DNA of 64,000 nt from a virus. Positions 1 to 64,000 of this stretch are shown piece by piece (position 1 is the stretch's first letter; the number at the start of each line of letters is the position of its first letter). The stretch lies in IMG/VR virus record IMGVR_UViG_3300028920_000054, positions 26,362-90,361 of that record. One strand, 5' to 3'. The position numbers and the translations under genes are program-made. A model generated the notes under the pieces. That model saw only the letters and a program-made list of their open reading frames with translations. It was not told the origin of the DNA and did no database searches.

Positions 1-1
1 G

Positions 2-343
2 AAAAAAGCCTTCCACCCAGATATTGTCTTTCTTCCTTCACCGACAGACGTTCACCAAGACCATTCAGTTGTTGCTCGGGAAGGTGTAAGGGCTTTTATG
101 GATTGTTCGGTTCTTGGATACGAAGCGCCACGAAATGAACCGCAGACACACCACACAATGTTTTACGAAATAACCGAAGGGCAGTTGGATAAAAAGGTAA
201 ATGCTATAAATTGTTACGTGAGTCAGTTGGAAGGAAGGCCACAGATGGGCGAAGACTTTATAAGAAGCCTTGCCAAGATACGTGGTGCTCAGATAGGAAA
301 AAAGTATGCAGAAGCGTTTACCGTATATAGGTATATCAATTGA
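2..343 (+). CDS. PIG-L/LmbE family deacetylase, 5'-truncated by the window edge
   Basis: Frame is open from base 2: KKAFHPDIVFLPSPTDVHQDHSVVAREGVRAF... with D-x-H-x-D-H and a C-terminal AEAF, typical of LmbE-like deacetylases. Confidence 0.8.
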   Translation, partial: KKAFHPDIVFLPSPTDVHQDHSVVAREGVRAFMDCSVLGYEAPRNEPQTHHTMFYEITEGQLDKKVNAINCYVSQLEGRPQMGEDFIRSLAKIRGAQIGKKYAEAFTVYRYIN

Positions 344-912
344 AGTTTTCAGACCTTAAAGAACCGATAAGATTGTATGCCGGTGATATTCCCTTGTGGC
401 GAAAGGACAATATTGTTGGGCTATCCTTAACCAGAGACGATGGGCGGCACATAAAACACGATATAACAATTCCATTTCCATTAGACGATGGTTCGGTTGA
501 CAGATTTGAATCGGAAAGCGTATTTGAATATATAAAACCAACTAAACTACACAGCGTTATCAATGAGATACACAGGATATTAAGGGTCGGTGGACTCTTT
601 AGATTGTCGGTTCCAGACTATAGAAGCCCAATAATGTACGACAGGTGTTTGAAGTGTGACGGTAAAATTTACGAAGACCCGTTTGGAGGAAAGGGTGTTG
701 TGTGGTTTCCAACTATTGAATCAATGGTATGGTTGTTGGAAAAGACACAGTTTAAAAATGTGGAATACCTACACTATTATCTTCTAGATGGAACACCCGT
801 TGCGAAAAAGATAGACCATTCACTTGGCAAGATACAGCGAACACCGGATTTTGATATCAGAGTAAAAGATACGGGACTACCGCTTTCTTTGGTGGTGGAT
901 TTGGTGAAATAA
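340..912 (+). CDS. SAM-dependent methyltransferase-like protein
   Basis: HDIT..FP..DGSVD, EIHRILRVGG.FR.SVPD motifs of methyltransferase type 11 proteins in glycan clusters. Confidence 0.65.
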   Translation: MKFSDLKEPIRLYAGDIPLWRKDNIVGLSLTRDDGRHIKHDITIPFPLDDGSVDRFESESVFEYIKPTKLHSVINEIHRILRVGGLFRLSVPDYRSPIMYDRCLKCDGKIYEDPFGGKGVVWFPTIESMVWLLEKTQFKNVEYLHYYLLDGTPVAKKIDHSLGKIQRTPDFDIRVKDTGLPLSLVVDLVK

Positions 913-1211
913 TGGATACAATCGGTGGTTTGATAGACAAGTTGATAACTGTAGATACAAAGATGTGGAACAACCAAGAACTTCTTTACGAAATTAGAAG
1001 AATGTCTTTTGAAGAATTTAAAGAAAGATATATAGACGACAAAGACGGAACGTTTGATTTGTGGAATACACTTAAAAAATGTTGTGACCTTAACGTTCAA
1101 CGGAGCGACCTGATAGACGAAATAGACGAAACCATTGTAACGCTTGCACGAAAAACAGTATATGGTGAAGCGACAGACGGTTTTGTTCAAAAAAAGCACA
1201 AAACATATTAA
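912..1211 (+). CDS. hypothetical helical protein (DUF4254-like)
   Basis: TIGGLIDKL and LNVQRSDLIDEID patterns; overlaps neighbours in the operon. Confidence 0.5.
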   Translation: MDTIGGLIDKLITVDTKMWNNQELLYEIRRMSFEEFKERYIDDKDGTFDLWNTLKKCCDLNVQRSDLIDEIDETIVTLARKTVYGEATDGFVQKKHKTY

Positions 1212-1212
1212 T

Positions 1213-1902
1213 ATGATTACAAAAGTAGAAGACTTCAGAATACAGTTAAGCAACGTATGTAATATGAACCACAAGAAGTGTCCGGTAAGCGTGTACACCG
1301 AAAGAAAACACCTTCCGCTTAAATACGTTACGCAGATAATATATGAACTTTCAGAACTTGGATACGTTGGGTCAATAGGATTTCACTGTTATAATGAACC
1401 GACAATAGACCCACGGCTTTACTACATAATGAACTATACAAGAAAGATGCTTCCAAGGTCAACTATAATAATATGGACAAACGGAAAGATTCTTACCAAA
1501 GAACTGCTTCTTGACTTTTCCGAAATAGGCAATATAAAGTATTTTGTTTCAAGATATGACAATAGTATAACAAAGTCAATGTTCGACGATGTGGGTATAA
1601 GCGATGTTTCGTGGCTTGGGGTAGATGAAAACAAAATGGACGACAGGCTTTGTTGGTACGATAGAGATTGCAATCAACACAATACTCCGTGTACCGCACC
1701 GTATAGACAACTTTCGATTGATTACATGGGAAATGTTGTGATTTGCTGTATGGATTGGAAGTCATCTGTTGTGTTCGGTAATATAAAGGATAGTTCACTT
1801 ATTTATATTTTGAGTTCTGAAGAAATGAAACGAACGTCAAACGAACTTGCTGTGGGAATAAGAAGACATCCGCTGTGCAAAAGGTGTAGGACAAGAAGAT
1901 GA
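1213..1902 (+). CDS. radical SAM/SPASM-domain protein with atypical CxxxHxxC motif
   Basis: CNMNHKKCP, YNEP, TNG and a C-terminal SPASM/twitch region (C..P...GNVVICC.D...FGNI...C..C); start taken at ATG 1213. Confidence 0.75.
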   Translation: MITKVEDFRIQLSNVCNMNHKKCPVSVYTERKHLPLKYVTQIIYELSELGYVGSIGFHCYNEPTIDPRLYYIMNYTRKMLPRSTIIIWTNGKILTKELLLDFSEIGNIKYFVSRYDNSITKSMFDDVGISDVSWLGVDENKMDDRLCWYDRDCNQHNTPCTAPYRQLSIDYMGNVVICCMDWKSSVVFGNIKDSSLIYILSSEEMKRTSNELAVGIRRHPLCKRCRTRR

Positions 1903-2981
1903 AAAGTCATGGCACATTAATACCAATTTATAAACAGTACCTTCCAAATGTTAGCTGTGTATTGGATGCAATAAATTCCACGTGGATTTCTTCTTCGATG
2001 GGAAAGTATAAAGACTTAGCGATAGAAGAACTCAGACGGATAACTGGTTGCAAATATGTCATTCTAACTTCAAGCGGAACTACTGCAATGCACCTTGTTG
2101 CAAAGTCATTAAGATACAAGCACCCAGACATAAATACGTTGGTTATCCCAGACAATGTTTATGTTGCAGCAATAAATCCGTTTTTATATGATGGGGAATA
2201 CTGGAATCTCAAACTATCTAACACGGACGAATCAACGTGGAACATGGTGGATGAAATACCCGAAGAACGATGCGCTGTATTGATCGTTCATAACATTGGC
2301 AATGTAATTAATGTGCCGGAACTAAAAAGAAAGCACCCAAGCGCTGTATTTGTAGAAGATAATTGTGAAGGATTTTTGGGTGAATACGAAGGAAAACCAA
2401 CAGATTCAGAGTCTTTGTGTTCGGCAATTTCTTTTTACGGAAACAAAACCTTGTCAAGCGGAGAAGGAGGGGCTTTTGTTACAAATGACAAAGACATTTT
2501 TGAATACGCATATCGGCTTCATTCACAGGGGGAAACAGAAAAGAGATTTGTATATGACATGCTTGGATACAACTACAGGATGACGAATGTGGCGGCAGCA
2601 ATTCTGTGTGGACAGATAGAAAGCATTGATAACATACTAGAAATGAAGGGGCGCATTTTTGACAGATATAGGTCTGAACTTGGGCATCTATCACAGGAAA
2701 TAGACCCAAACACCAAAAATGCAAACTGGATGTTCGGTGTCAGGATAAAGGGAAGTTCTTACGAAACCACAAAAAAATATTTTGAAAAGCACCATATAGA
2801 AACAAGGCCAATGTTTTACCCACTAATGACACATACACACCTTCCGATACGTGAGTGTGGAGAAGCTGCCAAAATCCTTTCAAAAGAATGTGTCTTACTA
2901 CCCAGCTATCCAGAACTTTTAACCGAAGACGTAAAACACATCATAAGAACTGTTAAAGAATATAAGGCGACAATATCTTGA
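1899..2981 (+). CDS. DegT/DnrJ/EryC1/StrS PLP-dependent sugar aminotransferase (perosamine synthase-like)
   Basis: SSGTTAMH, EDNCE, SFYGNK(T)LSSGEGG PLP lysine motif, GYNYRMTN. Confidence 0.92.
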   Translation: MKSHGTLIPIYKQYLPNVSCVLDAINSTWISSSMGKYKDLAIEELRRITGCKYVILTSSGTTAMHLVAKSLRYKHPDINTLVIPDNVYVAAINPFLYDGEYWNLKLSNTDESTWNMVDEIPEERCAVLIVHNIGNVINVPELKRKHPSAVFVEDNCEGFLGEYEGKPTDSESLCSAISFYGNKTLSSGEGGAFVTNDKDIFEYAYRLHSQGETEKRFVYDMLGYNYRMTNVAAAILCGQIESIDNILEMKGRIFDRYRSELGHLSQEIDPNTKNANWMFGVRIKGSSYETTKKYFEKHHIETRPMFYPLMTHTHLPIRECGEAAKILSKECVLLPSYPELLTEDVKHIIRTVKEYKATIS

Positions 2982-3562
2982 ATATCTTAGTGGCAGGAAT
3001 GCACAAAAGCGGAAGTACCGCACTTTTTAACATAATCAGGTTTTGTTTTGAAGATGTTTATTCGTCTTGGTGTGGTTATTATAACGAAAAAAACGAAGCA
3101 AAAACACACCTTTTAAAAACACACGCATACAGCAAAGAACTTAGGGACTGGGCAGATATTATTTTTACAACAAAGCGGGACATGAAGGATTCTATTTCGT
3201 CTGCAAAAAGATTTCTAACTACAGAAAATATTCCATACGACTTCAATGAATATCTCAAACTTAATACGAAATATTATAACGACTGGAAAGAATATTCAGA
3301 TTACGAATTTGTGTATGAACGATACATAGAAGACCCAATAAAAATAATAACCGAAATTTCATCAGTACTTGGTGTTTCAATAGATGCTGAAAAGGTTTAT
3401 TCAATGCTCATGGAGTTGATATCCGATAAAAGCCTTATCTTCGGAGATTATACAAACCATATTATAACAAGCAAGAATTTGGTTGGGAAAATGATTGTAG
3501 GTGGTTATGCTGATTATCTTACCAAAGAGGAAATAGAAGCAATTGATTCTTATATCCCATAG
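2978..3562 (+). CDS. sulfotransferase-like protein
   Basis: N-terminal GMHKSGST (5'-PAPS-binding-like), LKTH, RD..D...S and YE motifs. Confidence 0.65.
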   Translation: MNILVAGMHKSGSTALFNIIRFCFEDVYSSWCGYYNEKNEAKTHLLKTHAYSKELRDWADIIFTTKRDMKDSISSAKRFLTTENIPYDFNEYLKLNTKYYNDWKEYSDYEFVYERYIEDPIKIITEISSVLGVSIDAEKVYSMLMELISDKSLIFGDYTNHIITSKNLVGKMIVGGYADYLTKEEIEAIDSYIP

Positions 3563-3968
3563 GGGCAATGTTTCGGGAAAGACTGAGGAAGAAAACAACC
3601 CAGACTATATCAATTCTGCGCTTAAGAATTTTGATTGCGAAGTTGACGTTTGGCATTACGATGGTTGGTATCTTGGACACGACAAGCCCGAACATGAAAT
3701 AGAAGAATCCTTTTTAAGGCAAGAAGGGTTGTGGTGTCACGCAAAAACAGAATGGACGCTATACTCCTTAATGGGTTTAGGGGTAAGGTGCTTTTTCCAC
3801 AACACCGATGCGGTTACGTTAACTTCAGATGGTTATTTGTGGACATATCCCGGCAGGACATTAACCCCAAGTTCAATATGCGTCTTGCCCGAAATGCGTG
3901 GTATAACCAAAACAATTATGAGACCATGTGCAGGGTTTTGTAGCGACAGAATAGGAGAATATGTTTGA
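3543..3968 (+). CDS. GDPD/PLC-like phosphodiesterase fold protein
   Basis: ISHRGN, EN, CEVDVW, LGHD, WCHAK motifs. Confidence 0.65.
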
Positions 3969-4966
3969 AAGCACTTGTAAGTGGGGTCACAGGACAGGAT
4001 GGTTCGTATCTTACTGAAATTCTTTTAGATAAGGGATACGAAGTTCACGGAATTGTAAGAAGGTCAAGTTCACTAAACACCGCAAGAATAGACCATCTTT
4101 ACAAAGATCAGCACGAAGACACGAAACTTCACCTTCACTTTGGCGACTTGTCTGTGTCTGGTCAATTAATGGAGCTTGTTGGTGACATCAAGCCGGATGA
4201 AATTTATAATCTTGCAGCAATGTCTCACGTAAAAGTTAGCTTTGAAGTACCAGAATATACTGGAGATATAGTTGGACTTGGGACACTAAGGATGCTTGAG
4301 GCGATAAGAAGGGCACACCCGAAAGCAAGGATGTATCAAGCTTCGTCGTCAGAGTTATGGGGGTCTTCACCTCCACCACAGAACGAAGATACTCCGTTTA
4401 GTCCACAAAGCCCATACGCCATAGCAAAGCTATATGCTTACCATATGGTAAAGAATTATCGAGAAGCCTACGGAATCTTTGCAAGTAACGGAATATTGAC
4501 AAATCACGAATCGGCTCGTCGTGGGGAGACTTTCGTAACACGTAAGATTACACGTGCAGCAACAAGGATAAAGTTAGGACTGCAAGACAAATTATACCTT
4601 GGGAACCTTGAAGCTAAGCGTGATTGGAGCCACGCTAAAGATTTTTGTAGCGCAATGGTTCTTATACTCCAACACGAAAAACCAGACGACTTTGTTATAG
4701 CAAGTGGGGTAATGAGAACAGTAAGGGAGTTTTTGGAAGCAGTTTTTACACGATTAGATTTAGACTATAAGGACTATGTTGAAATCGACCAACGCTATTA
4801 CAGGCCAACAGAAGTAGACGCCCTGTGTGGTGATTCTTCAAAGGCAAGAAAGGTTCTAGGGTGGGAACCGAAGATTACATTTGACCAACTTGTTGATGAA
4901 ATGGTTGAATCGGATATGGAGCTTGCTAAGAAGGAATTGGTTTTAAAAGAGGCTGGTTTTGATTAA
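3965..4966 (+). CDS. gmd: GDP-mannose 4,6-dehydratase
   Basis: [56 protein letters not shown]. Confidence 0.97.
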
Positions 4967-5411
4967 ACGATTTAAGGATGAAACCAAACTTGTTGCGAAG
5001 TGGACTGCTAAAATAAGGGGCGGATATTACTTCCACGTTTTTCTATGGCAAGACCAAGACAGTTTCGATGAAAACACCTATGACAAGGTTCCAAATTCTT
5101 GTCTTGGTTGTGTAGATTTTGTTCCATGGACTTTGTTTATAGACAAAGGCACTGAAATACGAGTGGTAAAACCAAAGTTAGGCGAAATACATTTTATAAA
5201 AGAAAAGTGGAATACCGAAATTGTTGCACACGAATTGTGTCACGCATTGATACATAGACTCAGGGTGGTAGAGCCAAGCGTGGAAAAGGTTATAGATCAA
5301 GAAGATGACGCAGAAGAAGATGTGTGCTATTGGTTTGGAAGATTATTTAACGATATTTATAGACTATTGTGGGAAGTAGACCCACCAAAGGGATTTGGAA
5401 AACAACAATGA
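4959..5411 (+). CDS. hypothetical protein with HExxH zincin motif
   Basis: IVAHELCHA followed by a downstream EE; overlaps both gmd and fcl. Confidence 0.55.
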
Positions 5412-6331
5412 GAATAGTCGTTACAGGTGGCAGTGGATTCTTAGGCAAATACGTTGTTGAACGGATTGGTGGAATTAGTGCGAATCATTCGGAATATGAT
5501 TTCGTAAGTGCTGAGGACGTAAAGCGGATGTATGATGAATTAAATCCAGATATTGTAATACATCTTGCCGCAAGAGTCGGTGGAATTGGCTTCAATATGG
5601 ACTACCCAGCAGTCCTTTTTTATGAAAACATAATGATGGGAACACAACTATTACACGAAGGATATGTTAGGGGGATAAAAAAGTTTATTAGCATTGGAAC
5701 CACCTGTTCTTATCCAAAGCATACCCCCATCCCGTTTAAGGAGTGCGATATATGGAATGGATATCCAGAAGAAACAAATGCCCCCTATGGTATGGCTAAA
5801 AAAATGCTCCTTGTCCAGTCCCAAGCATATAGAAAACAATATGGTTTTAATTCAATCTTTTTGATACCAACAAATATGTATGGATGCAGAGATAATTTTG
5901 ATTATAATTCATCACACGTTATACCATCACTAATAAGGAAATTCAAGGAACATGATGATGTTATAATATGGGGAGATGGGAGCGCAACTAGGGACTTTAT
6001 ATATGTTGAGGATGCTGTAGATGCAATTGTCCTTGCACTTGAAAAATATAATGGAATTGAACCCATAAACATCGGAACGGGAAAACAAACATCAATAAGT
6101 GAATTAGTAAAAATAATAACAAACATAACGTCATTTAGTGGCGATATACATTGGGACAAATCAAAACCAAATGGACAACCAGTTAGAATGCTAGACACAT
6201 CGGTAGCTAAGACAGAACTTGGATTTGAAGCTAAAACTCAAATTTACGAAGGATTAGAAAAAACAATAGCTTGGTACGAAGATGCTTATAAATGCCTAGC
6301 GCCCAAAGGAGGTACCACCAGCGTAAGTTGA
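5408..6331 (+). CDS. fcl: GDP-L-fucose synthase (epimerase/reductase)
   Basis: TGGSGFLG, HLAARVGGI, CSYP, YGMAK, SHVIPSLI, WGDG..TRDF; start ATG 5408. Confidence 0.95.
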   Translation: MRIVVTGGSGFLGKYVVERIGGISANHSEYDFVSAEDVKRMYDELNPDIVIHLAARVGGIGFNMDYPAVLFYENIMMGTQLLHEGYVRGIKKFISIGTTCSYPKHTPIPFKECDIWNGYPEETNAPYGMAKKMLLVQSQAYRKQYGFNSIFLIPTNMYGCRDNFDYNSSHVIPSLIRKFKEHDDVIIWGDGSATRDFIYVEDAVDAIVLALEKYNGIEPINIGTGKQTSISELVKIITNITSFSGDIHWDKSKPNGQPVRMLDTSVAKTELGFEAKTQIYEGLEKTIAWYEDAYKCLAPKGGTTSVS

Positions 6332-7227
6332 AAACCATAAAGATTAATTTTTCCAATTGGTGGGGGTTCGGAATAGAAGAATGGAGGGCTATGTTCTCTT
6401 TTCTTGATTACAATTTTGTTCTTAGTCTTCATCCAGATTATGTTATATTTTCAAATACAGCAGAAAGAAGTATGCCAACCATCCATTGCGAAAGACGCGT
6501 TAAGAAAATATTCTTCATGGGTGAAATTATAGATGTTGACATGTCTAAATGCGATTGGGCGTTTGGAGATAATTACGTAAACAGCCCAAGGCACTTCAGG
6601 ATGCCATACTATGTTATAAGGATGTTGTATACAGGAACACCACTTGATTCGCTCATAAAAAATATAGACACAGAACAGGTAAAGTATGAAAAGACAAAAT
6701 TCTGTAATTTCCTTTTTTCAAATACAAGAGATGGTGAAACTAGGAATAGATTTTTTAAAGAACTGTCAAAATATAAGAAGGTAGATTCGGCAGGCACTTC
6801 GTTCAATAATATGGGGTTTGTTTTGGGTGGAAGACAGGGAACCAAGGTTGGCGGATATACGAAATATCCTGAAAAAATGAGATTTCTCAGAGATTATAAG
6901 TTCACAATAGCATTTGAAAACAACAGAAGCGATTATAACCCAAATTCAGGATATACGACGGAAAAACTTACAGAGCCAATGCTAGTAAATAGTATCCCAA
7001 TTTACAGGGGCAATCCAAGAATTGGTGAAGAATTTAACACAAACAGCTTTTTTAATTATTATGACTTTCGTTCAGAAAAAGAATTCATAGACTACATAAT
7101 TGAAGTTGATAAAAACGACTATCTGTATGAAGGGATGTTGGAAGAACCGTGGTTGCTTGGGAACAAATTGACAAAACAGCTAGATGTAAAAGCGATTAAG
7201 CGGCAGTTTGAGAAGATATTTAGATAG
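6292..7227 (+). CDS. GT10 family alpha-1,3/4-fucosyltransferase-like glycosyltransferase
   Basis: KFCNF..SN, YKKVDSAG, YKFTIAFEN, GYTTEKL, IPIY.G motifs as in Helicobacter FucT. Confidence 0.88.
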   Translation: MPSAQRRYHQRKLKTIKINFSNWWGFGIEEWRAMFSFLDYNFVLSLHPDYVIFSNTAERSMPTIHCERRVKKIFFMGEIIDVDMSKCDWAFGDNYVNSPRHFRMPYYVIRMLYTGTPLDSLIKNIDTEQVKYEKTKFCNFLFSNTRDGETRNRFFKELSKYKKVDSAGTSFNNMGFVLGGRQGTKVGGYTKYPEKMRFLRDYKFTIAFENNRSDYNPNSGYTTEKLTEPMLVNSIPIYRGNPRIGEEFNTNSFFNYYDFRSEKEFIDYIIEVDKNDYLYEGMLEEPWLLGNKLTKQLDVKAIKRQFEKIFR

Positions 7228-7245
7228 GGTGGTAGGGTAAGAACG

Positions 7246-7614
7246 ATGATATATTCGGGAACAAATAGAACAAGAAAATGTCACACGGCATATTATTACT
7301 ATAACACAGACGCAACGGACACAACAAGTTCAACAGAAACGTCTGGAACGACCGAAAACACACCCTTTGGCTACGAAATAAGCGAATTCTGCCACATCAC
7401 ATATATTGAACTAGCGATAAGGGTTGTTGTAGAAAGGCAACGACCCACCTATGCTACTCGGTTAACGTTTATGGCCACCCAAGAGAAACACAACACCGAA
7501 CTTTCTATTATGTTACGCAACACCAGAAAAAGATGTTGGGATAAGCTACTTACAATAAACGAAACAGGAAAAGAACGTGTAAAAAGAATGAGAAGGATGC
7601 AAAGAGCGTGTTAA
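7246..7614 (+). CDS. hypothetical protein
   Basis: ORF co-oriented with the operon; no motif recognised. Confidence 0.4.
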   Translation: MIYSGTNRTRKCHTAYYYYNTDATDTTSSTETSGTTENTPFGYEISEFCHITYIELAIRVVVERQRPTYATRLTFMATQEKHNTELSIMLRNTRKRCWDKLLTINETGKERVKRMRRMQRAC

Positions 7615-7615
7615 A

Positions 7616-8065
7616 ATGAAAAACTTTAGTTGCCCCATGGGGCTAACAAATAAAGATGCGATGTGTGTTGAGTGCAAAGAAGCAAAGCCAGTCAAGGTTG
7701 AAGGTTCTACGTGTGGAGGACCAGCTGGTATCAGTGGCTTTTGGTTAAAATTTCCAGATGGAAAATCATCAAGCATTATACCTGCGTCAGAAGAAACGAT
7801 TGAATCTAAATATTCAGAACTTACGGATGGATTTGGAACATGCACAGAGTGGAACAAGAAAAAGGTAGCGTTTTGTTGCGGATGTGGCGGAGTGATTAGG
7901 TGTATATGCGGCTATAGCACAATGTTTTGTTTATGTGCCATTCAAACAGAACCGTGGAAATCAGCCCACGGAAAATGCCCATTTTGTGGAAGATCGTGCA
8001 CCATTATTCACGCCAAGGGGTTCGCTCGAAGTAATTTTGATGCCACACGATGTGTTTCTCCGTAA
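7616..8065 (+). CDS. hypothetical Cys-rich protein
   Basis: Multiple CxxC/CxC motifs. Confidence 0.45.
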   Translation: MKNFSCPMGLTNKDAMCVECKEAKPVKVEGSTCGGPAGISGFWLKFPDGKSSSIIPASEETIESKYSELTDGFGTCTEWNKKKVAFCCGCGGVIRCICGYSTMFCLCAIQTEPWKSAHGKCPFCGRSCTIIHAKGFARSNFDATRCVSP

Positions 8066-8105
8066 TAATAGCGCATAAATGGTACGTCTATGTACGTATT
8101 AATGC

Positions 8106-8134
8106 TTGACAAAATACGATAGCTAGTGTAAGGT
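8106..8134 (+). promoter_or_regulatory. sigma-70-type promoter upstream of the virion operon
   Basis: TTGACA-17 bp-TAAGGT; 8104-8130 is identical to 63779-63805. Confidence 0.7.
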
Positions 8135-8139
8135 GCAAG

Positions 8140-8304
8140 TTGAATAGTGTAGAAAAAACAGAAGTTGCATTAGATAAGGTCAGAGTTCAACACAAGAGAC
8201 TGAAAAGGGAGAAGTTTACGGGTGAAGTTGTTTTCACCATAAAATTAACCTATAATCAGGGAGGTGTACGGACAGAAGAGGTAACGTTAAAACAAAAAGT
8301 TTAG
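8140..8304 (+). CDS. small 54-aa protein, DUF2292/YezD-like (not in the ORF track)
   Basis: Translated by hand from TTG: MNSVEKTEVALDKVRVQHKRLKREKFTGEVVFTIKLTYNQGGVRTEEVTLKQKV; FTG.V.....QGG pattern. Confidence 0.55.
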   Translation: MNSVEKTEVALDKVRVQHKRLKREKFTGEVVFTIKLTYNQGGVRTEEVTLKQKV

Positions 8305-8342
8305 GACTCTTAAATTAATCTCCCCATTAGGGGACAATGTTT

Positions 8343-8382
8343 AAGCCCAGTTTTCGGAGGAATCCGTTTATTGGGCTTTTTT
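8343..8382 (+). terminator. hairpin plus U-tract upstream of the scaffold gene (terminator/attenuator)
   Basis: AAGCCCAG...TTGGGCTT followed by a T run. Confidence 0.55.
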
Positions 8383-8418
8383 TATTTTAGCTCGGAAGAG
8401 CAACGGAGGCGTGAAGCC

Positions 8419-9291
8419 ATGAAATACAAGACAATAGAAGGCGAAGACGGAAGTGTTGTTGGTGTAGCTGTAAATGAAAAGGGTTTGCCCGTAATGGTTG
8501 GTGATGATGGTGCTGAAGTTGCTATAGATGCAATTCATCTATACAGTAAAATTCCATCACTTCAGGAAGAAGCAAAAAATCACAGACTTAAGGCAAAGGA
8601 ATTTCAGGATGAACTTGATTCGTTCAAAGAAAAATATTCTGGAATAGAAGACCCCTCCAAGGCACTTGAAGCTCTAACTAAAATGCAGGATATTGAAGGT
8701 CAGAAGCTTATAGATTCCAAAGATGCGGAAGCATTAAGGCTTCAGTTGCAGGATGCTCATGATAAGGAACTTTCTGGAATAAAAAAGACCTATGATGAAA
8801 AAATAACAGAGCTTAGTGGGATTATAAACTCTCAACAGGCTGACATATTTGATTCATTAGTGCTTCAGAACTTTAACAATTCACAATGGTTTGCTGGTGA
8901 AAACCCAAAGACACACCTTGTTCCCGAAATCGCTAAAGACCATTTTGGGAAACACTTTAAGGTCGAAAAGAATTCGGCTGGAAAGACAGTGGTTATTGGA
9001 TACCATCTCGGTGGAGAAAGTGATGGACAGAAAATTTTCTCAATAGAAAGGCCAGGAGAAATTGCGGGATTTGATGAAGCAATGTCTATGATTATAGATA
9101 AGCATCCCCAAAGAGACAATATTCTGAGAGCGTCATTTGGTGGTGGGGCTGGCGGTGCTGATAATACGCCTAGTGCAAATAAACTTGAAAAGCTGAAAAA
9201 GGACTATGCGGCAGCACTTGCCAGTAAAAACACGGCACTTGCTAACCGTCTAATACGCCAGATTAATAGCGAAGAATCAAAAAATAAATAA
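8419..9291 (+). CDS. capsid scaffolding protein (DUF6651-like)
   Basis: G.PV..DDG.E...DA, EAK.HR, coiled coil, IFS..RPGE.A.FDEA, G-rich tail; directly before the MCP; GGAGG RBS before ATG 8419. Confidence 0.8.
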   Translation: MKYKTIEGEDGSVVGVAVNEKGLPVMVGDDGAEVAIDAIHLYSKIPSLQEEAKNHRLKAKEFQDELDSFKEKYSGIEDPSKALEALTKMQDIEGQKLIDSKDAEALRLQLQDAHDKELSGIKKTYDEKITELSGIINSQQADIFDSLVLQNFNNSQWFAGENPKTHLVPEIAKDHFGKHFKVEKNSAGKTVVIGYHLGGESDGQKIFSIERPGEIAGFDEAMSMIIDKHPQRDNILRASFGGGAGGADNTPSANKLEKLKKDYAAALASKNTALANRLIRQINSEESKNK

Positions 9292-9341
9292 GCAACAAAG
9301 TAAGATTGCCACCGAGCGACCACTAACAAAGGAGAGCAATT

Positions 9342-10316
9342 ATGGCTAACACGAGTGGTAATGGTACAAGTTGGAACCTGCCAAACTATATTGGAACAAT
9401 ATATATGGTGGGGTCTGACAACAAAACCCCCTTTATTAACATGATGGGTGGGTTGGAAGGTGGAAAGGTTCGCTTGGTAGCAGATCAGCAGTTTGCGGTT
9501 TCTCAGCCTTGGGATTTGGCAACGGCTAGTTCGGCGAGTATTTCTGAAACAGCTTCAGCAACCGCATCTACAGCATATCAGTATGTAAGAAGTGCAGACT
9601 ACAACTCAACGCAGATACTTCAGAGACGGGTAAATGTTTCCTACACGAAACTATCTGCTACTGGACAGGTAACTGCCGACACTACAACCAATCTTATAGA
9701 TGCGAGCGAATGGGACCCCGCACAGAACGAGCTTGATTTCCAAATTAACGCAAACCTGAAGCAGATTGCGAAAGATCTTGAATACATATGTTTCAAGGGT
9801 GTATATCAGCAGGCTAGTTCCGCTGCTGTTGCTGGCAAGTCTCGTGGTCTTGAAGCTGTTGCTGCACTTTCCGGCTCTAGCACAGTTGCGGCTGGTAGCG
9901 TTGACCTTTCAAGAGACCTCGTAAACGAACTCTTGAGAACGATGCTTGACAAGGGTGCTGAATTTGAAAATCCCGTCCTGTTCTGTAATGCATTCCAGAA
10001 ACAGCAGATTTCCAATGAATACGGATATGAACCCGAAAGCAGGGATGTTGGTGGTGTGAATATTCAGCAGATTATGACAGACTTCTGCGTCCTTGGTGTA
10101 GTTTATTCTCCACAGGTAACTACAAGCACAGTCGTCATCGCAGATATGGCGTTTTGTCATCCTGTTTGGCTTCCAGTTCCCGGCAAGGGAGTTCTGTTCT
10201 ATGAGGAGCTGTCTAAAACGGGCGCGAGTGAAACGGGGCAGATATTCGGACAGTTCGGCCTGGACTCAGGTCCTAAGGAGTTCATAGGCTCAATTACCGG
10301 TTTAACAACAAGTTAA
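9342..10316 (+). CDS. major capsid protein (SU10/DUF5309-like)
   Basis: NLPNY.G, TPF..M.GG, N.TQI, ELDFQI...L..IA.D.E, YEEL.KTGA...GQ..GQ.GLD.G, G.ITGL; follows the scaffold. Confidence 0.85.
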   Translation: MANTSGNGTSWNLPNYIGTIYMVGSDNKTPFINMMGGLEGGKVRLVADQQFAVSQPWDLATASSASISETASATASTAYQYVRSADYNSTQILQRRVNVSYTKLSATGQVTADTTTNLIDASEWDPAQNELDFQINANLKQIAKDLEYICFKGVYQQASSAAVAGKSRGLEAVAALSGSSTVAAGSVDLSRDLVNELLRTMLDKGAEFENPVLFCNAFQKQQISNEYGYEPESRDVGGVNIQQIMTDFCVLGVVYSPQVTTSTVVIADMAFCHPVWLPVPGKGVLFYEELSKTGASETGQIFGQFGLDSGPKEFIGSITGLTTS

Positions 10317-10330
10317 GGTACTTACGATGG

Positions 10331-10355
10331 TTTCTTAAAGTAAAACTTTAAGAAA
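10331..10355. repeat. perfect 10-bp inverted repeat after the MCP
   Basis: TTTCTTAAAG-TAAAA-CTTTAAGAAA. Confidence 0.7.
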
Positions 10356-10377
10356 ATAAATCCACTTGGATACATTT

Positions 10378-11247
10378 ATGCACAATCTAATTTGTCAGTA
10401 TTGCGGAAAATCTTTTAGTGCAAGAAATTGGTACGCTAAATACTGTAGCCCTAACTGTAAGTCACATGCATATTCAGACAAGCATCGTGACGAAATAAAC
10501 AGTAGGGTTCGTAAAAACAGGGCTGGCAAAGAAGACAGAAAGAAAAATGGTAAATATACGCATAAATGTATCCATTGTGGAATAACGTTTCGATCAACAA
10601 GGCCCACCTGTTTGTCCTGTGGCAAACGAGACAAACTTCATCGGCCAAACGAAAAACAAACAATGGTAGAGTTGACCTGCGAACACTGTGGAAAGGTTTT
10701 CACAAAACCTAAAGCTCAATATGTTCAGGCAACCAAAAACGGTAAAAAGTTAGGGTGCTGTCAACGGCATACACACATATTGCATGGCCGCACTCTTTCT
10801 TTAACTTGCAGCGAATGTGGAAAGACATTTGAACGGGCCAAGTCTACTTACGAACACGACAATAAGGAAGGCGGACATGTGTTTTGCTCACGGGAATGTC
10901 AAGACAAAAACATAGATTACATTCTCAGGGGCGAAGACCACTACCACTATATTGACGGAAAATCAAGTGGGTATCGTGGTAAGGGTTGGAACAAAATTCG
11001 TAAGCGTATCAGAGAACGAGATAAACATACTTGTTATTTGTGTGGTAAGACAAGAGAAGATATTGGCAAGGAACTTGATGTCCACCATTTAATTAGGTTT
11101 GAAGATTTTGAAGATGAAAACGATGCTAACCAAGGGTATAATTTGATTTCACTTTGCCCTTGTTGTCATCACACTGAAGAAATTAATCCTACAATTTTAA
11201 GGATAGTCCCGTTGATTCGGGAGCGTAAGGAACGAATGGCAGCGTAG
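10378..11247 (+). CDS. HNH homing endonuclease with N-terminal zinc-finger repeats
   Basis: Repeated CxxCGKxF..CS..C units; RERD..TC..CG...LDVHH...NLISLC..CH. Confidence 0.88.
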   Translation: MHNLICQYCGKSFSARNWYAKYCSPNCKSHAYSDKHRDEINSRVRKNRAGKEDRKKNGKYTHKCIHCGITFRSTRPTCLSCGKRDKLHRPNEKQTMVELTCEHCGKVFTKPKAQYVQATKNGKKLGCCQRHTHILHGRTLSLTCSECGKTFERAKSTYEHDNKEGGHVFCSRECQDKNIDYILRGEDHYHYIDGKSSGYRGKGWNKIRKRIRERDKHTCYLCGKTREDIGKELDVHHLIRFEDFEDENDANQGYNLISLCPCCHHTEEINPTILRIVPLIRERKERMAA

Positions 11248-11273
11248 ACTGCCTACTTACAGGAGGAAATAAA

Positions 11274-11684
11274 ATGGCAGATGGAAATGTGTTCGATTAC
11301 ACAAGAGTAAGAAGCCCCGACATGAAGGAAGTCATGAAAAACATTGACACGGCATTTTCTGTCGCTCATGCGGAAACTCTTACCACAAGTTATACAGTTT
11401 TAACAACCGATCTTGGTAAGACAATCAGGGTGAACGCTGCCGGAAACCTTACAATGACACTTCCGGCTGTCGGTGCGACTGAAGATGGGGCAAAACTTAC
11501 ATTCGTTAAGCAGGGCGCTGGTAAAATGACGATTCTAGCATCAACCGGTGATAAAGTTGGCGGTTCTGCTGCAACCGGATTTTATGCATCTGAAACTGAT
11601 AATGCCGTTCTTGGATTGGAATATGTGCATGGTGCTACTACATGGGCGATAGTGTCCAAGGAAGGAACCTTTGCGTCAACGTAA
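11274..11684 (+). CDS. putative virion decoration protein, paralog 1
   Basis: YTV...D.G.TI, TLPA repeats; highly similar to the next gene. Confidence 0.6.
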   Translation: MADGNVFDYTRVRSPDMKEVMKNIDTAFSVAHAETLTTSYTVLTTDLGKTIRVNAAGNLTMTLPAVGATEDGAKLTFVKQGAGKMTILASTGDKVGGSAATGFYASETDNAVLGLEYVHGATTWAIVSKEGTFAST

Positions 11685-11726
11685 GGAACTAACGACGTTT
11701 AAGCGTCTACTTACAAGGAGAGTATA

Positions 11727-12137
11727 ATGGCTAAGGGAAACATTTTTGATTATACACGAGTTCGCAGTCCTGACATGGATGAGATTATGAAGAATATTGA
11801 TACCGCTTTTGCGGTAGGCAACCCATCCACTGTAACTACTGCATATACCGTTACGAGCGCTGACTTTGGTACTACTATTCGTATCAATTCAGCAAGCACA
11901 GTTACCGTAACACTTCCCGCTGTGGGTGCTTCGGATGATGGAGCGACAATAACCTTCATTAAGCAGGGTGCGGGAGATATTGCTATCACGGCAGGAACGG
12001 GCGACTATATAGATGGAAGTCCTTCTTCTGGCAGCACATATTCGTCAGATACCAAATCGGCACTGAAGATTCAGTATGTCCATGGGATGACCGAGTGGGT
12101 TGTTATTGATGAAGTCGGAACTTTTGCGACAATGTAA
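11727..12137 (+). CDS. putative virion decoration protein, paralog 2
   Basis: Same length (136 aa) and shares FDYTRVRSPDM..MKNIDTAF, TLPAVGA..DGA..TF.KQGAG, YVHG.T.W. Confidence 0.6.
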   Translation: MAKGNIFDYTRVRSPDMDEIMKNIDTAFAVGNPSTVTTAYTVTSADFGTTIRINSASTVTVTLPAVGASDDGATITFIKQGAGDIAITAGTGDYIDGSPSSGSTYSSDTKSALKIQYVHGMTEWVVIDEVGTFATM

Positions 12138-12181
12138 CCAAGGTGGGGGAGTCTAGTACTCCCCTATACCGGGAGGACAAT

Positions 12182-12676
12182 ATGAAATTTTATAAAAAAG
12201 ATATACCCGGAGTTTATTTGCCGGGAGTGGTGTGGAACCCAATCACACGCAGAAGGTGGTGCAGCTTTGATGCTGGTGGGGGAGTTGTTGAAACAGATAA
12301 CCCCCAACTTATAGAATACTTGCTAAACCTTGGATATCCACACGATGAAGTTCCTGAAGTAAAGGCGGTTGAACCAGAAACTTCCGATGTTAATGAAGCC
12401 AAGGAACAGGCAGAAGAAGAAATAACCTCTATTGGCCCACTTAAAATGGATGCCATAGTAGAACACAAAAAAGAAGACGAACCTTCAAAATTCAAAACAA
12501 GGTCAGAACTTAACGACTACGTTAAGACCAAATACGGGAAATCGCAACGAGCGATGAACCGAGAAGAACTTATCATATACGCTTCTTCTGAATTTGGTGT
12601 CGAACTTACAGATACGAATTGGATGCAATTACAGAAGAAAGTAAAGGATTTGGAGGAATCGTCTTTGGAAAGCTAA
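12182..12676 (+). CDS. hypothetical protein (head region)
   Basis: GGAGG RBS before ATG 12182. Confidence 0.55.
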   Translation: MKFYKKDIPGVYLPGVVWNPITRRRWCSFDAGGGVVETDNPQLIEYLLNLGYPHDEVPEVKAVEPETSDVNEAKEQAEEEITSIGPLKMDAIVEHKKEDEPSKFKTRSELNDYVKTKYGKSQRAMNREELIIYASSEFGVELTDTNWMQLQKKVKDLEESSLES

Positions 12677-12688
12677 AAGGAGTAGGTC

Positions 12689-13075
12689 ATGAGTAGAACA
12701 CCTACAGTAATGAAAAACTTTTCCAAGGACTCAGCGTTTGTTACCTATGAGTCTAGTTCTGGGACTCTTGACTTTACATTGTCCGCAAACTTTGCAACCT
12801 ACTCCAACTTTGAATACGAGTTGTTGGGCGTAGAATTGCATATTGTTGGCACAGCACCAACTACTACAGAAAACTTCACGGTAATAAGAGATGCGACAGC
12901 TGGAAGTCCATACGACGCAAAGCTGTATTCTAAGGATATGGGTGGGGTTAAAGATATAGTGTGGGGACCTGAAGAACCGCTTCTGTTTGCATTAAACGAC
13001 GAAGTTGATATTGCATGGCTTAACTCTGAAGCCAAAACATACGGTCTTTCGGTGCGGTATCGGAGGCTGACATAA
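12689..13075 (+). CDS. putative virion protein
   Basis: RBS; beta-rich composition; operon context. Confidence 0.5.
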   Translation: MSRTPTVMKNFSKDSAFVTYESSSGTLDFTLSANFATYSNFEYELLGVELHIVGTAPTTTENFTVIRDATAGSPYDAKLYSKDMGGVKDIVWGPEEPLLFALNDEVDIAWLNSEAKTYGLSVRYRRLT

Positions 13076-13641
13076 TGGAAATAATAAACGGAATAGACAT
13101 AAACACAGGAGCAACAGCGGCTTCACTTTCAGACATTGCTGCAAACGTTATCGGAATAACAGGCTACGCAACAGAAGCTTCTCTTTCCGAAGGTCTTGCT
13201 GGAATTATAGGTATAACAGGCTACTCAACGGAAGCTTCCGTCTCTGAAGTTGCCTCAAGTGCGATATCAATTAAAACAACAACAGACAAATTAGCCGGAT
13301 CAATTGCCGCAAGTGCCACAACTGCAAGCTGGAACACATCAGAAGCAAACATAGTTTCAATAGGGGCCAATGACACAAAATACAAACTTCATTCTCTCGT
13401 GGTAGACATGAACGCACTTCATGTTGGAGCCACCATTACACTCAGGATGTATTCTCAAATAAATGGGACAGAACGAAAGCTGTACGATGAAGACTATGTT
13501 GTTGGAACAGACCCAGATGGCGTGTGGCTTGTGGATGGAACCGTTGGGATACACGAGGTGCTAAGAGTTTCCGCAGAAAGCAATGCGGCAACAGATGACG
13601 GTGCTTCAATACCATACGATTACATCCTTGAAGAAATGTAA
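13075..13641 (+). CDS. putative virion protein with internal repeat
   Basis: IGITGY.TEAS.SE repeated; stop/start coupling. Confidence 0.5.
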   Translation: MEIINGIDINTGATAASLSDIAANVIGITGYATEASLSEGLAGIIGITGYSTEASVSEVASSAISIKTTTDKLAGSIAASATTASWNTSEANIVSIGANDTKYKLHSLVVDMNALHVGATITLRMYSQINGTERKLYDEDYVVGTDPDGVWLVDGTVGIHEVLRVSAESNAATDDGASIPYDYILEEM

Positions 13642-13653
13642 TGGTGATGCACC

Positions 13654-14289
13654 ATGAGCGTAAATTATAACACCAAAAAACTCAAAAAGACAGCAGGGCG
13701 GTTTGGAGATTCCACAAACTATTTAGATATAGATGAAAGTGGGATACTTACCTTGGTTGGTGATGCAGAAAGAAACATAACGCTGCGTCCAGATATTCAA
13801 TACGATGAAATAAATAAGGCGGTAGCTCCATCCCTTGAATACTATGGACCACACACCTACTACTCGCTTCCTGTATGGAATGACGATGGTGAGGAAATTT
13901 TTGCCACACTAAACATACCACAGAGGTGGGATGGAACAACGGCACCACGCATTCATTTACATACGGTACTCACAGGAACAGAGGTTATTGGGCACAAGTA
14001 TAAACTAGAAGTTGCATATTCTGTATCAACTCCGTCTGGTTCTTTGGTAAGTCCTGCGTCGACGATAGCTTCAGCAGAAACAGCAATTGTTGATGGAAAA
14101 ACTTCAGCGTATAGCTGTTATCTTACAGAAGTTGATATCGGAACAGGATTTAGTTGGGATGATACGCTGTCACTTAGAGTGAGAAGGGTGGACGCAACTG
14201 AAGCAACAAACCTTGATAATGAACTCGGGTTGCACGACTTTCACGTAGACTTTAAAAGAAACAGGCTTGGTGGTGATTGGGGTTATTAA
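13654..14289 (+). CDS. putative virion protein
   Basis: P..WDG.T and L.VRR.D patterns seen in phage jelly-roll-type structural proteins. Confidence 0.5.
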   Translation: MSVNYNTKKLKKTAGRFGDSTNYLDIDESGILTLVGDAERNITLRPDIQYDEINKAVAPSLEYYGPHTYYSLPVWNDDGEEIFATLNIPQRWDGTTAPRIHLHTVLTGTEVIGHKYKLEVAYSVSTPSGSLVSPASTIASAETAIVDGKTSAYSCYLTEVDIGTGFSWDDTLSLRVRRVDATEATNLDNELGLHDFHVDFKRNRLGGDWGY

Positions 14290-14552
14290 CTATGTCCATT
14301 CCGGTGGTTATAAAGGGGCACAAAATGACGAGTAAGGTTTTCGGAATAATTTTCGGGACTGTTTTTGCTGGATTGATTGTGTGTTGGATTTCTAGTGTTT
14401 CCCATTCAACCGTTCAAAATAAAGTTGCTATTGCTGAAACACGTCAAGAATTAAGGTCTGAAATGAAAGGAATAGCAAACACGCTTAATATACATTATGG
14501 GCTGTTAAAAGAAATACGGGACGACCAAAAGAAGCGAAACGGTGGGTCATGA
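14277..14552 (+). CDS. single-TM membrane protein (holin/lysis-associated candidate)
   Basis: Hydrophobic stretch VFGIIFGTVFAGLIVCWI followed by a coiled coil; upstream of lysozyme; start uncertain. Confidence 0.45.
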   Translation: MGLLTMSIPVVIKGHKMTSKVFGIIFGTVFAGLIVCWISSVSHSTVQNKVAIAETRQELRSEMKGIANTLNIHYGLLKEIRDDQKKRNGGS

Positions 14553-14989
14553 AGAAATTTGTCACCACAACTATCTTAGTAGCGTTTTTGTTATCGGGGT
14601 GTGTTGCGATGCAGGTTATACCCGAAAGAAATACGTCGCTAGAGATTAAAACCATTGTACTTACAAACGAAGCAACGATGGATTCAAGCGGTGGCAAGGT
14701 CTTGGTATTGGAGGCAGAGGCAGATGGGTGGGCTTATAAGACAATGATATTTATAAGGAACCAAACCGTTTTAGTTGAATATATGCTTCAGACCAATCAA
14801 TATGTTGTGCATGGAACAATGTTGGATAAGGATGGAAATGGCTCTGTTGATGATTGGTACACATTGGTCAACAACGTTAAGATTGAAGTAAGTTCAGAAG
14901 ACATTCAGGAATATTACGACAATAGCTTTTTGAAATTCGTTAGATATGTATCAAAAAACGGAACGCTTAATCGTGGTGAAGCGGCATGA
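14549..14989 (+). CDS. lipoprotein
   Basis: Signal peptide with lipobox LSGC; DKDGNGSVD Ca-binding-like loop. Confidence 0.65.
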   Translation: MKKFVTTTILVAFLLSGCVAMQVIPERNTSLEIKTIVLTNEATMDSSGGKVLVLEAEADGWAYKTMIFIRNQTVLVEYMLQTNQYVVHGTMLDKDGNGSVDDWYTLVNNVKIEVSSEDIQEYYDNSFLKFVRYVSKNGTLNRGEAA

Positions 14990-15444
14990 ACTACAAGAAA
15001 GTTAAAGAGTATATTTCTAACAACGAAGGTTGTAAGCAAAAACCCTACATGGATACCAAGGGATATTGGACGATAGGGAAGGGGCACAGGCTATTTGGTA
15101 AACCCTCAGATGAAATGATAAAAAGGGGAATTTCAGAAGAAGAAATAGAGAAATTGTTTCATCAAGACATACTCACAGCACACATGGCGTGTAAGAACGC
15201 ATTTAACGGTTTTGATTCATTCCCTGAAGATGCAAAAATAGTTTTAATGGACATGGCATTTAATATTGGTGAGGGGAGCGACACAAGAAAGACTGGGGTT
15301 GAGGGTTTTGACAACATGCAGAAAGCGGTTGAAGAAAAGAATTGGAACGAAGCGGCATGGCAAATGCTTGATTCAAAATACGCAAAAGAAGACGTGCCTG
15401 AACGGGCAATAAGGAATGCGTTGATACTAAGGAAAGTGATATGA
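14986..15444 (+). CDS. endolysin, T4-like lysozyme (GH24)
   Basis: EG....PY.DT.G.WTIG.GH, MAFN.G, F..M..A, ML.SK.A. Confidence 0.9.
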   Translation: MNYKKVKEYISNNEGCKQKPYMDTKGYWTIGKGHRLFGKPSDEMIKRGISEEEIEKLFHQDILTAHMACKNAFNGFDSFPEDAKIVLMDMAFNIGEGSDTRKTGVEGFDNMQKAVEEKNWNEAAWQMLDSKYAKEDVPERAIRNALILRKVI

Positions 15445-16004
15445 AAAACGACCTTTCTTTATATTTACCAGTTAGAAGTCAGATGCGAACCGGAGACCTA
15501 TTACAGTGGCATTCTAACAGTGTCCTTGGGAAGATGATTCGTGCCAAAACACACAAAGACAGACCAAAATATGAAGTAGAAAACGATATAAACGTAAACC
15601 ATTCATCTCTAGTTATATGCTTGAAGGAAGTAGAATCGGGTGACTTAAGAATACACACGAACGAAGCCATGGAAAAGGGAACAGTTCCCGCTTTTTTGTC
15701 GGTAAGGCTTCAACAGTTTGATGGCCACGTGTGGTGGTATCCACTTAACGATGAAATAGAAGGAACTTTTAACGTAGACAGAGTTAAGATAGGACGAAAT
15801 GCATTTGAATATCTTGGTGTTGGATATGATTATTGGGCAATAGCAAAAAAACTTGTTAACATCAAAACGAGAATAGATATAAGAAAATTATTCTGCAATG
15901 AATATTGTAGCGTATGCTATGGGGTAAGGATGGGTGCTGTAGCACGAAGTCCAAATGCCATGCCTAGATTACACATACACAAAACACCAATAATGATTTT
16001 ATAG
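15441..16004 (+). CDS. permuted papain-like NlpC/P60 (YiiX/YebB-like) enzyme
   Basis: GDLL, H (NHSS) before C (FCNE), G..YD. Confidence 0.7.
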   Translation: MKNDLSLYLPVRSQMRTGDLLQWHSNSVLGKMIRAKTHKDRPKYEVENDINVNHSSLVICLKEVESGDLRIHTNEAMEKGTVPAFLSVRLQQFDGHVWWYPLNDEIEGTFNVDRVKIGRNAFEYLGVGYDYWAIAKKLVNIKTRIDIRKLFCNEYCSVCYGVRMGAVARSPNAMPRLHIHKTPIMIL

Positions 16005-16009
16005 GTGGA

Positions 16010-16234
16010 GTGATGGAAGAAATAAGTTTTCTACAATGGTTGGCAAACGGTGGGTTGCAGGACTATCTTGAATTGGTAGTTAAAAACAACGCATTTCTTT
16101 TGGGTATTATATATGGCATTCCAAAATACTTTGCTGTGGTTTTAGGGAAACAGGGGGAAAACAAACTGATAGACTTGGTTGGTTTGGGGTGGAATACAGC
16201 GAAGGAATCATGGAAAGAACGTAAAAGCAAATAG
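16010..16234 (+). CDS. small membrane protein (holin candidate)
   Basis: Hydrophobic segment and basic C-terminus, next to the lysin. Confidence 0.4.
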   Translation: MMEEISFLQWLANGGLQDYLELVVKNNAFLLGIIYGIPKYFAVVLGKQGENKLIDLVGLGWNTAKESWKERKSK

Positions 16235-16253
16235 TTATGCAGGACATTAATTA

Positions 16254-19200
16254 ATGCAGTGGGTTTTTAAAGTAGGATATAAAAAACTTGTTCCTGATTT
16301 GACAACAAGACTGAAATATTGGTCTGACTGTCAACTAGTGGACATACGCCCTTCAGGGTTTTATCCTACTAAAGCGGGAAAGCACTTCTGCATTATTGAA
16401 GACGGGAAAGATTACTGGAAAGTTAGAAGCACTACCGACTGGAAGTCCACGAAGAAAAGTGTTCTTGACCTGAAAAAATACCTTACAGTTGCAGATGCAA
16501 AGGGGAAGTATCCGTGGGATGCAGGATATAATGAAAACACGGTTCCGAAGAGAAAGCGGGACTGGTTTATTGATTACAAATCACTGTTAGATAAAAAGCA
16601 TATTACTGATTCGCAATTTGATGGAATTTACGATAAATCATGGGAGGAAATAATCGTTCTTGAGGGTGACATTACGCAATTGCTTACTCATGAAGATGCA
16701 AAAACACGCTTGCAATCTATATATTCTGATAAGACCGGAACCGTTGCACAAAACGGAGCTGGTGCAGGAACAGATGGGGCTTTTACTATAGGTGCGACCG
16801 GAGATTACGCAACCCTGACGTTGGCAGAAGCAGATATTGCGGCTCAACTCACTGGGGACTTAACCTTTGAACACCTTAATGAGCAAACCGCCATATCCTC
16901 ATTGGTACAGTTTGACCTTGATACAAATGGACACCTATTAAAAATAACAGCATCACCTGGGGCGGAACACAACGGTGGTGCGTACGGGAATGGAGCAAGA
17001 ATAGACAGGGGAACATATGATGATATCAGATGTCTTGAGACTGTCGAGGGGAGCTTTGATGATTTAGAATTTTCAAATCTAGCTTTTGATGTTTCTGGGG
17101 CTGGGAATGACGGGTTGTTCTTGTCGAATGGAGCTAAAGGGGGAACGTGGACTGTAAACCGTTGTTTGTTTAAGGGGGGGTCTAGTTCTGTTAGTCTACT
17201 AAGGGTTTATTACAATGCAAAAAACGTAATATTGAAAAACAATATTGTTTATGGAAACGATGGAACATATGGGGGAATTGTCCTAGAATCAATTTATGCT
17301 GGAAGCCATCAAGTGTATAACAATACTTGCGTTGGAAATCGTTTTGGAATCAAACAAGATTACGCTTCAGAATCAACAACAACGATGGTTTTTAAAAATA
17401 ATCTTTGTCAAGCCAATACGTCTGATTTCATTGATGATGGGGCTGGCTTTGGAACTACGGGTCACAATATTTCTGAGGACGATACAAGCCCTGACGCTTC
17501 ATACCAAGAAAAAGACCTGCATACAAATTCCATATTTTTAGATTACGATAACAACGATTATCGTCTTAATTCTGCCGGAGATGCTACAAATCTTGCCATA
17601 GTTGATGACGGTGAAGACCTGTCTGTAATATTCACAGATGACATTCAGGGGCAGACACGCTCAACTTGGTACATTGGGGCGAGCGAAATAGTCTCTAGCG
17701 AAGAAACAATAACCATAACACCTTCCATCGACGCCCTTGTTGCTAAAACATTTACCAAAACAGCCTCCCTTGACGCTCTTTTACAATCGGTCAGAACAGA
17801 CACACTTTCAATAGACTCGTTGCTTTATGCAACCAAAACGCAAGAAGTCTCGTTAGATTCGCTTTTGCAAGCAGTTAAAACAGGAGCGCTATCCATTGAT
17901 TCGTTAGTTTCCGTTGCTAGAACAATAACCGTTTCCCTTGACTCTTTATTGGCGGTGGTCGGAACCGATACAGTTTTAATAGATGCTCTTTTACAATCAG
18001 CAAAGACACAGAAAGTTTCCTTGGATGCGCTTTTACAGGCGGTTAAAAGTGGTTCGCTGTCGATTGATGCGTTACTGCAATTAACAAAGACTAAAACGAT
18101 TTCAATGGATACCCTGCTTAGTGCTGTTAAAACGGGTGAAACTTCCCTAGATTCTATGCTTGCAGTCGTTGGGACTAAGACTGTTTCAATAGACACGCTT
18201 ATTCAGGCAGTTAAGGAAGGTGTTCTGTCCATAGATACTTTGATTCAGGCAACAAAAACAACTTCGGCTTCGATAGACTCGTTATTGCAAGACAGCAAAA
18301 GCAATACGGTTTCTTTAGATTCAATGTTACGGGCAGTAAAAAGCGGAACCACTTCACTTGATTCTATTCTTGCTGTAATCGGAACAAAAACTATTTCACT
18401 TGATGCGCTGTTAAGCGCTACAAAAACAGGAACGCTTTCGATAGATTCATTGATACAAGCAGTTGGAACAAAGACGGTTTCAATGGATGCATTGTTGCAA
18501 GAAGTTAAGTCTGGAACATTGTCGTTAGATGTGTTCCTTGAGGCAACACAAACCAAGGAACTTTATTTAGACGCTCTTATAGAAGCAGTAAAGTCTGGTG
18601 TCGTTTCGTTAGATACCATTTTGTCTTCAGGCTTATCTAACACCATTTCGTTAGACGTTCTTTTACAAGCAGTAAAAACCAACACGATATCGCTAGACAC
18701 TTTAATGCTGTTGGCTAAAACGCAGACAGTCTCAATCGACACCATTCTGGCTGTCGCTAACAGCGTTGGAATATCGGTTGACGCACTTTTAGAGGCAAGC
18801 AAGGCGAACACCATTTCACTAGATTCGTTGTTACAGGCAGTAAAGAGTGGCGTGGTTTCCATAGACGCTATATTGGCAGGTGGAACAGGAATAATTCTTT
18901 CACTCGATGCTCTTTTACAAAGCACCAAAACCGGGGTTGTTTCAATAGATTCATTGGTTCAGGTTGCAAAGACAGATTCTACCATGCTTGATTCTATTAT
19001 ATCAATGACAATGGAATCGACTTCTGTGCTTGACGCTTTTATTCAAAAAGCACAGACATCTTATGTTTCGATAGACACGTTGTTGCAGTCTGTCAAAACA
19101 AAAATACTTTCGATTGATGCCCTGTTAAGTCTAGTAAAATCGGTTTCAGTTTCGATAGACAGTCTTTTGATGGCAACCAAAGATGAAGTTCTGTCCATTG

Positions 19201-19976
19201 ATGCCTTGATACAGGCTTCTTATGGCAAGACGCTTGATGTGGACGCACTGTTACAAGCAACCAAAGAAGGAACCACTTCTTTAGATGCGGTTATATTTTT
19301 GGTTGGTGGTCTTTCTGTTTCATTAGACGCACTATTGATGGCAGTAAAGAACGAAACCTTATCGTTGGATACGCTTATACAGATAACCCAAACAGAAACG
19401 GTTTCTATTGACGCTCTTTTAGGTGCAGAAAAGACCGGATTGATTTCGTTGGATTCGTTGCTTAAAATGGCAAAGACCAATTCGGTATCAATAGATTCGT
19501 TGTTGCAGTCTTCAAAAGAAGGTTTTGTTTCGATTGACACAATTATATCTCTTGTTTTTGTAAACAACATGTCTGTTTCTCTAGACAGTATGGTGGCATT
19601 GTTACAAACCAATCAGATTTCCATTGATGCCCTTATTCAAGCCGTTGGAACGGAAACTGTTTCGCTTGATACCTTATTGCAGGCAACAAACACAAGCACC
19701 GCCGTTATGGACGTTCTAATGTCTGCATCAAGAACAGGAACTGCGGTAATAGATTCGCTGATTCAAAAGGGATACACCGGATACGCCCTTATTGATGCGA
19801 TAATAGGCCACTTCCAAAGGGTTAGTCTTGATGTTTCGATAAAGCCTGCCGGATGGGTATTGCCATTCAGGTCGATGGCAGAAGCACCATGGAGAAATAG
19901 GGTAGTTTCATCAGAAGGAAGAAACATGTATGTATCCGCACCGGGTCGGACGAGAATAGTTTATAGTAATAATTAA
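16254..19976 (+). CDS. large fibre/adhesin-like protein: beta-helix domain plus about 50 14-aa repeats
   Basis: GDY.TL..AE, NNT.VGN, KNN, DYRL beta-helix features, then the S[LI]D[AST]L[LI]Q..KT... repeat. Confidence 0.75.
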   Translation: MQWVFKVGYKKLVPDLTTRLKYWSDCQLVDIRPSGFYPTKAGKHFCIIEDGKDYWKVRSTTDWKSTKKSVLDLKKYLTVADAKGKYPWDAGYNENTVPKRKRDWFIDYKSLLDKKHITDSQFDGIYDKSWEEIIVLEGDITQLLTHEDAKTRLQSIYSDKTGTVAQNGAGAGTDGAFTIGATGDYATLTLAEADIAAQLTGDLTFEHLNEQTAISSLVQFDLDTNGHLLKITASPGAEHNGGAYGNGARIDRGTYDDIRCLETVEGSFDDLEFSNLAFDVSGAGNDGLFLSNGAKGGTWTVNRCLFKGGSSSVSLLRVYYNAKNVILKNNIVYGNDGTYGGIVLESIYAGSHQVYNNTCVGNRFGIKQDYASESTTTMVFKNNLCQANTSDFIDDGAGFGTTGHNISEDDTSPDASYQEKDLHTNSIFLDYDNNDYRLNSAGDATNLAIVDDGEDLSVIFTDDIQGQTRSTWYIGASEIVSSEETITITPSIDALVAKTFTKTASLDALLQSVRTDTLSIDSLLYATKTQEVSLDSLLQAVKTGALSIDSLVSVARTITVSLDSLLAVVGTDTVLIDALLQSAKTQKVSLDALLQAVKSGSLSIDALLQLTKTKTISMDTLLSAVKTGETSLDSMLAVVGTKTVSIDTLIQAVKEGVLSIDTLIQATKTTSASIDSLLQDSKSNTVSLDSMLRAVKSGTTSLDSILAVIGTKTISLDALLSATKTGTLSIDSLIQAVGTKTVSMDALLQEVKSGTLSLDVFLEATQTKELYLDALIEAVKSGVVSLDTILSSGLSNTISLDVLLQAVKTNTISLDTLMLLAKTQTVSIDTILAVANSVGISVDALLEASKANTISLDSLLQAVKSGVVSIDAILAGGTGIILSLDALLQSTKTGVVSIDSLVQVAKTDSTMLDSIISMTMESTSVLDAFIQKAQTSYVSIDTLLQSVKTKILSIDALLSLVKSVSVSIDSLLMATKDEVLSIDALIQASYGKTLDVDALLQATKEGTTSLDAVIFLVGGLSVSLDALLMAVKNETLSLDTLIQITQTETVSIDALLGAEKTGLISLDSLLKMAKTNSVSIDSLLQSSKEGFVSIDTIISLVFVNNMSVSLDSMVALLQTNQISIDALIQAVGTETVSLDTLLQATNTSTAVMDVLMSASRTGTAVIDSLIQKGYTGYALIDAIIGHFQRVSLDVSIKPAGWVLPFRSMAEAPWRNRVVSSEGRNMYVSAPGRTRIVYSNN
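17720..19850 (+). repeat. degenerate 42-bp (14-aa) tandem coding repeat
   Basis: e.g. SLDALLQSVRTDTL SIDSLLYATKTQEV SLDSLLQAVKTGAL; copy number estimated from span. Confidence 0.85.
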
Positions 19977-19996
19977 AGCATTACAGGAGGTTAGCA

Positions 19997-20503
19997 ATGG
20001 CGAGCACCATCCAGATACACGAAATGAGCGGGTTAACAACCGGTACGGACAAAACTTCAGGAACGGTAAGATTTAAACTAGCGGACAACGCTACGGTAGA
20101 TACTTCCAATCCGTTGGTTGTTCCTGCTGCCGGAAGTGATTATTCGTACACAAAACAGCTAAGGGCATATATGGAAGCACCCCCAAGTTCTTCCGTATCA
20201 AACTTAAAATGGTATTCAGACGGATTCAATTCCTTCGGAACCGGAATAACAGTAAATGCCCTGAATAAAGGAACCACGTGGGTTGCTAATTATGAAACGG
20301 AAGCAACCGGAGGGGCAGACCTTTTCAGTTATGCTTCAGGAACACCGCTTGATGGCGACACAACCGATGCGGGACCATTTACATTGTCAGATGACGATTC
20401 TTACATAGGGGATTTGATACTCTTGCAGATGATTGTAGCATCAACAGCCACTAACGGAGTTAAGTCTGCGGAAACATTGACATTTTCATTCGATGAAGTT
20501 TAA
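19997..20503 (+). CDS. putative virion structural protein
   Basis: P...P.AG..YSY.K and C-terminal TF.FDE motif; AGGAGG RBS. Confidence 0.55.
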   Translation: MASTIQIHEMSGLTTGTDKTSGTVRFKLADNATVDTSNPLVVPAAGSDYSYTKQLRAYMEAPPSSSVSNLKWYSDGFNSFGTGITVNALNKGTTWVANYETEATGGADLFSYASGTPLDGDTTDAGPFTLSDDDSYIGDLILLQMIVASTATNGVKSAETLTFSFDEV

Positions 20504-20519
20504 TTAAAGGCCGGGAATT

Positions 20520-20816
20520 ATGCAGAAAAACTATGTTTGGGAAGCTGAAAGGTCAGACGGAACCATTGTTGCAAAAGGTGAAAACCTTGAGGATTGTGTA
20601 AGGTTTTCTCTTATTCCATTTAGTTTCGGATTGCAGAGATTCGATCTGATAGGAATTAAAATGAAACGCAGATTCTGTCGTGGATTTATAAATGCCCTTG
20701 GTGGGGGATACAAAGATTATCTTCACTGCATAGTGTGCGATGGCTTTAGGGTGTGGGTAAGTTATAAAAGTGGAAGGGTTTGGATTTTACCTGAAGACTA
20801 TGAACTTAGGCTGTAG
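20520..20816 (+). CDS. hypothetical protein
   Basis: Operon context. Confidence 0.5.
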   Translation: MQKNYVWEAERSDGTIVAKGENLEDCVRFSLIPFSFGLQRFDLIGIKMKRRFCRGFINALGGGYKDYLHCIVCDGFRVWVSYKSGRVWILPEDYELRL

Positions 20817-20826
20817 GGGATAGGTT

Positions 20827-21153
20827 ATGGCATTTGGAGCAAAACAATCAAGTGAATTGTATTATGTACTGTTTGACTTTGATGAAGACCTTAATCCTAC
20901 AGATTCAGATGGGACTTCTCTTGCCACGGATAGTCTTGCGTCTATTGCTACAGTATCTGTTGTTGACCAGAATACAGGGTATTCGTTTGCAACCCTTGTG
21001 GACACTTCAAAGAACTCTGTTGATTCTACAAGGGCGTGGGTGTGGGTTAAGGATGGGACTTCAGGGCACAATTATAAAATAACGGTGCTGGTTCTTACGA
21101 ATTCAAATGCAAAGTATGAAATGGATGGAATTTTACCAGTGAGGGATAAGTAA
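20827..21153 (+). CDS. fibre/tail adaptor-like protein
   Basis: KQ..E...FDF, VWV..GT.G..YKI motif. Confidence 0.55.
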   Translation: MAFGAKQSSELYYVLFDFDEDLNPTDSDGTSLATDSLASIATVSVVDQNTGYSFATLVDTSKNSVDSTRAWVWVKDGTSGHNYKITVLVLTNSNAKYEMDGILPVRDK

Positions 21154-21623
21154 TGCCGACTGTAGATTCAACAAACTCATATAGAACTATAGCACAGATA
21201 GACACATATTGTGAAAACCATGGACTCACTGAGTGGGCAGACGCCTCAAACTATGACAAAGAAACTGCCGCCTTAAGGGGCATGGCTTACATAGAATCAA
21301 AAATGTATAAGGGGCAGAAATATTCAAGCACCCAAGACAGAAAATGGCCACGGATAAATGCCACGGATGAAGACAATGTTGTGATAGATTATTCTACGAT
21401 TCCCGATGCTATAGCAAACGCTCAATGCCGTGCGGCCTATGAAGAAATTGTCAGTCCCGGAATTTTGCAACCAAACCTTTCGAGGGATTCGTTTACAAGC
21501 AGAGAAAAAATTGACGTGATAGATATAAGCTATGAACCGGGAAGAAACAAAACGGCATTTCAAGTAATAGATGGATACTTAAGGGGGTATCTGTTGCAAA
21601 CCGGAACGCTAATAAGGTGTTAG
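21153..21623 (+). CDS. head-tail adaptor (DnaT-like annotated family)
   Basis: NSY.T, KE.A, Y.G.K....Q...WPR, IP..I..AQ..AA, EKID.I...Y. Confidence 0.8.
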   Translation: MPTVDSTNSYRTIAQIDTYCENHGLTEWADASNYDKETAALRGMAYIESKMYKGQKYSSTQDRKWPRINATDEDNVVIDYSTIPDAIANAQCRAAYEEIVSPGILQPNLSRDSFTSREKIDVIDISYEPGRNKTAFQVIDGYLRGYLLQTGTLIRC

Positions 21624-21632
21624 GAGAAAATC

Positions 21633-21824
21633 ATGGGTATAACTTCAGAAGCAGCCCTTAAAAGGGGTTTGATTGCGGCGAACGAAAGAATAGCATCACT
21701 TGAAAAGTTGGTGAAGTTTTTTGAAGAAAAGGCCATTCAAGAAGAAGCATTAAAAGAAGAAGCACAGAAAAACCTTTACGACTTGGTTAAGAAGATAGAA
21801 AAGAAAGCCAAAAAAGACGAATAA
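21633..21824 (+). CDS. small coiled-coil protein
   Basis: AGGAG RBS; coupled to the next gene. Confidence 0.45.
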   Translation: MGITSEAALKRGLIAANERIASLEKLVKFFEEKAIQEEALKEEAQKNLYDLVKKIEKKAKKDE

Positions 21825-22180
21825 TGGATTACGATGCCATTGCAACCAAAGCAAACGCTTTAATAGTAAAATATGGTGGAGATGTTGTTCTAACACAGAC
21901 ATCGCTTTCTTCAACATATTCTACGCTTACACATTCGTATACCAAGACCACAAAAACGTATTCGTGTAAGGGCGTTTCAAGGGAACATTCAAAAGGTTTA
22001 TTGCCTGCATCATTGGGAGTTGGTTCGGATGAAGACTTTTTGTTACCTGCGTCTTTGGCAGTAGCTCCGGTTCCAAACGATACGATGACATTTAGCGATG
22101 TAACATACTATATAGATAGGGTAAGGCCGGTGGCCCCCGGTGGAACAACATTGCTTTACAAGGTATGGGTTAAGGGATGA
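21824..22180 (+). CDS. head closure protein
   Basis: A..LI.KYG..V.L, P...D, V.P.G...LY; synteny. Confidence 0.7.
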   Translation: MDYDAIATKANALIVKYGGDVVLTQTSLSSTYSTLTHSYTKTTKTYSCKGVSREHSKGLLPASLGVGSDEDFLLPASLAVAPVPNDTMTFSDVTYYIDRVRPVAPGGTTLLYKVWVKG

Positions 22181-22650
22181 GAAACTATCCAATAGATACT
22201 AATGCTGCCGGATTTATGAAAACACTTCGGAAAATTGGAGAAGACATAAAGGCAGACGCAAAAAAGATGGTAAATGGCGTTGTTACAAGAACGCTTGATT
22301 CTGAAATTGCAGCATCACCGGTTGACAAAGGAAATTATATCGCAAGTCACAGGGTTGCGGTTAATGCAGAACGGACAGACTTTTATAATGGCGACTTTGG
22401 TGGTGCAAGATATAGCGAAGCAAGGGCACAGGCAGGGGCGAATTATTCAAAGCAGGAGGCGGCTGATTTTGATTGGAATTTTGGTGATAGTTCTGTGTGG
22501 TTTTCTAACCATGTACCACACGCAAGTTACGTTGAGTACGGAAGTCCTTCGTGGAAATATACCGGCCCGTACTTGATTTACGCTCAGGCCGAAGAAAGGG
22601 TTAAGAACATATATATCCCCGAAGAAGCTAAGAAAGTTGGCTGGGAATGA
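22177..22650 (+). CDS. HK97 gp10-like neck/tail completion protein
   Basis: SPVD.G....S, N.VP.A..VEYG. Confidence 0.75.
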   Translation: MRNYPIDTNAAGFMKTLRKIGEDIKADAKKMVNGVVTRTLDSEIAASPVDKGNYIASHRVAVNAERTDFYNGDFGGARYSEARAQAGANYSKQEAADFDWNFGDSSVWFSNHVPHASYVEYGSPSWKYTGPYLIYAQAEERVKNIYIPEEAKKVGWE

Positions 22651-23048
22651 CGATTCAAGAAGTTTACAATGCGCTTGATGCCTATATAAATGTTTCGTGG
22701 ACGACAACTTCCATTCAGGCAGAGAATTATGAATTTGACACCGAAACAACCACTCCATATATTCAACCGCTGTTTGTTCCTGATGTTGTGGCAGAAGGGG
22801 AGGTTGCTGGAAGCAATAGTGCCGGTGTAAGCATAAGATACGGAACGTACATGATTAACGTGTACAGACCAAAGAATGAAGGTCTTGCAACCATAATGGG
22901 GTATTTGAGTACATTAGAAGGATTGTTTTATTACAAAGACATTAAGTGTGTAAATACTGAAAGGCCATATTCGAGAAGGATAGGAATAGAAGGAAATTTT
23001 GTTAGGTGGGTAGTTATAATACCATGGTTTGCATTTGTTAATGAATAG
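22647..23048 (+). CDS. tail terminator protein
   Basis: EN..F, G...I.V..PK..G, V.IP; position after the gp10-like gene. Confidence 0.65.
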   Translation: MTIQEVYNALDAYINVSWTTTSIQAENYEFDTETTTPYIQPLFVPDVVAEGEVAGSNSAGVSIRYGTYMINVYRPKNEGLATIMGYLSTLEGLFYYKDIKCVNTERPYSRRIGIEGNFVRWVVIIPWFAFVNE

Positions 23049-23061
23049 ACCGGGAGGGTTT

Positions 23062-24186
23062 ATGTTAAGTTTTTGTTTGATGGTTCGGGATGAAGAAGCC
23101 AATTTACCAAGATGCCTTGAAAGCATCAAAAACGTAGCAGATGAAATAATTGTAGTAGATACAGGTTCAACTGATAAGACGAAAGAAATTGCGTTAAGTT
23201 ACGGAGCAAAGATTTATGACCATCCATGGGAAGATGATTTTTCGTTACATCGAAATCAGACCCTTGGATATGCAACCAAAAAGTTTGTGTTTGTAATAGA
23301 TGCAGATGAAGAACTCTTTTTTAACGAAGATGTAGAAAAGTTCAAAAAGTTCCTTAAAAAATTGCCAGATCAGTATAGTACTATTCTTCTTTTGGTAAAG
23401 GATATGGCGGGTGGCAAGAATGTAATGCAGTTCAATTCCGCAAGGCTGTTCAGACGTGGAACGGTGCATTACGAAAACGCAGTCCACAACCAACCCATTG
23501 CGACGGGAAAGGGTGGAATATACGAAGGTTGTTATTTGAGGCATTATGGATATGACCTTACGCCGGAACAAAAAGAAATTAAAAAGCAGCGTATCCTAAA
23601 AATGCTTACACGCAGACTTGAAAAGGACCCAGAAGATTGGGATGCGTACTTTTATCTGTGCCAATGCTATGCCGTAAATGATGAAGTTGAAAAGTCAATT
23701 GAAGCGGGAGAGATTTATATTTCGCATAAAGAAGAAATTACCATAAAAGACTCGATATTCTTTACCATGGTAAGACAGTATATGAAGATGAAAAATGAGA
23801 CCAAGGCATCGGAATGGTTACACATGGGACTAGAAAGGAGACCAGACGATCTTGACCTGAACGTTGCCATGGTTGAATTTGGAGTATGGGCGCAGAATTC
23901 TTTTCTTATAGCAAAGGGAGCACAGCAGTACATTTTAAGTTATGAACAAATGAAGCAAAACCCGATGGCAAAAGGAAATAGGTTTGTGTTTTCGTTCAGC
24001 AATGAGGTTCTTGCATTTTGTCACTACTGGCTTGCGTTGGTAAGGTTAGAAGAAGGAAAACGGGTTCTTGATGGTCTTAAAAATTTACTTCCAATAGTAT
24101 CGGAAGAATGCAGAGAAAAGACCACAAAAAACCTTGCAGAATTTTGGCAAAAGTTGGGAGGTATTTCAATTGAATTTACCTCGTAA
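23062..24186 (+). CDS. GT2 glycosyltransferase with TPR-like C-terminus
   Basis: LMVRDEE..LPRCL.S, VVDTGSTD.T, W..DFS..RN, IDADE, VHNQ, HYGY, then helical repeats. Confidence 0.9.
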   Translation: MLSFCLMVRDEEANLPRCLESIKNVADEIIVVDTGSTDKTKEIALSYGAKIYDHPWEDDFSLHRNQTLGYATKKFVFVIDADEELFFNEDVEKFKKFLKKLPDQYSTILLLVKDMAGGKNVMQFNSARLFRRGTVHYENAVHNQPIATGKGGIYEGCYLRHYGYDLTPEQKEIKKQRILKMLTRRLEKDPEDWDAYFYLCQCYAVNDEVEKSIEAGEIYISHKEEITIKDSIFFTMVRQYMKMKNETKASEWLHMGLERRPDDLDLNVAMVEFGVWAQNSFLIAKGAQQYILSYEQMKQNPMAKGNRFVFSFSNEVLAFCHYWLALVRLEEGKRVLDGLKNLLPIVSEECREKTTKNLAEFWQKLGGISIEFTS

Positions 24187-24346
24187 CTGCTGCTATGTAT
24201 GCGGAAAACTTTTGTTCATAGGGTTCGCAGAAAACATAGAAATAAAGTGTCGTCGATGTAAGACTTTGTGTAAGTTTACAAAAGACGACTGGAATAATTC
24301 ACACGAGACCCGTGAGGCCCCAAAAGTAGGAGGTAAGGTAATATGA
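24170..24346 (+). CDS. Mu Com-like zinc-finger regulator
   Basis: C..CGKLLF.....IEIKC.RC; TTG start after GGAGG. Confidence 0.75.
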   Translation: MNLPRNCCYVCGKLLFIGFAENIEIKCRRCKTLCKFTKDDWNNSHETREAPKVGGKVI

Positions 24347-25731
24347 GTTGTGGGAATATAGGATTAGCAAGAAAGCAACGGGTATTCGTGTGCATAGAAG
24401 ATACTTGTGGGACGTTGAAGTTCCCTACACCTAGTACTGACTTCATTTTGTCTGCCGGTAATGCTGCCATGAATCAGAAGCCTGCGTTTGTAGATTCTCT
24501 TGAACTGCGGGACACGCTTGACGTGTTGGCACAATTCCAGAGTGCTACAGGCCCTGCAACATGGACAATTCCGATGTACCTTAGAATGACAGGTACAGTT
24601 GGAACCACAGAATATCCACAGGGGGATGCATTATTTCAGTCACTTCAGGGAAGCAGGAAATCAGCAACGACTGCTTCTTTGGATGGTGGAGTGATCGCAG
24701 CCGGAACAACTATTGTTTTAAAAGCAATAGATAACGAACAGTTACCTAAGGTTGGTGTCGTTACGATAGGAAGCGAGAAGATTTATTATGACACCCTTAC
24801 TCAGGGACAGAGTAGCACAGCCGCAACACTGACTGGCTTGACGAGGGCATATAATTCAACGGTAGCCGCTGACGCAACCGATGATAGCCTTGTAACGCTG
24901 TCGAGTATTTTTTATCAGCAGGATACTTCTAGTCCATCGGTAAGTATATGGATAGAAGACGATCATTTGATTCGTGGGCTTTCAGGCGCAACTGTCAACA
25001 ACTGTGCTGTTACCATCAACAATGAAGGTGCAGTTATGTTCACGTTCAGTGGTGAAGGAATGGAAATGGTATGGGCGGGAACAAGTGCCCTAGCTTCAGC
25101 TTCTGCCGCAAGCGCCACCACTATTTATGTTGACGATGGAGAAATATTCAAAGCTGGTGCTTATATTTGGAATGAAACTCAGGCTGACAATAACTCAGGT
25201 GCTGGATATGAAATAAGTGCCGTTACGGGAAACATACTTACCCTTGGAACTGTTGGTGGGATAGATTCTGCTTGGGCTACAGACGATGTTGTAAAGGGAT
25301 ACCTTGGAACCGAAACAGCAATAGGTACTGCGGTTGAAAGTAGACTTAGTGACGTATATCTTGACGACGTTGCCACAAAGGTTCGTACCATGGACTTAAC
25401 CGTTTCCGTTCCAAAAACCTACATTACAGATGAAATTGGAACCGATTATCCTGAAGCATATATGGAAGATCAGCGCTCTATTACTGGAAGTCTTGGTCTG
25501 TATTTACGAAAAGCCGATGTTCAGTATTTTTCTCAGGGTTTTGCTGGAACCACAAAGGAACTAGTAATTAATTTCGGTGATACGCAGGGCTACATAATGG
25601 ACTTGGTTATGCCAAAAGCACAGATAGAAGTTCCTGAAATAAGTCAGGACGGCGCTGCACAGGCAATGTCAATAAATTTCAAATCGCTCGGAAATTTTGG
25701 TGAGGACAGCTTGGATATAGTACTGAGATAA
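24343..25731 (+). CDS. major tail (tube) protein with inserted domains
   Basis: Position before chaperone and TMP; G..V....., R.ITG.L.LY, MP...I..P patterns; G.V.IGSE.I.Y insert. Confidence 0.7.
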   Translation: MSCGNIGLARKQRVFVCIEDTCGTLKFPTPSTDFILSAGNAAMNQKPAFVDSLELRDTLDVLAQFQSATGPATWTIPMYLRMTGTVGTTEYPQGDALFQSLQGSRKSATTASLDGGVIAAGTTIVLKAIDNEQLPKVGVVTIGSEKIYYDTLTQGQSSTAATLTGLTRAYNSTVAADATDDSLVTLSSIFYQQDTSSPSVSIWIEDDHLIRGLSGATVNNCAVTINNEGAVMFTFSGEGMEMVWAGTSALASASAASATTIYVDDGEIFKAGAYIWNETQADNNSGAGYEISAVTGNILTLGTVGGIDSAWATDDVVKGYLGTETAIGTAVESRLSDVYLDDVATKVRTMDLTVSVPKTYITDEIGTDYPEAYMEDQRSITGSLGLYLRKADVQYFSQGFAGTTKELVINFGDTQGYIMDLVMPKAQIEVPEISQDGAAQAMSINFKSLGNFGEDSLDIVLR

Positions 25732-25740
25732 TTGAATTAT

Positions 25741-25798
25741 GTGTGGGATAAACGCTTAGCGGCGGCAAGATGAATCCCGGCATCTTGCATTCCCACAC
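25741..25798 (+). other. nested stem-loop between the tail tube and chaperone genes
   Basis: GTGTGGGA/TCCCACAC outer stem and GCAAGATG/CATCTTGC inner stem. Confidence 0.6.
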
Positions 25799-25864
25799 CT
25801 TTATTAACCACTGGGGAAGCACCAATGCTCGTGAAGCAGTGATGCTCTATTTAAGGGGAATGCA

Positions 25865-26245
25865 ATGAAATTAAGGACAAAGAAAACTGTACAATGGATA
25901 ACTTTTTTAAGAGACGGATTTGAAGCAAAGTTTCAAGTATCACCGATGACCGAATCGGAAAACGCCGACTTGTTAAAGGCGTGTCGAAAGTGGATTTGGG
26001 AAAAGAATCAGAGGATAGAAGATACACCAGATTATCAGTCGTTCAAGGCACAGAAGATTAAAAAGACCATCCTTGATTGGGAAGGGGTAGAAAACGAAGA
26101 CGGAACCCCGCTTCAGTGTACTGACGAAAACAAGATGGCCATTTATAAGGGCGACCCAGAAGTAATAAATTGGGTACTTGAACAGGCTGACAAGATTCTC
26201 GAATCCGGTTTAAAGGATGAAGAGGAAGCGAACGAAAATTTATAA
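25865..26245 (+). CDS. tail assembly chaperone (gpG-like)
   Basis: I.DWEGV..EDG.PL.CT.ENK motif; directly upstream of the TMP. Confidence 0.8.
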   Translation: MKLRTKKTVQWITFLRDGFEAKFQVSPMTESENADLLKACRKWIWEKNQRIEDTPDYQSFKAQKIKKTILDWEGVENEDGTPLQCTDENKMAIYKGDPEVINWVLEQADKILESGLKDEEEANENL

Positions 26246-26598
26246 AATGGGCTGAGTGGTACGGTGGCACTGCTAAAAAGAAGGGTGCCTCCTCAACACT
26301 CGATTGCAAGGAATGTAGGGAACTCTATGCTGCTTGGGACGAAGAGCCACCTTGCGATGAATGCCCTAGACCAACTTATTTATTTCCAGACAATTACATT
26401 GCATGGAAATTTTGGAATTGGTTGCATAGATATGGACGTGAATCATCAATTAATGGACTTGCTCCAATTAAGATAGATTCAGCGTTAGATTTATGCAGGG
26501 CACGGGATACTACATGGGAAGATTTTGAAAAGATTCTTCTAATCGAAGACACTTTATACCCAAAACTTATTGAGCCACGAGAGGGTCATGAAAAATGA
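26236..26598 (+). CDS. -1 frameshift extension of the tail assembly chaperone (gpGT-like)
   Basis: Slippery A AAT TTA at 26236-26242 just before the stop; the -1 frame is open to TGA 26598 (FIKWAEWYG...CKEC...PPCDECP...N..AW...). Confidence 0.8.
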   Translation, partial: KFIKWAEWYGGTAKKKGASSTLDCKECRELYAAWDEEPPCDECPRPTYLFPDNYIAWKFWNWLHRYGRESSINGLAPIKIDSALDLCRARDTTWEDFEKILLIEDTLYPKLIEPREGHEK

Positions 26599-26599
26599 A

Positions 26600-26634
26600 A
26601 AGCCGAGCAAACCTAAAAAGTAGCTTGGCTTTTT
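26600..26634 (+). terminator. hairpin plus T-tract before the tape measure gene
   Basis: AAGCCGAGC...GCTTGGCTT followed by a T run. Confidence 0.5.
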
Positions 26635-26647
26635 GCGTGGAGATGCC

Positions 26648-29600
26648 ATGGCAGGCGTAAGATTCAGCATTGATACATCTGGAGTTTCTACCGGGGCAAA
26701 CAAGGCAGTTAAAGAGTTTGAACGGATAGGTGCGGCTGCACTAAAAACTGAAACCCAAATAAAGAAATTAGAGGCATCAATGGGAATCAGTGGGGCTAAG
26801 ATGCAGGGAGCTGCCAAACAGACCGATGCCGCAACAAAGGCTACAAAAAACTATGGGAATGCAGCCAACCTTGCTGCCACTAGTCAAGCAAAACTGGCTA
26901 AAGCCACACAGTCTTCACACGATAAATTAGTAACGTTCGTAAGGTCTGTAGCTTCTACTGCTGCAACGTTAATGATCTTAGATAGAGTTTTAACAAAAGT
27001 TGCAGCGGATATGAAAATAGGAATGGACTTTGAGCAGGAAATGGCACGAGTAAGGGGTGTCATGCGAGCTTCTGTGTCTGAATTTAATGCACTATCAAAA
27101 GCCGCTAGATTGGCAGGAGAATCGACGGTGTGGACTGCATCTGAAGCAGCAAACGCACTAAGATATCTTGCCATGGCTGGATTTTCAGCGAAAGAATCTC
27201 TTTTGTCTCTAAGTGGTGTCTTGAACTTAGCGCTTATCGGAGAACTTGACCTTGGAAGGGCAACTGATATAGCGTCCGACTCTTTGCGTGCTATGAACCT
27301 TGAAGCGGACCAGATGAACAGAGTTGTTGATGTGTTCACCGGAACCATAACAAGGTCTAATACAAACATCGAAATGATGGGCGATGCAATGAAGTTTGCA
27401 GCACCACTTGGTGCTCAATTAGGGTATACAATAGAACAACTTTCGGCAATGATAGGAACGCTATCACAGTCTGGAATCAAGGCTGGAATCGCTGGGCGTG
27501 GCTTGCAGATGGCATTCATAAAAACTTCCGATGCGGCAAAAAAGCTTGGACTGTCTGTGGATGCAAACTTGATAGATGTTATAAAGGCTTTGGCACAGCA
27601 AGAGGTTTCGGCAACAGAAATATCCAAGATGTTTGGAGCACGTGCATTAAAAACAGTTTTAGTGCTTAAGAGCAACATATTCCAATATGAAAGATTTGCC
27701 AATACACTCAAGCACGTTGGTGGGGAAAGCCAAGCATACATCGACCAATTGGATACCATGGAAGTTGCACTTACAAAACTTAATTCCATGATCGCATCCA
27801 TAAAGATAGACATTTATATGCACTATCTTACTTCACTTAAAAATGCCACCAAAGACCTTACAAAGTTTCTAGGCGACAACCGAAAGACAATAGAATTGTC
27901 AATAATAGCAAGCTTTAAACTTGCCAAAATATTGGGCGAAGGTGGTGTGCTTTTTATCGCATACAAACTTTTAACCAAAACCGTTGGGACATCTTCTGTT
28001 GCCTTAAGATGGTGGAATGCTTCTCTTGCTGGAACTATTGCCATATCAAAGTACGCAGTAAAAAGTCTTTTTACGCTAAAGGGAGCGTTTCAGGGACTGT
28101 TTGCTTTCTTGGTCGGATGGGAAATAGGAAAATATCTTCGAGAAAACTTCTTAGAAGCACGGATAGCTGGAGTTGTAGCTGTTGACTTGATAATGAAGGC
28201 ATGGATAAACCTTAAGTATGCAGTGTTGATATCTTGGGAGCTAATAAGCCATACCGTTAAGTCGGTAGCAGATTCGATGGTTGGATTTTTCAACAGTGCG
28301 ATAGAAAAAATAAAATCAGCATTTGGAACAATGCTTGGTTGGATAGCGGATAAGGTTTCTTATGTTACCTTTATGGGAGATGCTGCTAAGTCATTAAAAG
28401 ATGTAGCGGATGGATTAAAGGAAATTTATACCATAGAGGGTCACACAAAAAGCATGATATTCGACGACTCTAGCGCTATGGATAAAAATCAAAAAAGCAT
28501 TAGAGAAACCGTTGATGCAATAAAAAAACTTACAGACGAAAGAAAGGTGGCCCTTTCTGAACATCAGAAAATTATCAATGCTATGGTTGATGAAACGGCA
28601 AAAGTCGATGTGCTTCAAAAGGCTGAAGTTAAACTTATGGCAACAATAGAAGACCACACAAAAGACCTTTGGGCGTTTAGGACAGAGCTTGTAGAAACCA
28701 CAAAAGATTTGCTTAAATACCGTGATGCACTTACCTTAGAACAAAAAGAAAAACTTTACGAAAAATATGCAAAAGAATATCAAGCGCTTTATTATGGAGA
28801 AAAAGAATACAAGTTAATGATGCTTGATGAAGAGGCGGAAGCTGTCAAGGAAATGCTCAGCAAACAAATTACTAGCAAAAAAGCCTTTGCATTGGTTTCT
28901 GCCCAAATAGACGAACTTATATCTAGCAAGAAAAGATTATTAATTATAGCAGACCTAACCCAAGCGGCAAGTTTCTATAAAGACTTAATAGGTTTTGAAG
29001 ACACATATCACGATACAATGATGAAACTTATTGATGAAGAACAAAAAAGGAAAGCCGAACTATATAAAGATGATGTTGCTGCTGCAAAATGGGCAGCACA
29101 GGAAAAAGGAAAACTTGAACAAGACTTATTTGAAAAGAAAACTAAATATATAGCTGAAGGATTCGGAGAACTTGCTTCTGCATTTTCTGATATTGCTGGG
29201 CTTTATGATGATGGCTCTTCCGCAGCAAGGAGATGGCAAGAAGCGTCTAAAGTAATGGAAATGGCACAGAAGGCCGTTGCTGTTGTTAATGCAGTTGCGG
29301 CCATAGCCAATCAGGGATTGGGCGATCCATATACTGCGTTTGCTAGAATTGCGGCAATGACAGCGGCAATGGCTTCTTTACTTTCAACAATTGGCGAATC
29401 GGTAGGTGGCGGCGGTGGGGGTGGTAGTTTGTCAGCATCTTCTCTTACTGCAAGCACCGTTCTTGGTGCTGAAGCTGGTACGGGTAGTGAATCAACCACA
29501 AAATCATGGGAACTTCTTGAAGATACCTACAATATGGAATACAGAGAATTGTCTGGTATTTATAATGAAATGAAGGATTTAAACAAAAATATCAGCGGTC

Positions 29601-32140
29601 TTGTAAGTAGCATATTTAGGACTGGAAGCCTAGATAACTTTCAAGTTTCATCATCTACTATTGGGAGTATGCAAGCTGCATGGGATAAGTTTAATAAGTT
29701 ATCGTATCTTGGATTCGATAAGGTTCTTGATACACTGACCTTTGGGTTTACATCATGGGCAAACAAGATCGTATCTAATTTTGTTGACAGCATCTTTGGT
29801 GGTGGTACAACCAAGAAGGTCACTGGTTCTGGCCTAGCAACTAACGCAGCTACCATAGCATCTCTTCAGGGGGGTGGAGGAATCGGCGCTCAGCAATTTG
29901 TTGATATCAAGAAAACAACTGAAGGTGGGTGGTTCAGTTCCGACAAGACAGAAAGATATACAAGATATTATGAGCTTGACGAAGATGTTTCTCGCCTTTT
30001 AGACCAAGTCTTCCAAAACATTGGTTCTACTCTTATAGAATTAACCACTTCGCTCGGTGCTGACATGGAAAACACGCTTAACTATGTCTTTGAAGGTGGA
30101 AAGCTTGACCTAAAGGGTTTGGATGCAGAAGGTGTAAATAAAGCATTAACTGAATATTTTTCTGCAATTGGTGATACGGCAGCAGGAGCTTTGTTCGGCG
30201 ACCTGATAAACGTTTACCAACAGGTTGGAGAAGGGTTGTTGGAAACGGCAACTAGACTTGTTGTTGATAAGGCTGTTGTTGTTGATACTTTGGGCATGAT
30301 AGGGCAATCGTTCACCGGAACGATACCAGAAATAATAAGTTTTTCAGAATCCATTATAGGTATAGCTGGAGACCTTGAAACTTTTAGGGAAAGCGCTGAA
30401 ACATATTATGACAAGTTCTTCACTGATTCCGAAAAACAACTTCGTATTCAAGATCAATTGACTGCAACCTTCACCGATTTGGATATGGTTTTACCCACCA
30501 CAAGAGATGGCTTCAGGGCTCTCGTAGAAGGTCTTGATTTAACCACAGAAAGTGGAAAAGAGGCTCTAGTTGTTTTGCTTTCAGCATCGGAAGCGGCTGA
30601 TACTTATTATTCAACCATTGAAGATATTACATCTGCAATGTTGTCTTCTACGGAAGATATTATTAGTGCGCATGAATTATCTGATTATGACTTGTTAATT
30701 AAAAACGCCACTGATTGGAGAGACACACAATTGGACGCATGGGCTTCTATTGAAGGCTCTGTGGATGTTGACACCTATGTCGCTGGTATTGATAGAATTG
30801 ATACTGCATTTGGTTATATGCTTGATGACATTGAGCAAGACGTGATTACTACTGCTGCCAACCTGTCAAATTCGCTTGCATCTTCTATAGGTTCACTTAA
30901 ATACGGACAGAGCTATGGATATGCCGAAACGCTTGCAGCAAACCTAGACAACATAGCTTCCATGACAGGTCTTCCGGTTGAATATCAGCAATACCTTGTT
31001 GAACAGGCTACAGAATACTACAATATGCAAATGGCGGCACTTGCAGCATCACAGTCGGCAGCAAGCGCATCCCAAAGCACCGCAAACTATGCCAAGGATG
31101 CAGCCAAAACACAACTGGAAGCACTTAAAGAACTTGAAAAGACCATAGAAACGTGGAAGGATACATATGACGATATTGCCGCACAGGTCTTGGGTTATAA
31201 AACAACTACCGCAAATCCTCAGGATGCAATAGAACGATTAGGAATAGCAAAGGGCGCAATCACAGACCTTCTTGGCGGAATGACTGCTGCGGAATACGTT
31301 GCTTCGTTCGGGTCAGTTGAAGACCAAGCACAAGCTGCAAAAACACTTCAGGAACTTTATGACAACTATCTGTCATTGGCACAGGAAGCATACCAACGCC
31401 CATCCACAGAATATCAACAGATTTACGCTGAAGTCATAGGCGAATTAACAAGCATAATTGGCTACATGGAAGAATACGCAACCCTTGAGTGGGAAGTGGC
31501 TATCGACCAGCTTGACGCACTCAGGGAAATACGTGACGCAATCGAAGCCCTAGAACTCATAGTTAATGTTGATGGTGGAACCGGAGGAGGGGGCGGTGGT
31601 GGCGGTGGTGGTGGCGGTAGCGCCGAAATCGAAATGCCTGAATGGTTAATTGGGCAATGGGAAACAATCACGACAGCTTACCAAAACGCATTAAGAGCCG
31701 GTGAAGTTGGAAAGGTTTATGATGTTTCTGCACAGTGGGGGCCTGGCGCAACCGAAACCTTCTATCCCGGTAATATTATGAACCTCATAGCCCAAGGTGA
31801 ATCAATGTGGTTCACTCCACAGGATAGTATTTGGGACATATTCAAAAAGTACCCAATAATAGCAGAGGGGTGGGAAAAGCAGTTTGGTGGTTATAAGTTA
31901 GGCACTAATTATGTACCTGAAACAGGACTCGCTTACGTACATGAAGGTGAACAAATCATTCCTGCCGGATATGATTACCCTGAACTTGCTGTTGGTGGGG
32001 TAGAGGTAAACTTCAACATTACTATAAACGGAAACGATAAACCAAAGGAAGTCGCAAAAGAAGTCAGGGTTGAAGTCGAAAACTTCATGCGTTCTTCTTT
32101 GGGAAGAAAACTAACACAGCAAACGGCTAGGGGTCGCTAA
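26648..32140 (+). CDS. tape measure protein (TP901-family core)
   Basis: FE..M..V, A.EAA.A...LAMAG, VL.LA, NT.I..MG.AM...AP, GI.A..AG; about 1830 aa. Confidence 0.93.
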   Translation: MAGVRFSIDTSGVSTGANKAVKEFERIGAAALKTETQIKKLEASMGISGAKMQGAAKQTDAATKATKNYGNAANLAATSQAKLAKATQSSHDKLVTFVRSVASTAATLMILDRVLTKVAADMKIGMDFEQEMARVRGVMRASVSEFNALSKAARLAGESTVWTASEAANALRYLAMAGFSAKESLLSLSGVLNLALIGELDLGRATDIASDSLRAMNLEADQMNRVVDVFTGTITRSNTNIEMMGDAMKFAAPLGAQLGYTIEQLSAMIGTLSQSGIKAGIAGRGLQMAFIKTSDAAKKLGLSVDANLIDVIKALAQQEVSATEISKMFGARALKTVLVLKSNIFQYERFANTLKHVGGESQAYIDQLDTMEVALTKLNSMIASIKIDIYMHYLTSLKNATKDLTKFLGDNRKTIELSIIASFKLAKILGEGGVLFIAYKLLTKTVGTSSVALRWWNASLAGTIAISKYAVKSLFTLKGAFQGLFAFLVGWEIGKYLRENFLEARIAGVVAVDLIMKAWINLKYAVLISWELISHTVKSVADSMVGFFNSAIEKIKSAFGTMLGWIADKVSYVTFMGDAAKSLKDVADGLKEIYTIEGHTKSMIFDDSSAMDKNQKSIRETVDAIKKLTDERKVALSEHQKIINAMVDETAKVDVLQKAEVKLMATIEDHTKDLWAFRTELVETTKDLLKYRDALTLEQKEKLYEKYAKEYQALYYGEKEYKLMMLDEEAEAVKEMLSKQITSKKAFALVSAQIDELISSKKRLLIIADLTQAASFYKDLIGFEDTYHDTMMKLIDEEQKRKAELYKDDVAAAKWAAQEKGKLEQDLFEKKTKYIAEGFGELASAFSDIAGLYDDGSSAARRWQEASKVMEMAQKAVAVVNAVAAIANQGLGDPYTAFARIAAMTAAMASLLSTIGESVGGGGGGGSLSASSLTASTVLGAEAGTGSESTTKSWELLEDTYNMEYRELSGIYNEMKDLNKNISGLVSSIFRTGSLDNFQVSSSTIGSMQAAWDKFNKLSYLGFDKVLDTLTFGFTSWANKIVSNFVDSIFGGGTTKKVTGSGLATNAATIASLQGGGGIGAQQFVDIKKTTEGGWFSSDKTERYTRYYELDEDVSRLLDQVFQNIGSTLIELTTSLGADMENTLNYVFEGGKLDLKGLDAEGVNKALTEYFSAIGDTAAGALFGDLINVYQQVGEGLLETATRLVVDKAVVVDTLGMIGQSFTGTIPEIISFSESIIGIAGDLETFRESAETYYDKFFTDSEKQLRIQDQLTATFTDLDMVLPTTRDGFRALVEGLDLTTESGKEALVVLLSASEAADTYYSTIEDITSAMLSSTEDIISAHELSDYDLLIKNATDWRDTQLDAWASIEGSVDVDTYVAGIDRIDTAFGYMLDDIEQDVITTAANLSNSLASSIGSLKYGQSYGYAETLAANLDNIASMTGLPVEYQQYLVEQATEYYNMQMAALAASQSAASASQSTANYAKDAAKTQLEALKELEKTIETWKDTYDDIAAQVLGYKTTTANPQDAIERLGIAKGAITDLLGGMTAAEYVASFGSVEDQAQAAKTLQELYDNYLSLAQEAYQRPSTEYQQIYAEVIGELTSIIGYMEEYATLEWEVAIDQLDALREIRDAIEALELIVNVDGGTGGGGGGGGGGGGSAEIEMPEWLIGQWETITTAYQNALRAGEVGKVYDVSAQWGPGATETFYPGNIMNLIAQGESMWFTPQDSIWDIFKKYPIIAEGWEKQFGGYKLGTNYVPETGLAYVHEGEQIIPAGYDYPELAVGGVEVNFNITINGNDKPKEVAKEVRVEVENFMRSSLGRKLTQQTARGR

Positions 32141-32946
32141 TGGCAATATTTACTTCAGGAGATATAATAACAGCATCTGCGGCAAGCATTACTGTACAAT
32201 CAACCGCAACTGGTTTTGCCGCTGTTAATGTGATGAACCACGCAAACCTTAAACGAAGGTGGCGTATGGATTCTGCAAGCATGTCTTCTATAAACCCTGT
32301 AATGTATATTGATATGGGTGTCGCAAAAACGGCTACCGCTGTTATATTAGACGATGTAAACTTTGATACGTGTTCTATATTAGGACACGCTTCAAGCCTT
32401 TCAACAGATTGGTCTGGTGCAACGTTTGCGACAACTGGAATAACAATAAGTAAAGATGCTCAGGTGAACAGATATAAGGCATATATTCCCTTAGTGTCTT
32501 TTAATTATAGATTCTTGGCTATATGCGTTCCAGAAACGGCTACTGCGGTTGGCGACTATACAACAAAGTGGGAAATCGGAAGGGTTGGGATACTTGATTC
32601 AGGAAATGAAATGTCAACGAACATGAGTGAAGGATATGAACGTGGTGCTGAACGAGCATACGAAGACCTTGAACTGAAGTCTGGACACGTTGAAAGGACA
32701 GAACGTGGGCCGATAAGGTGGGTGGGAACACTTATGTTTGGCAAGAGAAGCCTTACTTCTGAATCAGACCTTACGACACTTAACAATACAAATATATCAG
32801 ATACCATAATTTTTTACGAAAACAACTGCATTACAACTGACACATCAAAGGTGTATTTCTGTTTAAGGGACGACAACTATAAAGGAACATACACAATTCA
32901 CGATATTATAACCGGAAGCTCGATAAGACTTAGAGAAAGAATATGA
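32140..32946 (+). CDS. distal tail protein candidate
   Basis: Immediately after the TMP with stop/start coupling. Confidence 0.55.
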   Translation: MAIFTSGDIITASAASITVQSTATGFAAVNVMNHANLKRRWRMDSASMSSINPVMYIDMGVAKTATAVILDDVNFDTCSILGHASSLSTDWSGATFATTGITISKDAQVNRYKAYIPLVSFNYRFLAICVPETATAVGDYTTKWEIGRVGILDSGNEMSTNMSEGYERGAERAYEDLELKSGHVERTERGPIRWVGTLMFGKRSLTSESDLTTLNNTNISDTIIFYENNCITTDTSKVYFCLRDDNYKGTYTIHDIITGSSIRLRERI

Positions 32947-35234
32947 ATCTTTTCTGCGAAATACACAGAAGTTCCGACGTTATATATGTTGCCCTTGAGG
33001 GTGGAACGTTTGATGGCGTTGACTATCGTGGTGATATAATAGAAGACATTGAAGTTTCTAAGTCCATACCTGATGTTTTTTATGGTGTTGAACGAACCGA
33101 ATCAATAACAATCAGACTAGCTAATGTCGATAATGGTGTTGACCCAACGTGGGATGAAATTGCAGCAGAGGAAGACCTTAGAACCTGTTGGGTTGTTTTA
33201 AAAAGAGATTCAAAGCACATTGCTACTGGTAATATAACAAATTACACGCTTGGCATTGAAGCGTCAATAACCATTGAACCACGTGATGATGAAATATTTG
33301 AAACGCTTTTTCCAAAAGGAATTGTTACAACAGACGTTTTTACCGATACAGCGATAAATATAGGAGAAGCAATACCTATAAACTTCGGATACTGTCGCAA
33401 TGTTCCATGCCCGAATATTCAAAACAATACTGCTGACGATCACTATGACTATCTAGTTGGATATGGCGTTGTCGAAGGACTGTGGATAGATCACACAAAC
33501 GGAATGGGTGTAAAATGGGAAGATGGGTCGCTTGCATCTTCAACGCTGTACACTTTTTATGATGGTTCACAAGCATCCCCATTCGCAGGATATGCCTTTA
33601 TTCGATTTACAGGAGAACAGCGTGGTTTTTCTAATGAATTTTTAACCATTTATGCCGATGTAAAAGGACTTGAACTTGGCGGTTCTATAGCCAATAGAAA
33701 TTTTTCAGATATAATAAAGGCAATTGCAAGCAACTCAACTTGGGGACTTGAAGAATCGGTAAACCTGTCTTCTTTTGCAACGGCAGCATCTTCGCTTTCT
33801 ACCGACGCATGGATGTGTGACGTTTCGCTTCATAGACAAACAAAGGTTAGGGATTCAATTGATGACATTCTATTTGCCTGCCATTCATGGTTGTCAAAAA
33901 ACGATTCAGATGAATGGGAGCTTACAGTAGATGGAATAGGTTCATCCGTAGCTTCGTTTGGGGAAAATGACGGATATTACAACAACTGTGATGTTCTTTC
34001 GTATGGCGTAACACCCTCTAACTCAACAATAAAAACAGCATATCTGAATTACGATAATGGAGAAAAGCAGATATCAATAGCAGTGAACTCTACGTTCGGC
34101 GTTGACAAGACCTTTGAAACTGAATGTATCAGTGAAGACGTAACTGCAAAAAAATTACTTTCCTATATATATGGAAGGTCGATTTATGCTGATAAGAAAA
34201 TATCAATATTATGTGGAACAGATGCAACTGACGTAGATTGTGGAAACGTAATTGGTTTAAGTATATTAGATCGTTCGATTACAGACACAACTTACCGTGT
34301 TATTGGAACAACAAAAAAAACCATTCAAACAACACTTAACTGTGAAGCATACGATTCAAGAATTTTCGACAGCCAAACGATAGCAACGCCAACAGCACAA
34401 AGTTCATCAGCCTATGTCGGACTACACGAATTTACTGGAACTGGTTCATTAACTACAAACATTTCAATCACTAACCTGACTGGGAACGGAATAAAAACAT
34501 CGCTACAAGTTGGGGAAGGCTTCGTTTTTGGTGAGGTTGGATATGTAAAATCGGACGGCAAGATATGGAAAGCTTCTGGAATAGACGATGCAAAAATGCC
34601 CGGACGATATATGTCGTTAGCCACCATTGGAGCAGACGATAGTGGGCTGTTCCTCTGGAGGGGGTTTGTAAAAAACAACGCTTGGTCGTGGACAAAAGGA
34701 AGTATATTAAAGCTTGGAACGGAGGGAGCCATAGCACAGCAATCAACGGGCCAAATTGTCGGAATAGCAATAACCGAAACAGAAATAGACTTTAATCCAC
34801 AGTTTATGTTCATGCCGGATACTGCAAGATATATAGCCGTTCCAGAATTAACAGTATCTATTTCATCGCTTGCTTCTTCAAGTGCATCCGCTGTTTACGC
34901 AACACCAATGTCTGATACTATCGAAGTTTCAGTTCAAGCTTTTGCGTCAGTCGGGACTCCATCGTTAGTGGTTTATAATAAACTTTCACCCGTTACACTT
35001 ACAATAGCATCTCCATGCGTGGCTACATATGCATCTCACGGGTTATCGGAAGAACATGAAATTTTCTTTTCCACGTTAGGGACCCTACCAACTGGAATTG
35101 TAGAAGATACTCATTACTTTGTAAAAGATAAAACAGATAACACATTTAATGTTTCGGCTACCGCTGGCGGTGCGGCAATAAATACATCAGGCAGTCAGGG
35201 TGGAACACATAGCCTGTTCTACAAAGCGCCTTAA
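32943..35234 (+). CDS. tail tip/hub protein
   Basis: G..IP..FG...NVP, RN...II patterns; C-terminal fibre-like domains. Confidence 0.6.
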   Translation: MNLFCEIHRSSDVIYVALEGGTFDGVDYRGDIIEDIEVSKSIPDVFYGVERTESITIRLANVDNGVDPTWDEIAAEEDLRTCWVVLKRDSKHIATGNITNYTLGIEASITIEPRDDEIFETLFPKGIVTTDVFTDTAINIGEAIPINFGYCRNVPCPNIQNNTADDHYDYLVGYGVVEGLWIDHTNGMGVKWEDGSLASSTLYTFYDGSQASPFAGYAFIRFTGEQRGFSNEFLTIYADVKGLELGGSIANRNFSDIIKAIASNSTWGLEESVNLSSFATAASSLSTDAWMCDVSLHRQTKVRDSIDDILFACHSWLSKNDSDEWELTVDGIGSSVASFGENDGYYNNCDVLSYGVTPSNSTIKTAYLNYDNGEKQISIAVNSTFGVDKTFETECISEDVTAKKLLSYIYGRSIYADKKISILCGTDATDVDCGNVIGLSILDRSITDTTYRVIGTTKKTIQTTLNCEAYDSRIFDSQTIATPTAQSSSAYVGLHEFTGTGSLTTNISITNLTGNGIKTSLQVGEGFVFGEVGYVKSDGKIWKASGIDDAKMPGRYMSLATIGADDSGLFLWRGFVKNNAWSWTKGSILKLGTEGAIAQQSTGQIVGIAITETEIDFNPQFMFMPDTARYIAVPELTVSISSLASSSASAVYATPMSDTIEVSVQAFASVGTPSLVVYNKLSPVTLTIASPCVATYASHGLSEEHEIFFSTLGTLPTGIVEDTHYFVKDKTDNTFNVSATAGGAAINTSGSQGGTHSLFYKAP

Positions 35235-35243
35235 GGAGAAACC

Positions 35244-35939
35244 ATGTTAGATTTAAAAGAAGAACAAAAATTTAAAAATCTTAAAGATATGTGTCTAGAA
35301 CTTAGAGTGCCACCGCCACCAGATGTGTTTATCCGTATGCAGGTACATGATAAAAACGGGGCGCTGGTTTCGGACAACAAGGAAAGGGCGCACTCTTTTA
35401 CACGAAACTTCTGGAACATGATGTTTGGAATGGCAGGGGACTCTGGGGGGGATGGGGGCTCTACTTTTGGTGCAGGGTATATGTCAAAGAAAACCACAGG
35501 TGGAGTCGTTTTTGGTTCTGCTAGTGGGTATGTGGAACGAAATGACGGCCTTTATGCTAGCTTAGGAGACTCTAGTACTGGAATTGTAATAGGAACTGAC
35601 GATACAGCCTTTAACATAGATCAATACGCTTTGGGGGCACAAATTGTCAACGGGGTTTCCACTGGCCAAATGAGCCACCTAGCGAGCACTTCTATGGGTA
35701 TTCCAAGTTATGCAGCAACTACATGGAAAAGTACCCTCGAAAGAGTTTTTAATAACAATTCAGGAGGGGCAATAGTAGTCAAAGAAACCGGGCTATATTG
35801 GGATGGAACCATGTGGGGGAGTGGAAGTCCACAGATGATTGAGCGAAATGTGCTCGTTGCCACTTCTACCGTTGCTGATGCGGCACAATTAACCGTGACA
35901 TATGAAATAAGCATGGACTTTTCTGTTCCTGACGCATAA
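35244..35939 (+). CDS. tail-associated protein
   Basis: GIVIGT..TA....Y.L, R.F.N.SG.AI.V.ETGL, L.VTY motifs. Confidence 0.55.
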   Translation: MLDLKEEQKFKNLKDMCLELRVPPPPDVFIRMQVHDKNGALVSDNKERAHSFTRNFWNMMFGMAGDSGGDGGSTFGAGYMSKKTTGGVVFGSASGYVERNDGLYASLGDSSTGIVIGTDDTAFNIDQYALGAQIVNGVSTGQMSHLASTSMGIPSYAATTWKSTLERVFNNNSGGAIVVKETGLYWDGTMWGSGSPQMIERNVLVATSTVADAAQLTVTYEISMDFSVPDA

Positions 35940-35944
35940 AAGAC

Positions 35945-35973
35945 TTGACATTTCCAATAAAACATGATAGGCT
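35945..35973 (+). promoter_or_regulatory. sigma-70-type promoter
   Basis: TTGACA-17-TAGGCT followed by the TAAATCAAAAAGG leader shared with early promoters. Confidence 0.65.
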
Positions 35974-35992
35974 AAATCAAAAAGGAAAAAAT

Positions 35993-37249
35993 ATGAAAAG
36001 GCTTATCACACCAATTTTATTTTTTGTTCTATCCACAGGACTTGTTTTCGCAAACGACTATTCCGTTGAAACCAAAACCACTTCTGCAATCAACCACGTG
36101 ATTCGTGAAGCAAGCAATAATGGTGGTGGTTCAGTGTGGCTATCGGGTGTTTATCAAAGCACAGAAAACATCGTAATGAGAAGCAATGTTACGCTCATTG
36201 GATATAATGCGAAGATAAACTGCGAACGAACTTCAGGTTCAGTAATTCAGGGGTCTAATGTAAAGAACGTTAAGATACTTGGAATTGAAATTGACGGTAA
36301 CATGGAATGGCGTGGCGAATGGGACTGCAATAAGGATTATTACGAAGGTCAGTACGTAAGCTATACCGCAGTAAGCGGAAAGGAAGATATCTATAGGGCA
36401 TTAGCAGACAACCACAACAAGAATCCATCCACAGGTTATTGGCAGAAGGGTTCTTCCATGAATGGAATTTTCATCTACGGCACTTCGGGAAGTTCCTTAA
36501 TGGGTGACGTTCTGATAAGGGATGTAACTATAAAGAATATACCAGCATACGGAATAGTGCTAAGGAATGGAACAAACGTAAGAATAGAAGACAGCGACTT
36601 TTCGTATTGTGGAAGTGCAAGTATTTGTTTTTTCAACGAAGTTCATAATGGAAAGGTAACGGGGAACAATTGTTTTCAGTCATATAAAGGTGGAATAAAG
36701 GGAAATAACGGTTCAGGAAACACAATATCATGCAACACCGTAAAGAACGATGAAATAACCACCTGCATAGCAGACGGAATAACCTACTATCCAAAAGGAA
36801 ATAAGGATAATGTTATTTCTAATAACACAATAAGTTACATTAATGACCACCACGGTATTCATGTTGGCGGTGATGGCGTTGTAGTAAGCGGAAACATTGT
36901 ATCTCATTGCAACCGAAGCCATTGGGCCACCGTAAACAACAAAAAGACCAAACCCTGTGGAATATACTTGGATACAAATAACGATTATACTCCGATAGAA
37001 AGTGCCACCATATTTGGCAATGTTATAAACAATGCGTTCTGTGATGGAATTAGACTTAATAACGGTAAAAACATAATTGGCTTTGGCAACGTAGTAACTA
37101 ATTGTGAATATGGACTCAGGCTTTTTGATATACGTGGAGATTCGTGCAGTGATGTGCGGTTTTTCTCAAACGATTTAGGTGGAAATTTACGTGGAAACGT
37201 CATTAATGGTTCAAGTGGAAGAAACGTGGAGATATACGACAATGATTGA
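35993..37249 (+). CDS. secreted pectin-lyase-like parallel beta-helix protein with CBM5/12-like insert
   Basis: Signal peptide MKRLITPILFFVLSTGLVFA; IDGN and repeated GI/GN.I beta-helix rungs; W.GEW...Y..G..V.Y....Y.A......P....W insert. Confidence 0.75.
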   Translation: MKRLITPILFFVLSTGLVFANDYSVETKTTSAINHVIREASNNGGGSVWLSGVYQSTENIVMRSNVTLIGYNAKINCERTSGSVIQGSNVKNVKILGIEIDGNMEWRGEWDCNKDYYEGQYVSYTAVSGKEDIYRALADNHNKNPSTGYWQKGSSMNGIFIYGTSGSSLMGDVLIRDVTIKNIPAYGIVLRNGTNVRIEDSDFSYCGSASICFFNEVHNGKVTGNNCFQSYKGGIKGNNGSGNTISCNTVKNDEITTCIADGITYYPKGNKDNVISNNTISYINDHHGIHVGGDGVVVSGNIVSHCNRSHWATVNNKKTKPCGIYLDTNNDYTPIESATIFGNVINNAFCDGIRLNNGKNIIGFGNVVTNCEYGLRLFDIRGDSCSDVRFFSNDLGGNLRGNVINGSSGRNVEIYDND

Positions 37250-38054
37250 TTGGGAAGCGGCAAGAAAAAAACTAACATTGGAGTATTGTTACGACCATTT
37301 TCCTGATGTGCGGAAGATTGTCGATGAAGAATTTACTGTAGATGCTGTTGTTGAAACATGGTCAACCCATCCACCGGGATTTTATTTTGGTCAGACAGAC
37401 GAATCTACACCAACGGAAGAGCCAATTGTTGAAACAGTGGTTGTAATCGAAGACCCCAAGGTCTACCTCAGCGACTACATTCCAGAACAATATATCCCAA
37501 AGTATTCAAGGGTGCAGATAAATGGATCGGGTGAACCATGGAACTTTCAGGGGCGTGAAGGATATGTATGGTTAAAGCCTATCTACGCTGACATTCTGAG
37601 AGTAGCACTTCCTCGTTTATACAAAAAGTGCCCTCGCCATGTCTTTGAAAATCTTCTTAAGTTGGTTATGGGTGACGCTTCGGCGTGGTCTGGGGGACAC
37701 ACCTACCACAATGACAAAACTTCTTCTACATTTGATATCAATTATTTCACATTTGGGGAAAATCTCACCCACTGTTCGCACGACAAAGACTTACTTGAAA
37801 ATATCTGGCTAGACGATGAACACCAGCGCATCAATCCTAAAATGTTCGATGGGGAAACGAACTACCTTTTCCTCAAGATGATTCACGACATTTTCCCAGA
37901 GTCACGGATTTTGGTCAGTTCAGGGATTAAGGGATATCTATCAAGATATGGATATGTCGGCTTTCTACTTGCTGATGATAATTCTGTTTGGAACCATCAC
38001 TTACACTGCCACATTGAGCTAGGTAAAAGAGTCAACTGGGATTATCGGTTTTAA
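37242..38054 (+). CDS. MepA/M15-like zinc peptidase candidate
   Basis: GD.S...GGH..H......D and C-terminal HHLHCH. Confidence 0.5.
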   Translation: MIDWEAARKKLTLEYCYDHFPDVRKIVDEEFTVDAVVETWSTHPPGFYFGQTDESTPTEEPIVETVVVIEDPKVYLSDYIPEQYIPKYSRVQINGSGEPWNFQGREGYVWLKPIYADILRVALPRLYKKCPRHVFENLLKLVMGDASAWSGGHTYHNDKTSSTFDINYFTFGENLTHCSHDKDLLENIWLDDEHQRINPKMFDGETNYLFLKMIHDIFPESRILVSSGIKGYLSRYGYVGFLLADDNSVWNHHLHCHIELGKRVNWDYRF

Positions 38055-38107
38055 CGATTGATGGTAGTTGTCGGCATGTTCTTCCCAACAGAAATATTCT
38101 TCCATCG

Positions 38108-38142
38108 CCCCACTGAGATTATAGCGTCCAGTGGGGTTTTTT
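38108..38142 (+). terminator. intrinsic terminator ending the virion operon
   Basis: CCCCACTG...CAGTGGGG plus TTTTTT. Confidence 0.75.
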
Positions 38143-38156
38143 GTCGCAGAAAATGC

Positions 38157-38185
38157 TTGACAAAAGGAATAATTTGTGGTATAAG
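38157..38185 (+). promoter_or_regulatory. sigma-70-type promoter
   Basis: TTGACA-17-TATAAG with extended TG. Confidence 0.7.
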
Positions 38186-38210
38186 TAAATTAAAAACAAA
38201 AGGATTAAAT

Positions 38211-38363
38211 ATGATTTGTAGCGAATGCGGAAAAGAGTGTGAAACTGAATTGGTAAATGTTGGATTCGGTAGAAGTGACTGCATGGGTTCTATTGTGTCA
38301 GACAACAGGTTTATGTGGAAAAGTCTTTGTTGTGACGCAGAAGCGGTGGAGGAAGAAGAATGA
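38211..38363 (+). CDS. small zinc-ribbon protein
   Basis: MICSECG...S.CCDA; ATG after the promoter and RBS. Confidence 0.55.
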   Translation: MICSECGKECETELVNVGFGRSDCMGSIVSDNRFMWKSLCCDAEAVEEEE

Positions 38364-38710
38364 ACCCACAGGGCATAATGGATTCCATGCAGAAGCATAA
38401 CTTGGAACTCCAAAAAAAGAACACCGAAATAGTAACCCTTGCGACAAAAAAAGCCGATGCGCAAAGTGATTACAGAAAAGCCTTAGCGGTAGAAATAGCT
38501 AGGCTTCGGTTAAAGGGTGAAAAGGTAACACTTGTGGAAACAATAGCTAAGGGAAATGATAGCGTTGCAGACCTAAAGGTAAAGTTCGTTATAGCTGAAG
38601 CAGAATATAAGGCGTGTCTCGAAAGCATAAAGGGTTCATTGGCAGCATTGGACACATTACGTTCACTTTTAACCTGGGAGCGAAAAGAAAAGTACAGTCA
38701 AAACATATGA
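38360..38710 (+). CDS. coiled-coil hypothetical protein
   Basis: A...YR.ALA.EI..L, LRSLL. Confidence 0.5.
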   Translation: MNPQGIMDSMQKHNLELQKKNTEIVTLATKKADAQSDYRKALAVEIARLRLKGEKVTLVETIAKGNDSVADLKVKFVIAEAEYKACLESIKGSLAALDTLRSLLTWERKEKYSQNI

Positions 38711-39156
38711 TTAACTGGTTTGTTGCAGAAGAAATGATAAATAGGCATGTTCCTGATAGGGAAGTTGCCAAACAGCTTAAGTGCAGTTGGCAGTCAATAA
38801 AAAAACACAGGCTTGACATGGGGATTAAAGCCAAAGGGTTAGATTATGATATTATGGACTTGCTGATATTTCTTAACTATGAATGCGAGAATTGTGACAA
38901 TATTATTTCAGAAATTATGGATTGTTCTGAAAGTTCAGTTGCAAAAAGAAGGCGATGGTTTGGGTTAAAAAAAAGACACAGGGAATATGCATCTGGGCGA
39001 ACAGGGGTATCATACTACCCAGATGTTCTAAATGAGCTTGAAGCTGAAATTAGAAACGAATTTAACGTAGAAGGGAACTTTAAAGAATGGATTGTGAAAC
39101 ACAAGGCGGAAGTATCAGAATGGAACGCTACGAAGCAGATGCGGTGGACGAAATAA
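38707..39156 (+). CDS. putative DNA-binding protein with two HTH-like repeats
   Basis: D.EVA..L.CS...I...R..MGI and D..IS..M.CS...V...R..FGL. Confidence 0.55.
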   Translation: MINWFVAEEMINRHVPDREVAKQLKCSWQSIKKHRLDMGIKAKGLDYDIMDLLIFLNYECENCDNIISEIMDCSESSVAKRRRWFGLKKRHREYASGRTGVSYYPDVLNELEAEIRNEFNVEGNFKEWIVKHKAEVSEWNATKQMRWTK

Positions 39157-39329
39157 ACCGAGCATACAAGACTGAACAGATAGTAACGTTTTGGATGCGG
39201 AACAAGGATGGAAGTGTTTCTAAGCCCAAAAAGAGGACTATTTTTGAACTCATTGACATGTATATGGTCAACAAGGCGGACGAAAGAATTGTAATAGACT
39301 ATATAGTTTCAGAAGAATTCATAGGCTAA
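39120..39329 (+). CDS. hypothetical protein
   Basis: ORF in operon; start uncertain. Confidence 0.4.
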   Translation: MERYEADAVDEINRAYKTEQIVTFWMRNKDGSVSKPKKRTIFELIDMYMVNKADERIVIDYIVSEEFIG

Positions 39330-39511
39330 ACAGACCTTGGCAATATTGATGTCAAAAAAGTAAAGTCTAAAGGTGGGTGGGTTTGGATTGCTGACTACAT
39401 TAAAGAACGAGACGACTACGATTCTATTGCTTCAGATGAGATTAAGCGGTTATATAAAATGGTGAAGGACAGGGATGCAGTAATCGCTGAAATGGGCGGA
39501 TAGGAGGCGGT

Positions 39512-40000
39512 TTGATAACATTTGATTTGGATGGGGTAATAAGGTTTCTTGCATATGAAGTTTTTGGAAGAGAACCAAACGATTGGCACGAAAGACTTGA
39601 CGGGAAAAGCCTTGTCGAAATAGTTAATGGGAACCTTAAACTTTTACAGGATGCACCCCCAACACAATATTACGAAGTTATAAAAGAACTATTCCCCAAT
39701 CCACACATAATGTCTTTCCAAGCTGAGTCTTGGCGAAACCATACGCTTTGGTGGTTAAATAAATACTTCAATAACTATACAATTGACTTTGTTAATCATG
39801 GTACAGATAAAGTAACTGCACTAAAAACAAAACTGATAGTTGAAGATTATCCAGAATTTCCTAAAGAATTCTATAAACGGGTAATCCTAGTGAGGCATAA
39901 GTATAACGAAAACGTAAAAGACGAAGATTGCTATGCAGTGGTTGATTCGGCAGAAGGGTTAAAGGGTGTGCTATGGACATTGAAGAAGCAAAAATACTAA
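39512..40000 (+). CDS. HAD-superfamily 5'(3')-deoxyribonucleotidase-like protein
   Basis: FDLDGV, T..WL..YF, K, IVED.P, YN. Confidence 0.75.
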   Translation: MITFDLDGVIRFLAYEVFGREPNDWHERLDGKSLVEIVNGNLKLLQDAPPTQYYEVIKELFPNPHIMSFQAESWRNHTLWWLNKYFNNYTIDFVNHGTDKVTALKTKLIVEDYPEFPKEFYKRVILVRHKYNENVKDEDCYAVVDSAEGLKGVLWTLKKQKY

Positions 40001-40160
40001 AAGCGAAGCTAGAGATGCATATTCTGTCAGAGTTAAGGGCGTTTGAGGATGCAACCAAATTGTGCGTTGAAGCAATCCATATCCACCGCTATAACCCTTT
40101 TGGTTCTGAACTTGGAGAAGCATATGAGGTTAAGGTTCGGTGTAAGGTATAGGGACTAAT

Positions 40161-40448
40161 ATGACAATAGAAGATGAAGGCTTTAAATCACTTCGTGTGG
40201 TTTTGGAACTGGCATATCAGAGGGCTTCTTCTGGTAAAGGGCAAGAACGCCACGCCACTAGCGTAAAGTTTGAAGAACAACCATGGCATGATATTTACAA
40301 GCATCATGGAATTGGTTTCGTTTTAGGTCAAGCAGAAAAGAAGATGATTGAACAATACAAGCTTTCAAACGAACAACGGATAGACGAACTTCTTGACGTT
40401 ATTGTTTATGTTTCGATGGGCATTATAGCGCTAGGAGAAGGCAAGTGA
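40161..40448 (+). CDS. all-alpha NTP pyrophosphohydrolase-like protein
   Basis: KG.ERHA...FE.QP, GQA.KK..E, ELLD.IVY. Confidence 0.5.
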   Translation: MTIEDEGFKSLRVVLELAYQRASSGKGQERHATSVKFEEQPWHDIYKHHGIGFVLGQAEKKMIEQYKLSNEQRIDELLDVIVYVSMGIIALGEGK

Positions 40449-40660
40449 CTAACGAAGAAAAAGTATTGGAAGAAGTGTTTGGAAAACTTAGAGAAGACAG
40501 ACCTAAGTGCAATTTTCTGAAATGTTATGCAGGAACGGGCGTTGCAGGAAATGGAATTTGTTTTTTAAAAGGAAATCCAAACAATCCAAACTGTCCAAAG
40601 TTCATAGATGAAGATGAAGAACTTAAAAGGCAAGAAGCGGAATATAGGGGAATTAAATGA
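40445..40660 (+). CDS. hypothetical Cys-containing protein
   Basis: ORF coupled to the previous gene. Confidence 0.4.
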   Translation: MTNEEKVLEEVFGKLREDRPKCNFLKCYAGTGVAGNGICFLKGNPNNPNCPKFIDEDEELKRQEAEYRGIK

Positions 40661-40792
40661 TATTTAAGAATATGAGCCTTAAGGAAAGAGCGGAAAAATT
40701 TGGAATAGCAACAGACTTCCCAACACCACGAAGACAGCGAAGGGAAGACCTTAAAATGGCTGTACGTGAAGAACGAAGAAGGCGCAAGTGGA

Positions 40793-41479
40793 ATGGATAA
40801 TCTTGGCGACAGGATGAAGAAAAACTACGAAGATAGGTATAGGTTTTACCTTACACGTAGAGTGCCCGTTATAATTAGACCCGACGGACGAGCCTTCCAC
40901 ACCCTGACAAAGAACTGTGAAAAACCATTTGATAGACAGTTTTGCAATAGAATGGATTATGTCGCCATAAAGTTAATGGAAGGAATGCAGGGTGCAAAAT
41001 GTGCTTATGTGCAATCAGACGAAATTTCAATTCTTTTAACTGATTTTGACACCCTTACCACAGATGCGTGGTTCAATTATAACGTTCAGAAAATGGCTTC
41101 AGTTTCTGCTGGAATGGCATCGGCATTGTTTACACGAGTTATGGAAGACGATGACAATATTGCCACGTTTGATAGTCGAGTGTTCAATGTTCCTAAAGAA
41201 GAAGTTGCCAATTATTTTGTGTGGAGACAAAAGGATTGGATAAGAAATAGCGTATCCATGTTGGCATTATCGTATTATTCCCACAAAGAGCTTCACAAGA
41301 AAAACCAAAAAGATATGCATGAAATGCTTCACATTAAGGGTGTCAATTGGGCAGACATTAGACAAAGATATAAAAATGGTTGTTTTATATATCGTGAACT
41401 TGGCAGTATAGCATATAGATACGATGTTATCTTTACGGAAGAAAGAAACTGCATAGAAAGATGTTTGGGGGTAGAATAA
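40793..41479 (+). CDS. tRNA(His) guanylyltransferase Thg1-like 3'-5' polymerase
   Basis: LGDRMK..YE, R.DGRAFH, YVQSDEIS, FDSR, YF.WRQ.D..RNS. Confidence 0.93.
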   Translation: MDNLGDRMKKNYEDRYRFYLTRRVPVIIRPDGRAFHTLTKNCEKPFDRQFCNRMDYVAIKLMEGMQGAKCAYVQSDEISILLTDFDTLTTDAWFNYNVQKMASVSAGMASALFTRVMEDDDNIATFDSRVFNVPKEEVANYFVWRQKDWIRNSVSMLALSYYSHKELHKKNQKDMHEMLHIKGVNWADIRQRYKNGCFIYRELGSIAYRYDVIFTEERNCIERCLGVE

Positions 41480-41629
41480 TGGGCGGTTTATTTGTTTTGA
41501 TATTCTGCGTATTGTTAATATGGTGGTCGTATAAATTAGGGAACTAATCGGTAGTCTTGTTAAAAATCACACCAAAACAATCTGTGTCCAATCCGTGTTT
41601 TGAATCAAATCAAAACTAAAGGAGAAAAA

Positions 41630-42814
41630 ATGAGCAATATCATAGAAGACATATTTATAGAGCATCCAGAGTGGACAACAAAACAAATACAAGAGGAAAC
41701 AAGAAGGCGTGGCGCAAAAGATGGCCGTGGATATTCAAAAAGACAGATACGGAGGAGGCTTAGTTCGCTAAAACCAAAAAGACAGGAAGTAGAATTCAAG
41801 GACGATGAAGAATCGTGCAGACTAGCACACATGGCAGGTCTAAAAAAGAACATACCACACGCCTATAGAAAGATACTAGCAAACCTAGTAATGAATGTAG
41901 AAAGTGCCCTAGATCGGCCTAGAGAAGTTTATGTTCCAAGCCGTGGGGATAAGGAAACCATAGTGCAGTTAATTAGCTGTACCCATAGTGGTAAGATAGT
42001 GTTTGATGAATCGGGGGTTCCAACGTTTAACAAAGACATTCTAGCCTACAAAATGGCAGTACTAAAGGCAAAGATAATAAAGCTTGTAACTAAACATGTC
42101 GGGTTAAAAAACGTTGATGAGTTTGTGCTTGCCCTTCTAGGAGACCTTGTTGACGGGTCTGGAATTTACGCAAACCAGGAAATTAATCAAGACCTGAACT
42201 TCTTTGGAGACCAAACATCTTTAATAGTCGCTGCAATATGGGATATAGTGTTGGCAATAAAGATGCTTGGACTTCCGGTAAGAATAGTAGGTGTTAGGGG
42301 AAACCATGGAAGGCAAGGGAAATACGCCCCACCAGACAACAACTTTGATTATTTGGTGTATCAATTACTATATGTCCTTGCACACAACACTGAAGGTGTT
42401 ACCGTTGAATATTCTACAACAACTGAATATAAAAACTTTACAGTAAAGGGGCATAACGTTCATATCAGGCACGAAGCACCACCGCAAACAGAAACACCTG
42501 CTGCTAGAGCGAAGTTCGCAGGGTGGCAATCAATACACGACTACGACATTATTGCGTATGCGCATCTTCACCACCCTGGAACCGGAATCTACTTCGATGC
42601 CGATACCATAATGAACGGTTCCCCAGTAGGGTCTGATGATTTAAGCGAACGCATAGCGAAGGGTTCAAGGCCATCACAAACGATGTTCGGGATACACCCA
42701 AACGTTGGAGTTTCGTTTAGATACAACATCTATTTAGACACGTACACTGAAGGGATTTTTGCTGAAGAAATTATGAATAGATATCCTATGCTTAAATTTA
42801 AGGGTGTTCGGTAA
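41630..42814 (+). CDS. calcineurin-like metallophosphoesterase/nuclease with N-terminal HTH
   Basis: GD.VDG, GNHG, H, H.H, NGS..G.D; the first motif reads C-T-H rather than D-x-H. Confidence 0.8.
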   Translation: MSNIIEDIFIEHPEWTTKQIQEETRRRGAKDGRGYSKRQIRRRLSSLKPKRQEVEFKDDEESCRLAHMAGLKKNIPHAYRKILANLVMNVESALDRPREVYVPSRGDKETIVQLISCTHSGKIVFDESGVPTFNKDILAYKMAVLKAKIIKLVTKHVGLKNVDEFVLALLGDLVDGSGIYANQEINQDLNFFGDQTSLIVAAIWDIVLAIKMLGLPVRIVGVRGNHGRQGKYAPPDNNFDYLVYQLLYVLAHNTEGVTVEYSTTTEYKNFTVKGHNVHIRHEAPPQTETPAARAKFAGWQSIHDYDIIAYAHLHHPGTGIYFDADTIMNGSPVGSDDLSERIAKGSRPSQTMFGIHPNVGVSFRYNIYLDTYTEGIFAEEIMNRYPMLKFKGVR

Positions 42815-42819
42815 AAAGC

Positions 42820-42857
42820 AACGCCCTAATTCAATACGAACTAGGGCGTTTTCTTTT
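42820..42857. terminator. bidirectional terminator at the convergence of the two transcription arms
   Basis: AACGCCCTA...TAGGGCGTT flanked by an A-run and a T-run. Confidence 0.75.
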
Positions 42858-42987
42858 GCCTACTTATTAACGGTGTAGATTACAACGGCTATCAATATTG
42901 CCAATATTTCCATATTAACCACCTCCTTTCTGTTTATACCATTAATTAATTTTTTACCAATTGCTTGTACTTCCACCAATTAGTGTT

Positions 42988-43015
42988 GCGGGTCCGGTGC
43001 AACGGTGGGTTATAA
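42988..43015 (-). mobile_element. truncated attC (R'' and L'' arm only)
   Basis: Minus strand TTATAAC-CCACC-GTTGCACC-GGACCCGC; contains the stop codon of the upstream gene; no matching right arm seen. Confidence 0.65.
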
Positions 43016-43213
43016 ATCATATCCATCTACATGTTTTCCGTTATCAATGCGCTTGCAAACATAACTACCCATTTGAGCGCAAATATCTCTAACTGCTGAT
43101 ATTGATATCCCGTACCGATCAGCTAAATACGCCTCATAATGGCAACGAGATTTGGCCATTTGGACAATACATTGCCGTTGGCCTTCAGTTAGTCCATATG
43201 CTTCTGGATGCAC
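43010..43213 (-). CDS. small HTH-like protein (cassette 2 gene)
   Basis: LADRYGISISAVRDI; GGAGGTG RBS 3' of the attC core. Confidence 0.6.
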   Translation of the reverse strand: MHPEAYGLTEGQRQCIVQMAKSRCHYEAYLADRYGISISAVRDICAQMGSYVCKRIDNGKHVDGYDL

Positions 43214-43229
43214 GTTTCACCTCCTCAAT

Positions 43230-43348
43230 TTATAACATTCTAATCAGCGGCGGACTACCTTGCCATCGCACACCGAACAGTAAGTAAATAATTGCCGCCC
43301 ACAGTGAGGGCATGTGTTATCCCCGTCCGCTGCATTTGTGGGTTCTTT
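43230..43348 (-). mobile_element. integron attC-like recombination site, 119 bp
   Basis: R'' AAAGAAC, 5-nt spacer, L'' AATGCAGC ... L' GCTGATT, 5-nt spacer, R' GTTATAA; unpaired G in L'' and an unpaired A three bases after it. Confidence 0.8.
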
Positions 43349-43489
43349 TGCGTGTTCGATAAAGCGTATGGCATGACCCAGCGCAAAGAAGTATTTAGAC
43401 GGAGACTTGCCGTGTTGTTGATGCTTTAGTTCTTTTAAAACCTCAAGAACCCTGTTATCCGACATTTGATTGATTGTAGGTTCGTCCAT
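43244..43489 (-). CDS. small protein with C-terminal zinc ribbon, reading through attC (cassette 1 gene)
   Basis: GGAGG RBS before ATG 43489; CPHC...CSVC encoded inside the attC loop. Confidence 0.6.
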   Translation of the reverse strand: MDEPTINQMSDNRVLEVLKELKHQQHGKSPSKYFFALGHAIRFIEHAKEPTNAADGDNTCPHCGRQLFTYCSVCDGKVVRR

Positions 43490-43503
43490 ATTTCCTCCAA
43501 GCA

Positions 43504-43522
43504 AAAGAACCATTCATTATTC
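43504..43522 (-). mobile_element. attI-like simple site / first cassette junction
   Basis: Minus strand GAATAAT-GAATG-GTTCTTT (7-5-7 geometry); the core is complementary to R'' of the downstream attC. Confidence 0.45.
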
Positions 43523-43602
43523 AGACTTTAGTCAATGCTATTAACTATCACCAACATAAATCATATTCTGCGTTTCACGTTATTATGTTTTGTCAGTGAG
43601 CT

Positions 43603-44022
43603 TCATTTAAACTCCCCCATGATTTCAATATCCCTTGGAGGACATTGCCATCGTTCGGAATGACACAGTTTTCTCAATGCGGCACGATCTTCTTCTTTAG
43701 CCCTGAGATATCCCTTCGTGTAGTACAGATTTTTGACTGCACTGCGGATTTCAGAGGTTAAATCTTTGGGAAGATGCCTTAGAATGTATTTGTAATCCAC
43801 AATGTCTTCCTGTGCTTTTCGTACAGATACCTTCATCTTATTTTTTAGTCTGATTATGTCACGCCTCACTGCAAACCACTTAAAGACTCCACGTGCCATC
43901 AGGATTAACAACGACTCTTTCCTGTCAATTCCGTACAGTTCAGCAAGGTCTTTAGCAATAAGTGAAGGTCTGTTCTGCCTGTACGTCCATATGTTTTCTT
44001 TGCATACGTTTAGTGGATTCAT
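43603..44022 (-). CDS. hypothetical protein
   Basis: ORF coupled to the upstream gene. Confidence 0.55.
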   Translation of the reverse strand: MNPLNVCKENIWTYRQNRPSLIAKDLAELYGIDRKESLLILMARGVFKWFAVRRDIIRLKNKMKVSVRKAQEDIVDYKYILRHLPKDLTSEIRSAVKNLYYTKGYLRAKEEDRAALRKLCHSERWQCPPRDIEIMGEFK

Positions 44023-44804
44023 CGTATCCTCCTTAATCCCTTTATTCCAACAAGGATTTCTTCTGATATTACATCAACAAGGGCAATTTTTTCTGCCCCA
44101 ATAGCAATAACCCTACCCTTCTTTCCATTATCTTCACCAATTTTGTGGTGGTTGTTGACAACAAATCTTTTTGCTCCCAATTCTTTTGCAAGAATGGCAC
44201 CGCTAGGATACCTTTTTCCATCGTCAACTACTTCAACAATATCCCCAACCCCTATTTCTTCTTCCTTAAATGGGATTCCGTGCTTTAAAAGCCACGATTC
44301 CCAACACGGATAGTTTTCTCTTGCGAACCTGATTACATCTTCAACGTAAACTTCATTGAAAAACCCGAATTGCTTGACGTAGATATCGAAGTCAGACTTA
44401 GGCGGTTCAAGGGTAAGTATGTATTCACCGGAAATAAGCTTTACACGTGAAGCTGGAAGTGGAGAAACATATTCAAATATGTCGTTTGTATTTTTCTGTG
44501 TAAGTAAGTATGGGAACAACCCCTTGTTAACCGCACCGTTTACGCCTTCCACGCTATCAAATGCTCCGGTAAATTTGTTACCCTTTAAAGCAAAGAAACA
44601 CCACTTGTTTTTCCATATTCCGTCAGAAGGATAAATGTAGGAAATCCATTTTGCCGTTTGTTGTTGTGCCACTGTTGGTGCCCCAGCCACTGGAGCATTT
44701 AAAGCAACCCCTTTTGAGCGTGCCCATATTGTGGTTTTATTGTTTTTGCAAACAAAAAAATACCCCTTATGGTTATAAGTTCCTTCATACAATCCGTCTT
44801 TCAT
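44019..44804 (-). CDS. hypothetical mosaic protein with C-terminal SH3/KOW-like domain
   Basis: VGD.VEVVD.G..Y...G.V.A; start ATG 44804. Confidence 0.5.
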   Translation of the reverse strand: MKDGLYEGTYNHKGYFFVCKNNKTTIWARSKGVALNAPVAGAPTVAQQQTAKWISYIYPSDGIWKNKWCFFALKGNKFTGAFDSVEGVNGAVNKGLFPYLLTQKNTNDIFEYVSPLPASRVKLISGEYILTLEPPKSDFDIYVKQFGFFNEVYVEDVIRFARENYPCWESWLLKHGIPFKEEEIGVGDIVEVVDDGKRYPSGAILAKELGAKRFVVNNHHKIGEDNGKKGRVIAIGAEKIALVDVISEEILVGIKGLRRIR

Positions 44805-44995
44805 TTTCCCTTCCCCCTTACATTGTATTTTTTCAGCCAATTAAGTGCTTTTCCGTTATGTCCACTGTCATGTAACCGATAGAATTCTTCAAGCGCATAC
44901 TGTGAATCAAGCTCAAAAGTGTACGGCCTTGTGTCTACCAAAACAGTGACTTCCTTTATTCCCCTGTCTACCACCCCTACGATTGTTAGATTCAT
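44801..44995 (-). CDS. hypothetical protein
   Basis: Coupled ORF. Confidence 0.5.
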   Translation of the reverse strand: MNLTIVGVVDRGIKEVTVLVDTRPYTFELDSQYALEEFYRLHDSGHNGKALNWLKKYNVRGKGK

Positions 44996-45161
44996 AGCAA
45001 CCCCAACCTATTACAAAGGTCATTTAGCCAATACTGTATGTCTTCAACTTCTTCTTTATGGCTTACTTCATCATCTACTTCTGATATATCACGTATCTCT
45101 TTTAGTTTTGCTTGAATTCTTTCCAACATTTCAAACGATTCTTCTATTAACTCGTCCATTG

Positions 45162-45509
45162 CTACACCCCCAAAGTTATTTTTGCCCTTATAAATTCCTG
45201 TCCTTCCGATGACTTAAGAAAGGAAATAAGACCTTCCCTTGTAATGTTGACACCCTTGGAAATTAAACCCCTGTGGATTGAATCTAAAAATCTTTTTGTG
45301 TGGTTTACTACAGCCTTTGACTGATTCCCATTCTGTGTTTGATGCTCAACGCTGTAGAATAGGTTGGATATGCTTCTTACGTCTATCTTCAACATATCGG
45401 CAACCCTTTGCTGTGTTCCACATTCGTCTATAAGTCGTTTAAGGCAATCGTAGTAACTTTCCCCGTCTTCAATGTACGCTATCAATTCTGTGTCCCAATC
45501 AATTTTCAT
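45162..45509 (-). CDS. putative HTH DNA-binding protein
   Basis: TQQRVADMLKID.RSIS. Confidence 0.55.
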   Translation of the reverse strand: MKIDWDTELIAYIEDGESYYDCLKRLIDECGTQQRVADMLKIDVRSISNLFYSVEHQTQNGNQSKAVVNHTKRFLDSIHRGLISKGVNITREGLISFLKSSEGQEFIRAKITLGV

Positions 45510-46156
45510 GCTTCACCTCCGCTTATTTTATATTCGTCCATCATTCCTATGATGTCGTTTGCATACTGTTTTGTTCTTTTGTTCTTAGCACCAACATATC
45601 CCTGAAGGGCGTCAGACACACTTTTTGATTTAGATAGGCGTTGCGACAATATTCTGCACCCTGCATTGATGTTGTTGTCTATGTGATATAGCGAATAGAC
45701 GTTTGGTATTCCCATTTCCCTAAGCATTTTTCTGTGGACAGAAAATCGTACCTGCATCAAACCAATTGCGCCCTTGTTTGACCGAGAAAATATGTTAAAG
45801 CTACTTTCCCTGCTTATTAAATGGATTACTAAATTACTTGGAATGTTATATTTTTTGCAATTATCTTCTATTGATACGGCTATTTCAGTGGCTATTGATG
45901 AGTCTAGTTTAGGTTGTAGTTGGATTATTCTGTCTCTTGTTTTTATAATGGATGCTGTTTTTGTTGCGTCTAATTCAACCAACAACCCAACGATAAGTTT
46001 TTCTTGCACTATAAGCATTTCATTACAGACAGATAGAGATGCTTTTGAATTTTCAAGAACATAGGTATTAAAGATAAGAAGAAATACCATGGTGCATACA
46101 AGTAAAAACAGCACAACTTCTTCTACTGTAGCTTTTCCTGTTCGTCTAAATTTCAT
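45506..46156 (-). CDS. membrane-anchored lytic transglycosylase (SLT domain)
   Basis: N-terminal TM; I..ESSF...S..GA.GLMQV, NI.AG. Confidence 0.88.
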   Translation of the reverse strand: MKFRRTGKATVEEVVLFLLVCTMVFLLIFNTYVLENSKASLSVCNEMLIVQEKLIVGLLVELDATKTASIIKTRDRIIQLQPKLDSSIATEIAVSIEDNCKKYNIPSNLVIHLISRESSFNIFSRSNKGAIGLMQVRFSVHRKMLREMGIPNVYSLYHIDNNINAGCRILSQRLSKSKSVSDALQGYVGAKNKRTKQYANDIIGMMDEYKISGGEA

Positions 46157-46303
46157 TTCGTTTCCTTTGGCCACGACCACCGGCTCAGTTGATTCCGCAT
46201 CCTTCGTTTTTCAGACGCAATGTCGAGTGTCTTTAAAAAGTACCCGATTATTACCCCTATTATTAGAATTACAGCATAAGATTCGTCCATTCAATTAATC
46301 CTT

Positions 46304-46546
46304 TCATGCACTTAGCGGTGTTTCACTAAATTTAGCTTCAATGCTTTTTCTGCCCAATAGTTTAGATGCCGTTACTCTGTGTCTGCCATCACGAATCAAA
46401 TACCCTCCCCCCTTAAGTCTTGCCACCTTTATGGGCGGAACTGAACCACCACGCTCCATATGCTTTATTAAAGAAAGTGTGCTTTCATTTAACGGATGCC
46501 TGTCCATTCTTATATCGTTAACATGAATTAACTTGGTGCTTCTCAT
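46304..46546 (-). CDS. ParB/Srx N-terminal domain protein
   Basis: PPI.V....Y.I.DGRHR..A..LG. Confidence 0.8.
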   Translation of the reverse strand: MRSTKLIHVNDIRMDRHPLNESTLSLIKHMERGGSVPPIKVARLKGGGYLIRDGRHRVTASKLLGRKSIEAKFSETPLSA

Positions 46547-46571
46547 CTCCTGCCTCCATTCTTTTGGTTAA

Positions 46572-46600
46572 ACTATACCACATTAGGGTTGTTAAGTCAA
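46572..46600 (-). promoter_or_regulatory. sigma-70-type promoter
   Basis: TTGACT-17-TATAGT with extended TG. Confidence 0.75.
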
Positions 46601-46602
46601 GA

Positions 46603-47226
46603 CTATTTTCCAATTCTTGCCTTTAATTGTTTGACTGTCATCACAACTTCAAGAACAAAGTCATCCAATTCCTTTCTGAGTTTGTCTATGTATTTTTCAT
46701 CACGTGGAATTTCCATTATTAGTGGGTCTAGCCCATCGTAGTAAACCATGAAATTCCAGAAGTCATACTCTGAAATTAGTAGTGAACCCTGGATTTGCTG
46801 ATACTTGCCTGAAAGATCGAGAGCTTTTTCGGGATGAAGAAAGCATTCTACAGCTACCGGACTTTCAGGACAATAGATTTCAAGACCAGAGTTAACCAAA
46901 AGTCCATCAGGAGAAGCACCGTAGCGGCGTTGTTCATCTGGAAAGATTAGCCCTGTCTGAATTACATCAATGTCATTTATATAAGCAAACAAGCTCCTAG
47001 CCTTGCCTTCTTCTTCGTGCCCCCTTTTCATGGCATAGCTCATAAACGTAGAACCTGCCGGTTTACCGGTTATATATTCAACGGCAAGTTGATTTATATA
47101 TCCACGTCTTGATTCGGAGGCTATTCCCTTTTTAGTGGCAACTTTTGCGAATTGAGAAACAGTTGGAACCCCCGCCCTTGCTTGCCACCATTCTGGACTG
47201 TATTGGACACATTCTACAATTTTCAC
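46603..47226 (-). CDS. YqaJ/lambda-type exonuclease
   Basis: Q.SPEW..R, AM.RG...E, ASPDGL, LEI.CP, Y.QIQ. Confidence 0.9.
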   Translation of the reverse strand: MKIVECVQYSPEWWQARAGVPTVSQFAKVATKKGIASESRRGYINQLAVEYITGKPAGSTFMSYAMKRGHEEEGKARSLFAYINDIDVIQTGLIFPDEQRRYGASPDGLLVNSGLEIYCPESPVAVECFLHPEKALDLSGKYQQIQGSLLISEYDFWNFMVYYDGLDPLIMEIPRDEKYIDKLRKELDDFVLEVVMTVKQLKARIGK

Positions 47227-48008
47227 TAGCCTTCTTCTCCGGGTTGACGTTCTTTTTTCTTGCCCATGAGGGCTGTTTTCATTGCCTTTTCAAACTTATC
47301 GGCAGGAATTTTTGCAAGAGACTCAAGCTTGATGTGCTCAAGGAACTTCTGAACACCAGCTCTTGCCTTGAGTTCTTTCGTTAATTCTTCTATTTGTTTT
47401 TCGCTGATATAGACAACATCACCTGCGGCATTCCCATCGTCATCGTCACCTGTTGGTATGTTAAAGATCATACAGGTAAGATATCTCCTTCCATACATAA
47501 ACGCAGATGCTTCCCCGTGTATTTGTGTCATCATGGCCTTCCCCGCAATTCCGGTTGTTTGGATTGCCATGTCAACGTGTCGTTTTTCAGTGTGGCCTTG
47601 TTCGTGCATGATATCGACACAAATCCTGATGTGGTTTTCCTTTGGTGTTTCACCTTCGTAAAACATAAGAGAGAAACCCTCTGCGGTATATATCGGTTTG
47701 GCAGACATTAGAACCGCCTTAAGGTCGGCGTAGGTGCTGTGGGTCTGTTCGTTCTTTTCTCTTGCCACAACAAGTTCAATTTTGTTCTGCGCTCGTGTCA
47801 TTGCTGCATTGAATGCTTGTTTTGCGCTTCGGTCAAGAACCTGTTCCTGCATGTCTATGATGCGTTGCATTTTTTCAACATCTGCATCTGGGTTGGTTAC
47901 AAGTCGCTCCAACAAGTCTAAGAACGCATCTTGCTTGTTTGGTGCTGTAACCTCCGCCTGTGTTTCGTCTTTTTTTGTCAATTCCATTTCAACAGTTTCT
48001 TTATTCAT
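47226..48008 (-). CDS. ERF-family ssDNA annealing protein
   Basis: F..AM...Q, YA.L, H..GH, SA..Y.RRY.......DDDGN. Confidence 0.9.
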   Translation of the reverse strand: MNKETVEMELTKKDETQAEVTAPNKQDAFLDLLERLVTNPDADVEKMQRIIDMQEQVLDRSAKQAFNAAMTRAQNKIELVVAREKNEQTHSTYADLKAVLMSAKPIYTAEGFSLMFYEGETPKENHIRICVDIMHEQGHTEKRHVDMAIQTTGIAGKAMMTQIHGEASAFMYGRRYLTCMIFNIPTGDDDDGNAAGDVVYISEKQIEELTKELKARAGVQKFLEHIKLESLAKIPADKFEKAMKTALMGKKKERQPGEEG

Positions 48009-48034
48009 TTTTAGTTCTCCTTTGGTTTTAATCG

Positions 48035-48991
48035 TTATTTCATTGCTTCCGCTCTTTTTGTAAGCGTATCAGCTACCGAATGTATAGAAGCAAGAGCATT
48101 TCTAGATTCAATAATTGCTTCATCAGATACCACATCTGGAGGTTCTATCCATCGTATCCTATCAGCTAATGCAAGCAATTTTTCCCTGTCTGGCCTTAAG
48201 GCTTCTTCACGAATTGCAGCATCCTTCCTGATCTGTTCTAGCGCATCCCTTTCTTCTGCTTCACGTTCAAGCTTTTCCTTTAATTCTTTTTCAGCTAAGA
48301 GTCGTGCTTCTTCTTTTGCTTTTGCTTCAAATTCGGCACGGTTTTTAGCTTCTTCAGCTTCACGTTTTTCTTTTTCAAACGCTTCTTGTTTTGCCTTCAG
48401 TTCCGCTTCTTTTTCCTCTTGTTCTTTTGCCTTCCTATCAAGCTCTGCTTGTAAATCAGCAAGCCGTGCTTCTTCTTTGAGTCTCAACCCTTCTTTTTCT
48501 TCAAACTCAGCCTTGGCCTTAGTGAAAACAGCATCAAACTCTTCATCTTCCATAAGCGAAACTTCCATGTATGGAAGAACTACGCCATATTTCTGTAGGT
48601 TGTCAACACGCTCCTGATTCTTAATTAATTCCTTTCTTGCCTTTTCTTGTTCTATCGCCTTTTGTTCTTCTTCCCATTCGGTAAGTGGCTTTCTGACTTT
48701 ATCCTTCAGTTCGTCAAGAAAATCTCTTGCTTCCTTCCGGTATCCGTCAATAACCTTCGCCTTTTTCTTCCAATCGTCAACCATATCCTTTCCAAGGTCG
48801 TCTATAATGGTTTTTGAACGGGCTACCTTATGTGCAAGCGACTTTAAATCCTTACGTCCTTGGTCTGTCGAAATGTCTGGAACAAAAGACATCGCCCTTT
48901 TTTCTATTTGTTCTAAAAGATTTCCCATGCCGTCTTCCGTGAAAACAACAGCAACATCAAGTTTTTCTACTACTATCAATGCGTCTTCCAT
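48035..48991 (-). CDS. long coiled-coil protein of phage recombination modules
   Basis: PD.ST..GR....SLA.KVA.SKT, L..L....R.PLTEWE. Confidence 0.7.
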   Translation of the reverse strand: MEDALIVVEKLDVAVVFTEDGMGNLLEQIEKRAMSFVPDISTDQGRKDLKSLAHKVARSKTIIDDLGKDMVDDWKKKAKVIDGYRKEARDFLDELKDKVRKPLTEWEEEQKAIEQEKARKELIKNQERVDNLQKYGVVLPYMEVSLMEDEEFDAVFTKAKAEFEEKEGLRLKEEARLADLQAELDRKAKEQEEKEAELKAKQEAFEKEKREAEEAKNRAEFEAKAKEEARLLAEKELKEKLEREAEERDALEQIRKDAAIREEALRPDREKLLALADRIRWIEPPDVVSDEAIIESRNALASIHSVADTLTKRAEAMK

Positions 48992-49221
48992 TATCCTTCC
49001 TCCTGGTCTTCTTCTACTTTTCCGGTTGCAATTTGTGCTTTCATTTTAAAAAGCGCTGTTTTGAAATCGGTTGCAAAACAATGCCCAAAACCTTCAATGT
49101 AAACACAGCAACTAACCACGTCATCTTCCCTGTGTTTGTATTTTGAAATGCAATAACTTGTGTTACAGTGTCTGTTATCTGCCATCTTCTTTAACTTTTC
49201 GTGTGCATCTCTAATTTTCAT
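48991..49221 (-). CDS. hypothetical protein
   Basis: Coupled ORF. Confidence 0.5.
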   Translation of the reverse strand: MKIRDAHEKLKKMADNRHCNTSYCISKYKHREDDVVSCCVYIEGFGHCFATDFKTALFKMKAQIATGKVEEDQEEG

Positions 49222-49223
49222 AA

Positions 49224-49415
49224 TTATCCCCTATATATTATTGTGTTATCTGTTAAATACCCAAATTTCTTTTTCCAAACCCCTTTCGGCCAAGACTTCT
49301 TCTGCAACTCAGATTTTGGTGTTGGAAAATCCCCGTTTCCCCATCCTTCAGATACGTGGTTGTGTTCCCATGCATTCTTTTTTGGATTAAACCTTTGCCA
49401 AACAGTTATCCGCAT
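49224..49415 (-). CDS. hypothetical protein
   Basis: Coupled ORF. Confidence 0.45.
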   Translation of the reverse strand: MRITVWQRFNPKKNAWEHNHVSEGWGNGDFPTPKSELQKKSWPKGVWKKKFGYLTDNTIIYRG

Positions 49416-49834
49416 TTCAATAGCCTGTCATACAAAACAACATGAACCGTTCCAGCCAAGTTCATACACTGATTCGTTGGAATGTAGATTGTATCCTTAC
49501 ACCAAGAAGTGATTTCATCGCCAAGAGTTCCGTCTTCAGGGCCAAAGATATAGAAGGCTTGTTTTGGGTGGACATAATTTCTAAGGTCAATAGCACCTTC
49601 TATCAAGTCAACCGCTACGGTAACACAATTATAAGGAACAATGCTGTGTAAATCATCCACCTGTAAAAGTGGCATATGCCTATGATGTTTCATAGTGTCG
49701 GTTGGTGCTTTCCGATATCGTCTTCCTGAAATGGCAAGCATATAAACACCAAAGTTTCCACAGGCACGAAGGACGCTACCAATGTTATTGTTGTCCTTTG
49801 GTAAATGGAGACCTATGCAAGAATATCCTTTCAT
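49406..49834 (-). CDS. SpoU/TrmH-family (SPOUT) RNA methyltransferase
   Basis: N.G.V.RA, FGPE..., IP...C.NLA....V.LYD. Confidence 0.88.
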   Translation of the reverse strand: MKGYSCIGLHLPKDNNNIGSVLRACGNFGVYMLAISGRRYRKAPTDTMKHHRHMPLLQVDDLHSIVPYNCVTVAVDLIEGAIDLRNYVHPKQAFYIFGPEDGTLGDEITSWCKDTIYIPTNQCMNLAGTVHVVLYDRLLKCG

Positions 49835-49842
49835 TTAAACTC

Positions 49843-50100
49843 CTAATAAATTATCGTTCCACACCCAAGCGAATCGCTGTGTATGGTTCCAACGCTAAAC
49901 CTAGGGTCAAGGTCTTCGTCCACAAATTTGTCGGCACAAGAAATAACAGCTTCAAGAGCATCCGCTATGTCACCTTCAAGGCTAACCCCCGTACAGGTTC
50001 TTCCGTACATTCCTCTGCCTGAATAATCTTCATACAATTCAGCCTCAAAACCGGATTCATTCAGAGCTTCTACAATTGCTTCTGCTAATTCACGTTTCAT
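49843..50100 (-). CDS. hypothetical protein
   Basis: YSGRGMYG..C and DSLG..I.Y motifs common in phage early genes. Confidence 0.6.
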   Translation of the reverse strand: MKRELAEAIVEALNESGFEAELYEDYSGRGMYGRTCTGVSLEGDIADALEAVISCADKFVDEDLDPRFSVGTIHSDSLGCGTIIY

Positions 50101-50126
50101 TTTTACACCTCCATTCTTTTGGTTAA

Positions 50127-50155
50127 ACTGTATCACACAAGGCCGTTAATGTCAA
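50127..50155 (-). promoter_or_regulatory. sigma-70-type promoter
   Basis: TTGACA-17-TACAGT; 22-bp segment 50108-50129 is identical to 46553-46574. Confidence 0.75.
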
Positions 50156-50264
50156 GCCTAATCTTCGTCTTTTTCCATCATCTTCCCTATTTCTTCGTCT
50201 GTCCTGCTTGCGATTATACATAAACACCACACTAGAACCACCAACATGCAAGCTATAAATATTG

Positions 50265-50567
50265 CTATCCACATTTTATTTCTTCCTCCTTTGTAATAAT
50301 GTCAAACTCGTTTCTATTTAATGGTTCCCAAATAAAGCCCGTTCTTTGATACCTCTGAGTTTTTTGCCACCACCTTTTGGGTAGCTTAACGATTTCCCTG
50401 AAATACCAATGGTGCGTTCCGCTTAATAGGTCAGCCCATGCCTTGTACATATTGTAGTCATCCGGCATAGATGCCTCATAAAAACCACCATCAGAACGTC
50501 GCCTAATAATTTCATCCAAGTGTCTCTTCCAAATACATTTTTCGTTTACTATTATCCCAAGCCTCAC
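50265..50567 (-). CDS. hypothetical protein
   Basis: GGGGGTG RBS, GTG start. Confidence 0.45.
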   Translation of the reverse strand: MRLGIIVNEKCIWKRHLDEIIRRRSDGGFYEASMPDDYNMYKAWADLLSGTHHWYFREIVKLPKRWWQKTQRYQRTGFIWEPLNRNEFDIITKEEEIKCG

Positions 50568-50734
50568 TTAGTCACCCCCGACTAACGTTTTTTCTTCTTC
50601 TGTCAATTCTCGAACTTCAACCACATATCCATCACTAGAATACGTTTCGACACAATCATCAACTTCGTCGTCTTCCCTGAATGACGTTATCTTTGTGTTT
50701 GTCTTGGTTGCTATAATTGTTTTCATGGTCACAC

Positions 50735-51061
50735 CTATATTTCTATGATTTTAATTTCTGGTTCCCTTGCTTTTCTTATTGAGTCTACAAGGTTTTGACC
50801 CGCTTCTTTCATTAGGTCGATCATTTCAATGAAGGATTTCTTGCCCATTTTTTGGTTTACAGAATACACCGTCTTAGATTCACCCATAAATTCAACCGAA
50901 TCCTCGCGCCGATACATTCTTTGTGGCGTATCAACATACTTCTCAAAAACAGTGTCGCCATAGGCTTCAGATATTTCCCACGTAGTTTTAAACCCCTCAA
51001 ATTGCACAATAACGTACTTTCCCTTTACCTTTTTGTAGTGTACCTTCGCTAAATTTTTCAT
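50735..51061 (-). CDS. hypothetical protein
   Basis: AGGAG RBS. Confidence 0.55.
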   Translation of the reverse strand: MKNLAKVHYKKVKGKYVIVQFEGFKTTWEISEAYGDTVFEKYVDTPQRMYRREDSVEFMGESKTVYSVNQKMGKKSFIEMIDLMKEAGQNLVDSIRKAREPEIKIIEI

Positions 51062-51276
51062 AGTTATTCTCCTTTCTTTATCCTATTTTTAAACGAATTA
51101 ATCTTCCTGGATACCCGCAGTATTTCACTTGAAACATCCACCGCTTCTTCCTTAGCCACTTCCTTCAGGAACAGTTTTTCATATGACATTCGCATCACCG
51201 ATTTCGACAACATTCTGTTTCGTTGTGCTGTAGCCTGCATTGCTAATCTCCTCCCCTTTTTTATTTTTGGGGTTCC

Positions 51277-51447
51277 CTATCTATGCCTGTAAACATTCAA
51301 TCCGATCACAACACCATCAATTTCCTTATTCCCTTCTGTGCTTGCTATGATAATCGTTTTTCCTGATTTAGAAGGGCCGAAATCTTTCTTGGTATCAACT
51401 TTGATTACCATGATATCCTTTTCCATTTTGATATCTACGTTTTTCAT
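51277..51447 (-). CDS. small conserved protein
   Basis: G.SKSGKT..IAST.GN...GLNVY motif. Confidence 0.65.
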   Translation of the reverse strand: MKNVDIKMEKDIMVIKVDTKKDFGPSKSGKTIIIASTEGNKEIDGVVIGLNVYRHR

Positions 51448-51470
51448 TTTTGCACCTCCTTTTTGATTTA

Positions 51471-51499
51471 AGCATATCATCTTGTTCTGTTAAAGTCAA
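51471..51499 (-). promoter_or_regulatory. sigma-70-type promoter
   Basis: TTGACT-17-TATGCT then TAAATCAAAAAGGAGG. Confidence 0.75.
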
Positions 51500-51506
51500 G
51501 CAAAAT

Positions 51507-51926
51507 CTACGCCCTAATGTAAAATGTTTGCCCATCAAATTCAACCGTTCCATAGTCCTGTTTAATTTCTTCGGCAACCCCTTCCCAATCAATGTGATTT
51601 GCTATATACCACGGTAAGTCAGAGGGAATGTCTCCAATATCCTTACATAGTTCTTCGCAGTATTCTTCAAAGTAATCTTCGTTGATAAGGGTAGCACCGC
51701 AATCCCAATCAGGGAAGTTGCTTCCATCGTTGTTTAATTCCTTCAAGATGTCAAGTTCATCCCCGTTTTCTTCAAGCCAGGAATTTAACGCTTCCTTAGC
51801 TTCAGCCTCTTCGTCTGCATCGGCTTCTTCAATGTCTGCAATTAGACCCTCTTCTTCTGCCGTAAGTTCTTCCAATCTTTCAATTATATCCCTGCTGTCA
51901 ATTACATCTTGCGTGTTGTCAATCAT
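51507..51926 (-). CDS. highly acidic ArdA-like antirestriction/DNA-mimic candidate
   Basis: Very D/E-rich; F.EY..EL..D.G.IP..L..YI..IDW...A.....DY resembles the ArdA C-terminus. Confidence 0.55.
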   Translation of the reverse strand: MIDNTQDVIDSRDIIERLEELTAEEEGLIADIEEADADEEAEAKEALNSWLEENGDELDILKELNNDGSNFPDWDCGATLINEDYFEEYCEELCKDIGDIPSDLPWYIANHIDWEGVAEEIKQDYGTVEFDGQTFYIRA

Positions 51927-52071
51927 TTCGGTTCTCCTTTCAAATCAGTAATAAAGTAAAAAGCATCACCCCAACAAACATCAAAAACCCTGTACATTTT
52001 AACGCTTCGATTAGGTCAGATTTCATTTTGTAGCCCCCTTCGGTTAGAAATAAAACCCCATGGATGGAAGG

Positions 52072-52485
52072 TTATTTACGCTTTTCAACTTCAATTACCG
52101 GAATGTCAAATGACGTATAATAATGAACAGACTTCCATCCAACCACAATATACTTTATAATATCTCTGTGCTTCTTATCCCACCTTAAAATCGCTCGAAC
52201 CGTAGCACCAGAAGAAACAAAATCGTCAACGATTGCCCCAACTGTCCTCCCATGAAAATATAGCCCCGCCACATCTGAATGCGTTCGTTCTTTGGCTTTC
52301 TTTATTGCAATATGGGTTAGCGGTTTCTTTGACAATGCCAACATAGCGGCGGCTATCGAACAACCACTATATCCCCTTGAAACAAGAGTGTTGACTTCAG
52401 GCGGAAGCTTTTTGAGATACGCTTTCGCTACGGTTCCAATGCTTTTTGATTTATATAGTGTTTCATTATATGATACGTGTTCCAC
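52072..52485 (-). CDS. phosphoribosyltransferase domain protein
   Basis: PRPP-binding loop IVDDFVSSGAT. Confidence 0.8.
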   Translation of the reverse strand: MEHVSYNETLYKSKSIGTVAKAYLKKLPPEVNTLVSRGYSGCSIAAAMLALSKKPLTHIAIKKAKERTHSDVAGLYFHGRTVGAIVDDFVSSGATVRAILRWDKKHRDIIKYIVVGWKSVHYYTSFDIPVIEVEKRK

Positions 52486-52505
52486 TTCGCACCTCCTTTG
52501 ATTTT

Positions 52506-52534
52506 AATATATGCTATAATTTATATAGTGTCAA
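52506..52534 (-). promoter_or_regulatory. sigma-70-type promoter
   Basis: TTGACA-17-TATATT then AAATCAAAGGAGG. Confidence 0.7.
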
Positions 52535-52574
52535 GTAAAATCTTTAACGAAAACAAAACCCATTGGTAAGAAGT

Positions 52575-52742
52575 TTAATTTTCCCCTTCTTCGCCATCAA
52601 TCTCATAATCAAGGCGTGGCTTAATTTCCCTGTAAACTGAATCAACCCCACCACACCGAATCCTGTCCATCCGTTCATAATTTTCAACCAGTTTTTCGAG
52701 CACCATAATGCGCTCTTCCAATCTTTTAATCTTTTCTAACAT
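52575..52742 (-). CDS. small coiled-coil protein (paralog of 55823-55999)
   Basis: GGAGGTG RBS; LVENYERMDRIR. Confidence 0.5.
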   Translation of the reverse strand: MLEKIKRLEERIMVLEKLVENYERMDRIRCGGVDSVYREIKPRLDYEIDGEEGEN

Positions 52743-52759
52743 AATCACACCTCCCCGTT

Positions 52760-52999
52760 CTATATTCCCTGTTCCTGGATATCCCACGCTTCTTCAGGTT
52801 CCCAGAATTTAACATATTCCCTGTAAATAAGGTCGTTTGAAGCAAGACTTGGATCACCTTCTGCAAAGCCCTGCCACCAGTCTTCCATAATTTCAACTGC
52901 GCTTTCAATCGCTTTGTCCCTTGTCCTGCCAACGAAAACATCACACTGGGGAACGTCATCATAGTTAATCCACCTTCTTGTAATTATCGTTATCTTCAT
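52760..52999 (-). CDS. hypothetical protein
   Basis: GGAGGTG RBS. Confidence 0.5.
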   Translation of the reverse strand: MKITIITRRWINYDDVPQCDVFVGRTRDKAIESAVEIMEDWWQGFAEGDPSLASNDLIYREYVKFWEPEEAWDIQEQGI

Positions 53000-53190
53000 T
53001 TTTTCACCTCCATTGTGTGCAAAAGCTTACAAATTGTTGTACCCGGATGGCAATCAGCGCAAAGTGTTATATATTTTGGTCTGCCAACGCTTTCGGCTTG
53101 AACCAATCTAACCTTTATAAGATATACTTCTTTGCCATTCGGTTTCTTTTTACATAAATCACACGCTACTGGGTAATCCACTTTAATCAC
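52996..53190 (-). CDS. small zinc-finger protein
   Basis: CDLC...CADC. Confidence 0.5.
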   Translation of the reverse strand: MIKVDYPVACDLCKKKPNGKEVYLIKVRLVQAESVGRPKYITLCADCHPGTTICKLLHTMEVKK

Positions 53191-53372
53191 CCCCGTTTTA
53201 AATGTTCGTTAGATATCTTTAAAAATTCGATTGCCTGATTTATTGAATCAAGGGCTAATCGGTAATTAGCTGATGCAAGTACGTTTTCGTTCAGCTTGCT
53301 ATCCAAATCGTCAGATATTTCAAACAAAATGCTAAGTTTTAATTCACCAAGTTGTTTTATGCACTCGTCCAT
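53187..53372 (-). CDS. hypothetical protein
   Basis: AGGAGG RBS. Confidence 0.5.
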   Translation of the reverse strand: MDECIKQLGELKLSILFEISDDLDSKLNENVLASANYRLALDSINQAIEFLKISNEHLKRG

Positions 53373-53383
53373 TTCATTGCCTC

Positions 53384-53656
53384 CTAATCTGTACCAAATT
53401 GTTCTTGGTATAGTTTTTTGAAAGTCTCGTTATCAACCCTTGAATCCTTTTGGCCCCCATCAATCCAATTGAGATGTTTCCCCGTAGTGGTTCCCCACCG
53501 ATTTTGATGAACCACAAGGCCATTGCTTCCCCTGAATGCCACAAGCGTTTTGTAAGAATAATAAAAATCATTACCCCTTGAATCTGTGAAACACAGGGTA
53601 TGCGCTCCGTAATTGTCACTTGAATATTCTCCATAATTGTGAAATTTTACTTGCAT
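53384..53656 (-). CDS. hypothetical conserved phage protein
   Basis: YSY.T.VAF, N.W..TTGKH.NWID. Confidence 0.6.
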   Translation of the reverse strand: MQVKFHNYGEYSSDNYGAHTLCFTDSRGNDFYYSYKTLVAFRGSNGLVVHQNRWGTTTGKHLNWIDGGQKDSRVDNETFKKLYQEQFGTD

Positions 53657-53876
53657 TTTGCACCTCCCATCAATAGTTAAACGACAAGTCTAACAAGTTA
53701 GACAGTTCCATTGCTTCTTGTTCCGTTAGTGTGATCGCCTGTGTTCCTTTTTGTATTGCCACAACATCCTTGTCACCCTTAACACGTGGTAATTGACTTT
53801 TTATGGTCAAGGTGACATCTTTTTCGGTATAAATTCTAGTGACTTCCATGATACCCCCTTTTCAAATAATCCATGG

Positions 53877-54395
53877 TTAGGAAATCCCATCCGTATATTT
53901 ATAAACATCAAAAGTCTTACCGCTTGCTATGCGTTCAAACTTTCCACCGATAAATTCAGCAATGCGATAATAACAATTTGTTCCAATACCACCACTATAC
54001 CCAGGGTTAGCATCACCGTAAACGTGGATACCATAAGGAGCTGGGCCATCGTCAAGACTCCCGTTCCCACCCCTGATATTTTCTATTCCCAAACCCCAAA
54101 GCTTGTATTTCAGAAAATCGTTGAAAATATCAGCAATGACGGTTGATTCCTTATCATACCCACAACCACTACACCTATACCCATCACGGCGTTCATAATG
54201 ACCATCTTGATATTCTACAGAAGCTTCGGCGTTAGGATTTGACCCCCAGGTTCGTGACCGCTTCCATTCGATAGTAATGGTTATAGTCTTGATAGGTTTT
54301 TGGTTCTTCTCTGATTCAATGCGGTCAAGTTCTTTTTTGGCTTCTCGATCCGCTTTCCTTGCTTCTCTTCTTTCCGCTTTTTCTTGTTCCGTCAT
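53877..54395 (-). CDS. hypothetical conserved phage protein
   Basis: EW..SR.WG.NP, SGCGYDKEST. Confidence 0.6.
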   Translation of the reverse strand: MTEQEKAERREARKADREAKKELDRIESEKNQKPIKTITITIEWKRSRTWGSNPNAEASVEYQDGHYERRDGYRCSGCGYDKESTVIADIFNDFLKYKLWGLGIENIRGGNGSLDDGPAPYGIHVYGDANPGYSGGIGTNCYYRIAEFIGGKFERIASGKTFDVYKYTDGIS

Positions 54396-54399
54396 CGCT

Positions 54400-54606
54400 C
54401 TATTCTCCCTTCGCTTCAAAGTTGTTACAGCAAAAATCAGGCTTTGTTACAATTTCTTCACCCGTTGTTAAATATCCGTCAACATCCATTATTCGCACCA
54501 GCCCCCACCCTTCGCCTGTTAAAAAAGAACAAAAACCATAATCAAAGGTAATGCTACCTATTTTTCTAACTTCCCAATTTTTACATCTTTCGCATTTTTC
54601 GATCAT
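54400..54606 (-). CDS. small Cys-rich protein
   Basis: CERC..W, G.C, T.PDF.C..F. Confidence 0.55.
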   Translation of the reverse strand: MIEKCERCKNWEVRKIGSITFDYGFCSFLTGEGWGLVRIMDVDGYLTTGEEIVTKPDFCCNNFEAKGE

Positions 54607-54628
54607 GTTAAACCCCCTTTTTGATTTA

Positions 54629-54657
54629 ATCCTACACCCTGAAATATGCAATGTCAA
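54629..54657 (-). promoter_or_regulatory. sigma-70-type promoter
   Basis: TTGACA-17-TAGGAT then TAAATCAAAAAGGGGG. Confidence 0.7.
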
Positions 54658-54754
54658 GCTTTTTCTTTGCTATTTGAAAAATAAACAATCATGGTTAGAC
54701 ATGCCCTTAAAACTTTTATCCCCTATATACACTAATCAATCTAAATTTTGAAGC

Positions 54755-55141
54755 CTATAATCTTTCCGTATTCCATAGAAGGTCTTCGTATAGTTCATCA
54801 CCCAAGAAGCGCTTCAACTTATCGGCCTGTCGTTCGCAAACCTTGAACAGTTTTTCATCTTTCCGACTGTCCGTGTCATATCCATATTCATCGGCCCAAT
54901 CTTCAAAGGAACGCGCATTTTCAACCCCAGAACTATCAGAGGCAAGAGCATCAAGGACACTTTCTGTTGTTGGCTCTCCGCTTATACCATAACCCTGCGA
55001 AAAGTATGTTGTTAGCTGTCTACCTGAACGCTTGAGTGTGACCTTGTAATGGTTGGCGTTTTTCCAGTCCGGTGCATTTTTGTTCTCATCGGCCCACTCA
55101 ACACTGATACTTATTTTGTTTTTCTTTACAAAGTTTTTCAT
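54755..55141 (-). CDS. hypothetical conserved phage protein
   Basis: P....VL..L..D, FE.WA.EYGYD.DSRK. Confidence 0.65.
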   Translation of the reverse strand: MKNFVKKNKISISVEWADENKNAPDWKNANHYKVTLKRSGRQLTTYFSQGYGISGEPTTESVLDALASDSSGVENARSFEDWADEYGYDTDSRKDEKLFKVCERQADKLKRFLGDELYEDLLWNTERL

Positions 55142-55209
55142 TTCCCTGTACCCCCTGTTTGTTTTTTTAAAACTAAAACCTTGTGGTTAGAAATGCCCCT
55201 CAATACGCT

Positions 55210-55527
55210 CTACCATATAACAAACTTTCTAGTTTCAATAAGCGAAATTAGATCACGTCTATTAAAAAGCGCAATTCCTTCCGAATTCCTAATGTGGGTG
55301 AAATAATCGGAATATACGGGATAGGCATCGTAATTGAGACCGTCAGTGGCCGCATTGCAGTTTTTAAGGTAATCTCCATAATTTCGCTTTGTGTGGGTTA
55401 AAGAGAATTCTTCCCCAGTTTCATCACTTCCAGTTATATCAAAAACCATCTTATTAATTCTTATTTTTCTCCCATTTCTAATTTCACGAACGCTTTTAAT
55501 GTCTAATGCTGCCGCCTTCTTTGGCAT
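55210..55527 (-). CDS. hypothetical protein
   Basis: AGGAGGTG RBS. Confidence 0.5.
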   Translation of the reverse strand: MPKKAAALDIKSVREIRNGRKIRINKMVFDITGSDETGEEFSLTHTKRNYGDYLKNCNAATDGLNYDAYPVYSDYFTHIRNSEGIALFNRRDLISLIETRKFVIW

Positions 55528-55822
55528 TACACACCTCCTTTTTTATTTACTAAAAAACTAAACCCTATGGTTAGAAGAGTACTTGATACGCCCCTTCACT
55601 CCCATATAATAACAACATCTAAACAACACCCTATCACATCCGAAAATAAAACACCACAAGAAAAAGAAAATTAACAACATAAAAATCGTAAGTGGCTGAA
55701 AATTGGAAGGGAAAAGAAGGGTGAGGCCGCTTCCCCGGCGCCCCTAATCTGCAATATAGTAATCTAATCAGCAACTTACAGCGAAAAATCATCCCATTCG
55801 TTCCCCCCTAAAATCCCGAAAC

Positions 55823-55999
55823 TCACGCCACCAAAGGATCACAGCTTTCCTCAATCGAACCTTTCAGGTCTTTTTGTGGTCGGATATACCCATCCTGGCG
55901 AAGTTTTTCCATTGCTTCGTAGTTTGAAACTATCCTTTTTAGTCTCTCGTTTTCCTGTTTTAGCTTTGAAATTTCTCTTGTCCATCCATTTTCTATCAT
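55823..55999 (-). CDS. 58-aa coiled-coil protein (not in the ORF track)
   Basis: Hand translation MIENGWTREISKLKQENERLKRIVSNYEAMEKLRQDGY...; AGGGGG RBS. Confidence 0.5.
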   Translation of the reverse strand: MIENGWTREISKLKQENERLKRIVSNYEAMEKLRQDGYIRPQKDLKGSIEESCDPLVA

Positions 56000-56276
56000 T
56001 TTAGCCCCCTTTTGGTCATTTTTTATAAAATCTACAATTTTTTATATTCAATCTTTACGGTAGCTTAGTCAACTTCGCCAACAAGGGATATATCGGTTAA
56101 AAATATCAATGTTTTGGTCATTTAATGACCGGCGGTCAGCGTTCTTTGATCTTCCTGCCACGGTATTTTATTCGCATATCTCCGCCTGACTTTGTTAGAA
56201 ATTCCCGTCCGTCCTTTGCTATGAATTTTATAATCATTTTTAATCCCCTTTCTTTTGGTTTCTTCTTGCCATAGAT

Positions 56277-56462
56277 TTATTTTCCTATTACCTTAAAGTT
56301 TCCCACCTTGTTGCCGTTGCTGTCATACAAAAACCTTTCCCTTATATTGCTTTGTGCAATGTGCTCCACGGCATCTACCAGTATATCCTGTAGCTCGTCT
56401 GCGTTTTCTTGAAACGCTGAATTATCTGTTTTGATATTAATAACTATTTTCATGGTCTTCAT
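56277..56462 (-). CDS. hypothetical conserved phage protein
   Basis: I.TDN.AF, L.D.NGNKVG. Confidence 0.6.
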   Translation of the reverse strand: MKTMKIVINIKTDNSAFQENADELQDILVDAVEHIAQSNIRERFLYDSNGNKVGNFKVIGK

Positions 56463-56539
56463 TCTCCTTTCTTAGTAAATCGCTTCAATGTGGTTGACAA
56501 TAATATTTTTCACTGGTTGACGATTGATTGACGATTTTT

Positions 56540-56800
56540 TTATTGTAATCTACCAACCTGTTCACCGCTGAAAAGTTCCTCTTTTGCCTCGATCGCAATG
56601 TCCCTTGCCTGGTTTGCGAGCTTTTCTGTCAATCTTAATCCGGTTATTTCTCCTGAACACATCAACCCTGCAAGCGTAAACAGAATACAGGCTATTGGCC
56701 CAAGTCCAAGATTTTCCGATTCTTGAGCGCAACTTACAATTGATTCGTGTAGCTGGTCAAAGCTCTTTGCTTGTGCTTCTGTAATTTTTTGTTCGTCCAT
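56540..56800 (-). CDS. hypothetical protein
   Basis: AGGAG RBS. Confidence 0.45.
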   Translation of the reverse strand: MDEQKITEAQAKSFDQLHESIVSCAQESENLGLGPIACILFTLAGLMCSGEITGLRLTEKLANQARDIAIEAKEELFSGEQVGRLQ

Positions 56801-56978
56801 TATCTTAATCTCCTTTCCATAGGTTTATTTTTCAATCTTAACATTTCCACCTTTAATAAAATCCGACCCGCCATAAACATCTGCCATGCTATAGTGTTGT
56901 AAAACATCGGCAGTTATTCTGATATAATCATACTTACCTTCATTCAACGGCAATGTCATATTCCTATATGTTACCCTT

Positions 56979-57293
56979 TCAAACATAGTTCCCGATCCCT
57001 GGAAGGTTTTTCAGGTTCATATCTATGCAAACATATTCTTTGCATAAATCCTCAATCTGGTCTTCATCGTAATCAGGCCAATTTTCTTGAACATCCTTTA
57101 TGAGATAATCTTCAAGCTCGCATATATAGTCAAGATTATATTCATAAAGGTCTGAAGTGTAATCGTCCATACCATTTTCAAGAATCTTGACAAGTGAATC
57201 TTTATCAAAATCATTGCCCCAGTCAACTTGTGGTTGGTGGTTTTCTATATATGCAATAATTTCTTTTTCTACTTTTTGGGTTAGCTTTTTCAT
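56979..57293 (-). CDS. acidic hypothetical protein
   Basis: D/E/Y-rich; RBS present. Confidence 0.5.
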   Translation of the reverse strand: MKKLTQKVEKEIIAYIENHQPQVDWGNDFDKDSLVKILENGMDDYTSDLYEYNLDYICELEDYLIKDVQENWPDYDEDQIEDLCKEYVCIDMNLKNLPGIGNYV

Positions 57294-57331
57294 TTTGCAC
57301 CCCTTTCATTTTCACCCGTTCTTAATCTGTT

Positions 57332-57610
57332 TTAGCTGAACTTCAACCAATCTTTCACGCTATCAATATCACGAAAATCTTTATCAATCAATGACCTTAT
57401 TTTGCAGGTGTCCTGATCCAATTCGTTTATTTTCCAGACAAGTTTCTTGTCTTGTCCAAACATATCACTCCATCTATAAGTTGACCTCACCAAAAACGCA
57501 TTGCCCGTTGCTTTCCCATGTAATACCCGGTAATCTACATCTCCAAAAAACTTTTTATTCTTTCTTGAAAACCAATCCTGCTGTGCTTCCTTTACTTGCG
57601 AAAGTTTCAT
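57332..57610 (-). CDS. hypothetical protein
   Basis: WF.....KFFGD motif; AGGAGGTG RBS. Confidence 0.55.
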   Translation of the reverse strand: MKLSQVKEAQQDWFSRKNKKFFGDVDYRVLHGKATGNAFLVRSTYRWSDMFGQDKKLVWKINELDQDTCKIRSLIDKDFRDIDSVKDWLKFS

Positions 57611-58336
57611 TTTGACACCTCCTAAAAAATAAATCCTGGTTAGAAAATTAACTACATTCTTTCATGTAACCGCAAAGCCAGCCTCTCACCCAGTAAATAT
57701 GGCTGAGCGAATAGTAACTGTAGGGACTTTGCGCCTCTGTCCGGTGGTTAATCCATGCCTGTAATCCTTCGTTCATTATCATTAATCTTTTCATTGTCTT
57801 TTTCTCCTTTCCATAGGTTCTTTTTATTCTGGCAATCCTAGTTTTTTCCAATGAACCAACAGTCCCAACAGACGTGACCCGGCGACTTGGGGTTTAACTT
57901 CCGCATGTATTCAATTTGTTCTTTCATTGCTCGCATTGAATTAATACCGGAGTCCGTCAAGTGCCGTTGTTCCTTTTTGGTCAATACCTTTTTCGCTAAT
58001 TTTGTTCTTATCATTTTATCACCTCTTTTTATTTGATGTTAGCATAATTCAAAATGTTAATCAATGACTAAAAATCACTTAATGCCATCAACAATATCTC
58101 CGCAAGCGATCCATTATCTAGTCAAACATCTTTTGGCCCCTATCCATTGTTACACCCTCCAGATTGCAAAGCCATTCGGCATTCTATTTAGTCCTGCACT
58201 TTCCTTGAATCGGTCTATTGCATCACGCTTGTTTATTCCGTATGCATCCATAGCATACACCCAACCAGGAACGCGTATCATATAATGCTTCATTGTCGTA
58301 CCTCCCCCGAAAAAGAAAACTATGGTTAGAAAATCT

Positions 58337-58648
58337 TTAAATATAACCTAATACCAAAAGCCATGATGGCGATCCGTCAGACCCGTAACCGTCGGGCTCG
58401 CACCACTTCCCCGTTATACTTTCGCACCCGCAGTCGCTTGACCAGCGTTCAAGCGTTTCGACACTTGGTTCTTTTGAAAATCCGGTTAACATATTACTTC
58501 CTTTGTGTGCCCTTGTTTTAAAAGTTTCACCCTTGACTGTCACCTCTAAGTAATGAGAAAAACCCTTCTGGATAAAGTTGACGCTTGCCTTTTCACCTTT
58601 GCGAAACTCCCTGCCATCTTTTAACTTAACGTCTCTTTTTAGTTTCAT
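58337..58648 (-). CDS. hypothetical conserved phage protein
   Basis: PS.ETLE.W..D..C....G...EPDG....G.PSWLL.LG.I. Confidence 0.65.
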   Translation of the reverse strand: MKLKRDVKLKDGREFRKGEKASVNFIQKGFSHYLEVTVKGETFKTRAHKGSNMLTGFSKEPSVETLERWSSDCGCESITGKWCEPDGYGSDGSPSWLLVLGYI

Positions 58649-58755
58649 AATACCACCTCACTTTTTAGTTTTTTAATCTATTAATCTATAATCTATTGAC
58701 CCCGGCGATTATAGACTTAATTACTTGCCCACATAGGAAAATAATTACCTTGTGG

Positions 58756-59565
58756 TTAGAAGGGAATCTCTGTTAGCAAATTGCCCTTCCATTGTTTACA
58801 CTCATCTTTAAAATACCTATCATAACATTCCGTACATATACCGTCTTTCATACCTTCTTTATGCACTATAACACCGCAAACATTGCATTCTATATACTCT
58901 TCCGGATCGTCAATCAATGTATCATAATATGGCTCGTTATAGCTGTAATAGTCTTTTTTATTGCCCTTCGAAAATCCCTCCCAAAAGTTTCTGCGCTCTA
59001 TTTTATAGGTTGAATTTGAAAACAATATAGCCCCATCTTTTACCCAGTTACCAAAAGTTATTACGTCTCCGTCTCCGTTCAAAATTACAACCCTGTTACC
59101 TTCAAGGGCCATGTCTAACAAGTTTAAAACCCTAATACTACAAAGTTCATCAAAAGAAAACCGTGACAATGTATCTCTAATAAACTCCATTGTATCAGAA
59201 ATAAACTTGTCTCCAAGTCCCTGAAAAATACCGTTATGCGCTAGCCCGGTATCGCATGATATTTCTAAACTTTGTAAATCAGTTACAGAATTTGACAAAG
59301 GAAAGGGATGAGAATTGCCCGGCTTTATTATGCCACTTGTGGCGATTCTAAAGTGGTACACAATGGGAGTATTTTTTATGTCTTTGACATTCTCGTTAAT
59401 TGATTTTCTCAAAGCCCTAACACCTGAAAATCCTTTTCTGATATGTACCTGGTTATTTTCTGCATACATATAACCACAATAATCTGGATTATTGGCGAAA
59501 CAGTTCTTTAATATGGTTTTTGACGGTTGTTCAATCCCTATCGGTTTATAAGCAATTATACACAT
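58756..59565 (-). CDS. class II (Ntn) glutamine amidotransferase
   Basis: N-terminal MC, N.D..G, HFR.AT.G, HPF, HNG, SDT. Confidence 0.88.
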   Translation of the reverse strand: MCIIAYKPIGIEQPSKTILKNCFANNPDYCGYMYAENNQVHIRKGFSGVRALRKSINENVKDIKNTPIVYHFRIATSGIIKPGNSHPFPLSNSVTDLQSLEISCDTGLAHNGIFQGLGDKFISDTMEFIRDTLSRFSFDELCSIRVLNLLDMALEGNRVVILNGDGDVITFGNWVKDGAILFSNSTYKIERRNFWEGFSKGNKKDYYSYNEPYYDTLIDDPEEYIECNVCGVIVHKEGMKDGICTECYDRYFKDECKQWKGNLLTEIPF

Positions 59566-59566
59566 A

Positions 59567-60832
59567 TTATAAATTCCTCTCTTTCATATATGTTTTAAGT
59601 TCTTTATTTCCTTTGATGCAATAATCTTTTAAGTCATTCCAAGAAACCCTGGAGCACTCACTAACGGAATGAGATACACAATACCGTACTATGCTATCAG
59701 TTAGCTGAAAAGTAGCTATTAGGGTATTATACTTTAAAGTGCCTTTCCACAGTCTAAATTCTGTAGTTTCATAACCGGAGATATTAACAGCATAATATCG
59801 GCCCGCTTGTTTCTCATAATTCAATCCGTTAATGGTTTTAACATTATTGTTTTTTTGACAATACCCTATATTGTCACGCCGTGAAAAGTTGTAAAGTTCA
59901 GTCCAAAATCGTTCAAAGATTTTCAAAATTTTGAGTTGTGAGATGCAAATTCCGGTTTGAGATTTACCTAAAAAAGAGTTATTGACGTGAATATGTAATC
60001 CACAAGTTGAAACATTGTGTGAAAGGCACCCGTCATTGACAAGTTGCTTTAAAAGTGCCTCCCATTGATACTCTTTTTTGTGATATTCAAGGGTGAAGGG
60101 TTGAGTTACAATCTCAAAGCCATTATTGAGCGATCCATCATCTTTAAATTCAGTTGAATCGTGAACTATGCCAATGGAGTTTTCAGCAGTTTCTCCCCGA
60201 TCGTTATTTCGGCACTCAACTTCCAACTCAACGCCCAGAAACAAAAGTTTGTCGGAATTGCAATGCCTATAAACAGGAGTATCGCCTCGCATTGATGCGA
60301 AAATATGCGCTAATGTCCTATCATAGCGGCCAATTGAACCTTGATTTTCAGGATAGCAATTTTCACAATAATAACAATCGTCATATTCACAATACATTAT
60401 ATAGTCATTGTTTATTGCCTCCCCGCATTGCTCGCAGTATGTAAAGTTCTCGCAAAAGCATTCCTCGCAATAACGTGAATCATAAACTGTTGTCATATAA
60501 TCACAATGATATATTTCATTGCAATCCTCACACATAAAATAGTTTCTATTATAGCAATCCTCGCAGATTATATCGCCTCCCTCGGTTGTATATGTTTCAT
60601 CGGTTGACACTCGTTCCCCACAGTCAGAGCATTCGACAAGGTTTTCATCGATGCAGTCTTGACATAAGGATCGACCATCAATTACTTGTAATTCATTTTC
60701 AAGGTAATAGTCTCCGCACTCCTCACAACTATTATATTGAGTTAATAGGCAATTTAGACATACTGTTCCATCATTAGTTTCATACCCTTTCATTCCTTCT
60801 AAAAACTCCTGGTTACAGTTTATGCACTTCAT
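59567..60832 (-). CDS. COOH-NH2 amidoligase with N-terminal CxxC repeat array
   Basis: GVELEVE, DGSL..GFE.VT.P, CGLHIH, RY..VN, EFR; many CxxC units in the first ~160 aa. Confidence 0.85.
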   Translation of the reverse strand: MKCINCNQEFLEGMKGYETNDGTVCLNCLLTQYNSCEECGDYYLENELQVIDGRSLCQDCIDENLVECSDCGERVSTDETYTTEGGDIICEDCYNRNYFMCEDCNEIYHCDYMTTVYDSRYCEECFCENFTYCEQCGEAINNDYIMYCEYDDCYYCENCYPENQGSIGRYDRTLAHIFASMRGDTPVYRHCNSDKLLFLGVELEVECRNNDRGETAENSIGIVHDSTEFKDDGSLNNGFEIVTQPFTLEYHKKEYQWEALLKQLVNDGCLSHNVSTCGLHIHVNNSFLGKSQTGICISQLKILKIFERFWTELYNFSRRDNIGYCQKNNNVKTINGLNYEKQAGRYYAVNISGYETTEFRLWKGTLKYNTLIATFQLTDSIVRYCVSHSVSECSRVSWNDLKDYCIKGNKELKTYMKERNL

Positions 60833-60861
60833 TGTACGCCTCCTTGAAAATAATTTTTTGA

Positions 60862-61050
60862 TTAAACTGATATCATTCGCCTCAATTGATTACCCGTAAT
60901 TTTTCGGTATGAAGTTTGATAGTACTTTTCACTATTCTTTATAAGCCTTATATACCTTCGGTCCGCTTGGCTTTTATAGTGTCGCTCCTTTGAGATATCA
61001 CCCTTCATGGCCGCTTTAAATTCTTTTCGGTTTTTTTGTGATAGGTACAT
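60862..61050 (-). CDS. small basic protein
   Basis: AGGAGG RBS. Confidence 0.45.
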   Translation of the reverse strand: MYLSQKNRKEFKAAMKGDISKERHYKSQADRRYIRLIKNSEKYYQTSYRKITGNQLRRMISV

Positions 61051-61203
61051 GATGCCTCCTGATTAAGTTCGGTTATTCTTTTGTTCCATGCCATAGGTGA
61101 AAGTGTCCCTCCGCTGGCCCTATATGCTAGGTATGTTCCCGATAATACCCAGCTACCGTTTTTCCTTTTTCTGTTTAACTTCGTCATGTCATACGCTTCC
61201 TGT

Positions 61204-61533
61204 TTAAAAAGTTTCATTAAGTAGGTGTTGAACGCAACCCCAAAAGACAACAACACCTCCGCGCCCGTCCATATCGTTTAATACCCTCTCAATTGATTCT
61301 CCTATAAGTTCGTACTCGTCACAACACAGAGAAGTTGCCACTTCTTTTCTTAGTTCTTCTTTTGTCATAGCGTTCACCTCTTTTTCGCTCCACAGTGAAC
61401 AGGTAGTTTCACCTTGGAAAAAATGTGGCCCGTATGCATTAGTACATCCGGTTAGTTTGCGATTATTGATTCCACGAGTGCCGTCAAGGCTGGCGTCAAA
61501 AAACTTACAAGATGTGCATTCTTTTTTGTTCAT
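61204..61533 (-). CDS. hypothetical Cys-containing protein, first gene after the promoter cluster
   Basis: GGGAGG RBS; CTSCKF; may be two fused genes (internal GAGGTG..ATG). Confidence 0.5.
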   Translation of the reverse strand: MNKKECTSCKFFDASLDGTRGINNRKLTGCTNAYGPHFFQGETTCSLWSEKEVNAMTKEELRKEVATSLCCDEYELIGESIERVLNDMDGRGGVVVFWGCVQHLLNETF

Positions 61534-61556
61534 GCTTCTTGCCTCCCTTTGTTTTT

Positions 61557-61585
61557 ATTATAATGTATTGCATACACTATGCCAA
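61557..61585 (-). promoter_or_regulatory. overlapping sigma-54 (-24/-12) and sigma-70 promoter
   Basis: TGGCATAGTGTATGCA (GG-N10-GC) within TTGGCA-17-TATAAT. Confidence 0.65.
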
Positions 61586-61757
61586 AAACACAAACCACAA
61601 CAAATTCATGCAGTTACACAAAAGCGCAAAGGCACAAGGTTTTCCGGTATAGGCTATTACTTAGGCTAAAAACAGACAAATTCTTTTAAGTTGTTAATTT
61701 GATTAATAAACAAGGTTGGTTATATTTGACCAATGCCCGGCTATTTCTAGCCACACA

Positions 61758-61773
61758 AGCACAAACCGTGCCA
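61758..61773 (-). promoter_or_regulatory. sigma-54-type promoter
   Basis: TGGCACGGTTTGTGCT. Confidence 0.65.
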
Positions 61774-61814
61774 AGCTTTGCAGAAAATAAATTTATTTTT
61801 TTATTTGACAGAAA

Positions 61815-61830
61815 TGGCATGATTATTGCT
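61815..61830 (+). promoter_or_regulatory. sigma-54-type promoter
   Basis: TGGCATGATTATTGCT. Confidence 0.65.
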
Positions 61831-61837
61831 TGGTGCT

Positions 61838-61988
61838 GAAGGTACGATACATGCGGAAGGCTGGGAACTACCGGAAGGTCAAGAAGGTACGGTAGATGCT
61901 GAACATACGGAAGGTAAGGGAGGTGCGCACCATGCGGAAGGTGGGGAAGGGGGGGTAGGTACGAAAGGTTCGGAAGGTGGGGAAGGTG
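61838..61988 (+). repeat. 9-bp-periodic purine-rich GAAGGT repeat
   Basis: GAAGG-like cores start at 61838, 61856, 61874, 61883, 61910, 61919, 61937, 61946, 61955, 61964, 61973, 61982; all spacings are multiples of 9. Confidence 0.8.
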
Positions 61989-62213
61989 GCCTCCCCCCAA
62001 TATTTTATTTACAATATACGATTTTGTTGTTGTTTCCCCTGTTTAAATGTGTGGGAGCGACACATATTGTTTATAGGCGTGCCGACTTATAATGGCACGA
62101 TATAAGGAAGGTGTTGGGAGGATTTTGAATTCAGGGAAAAGGTTGGTGTAAAAATATTTTGTGGGTACTATAGGGTTTTGTTAAGAATCCATCCAAAGGA
62201 TTTCACCATGGGT

Positions 62214-63164
62214 TTACCTGCATACTATTTCTTCTATTTGTTTAAGTGTTTCAGTTTTTTCAAACTCAGCCATGGCATGTATTTCTTCGCTGTATTCAAA
62301 ATCTTCAGGTATTGCTTCTGCGAGTTCGTGCAGTTCCTGTTTGCTGTTTATTATAAAGTCGCTGCTTATTGGATATTTGGACAGTCTTATTGTGTTGCAG
62401 CACGATTCGTCAAAAACACATGGAACGCTGAAACTCAGTGCTTCGTAAAACCTGTTGGCTAGATAGTTATAGTTGCTATGGGTGGTTACGTCTTCTAGGT
62501 ATAGGGATGCCTTGAAGTTGTCGATTCTTCTTTTCTTGCCGCTCCACTGCAATGCACCAACAAAAGATGCGTCCAATCCTGCTGCCCTATATTTTTCAGT
62601 GTTCTTTCTCGACGTGGACACGTAAATTCTTTTATCGAAATACTTTTCAAAATAAACGGCTCTGTCTTTTCTGAATGTTCCATAGTATATTATACCGCTT
62701 TTCTTTGGTTCAAAAAGCTCGACAATTTTAGGTATTTTTTTATATATGAGAGAATTAAGATTTACGTTATTCCACTTTGATATTGAATCTTTACTCAAGA
62801 TAAATGGTGGCATTATGCTTTGTGGATAGTTGGCAATTACTTCATATTCAACCCCATTGTTTTTACAAAGAGAATAAAGTGTAACGGGGTCTCCTAAATT
62901 GTATTCGTTTGTTATATAAAAATATTTTGGATTGCCTACTGTTGACAGGTATTCAAGCAACTTTTTGACTTGGACATATCCGCTTGTGTGTACGAATACA
63001 ACTGCATCATATTTATTTCCTGAAAATTCTTCTGTTTGAGTTTCTTCGTCATACATTAAATCAGCGTTAAGATACTGCGATAAGACAAGACTATTCCTAG
63101 CGTGTACGTTTGTTGTTCCTTCGTGTATCTTCGTTCCGTGGGGGTCTATGATTAATATTTTCAT
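62214..63164 (-). CDS. GT-B glycosyltransferase resembling T4 DNA beta-glucosyltransferase
   Basis: IIYYGTFRKDR...YF and ASL..ED....N....RFYEAL....FD parallel BGT motifs recalled from memory. Confidence 0.6.
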   Translation of the reverse strand: MKILIIDPHGTKIHEGTTNVHARNSLVLSQYLNADLMYDEETQTEEFSGNKYDAVVFVHTSGYVQVKKLLEYLSTVGNPKYFYITNEYNLGDPVTLYSLCKNNGVEYEVIANYPQSIMPPFILSKDSISKWNNVNLNSLIYKKIPKIVELFEPKKSGIIYYGTFRKDRAVYFEKYFDKRIYVSTSRKNTEKYRAAGLDASFVGALQWSGKKRRIDNFKASLYLEDVTTHSNYNYLANRFYEALSFSVPCVFDESCCNTIRLSKYPISSDFIINSKQELHELAEAIPEDFEYSEEIHAMAEFEKTETLKQIEEIVCR

Positions 63165-63166
63165 TT

Positions 63167-63406
63167 TTATCTTTGCTCAGGCTGTTTTATTTCGGCCCAC
63201 ACCTTTAAATCTTTGTCGTCAAAATATTCTGTTTCAAAATAACAATCGTTCCATTCCCCAAAATACGGTTCAACCTGTGGTACGGCAACACACCATTGCT
63301 TTTGTACTTCATTCCACATAGCCATTAACGGCGTTGGATAATTGTTGAAAACTGCCAAAATCATAGTTCCGTCTTTTGGTGCTTTTTGGTCTGTCCAATT
63401 AATCAT
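63167..63406 (-). CDS. DUF551-like small protein
   Basis: W....APKDGT.IL. Confidence 0.6.
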   Translation of the reverse strand: MINWTDQKAPKDGTMILAVFNNYPTPLMAMWNEVQKQWCVAVPQVEPYFGEWNDCYFETEYFDDKDLKVWAEIKQPEQR

Positions 63407-63431
63407 ATCGCTTCCACCTTTCTTTTCTTAC

Positions 63432-63460
63432 ACATTACCACACTTCTTGCGAAAAGTCAA
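63432..63460 (-). promoter_or_regulatory. sigma-70-type promoter
   Basis: TTGACT-17-TAATGT with extended TG. Confidence 0.7.
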
Positions 63461-63696
63461 GAAGTTTTCTTGCTTTCTTCAGATTCGGCAATGTTTAACC
63501 CCATATACGTAACACCGGCTTCAAGAATCTTATCTTCAATTATAACCGCTGATGCTATTACTTTTGCACTATTGCCCTTTATGCCAGAAACAGCCAATCC
63601 TTTAAAAAAGCCACGTGCGTATGAAATGGATTCTAGTTCGTCTATACCTTTGAATCGGTCTTTGATAACTTCTCTTACAACATCTAATTCTTTCAT
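63457..63696 (-). CDS. hypothetical protein
   Basis: GAGGG RBS. Confidence 0.45.
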   Translation of the reverse strand: MKELDVVREVIKDRFKGIDELESISYARGFFKGLAVSGIKGNSAKVIASAVIIEDKILEAGVTYMGLNIAESEESKKTS

Positions 63697-63780
63697 TTTA
63701 CCCTCGGATACCTTGCCCTCAGGACAAGGTTAATAACATCGGTTTCACCGCAAATTGTCTGACTGTGTATGCCAAGCAGC

Positions 63781-63809
63781 TTGACAAAATACGATAGCTA
63801 GTGTACGCT
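63781..63809 (+). promoter_or_regulatory. sigma-70-type promoter upstream of the TnpB-like gene
   Basis: TTGACA-17-TACGCT; shares 27 bp with 8104-8130. Confidence 0.65.
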
Positions 63810-63832
63810 ATTGTATATAATTTGGTTAATAT

Positions 63833-64000
63833 ATGAAACTCATAAGAACTGTAAAACTTAAACTTGATATTCAGGTAGAAACCATTCAACCAACCGTTGA
63901 TGCTTATACACGTGCATTTAATTTTGTGTGTCAACAAGGTTGGAATGATAGTGATTCTAATGGAGTATCTTTGCACAATAAAACCTATTTTACCACTAGA
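63833..64000 (+). CDS. tnpB: TnpB/Cas12f-like RNA-guided nuclease family protein, N-terminus only (truncated by the window)
   Basis: Hand translation MKLIRTVKLKLDIQVETIQPTVDAYTRAFNFVCQQGWNDSDSNGVSLHNKTYFTTR; RTVKLKL...Y..A.N...LH..TY pattern of TnpB N-termini; RuvC not visible. Confidence 0.7.
   Translation, partial: MKLIRTVKLKLDIQVETIQPTVDAYTRAFNFVCQQGWNDSDSNGVSLHNKTYFTTR

Follow-up and report, generated by a model that had tools for sequence, protein, structure and literature searches.

Short single-element promoters next to the transcription start site are familiar as phage-specific signals, as in the T4 late promoter TATAAATA and the N4 middle promoters, and the T7-like mitochondrial polymerases employ promoters of 9 nt. 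The early RNase III sites of T7 and the epsilon enhancer of T7 gene 10 represent precedents at the RNA level, and stoperators may overlap stop or start codons. The stoperators are documented as asymmetric, co-oriented sites of 13-14 bp that stop elongation (PMC6550527), and intergenic direct repeats of 21-22 nt occur in the T1-like phages TLS (PMC11447400) and Stevie (PMC4319613), their function being explicitly left open in both reports.

Herein, we describe a repeat of an uncultured marine-sediment phage, in which the gaps between small early genes carry nine same-direction copies. Each consists of an asymmetric 9-nt core TTCTAACCA, a following Y-R-R and then a T-rich tract, giving a conserved unit of about 25 nt. 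Judged from its sequence, the repeat is most likely a putative phage-specific expression signal, and thus an already known kind of element.

The repeat copies and their clustering

The copies and the related elements found in the window, namely the whole 64,000-nt stretch of DNA analyzed, are as follows, with the distances to RBS and ATG counted from the motif start.

58733..58761, minus strand: copy 1 (17-mer 58761-58745), core TTCTAACCA then a T-rich tract; its TAA provides the stop codon for a 269-aa GATase-like gene (58756-59565); next start codon at 113 nt
58303..58331, minus strand: copy 2 (subfamily B; 17-mer 58331-58315), 5 nt past the stop of 58337-58648; RBS GGGGGAGG begins at 24 nt, ATG at 38 nt
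57792..57825, minus strand: pre-RBS repeat AACCTATGGAAAGGAGA, one of the two copies of the 34-nt family D15
57617..57645, minus strand: copy 3 (subfamily B; 17-mer 57645-57629), 2 nt past the stop codon of 57648-57794; RBS near 23 nt, followed by ATG at 35 nt
56798..56831, minus strand: second AACCTATGGAAAGGAGA pre-RBS repeat, 85% identical to the first over 34 nt, directly after a TAA stop
55537..55576, minus strand: copy 4 (subfamily A; 17-mer 55576-55560), the sole exact 17-mer match, at the 3' end of a non-coding gap of 295 nt and separated from the last convincing gene by 246 nt; ATG at 49 nt
55153..55192, minus strand: copy 5 (subfamily A; 17-mer 55192-55176), 17 nt past the stop codon of 55210-55527; the phrog_4273 gene begins with its ATG at 51 nt
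54661..54700, minus strand: copy 6 (17-mer 54700-54684), GTCTAACCA, 54 nt past the stop of 54755-55141; its T-rich tract reaches the following promoter
54629..54657, minus strand: sigma70-like promoter TTGACA-17-TAGGAT, its -35 beginning 43 nt downstream of the copy 6 start
53855..53882, minus strand: copy 7 (subfamily B; 17-mer 53882-53866), TCCTAACCA; its TAA provides the stop codon for a 172-aa gene (53877-54395); RBS near 25 nt, followed by ATG at 33 nt
52544..52572, minus strand: copy 8 (17-mer 52572-52556), TTCTTACCA, 2 nt past the stop of 52575-52742
52506..52534, minus strand: sigma70-like promoter TTGACA-17-TATATT, its -35 beginning 38 nt downstream of the copy 8 start
52042..52069, minus strand: copy 9 (17-mer 52069-52053), degenerate core TTCCATCCA, 2 nt past the stop of 52072-52485; after the T tract, a second core word TTCTAACC (52049-52042) stands directly before the RBS of a 28-codon ORF

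The nine minus-strand copies in one orientation that a preceding sequence-only reading had reported were all recovered, each at most 2 nt from where it had been placed. Copies 1 to 9 showed 3, 2, 4, 0, 1, 4, 3, 3 and 2 mismatches to the 17-mer TTCTAACCAYRGGKTTT, and 0, 0, 0, 0, 0, 1, 1, 1 and 2 to the 9-nt core TTCTAACCA. A search with the 17-mer allowing up to 3 mismatches, which missed copies 3 and 6 (4 mismatches each), gave 9 matches in the window versus 1.54 expected, and at least 9 were reached in none of 100 shuffles; seven of these matches were copies already reported, and the other two lay at 36027 (plus strand) and 45266 (minus strand). The shorter word YCTAACCA was not over-represented window-wide (8 matches versus 4.04 expected; at least 8 in 9 of 100 shuffles), and it was strongly clustered, with 7 of the 8 window matches on the minus strand within 53874-58760 (4.9 kb). 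This stretch holds 7 of the 9 minus-strand matches and none of the 3 plus-strand matches of the whole 90,361-bp record, and the largest same-strand cluster per 7 kb in 1000 dinucleotide shuffles was 4, versus the 7 observed. By these shuffles, the clustering on one strand is far beyond chance. Within the region, of which 20% is non-coding, seven cores are free of coding sequence and the other two share bases with a stop codon. The proposal of a gene-boundary signal was accordingly supported, in that the motif is real, strand-specific and intergenic and constitutes the top direct-repeat family of the early module. The D15 repeats have AACC(T)ATGG in common with the motif and are devoid of the T tract.

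Gene boundaries, shared leaders and structure searches

The assignment of the TAA as a stop codon in two copies proved correct for the ORFs 58756-59565 and 53877-54395. That most of the other copies begin close to a stop codon held for copies 2, 3, 8 and 9 (2-5 nt after) and not for copies 5 and 6 (17 and 54 nt) or copy 4 (246 nt past the last convincing gene), so that six of the nine abut a stop codon. The gap preceding copy 4 contained no convincing ORF and no significant structure, which ties this copy to the downstream gene rather than to a stop codon. The stop-codon association looks like a result of tight gene packing, since the similarity among the copies extends toward the RBS downstream and no convincing gene precedes copy 4.

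The longer shared flanks noted earlier were confirmed, copies 4 and 5 being 73% identical over 40 nt and copies 2, 3 and 7 being 71-77% identical over 31 nt. This extended similarity reaches downstream to the RBS of the next gene and not upstream, the mean pairwise identity being 0.44 in the downstream 20 nt versus 0.34 in the upstream 20 nt. The core-to-RBS spacing is constant (21-22 nt) in copies 2, 3 and 7, and the RBS lies 38 nt from the motif start in both copies 4 and 5. The distance from the core end to the next start codon is 24-42 nt in six of the nine copies and 78-104 nt in copies 1, 6 and 8. The T content of the 20 nt after the motif was 0.48, compared with 0.30 for the remaining non-coding windows and 0.26 for coding ones, with the core-to-T-tract distance ranging from 12 to 17 nt. 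Because the genes flanked by the copies are not paralogues of each other, the shared leaders are not leftovers of gene duplication.

An ACC-N4-GGT dyad, described for several copies, was seen in copies 1, 4, 5 and 8. The predicted dG at the copies was 0 to -3.2 kcal/mol, indicating no stable hairpin and ruling out a canonical intrinsic terminator for the motif, and the searches of the element for an Rfam match, conserved RNA structure and covariation were all negative. In the sense-strand intergenic DNA of the 21-kb module, no canonical terminator was found. At the convergent junction 42815-43009, a canonical hairpin-plus-T terminator used by the phage was read by eye. The statement that the motif is neither a promoter nor an RBS stood in part: it is not an RBS, and no sigma70-type -35/-10 promoter was found at the motif itself, whereas a phage-specific single-element promoter is the reading that we put forward below. 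The suggested resemblance to attC failed, as the inverse core RYYYAAC fits one of the nine copies and none has a correctly placed GTTRRRY with a folded imperfect palindrome. No tyrosine or serine recombinase was found in the 90-kb record, and together these tests led us to reject an integron attC site.

Candidate roles of the repeat

We tentatively regard the repeat as a single-element promoter or leader signal that is specific to the phage and serves early-region genes of a delayed class. The element would be an expression signal belonging to the gene downstream, and we infer that it acts as a promoter whose core TTCTAACCA lies at about -10 to -2, with a pyrimidine occupying -1 and transcription beginning at a purine. 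Such a promoter would be read by an RNA polymerase that the phage either encodes or modifies, and not by the unmodified host sigma70 enzyme. The host RNA polymerase would first transcribe the leftward early module from several sigma70-like promoters, and the motif would next supply own, probably later, start sites to a gene subset in the 6.7-kb block, namely the genes starting at 58648, 58293, 57610, 55527, 55141, 54606, 53849, 52485 and 52026. The T-rich tract may serve as an easily melted, initially transcribed leader reaching to the RBS.

This reading is suggested by the nine co-oriented sense-strand copies within a co-directional module, all of them intergenic or on a stop codon. The alignment showed Y in 7/9, R in 8/9 and R in 9/9 copies directly after the core, matching Y-R as the usual -1/+1 pattern of start sites, and the core-to-start distance of 24-42 nt in the majority of the copies is normal for the spacing between promoter and start codon in compact phage genomes. 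The extension of the inter-copy similarity down to the RBS points in the same direction, as does the fact that the motif is not a canonical intrinsic terminator whereas the phage has one elsewhere, and the restriction to a single block of the module agrees with a temporal class of promoters. Against the promoter reading, the PF00940 and PF04542 searches for an RNA polymerase or sigma gene were empty in the 90-kb record, which is rated 51% complete and limits this negative to that extent, the PF00940 result being also unvalidated because its control matched in none of 14 control genomes; the PHROGs (77 ORFs) and Pfam (75 ORFs) scans likewise named no polymerase or sigma gene. Initially transcribed regions rich in T are uncommon among T7-type enzymes, and the variability of the core-to-T-tract distance also counts against a promoter. 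In addition, copies 1, 6 and 8 are 78-104 nt away from the next start codon; good sigma70-like promoters follow two of them (copies 6 and 8) in the classical terminator-then-promoter order, so that the promoter reading needs tandem promoters there, and the second core word of copy 9 cannot be a working promoter for its gene since it stands 8 nt before the RBS.

That same order, with the -35 elements following 43 and 38 nt behind copies 6 and 8, would suit a factor-dependent transcription stop, in which a phage protein on the core (DNA or nascent RNA) blocks or terminates host RNA polymerase at the U-rich tract, either as a stoperator-like roadblock or as a hairpin-independent attenuator, and thereby separates immediate-early units from downstream genes having no sigma70 promoter of their own. 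We consider this unlikely. The motif is asymmetric, co-oriented with transcription, intergenic and 0-5 nt from a stop codon in 6/9 copies, its downstream 20 nt are rich in T (0.48), and another limit on read-through is plausible given that no canonical terminator was found on the intergenic sense strand of the module; stoperators moreover provide a precedent (PMC6550527). However, such a stop would lack a stable hairpin at the copies and would have to be leaky or regulated, because genes such as 58293 and 57610-56540 would have no promoter downstream of the signal. It does not need the similarity down to the RBS, copy 4 follows no gene, the sites are limited to 6.7 kb and not genome-wide, and the record yielded neither an HTH_3 repressor nor an integrase. 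Another reading is an RNA leader, where the core and U tract on a polycistronic early transcript would serve either as a cleavage site, at which a host or phage endoribonuclease divides the transcript into units whose 5' ends are defined, or, ahead of the Shine-Dalgarno sequence, as an enhancer or operator of translation. The presence of the motif on the sense strand only, the fixed 21-22 nt from core to RBS in copies 2, 3 and 7 with the equal 38 nt in copies 4 and 5, the strong Shine-Dalgarno sequences directly downstream of U-rich, unstructured sequence and the related AACCTATGG-AAAGGAGA pre-RBS repeat at 57825 and 56831 (family D15) argue for it, but in copies 1, 6 and 8 the distance between the element and the start codon is 78-104 nt, and promoter-proximal transcripts would lack it where copies 6 and 8 precede a sigma70-like promoter. 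A 9-nt invariant core is also long for known RNase specificities, and conserved RNA structure, covariation or an Rfam match was not found. The start-associated sequences of Cluster K phages (PMC3203893) provide a precedent, and we hold an RNA-level role to be unlikely.

A recombination junction, where PeSL-like short shared boundaries allow small accessory genes to be swapped, inserted or deleted by the phage's own Erf and exonuclease system rather than by a site-specific integrase, appears quite improbable, and could coexist with a regulatory role. Both enzymes are encoded (Erf at 47226-48008, YqaJ exonuclease at 46603-47226), and the single genes 58337-58648, 55210-55527, 54755-55141 and 52072-52485 have a copy on each side, the flanked genes being unrelated to each other. 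Homologues of the phrog_4273 gene, which are 69-72% identical in 3 of 6 IMG/VR loci, and of the 172-aa gene, which number 668, are scattered without synteny over otherwise unrelated phages, and the GATase-like and 172-aa-family genes, 4.4 kb apart here with copies 1-6 between, are separated by about 0.6 kb in the only partly syntenic contig, L043; PeSL cassettes furnish the precedent (PMC2839356, PMC4122927). However, the shared sequence amounts to 9-40 nt, the motif was found in no relative, one flanked gene is an ORFan, no relative was found in which a breakpoint could show, the attC features are lacking, no integrase or resolvase was found, and the same phage in two other runs showed no differences on the pieces listed. 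Very improbable, finally, is a repeat with no function of its own, either as decaying traces of a recently duplicated leader or as a DNA site unrelated to expression (strand-specific nick, Chi-like). The two or three subfamilies in this one genome possibly reflect recent copying, but the core is invariant in five copies and nearly so in four amid unrelated flanks and adjacent genes, and the strict intergenic placement (roughly 0.2^9 at random) speaks against a gene-indifferent site of DNA metabolism.

Comparison with known systems

The CTAAC of the motif resembles part of the attC inverse core, and the repeats agree with attC in overlapping the stop codon of the preceding ORF in some copies, in their direct orientation and in occurring in places once per gene, but they have no GTTRRRY partner with an imperfect palindrome of 57-141 nt and no integrase, and their unit is about 25 nt. 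The T1-like repeats differ in their unrelated consensus aaATAGCACnnnTTGnTAAAA, in lying about 76 nt upstream of starts and in their genome-wide distribution with 18-21 copies as reported for TLS and Stevie (PMC11447400, PMC4319613); hosts and phage lineages are also unrelated.

According to PMC6550527, the stoperators of the Cluster A mycobacteriophages L5 and Bxb1 are likewise asymmetric, oriented with transcription and placed in short intergenic spaces. They number 20-30 genome-wide, in contrast to nine copies in 6.7 kb, and require the immunity repressor of a temperate phage (PMC6550527), whereas no repressor or integrase was found here; the present element additionally has a T tract and similarity reaching the RBS. 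PeSL cassettes of T4-type phages similarly place repeated regulatory sequences around small non-essential ORFs in a variable early region (PMC2839356, PMC4122927), and two copies here precede sigma70-like promoters, with some flanked genes widely exchanged among phages. A PeSL, as described there, combines a strong sigma70-like promoter with a working stem-loop terminator, whereas the present repeat has no stem-loop and is followed by a promoter in just 2/9 copies. The SAS/ESAS of Cluster K mycobacteriophages share the asymmetric, one-orientation design (13 bp), the location in the non-structural genome half, the association with gene starts and the occasional inclusion of the upstream stop codon, their function being given as unknown (PMC3203893). 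SAS, at a distance of 3-7 bp from the start codon, include the Shine-Dalgarno core (PMC3203893), whereas the core here is 24-104 nt from the start codon and separate from the RBS.

The single-element promoters of phages differ in their unrelated sequence, and in the present case a T-rich tract follows the core and the 90-kb record yielded neither a cognate polymerase nor a sigma gene. The apparent likeness comprises a short asymmetric conserved core, many co-oriented intergenic copies a few tens of nt before gene starts, a Y-R start context, restriction to one gene block or class and, in some cases, a tandem arrangement with host-type promoters.

The early module and its recurrent element

The 90,361-bp IMG/VR record (CheckV completeness, 51%), of which the window is the last 64 kb and whose DNA was also contained in three marine-sediment metagenome runs, all of them DNA runs, carries on its plus strand the large terminase and portal genes (translations read by eye; the terminase confirmed by tblastn matches), a long sugar/glycan enzyme block, and head, connector and tail genes, which together with a 1835-aa tape measure indicated that the phage is a siphovirus. 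On the minus strand, about 55 genes, mostly small and in the majority without a known family, run leftward through the window from 64000 down to 43010. This early module has strong ribosome-binding sites (RBSs) of the GGAGG type and, in its intergenic gaps, several good sigma70-type promoters that have a leader in common; it is closed at 42815-43009 by a canonical hairpin-plus-T terminator (read by eye). These ordinary RBSs, sigma70-type promoters and canonical terminator pointed to a bacterial host with ordinary transcription signals. The named early genes are as follows.

58756-60832, minus strand: amidoligase/GATase-like pair, comprising a 421-aa amidoligase_2 with a Cys-rich N-terminal part and then a 269-aa protein starting MCII
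49406-49834, minus strand: SpoU-type RNA methylase
minus strand: Erf
minus strand: YqaJ exonuclease
minus strand: SLT transglycosylase

By our own reading, the 269-aa protein resembles an N-terminal-nucleophile glutamine amidotransferase, with no Pfam match. A Thg1-like tRNA-His guanylyltransferase adjoins a metallophosphoesterase/exonuclease at window 40766-41479 and 41600-42814, and these two may form an RNA repair or modification set together with the SpoU-type methylase; no tRNA or tmRNA gene was found in the window by ARAGORN. The glycan/sugar-nucleotide block between the portal and head genes is unusually long, at about 26 kb on the plus strand (approximately 7.7-33.6 kb of the whole record; window up to 7227), and contains glycosyltransferases, epimerases, an aminotransferase, a sulfotransferase, a fucosyltransferase, methyltransferases, a SPASM-domain protein and a nucleotidyltransferase/HAD fusion. 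The 127-bp inverted ends of the record (record positions 1-127 and 90235-90361) are probably not physical ends. A 1294-nt contig from one of the runs (X1), at about double depth (53 vs 24.9), spans window 63698-64000 and extends about 1 kb past the record end; the full genome may be about twice as long as the record, with the present segment bounded by an inverted repeat.

Nine minus-strand copies of a motif had been claimed in the sequence-only reading, and all of them were present, each no more than 2 nt from the position assigned there. The conserved part proved to be a 9-nt core, TTCTAACCA, which is directly followed by Y in 7/9 copies, R in 8/9, R in 9/9 and usually one or two further G, and a T-rich tract (TTT-N-TTTT) begins 12-17 nt from the motif start. 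On average, T made up 48% of the 20 nt after the core, whereas other windows on that strand averaged 30% if non-coding and 26% if coding.

Copies of the element, all on the minus strand (motif start; state of the core; distance from the preceding stop codon to the motif start; spacing between the core end and the following start codon; ranges are those of the group of copies)
Copy 1; 58761; exact; overlap, motif TAA is the stop; 78-104 nt
Copy 2; 58331; exact; 2-5 nt; 24-42 nt
Copy 3; 57645; exact; 2-5 nt; 24-42 nt
Copy 4; 55576; exact; 246 nt past the last convincing gene; 24-42 nt
Copy 5; 55192; exact; 17 nt; 24-42 nt
Copy 6; 54700; one change; 54 nt; 78-104 nt
Copy 7; 53882; one change; overlap, motif TAA is the stop; 24-42 nt
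Copy 8; 52572; one change; 2-5 nt; 78-104 nt
Copy 9; 52069; two changes; 2-5 nt; 34 nt, using start codon 52026 set by eye

A 17-mer search allowing up to three mismatches gave nine matches in the window against 1.54 expected, seven of the nine being copies of the sequence-only reading; copies 3 and 6 need four mismatches and were recovered through the core. Over the whole window, the core word YCTAACCA was not over-represented (8 vs 4.04 expected; a count of 8 was reached in 9 of 100 shuffles), but seven of its eight matches fell on one strand inside 4.9 kb, while the largest same-strand cluster per 7 kb in 1000 dinucleotide shuffles was 4. Outside the motif stretch, the record holds two minus-strand and three plus-strand occurrences, which is about our own estimate from composition alone. 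An unbiased search for direct repeats in the module ranked the motif first (families D1, D2, D3, D6), and in a crude k-mer count it was the most specific intergenic 8-mer of the genome, the RBS excepted, the other frequent words looked up being coding. The motif is real and statistically solid.

Several other repeats were observed in the module. Two degenerate look-alikes stand outside the nine copies, namely ATATAACCAACCTTGTTTATTAAT at 61697-61731 (minus strand), in a non-coding stretch near 61.7 kb, and TTCAATCCACAGGGGTTTAATTTC at 45259-45282 (minus strand), within gene 45162-45509. The gaps at 57825 and 56831 carry AACCTATGGAAAGGAGA (family D15), which has AACC(T)ATGG in common with the motif and no T tract. 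Three tandem (A)TAGATTA units at 58670-58695 (minus strand) could form a small operator-like array; they stand in the gap after copy 1, immediately before the RBS that serves gene 58337-58648. At 61534-62213 (minus strand), about 680 nt hold no convincing gene (a 104-aa ORF at 61686-62000 has no RBS); this stretch is pyrimidine-rich on the sense strand, contains at least seven copies of (A)CCTTCC(G) and among them four 21-nt direct repeats spaced by 36-45 nt (family D4), lies just upstream of a strong promoter, TTGGCA-17-TATAAT, at 61585, and may represent a protein-binding array or an origin of the iteron type. Two 53-nt copies with 79% identity, at 46553-46605 and 50108-50160 (minus strand), each comprise a complete sigma70-type promoter, TTGAC-17-TG-TAyAGT, and then the leader TTAACCAAAAGAATGGAGG, and the promoters at 54657, 52534 and 51499 have the leader AAATCAAA(A)AGG in common.

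Placement of the copies relative to genes

Of the motif region, 20.4% is non-coding. Seven of the cores fall entirely within such DNA, and the other two overlap a gene's last two codons and its stop. Placement at or just after stop codons, as originally described for the motif, held in that six of the nine copies abut a stop. We read this, however, as packing rather than a stop-codon signal, since with 12-20% non-coding DNA anything in a gap abuts a stop. The similarity among copies extended downstream: copies 4 and 5 (subfamily A) are 73% identical over 40 nt, up to the RBS at position 38, copies 2, 3 and 7 (subfamily B) show 71-77% identity across 31 nt, their cores lying 21-22 nt from the RBS, and the mean pairwise identity between copies was 0.44 downstream vs 0.34 upstream. 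In the 295-nt gap upstream of copy 4, the ORFs look spurious and no significant structure was detected (z = -0.12 vs shuffles). As the extended similarity reaches the RBS, copy 4 follows no gene, and the RBS spacing is fixed within subfamilies, the element appeared to be tied to the downstream gene and not to the upstream stop. Sigma70-like promoters are located 43 nt from the motif start of copy 6 (TTGACA-17-TAGGAT) and 38 nt from that of copy 8 (TTGACA-17-TATATT). An origin of the copies as a by-product of gene duplication was rejected, the flanked genes being unrelated (best pair E = 0.16 in a 44-protein database).

Relatives and strain variation

Megablast of the 7-kb motif region against 50,697 phage records gave no match, and neither the large terminase nor the 421-aa protein led to a close relative in tblastn, all matches being below 60% identity (best rows 40.5% and 31.8%). 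The exact 17-mer pattern occurred once each in 21 IMG/VR loci, and the core words near these matches (17 contexts, 10 of the 21 loci) were chance-like. Single-protein scans of IMG/VR with the 421-aa and major head proteins returned nothing, a JGI metagenome scan with the 269-aa protein gave no match, and the 105-aa gene between copies 4 and 5 retrieved only itself among 5.8 billion proteins. The phrog_4273 gene was found in six IMG/VR loci (three at 69-72% identity), with neither synteny nor the motif. The 172-aa gene has 668 homologues; an alignment of its family identified 39 IMG/VR loci, of which L043 alone was partly syntenic and none held the motif cluster, and the 3' flanks at 21 of the 39 (L036-L056, L038 ending at a contig edge) showed no common motif after the stop. 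These two genes, both flanked by motif copies, thus belong to widely scattered families, which have different neighbors in other phages. The phage records, IMG/VR contigs and JGI metagenome contigs searched thus had at most isolated genes in common with this phage.

The L043 contig keeps the amidoligase and GATase-like pair (7441-9433, 36-38% identity) and a 172-aa-family gene, the GATase-like gene and the latter being about 0.6 kb apart, compared with 4.4 kb here, where about 15 small genes and copies 1-6 lie between them. This comparison suggests that the interval is a variable region, whose origin the 34-51% protein identity to L043 leaves unshown. When the 421-aa protein and its L043 homologue were used as an alignment query, 22 loci were found, and most of the protein was matched only in L075 (33%), which is the L043 contig again, and L076 (27%).

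Two of the metagenome runs, X2 and X3, showed no differences from the record among the longest pieces listed (106 further pieces lie outside these), and a separate table of differences lists a single one for X2 or X3, C>A at 47794, in X2. One X2 contig is listed as matching up to 52059, inside copy 9, and then continuing with at least 255 nt of unrelated sequence. Short spurious matches at 80% likeness also occur in the table that includes this contig end, which may be one of these short spurious matches or may come from a strain variant whose junction falls within the motif.

Candidate functions and comparison with known repeat systems

An intrinsic terminator, which has a G+C-rich hairpin of at least 5 bp immediately before a U tract, was rejected, as a consensus scan found no terminator-like site at any copy. 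Local RNA folds of the copies ranged from 0 to -3.2 kcal/mol, the best stem, by our own reading, being 3-4 bp of AAC(C)/(G)GTT in 6/9 copies, and no compensatory changes were seen in the stems because the left arm is invariant. A sigma70 promoter, with -35 and -10 hexamers 16-18 nt apart, was excluded at the motif: the minus strand of 44001-64000 has 26 promoter-like sites, all of them clear of the nine copies. Nor would a two-element promoter fit in copies 2, 3 and 7, whose RBS starts 23-25 nt after the motif start. A two-element promoter with the T tract as its -10 was also discarded, as the spacing varies over 12-17 nt and the start would fall in the RBS of copies 2, 3 and 7. A known RNA family was rejected by the lack of any Rfam match at E up to 1, tRNA-like or anticodon-loop mimicry by the absence of stems and a negative ARAGORN result, Phe-rich leader peptides by an ATG in just 4/9 copies, stop-codon readthrough by the different frames in which the motif TAA falls, antisense sRNA by an early region holding no complementary copy, and archaeal-type oligo-T termination by the good sigma70-type promoters and canonical terminator of the phage. 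A Marbox-style activator half-promoter and CsrA, DnaA-box, LexA, IHF and parS sites were dropped by eye.

The proposed resemblance to attC did not withstand comparison, and the attC reading was rejected. The inverse core RYYYAAC occurs in only one of the nine copies (copy 6, GTCTAAC); the other eight either begin with T or C or have an altered core. An attC site has its R' (GTTRRRY) 57-141 nt downstream, in an imperfect palindrome that folds as single-stranded DNA. In the present case, GTTRRRY ending 45-145 nt downstream was found in 3/9 copies, all inside the next gene, with DNA fold z values of +1.0 to -2.1; copy 6 has no downstream GTTRRRY, and no copy combines both consensus ends with a folded palindrome. 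In the six frames of the 90,361-bp record, which is maybe about half a genome, no tyrosine recombinase (PF00589) was matched (control positive in 14/14 genomes), nor was a serine recombinase (PF00239) matched in the record.

We tentatively favor, at less than even confidence, the reading of the motif as a phage-specific single-element promoter. Promoters of this kind have a short invariant core at a Y-R step, are co-oriented, and are confined to one gene block. In all nine copies the core lies on the sense strand ahead of a gene, with Y, R and R after it in 7, 8 and 9 of the nine; this invariant core at a Y-R step, its distance of 24-42 nt from most starts, the common orientation and the restriction to one gene block match such promoters, as do three places in which the element is in tandem with host-type signals or lies far upstream of them. 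The reading is weakened by the T-rich leader, by the classical terminator-then-promoter order at copies 6 and 8, and by a second core word at copy 9 too near the RBS to work as a promoter. It is further weakened in that no polymerase or sigma gene was found in the record (PF00940 and PF04542 without a match, the PF00940 control being silent and the record a fragment, 51% complete); most early proteins have no family assignment. A 1240-aa protein was considered as a virion polymerase and rejected, having no Pfam, PHROG or PDB match and beta-helix proteins as its atlas look-alikes. If the motif is a promoter, it predicts an unseen phage transcription factor or polymerase, whose gene probably lies in the part of the genome that the record lacks.

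An unlikely rival is a stoperator-type roadblock or attenuator that depends on a factor. Stoperators are described in PMC6550527 as asymmetric 13-14-bp sites, 20-30 per genome, oriented with transcription. Like those of Cluster A mycobacteriophages, the present copies are asymmetric, intergenic and oriented with transcription; unlike them, with their genome-wide distribution and an operator in the early lytic promoter, the nine copies lie within 6.7 kb. Stoperators are bound by a cognate immunity repressor; neither an HTH_3 repressor nor an integrase was found in the record, which is a fragment. The promoter and regulated-stop readings predict the same biology, namely that genes directly downstream of a motif copy and with no sigma70 promoter of their own would differ in expression from sigma70-adjacent genes, in being later or in some other way. 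These genes are the following.

58293, minus strand
57610-56540, minus strand
55527, minus strand
55141, minus strand
53849-52575, minus strand
52026-51507, minus strand

An RNA processing or translation element ranks somewhat below the roadblock. If the motif is a stop or processing signal, its mechanism would be hairpin-free. We regard as improbable a PeSL-type recombination junction that uses the phage Erf/exonuclease, both of which are encoded in the module. In the PeSL cassettes of T4-type phages (PMC2839356, PMC4122927), a strong sigma70-like early promoter is joined to a stem-loop terminator, whereas here a promoter follows only 2/9 copies and there is no stem-loop. More doubtful still is a composite in which the core and T tract would act as a hairpin-independent, sequence-specific gene-end/gene-start signal, the polymerase, aided by a phage factor, pausing or terminating in the U tract and then restarting there or being released, while the 25-40-nt unit would at the same time be a portable boundary for Erf/exonuclease shuffling of single accessory genes; if true, it would represent a kind of regulatory cassette not described for tailed phages of bacteria. 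Least probable in our estimation is that the element has no function of its own.

Among other known repeats, the start-associated sequences of Cluster K phages (PMC3203893) lie 3-7 bp before the start codon and contain the Shine-Dalgarno core. The present motif differs in having a separate RBS and a core that stops 24-104 nt short of the start codon. The 21-22-nt repeats of T1-like phages are intergenic and co-oriented (PMC4319613, PMC11447400), and their function is listed as an open question (PMC11447400), in keeping with co-oriented intergenic phage repeats being common and often of unresolved function. At present, our finding is one of annotation and holds no surprise: the motif belongs to a known kind, the co-oriented intergenic regulatory repeat of a phage. 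It provides a clean case in an uncultured, ORFan-rich marine-sediment siphovirus, with an invariant 9-nt core and a T tract but no hairpin, and with copies that keep strictly to gene boundaries within a block of small, exchangeable genes.
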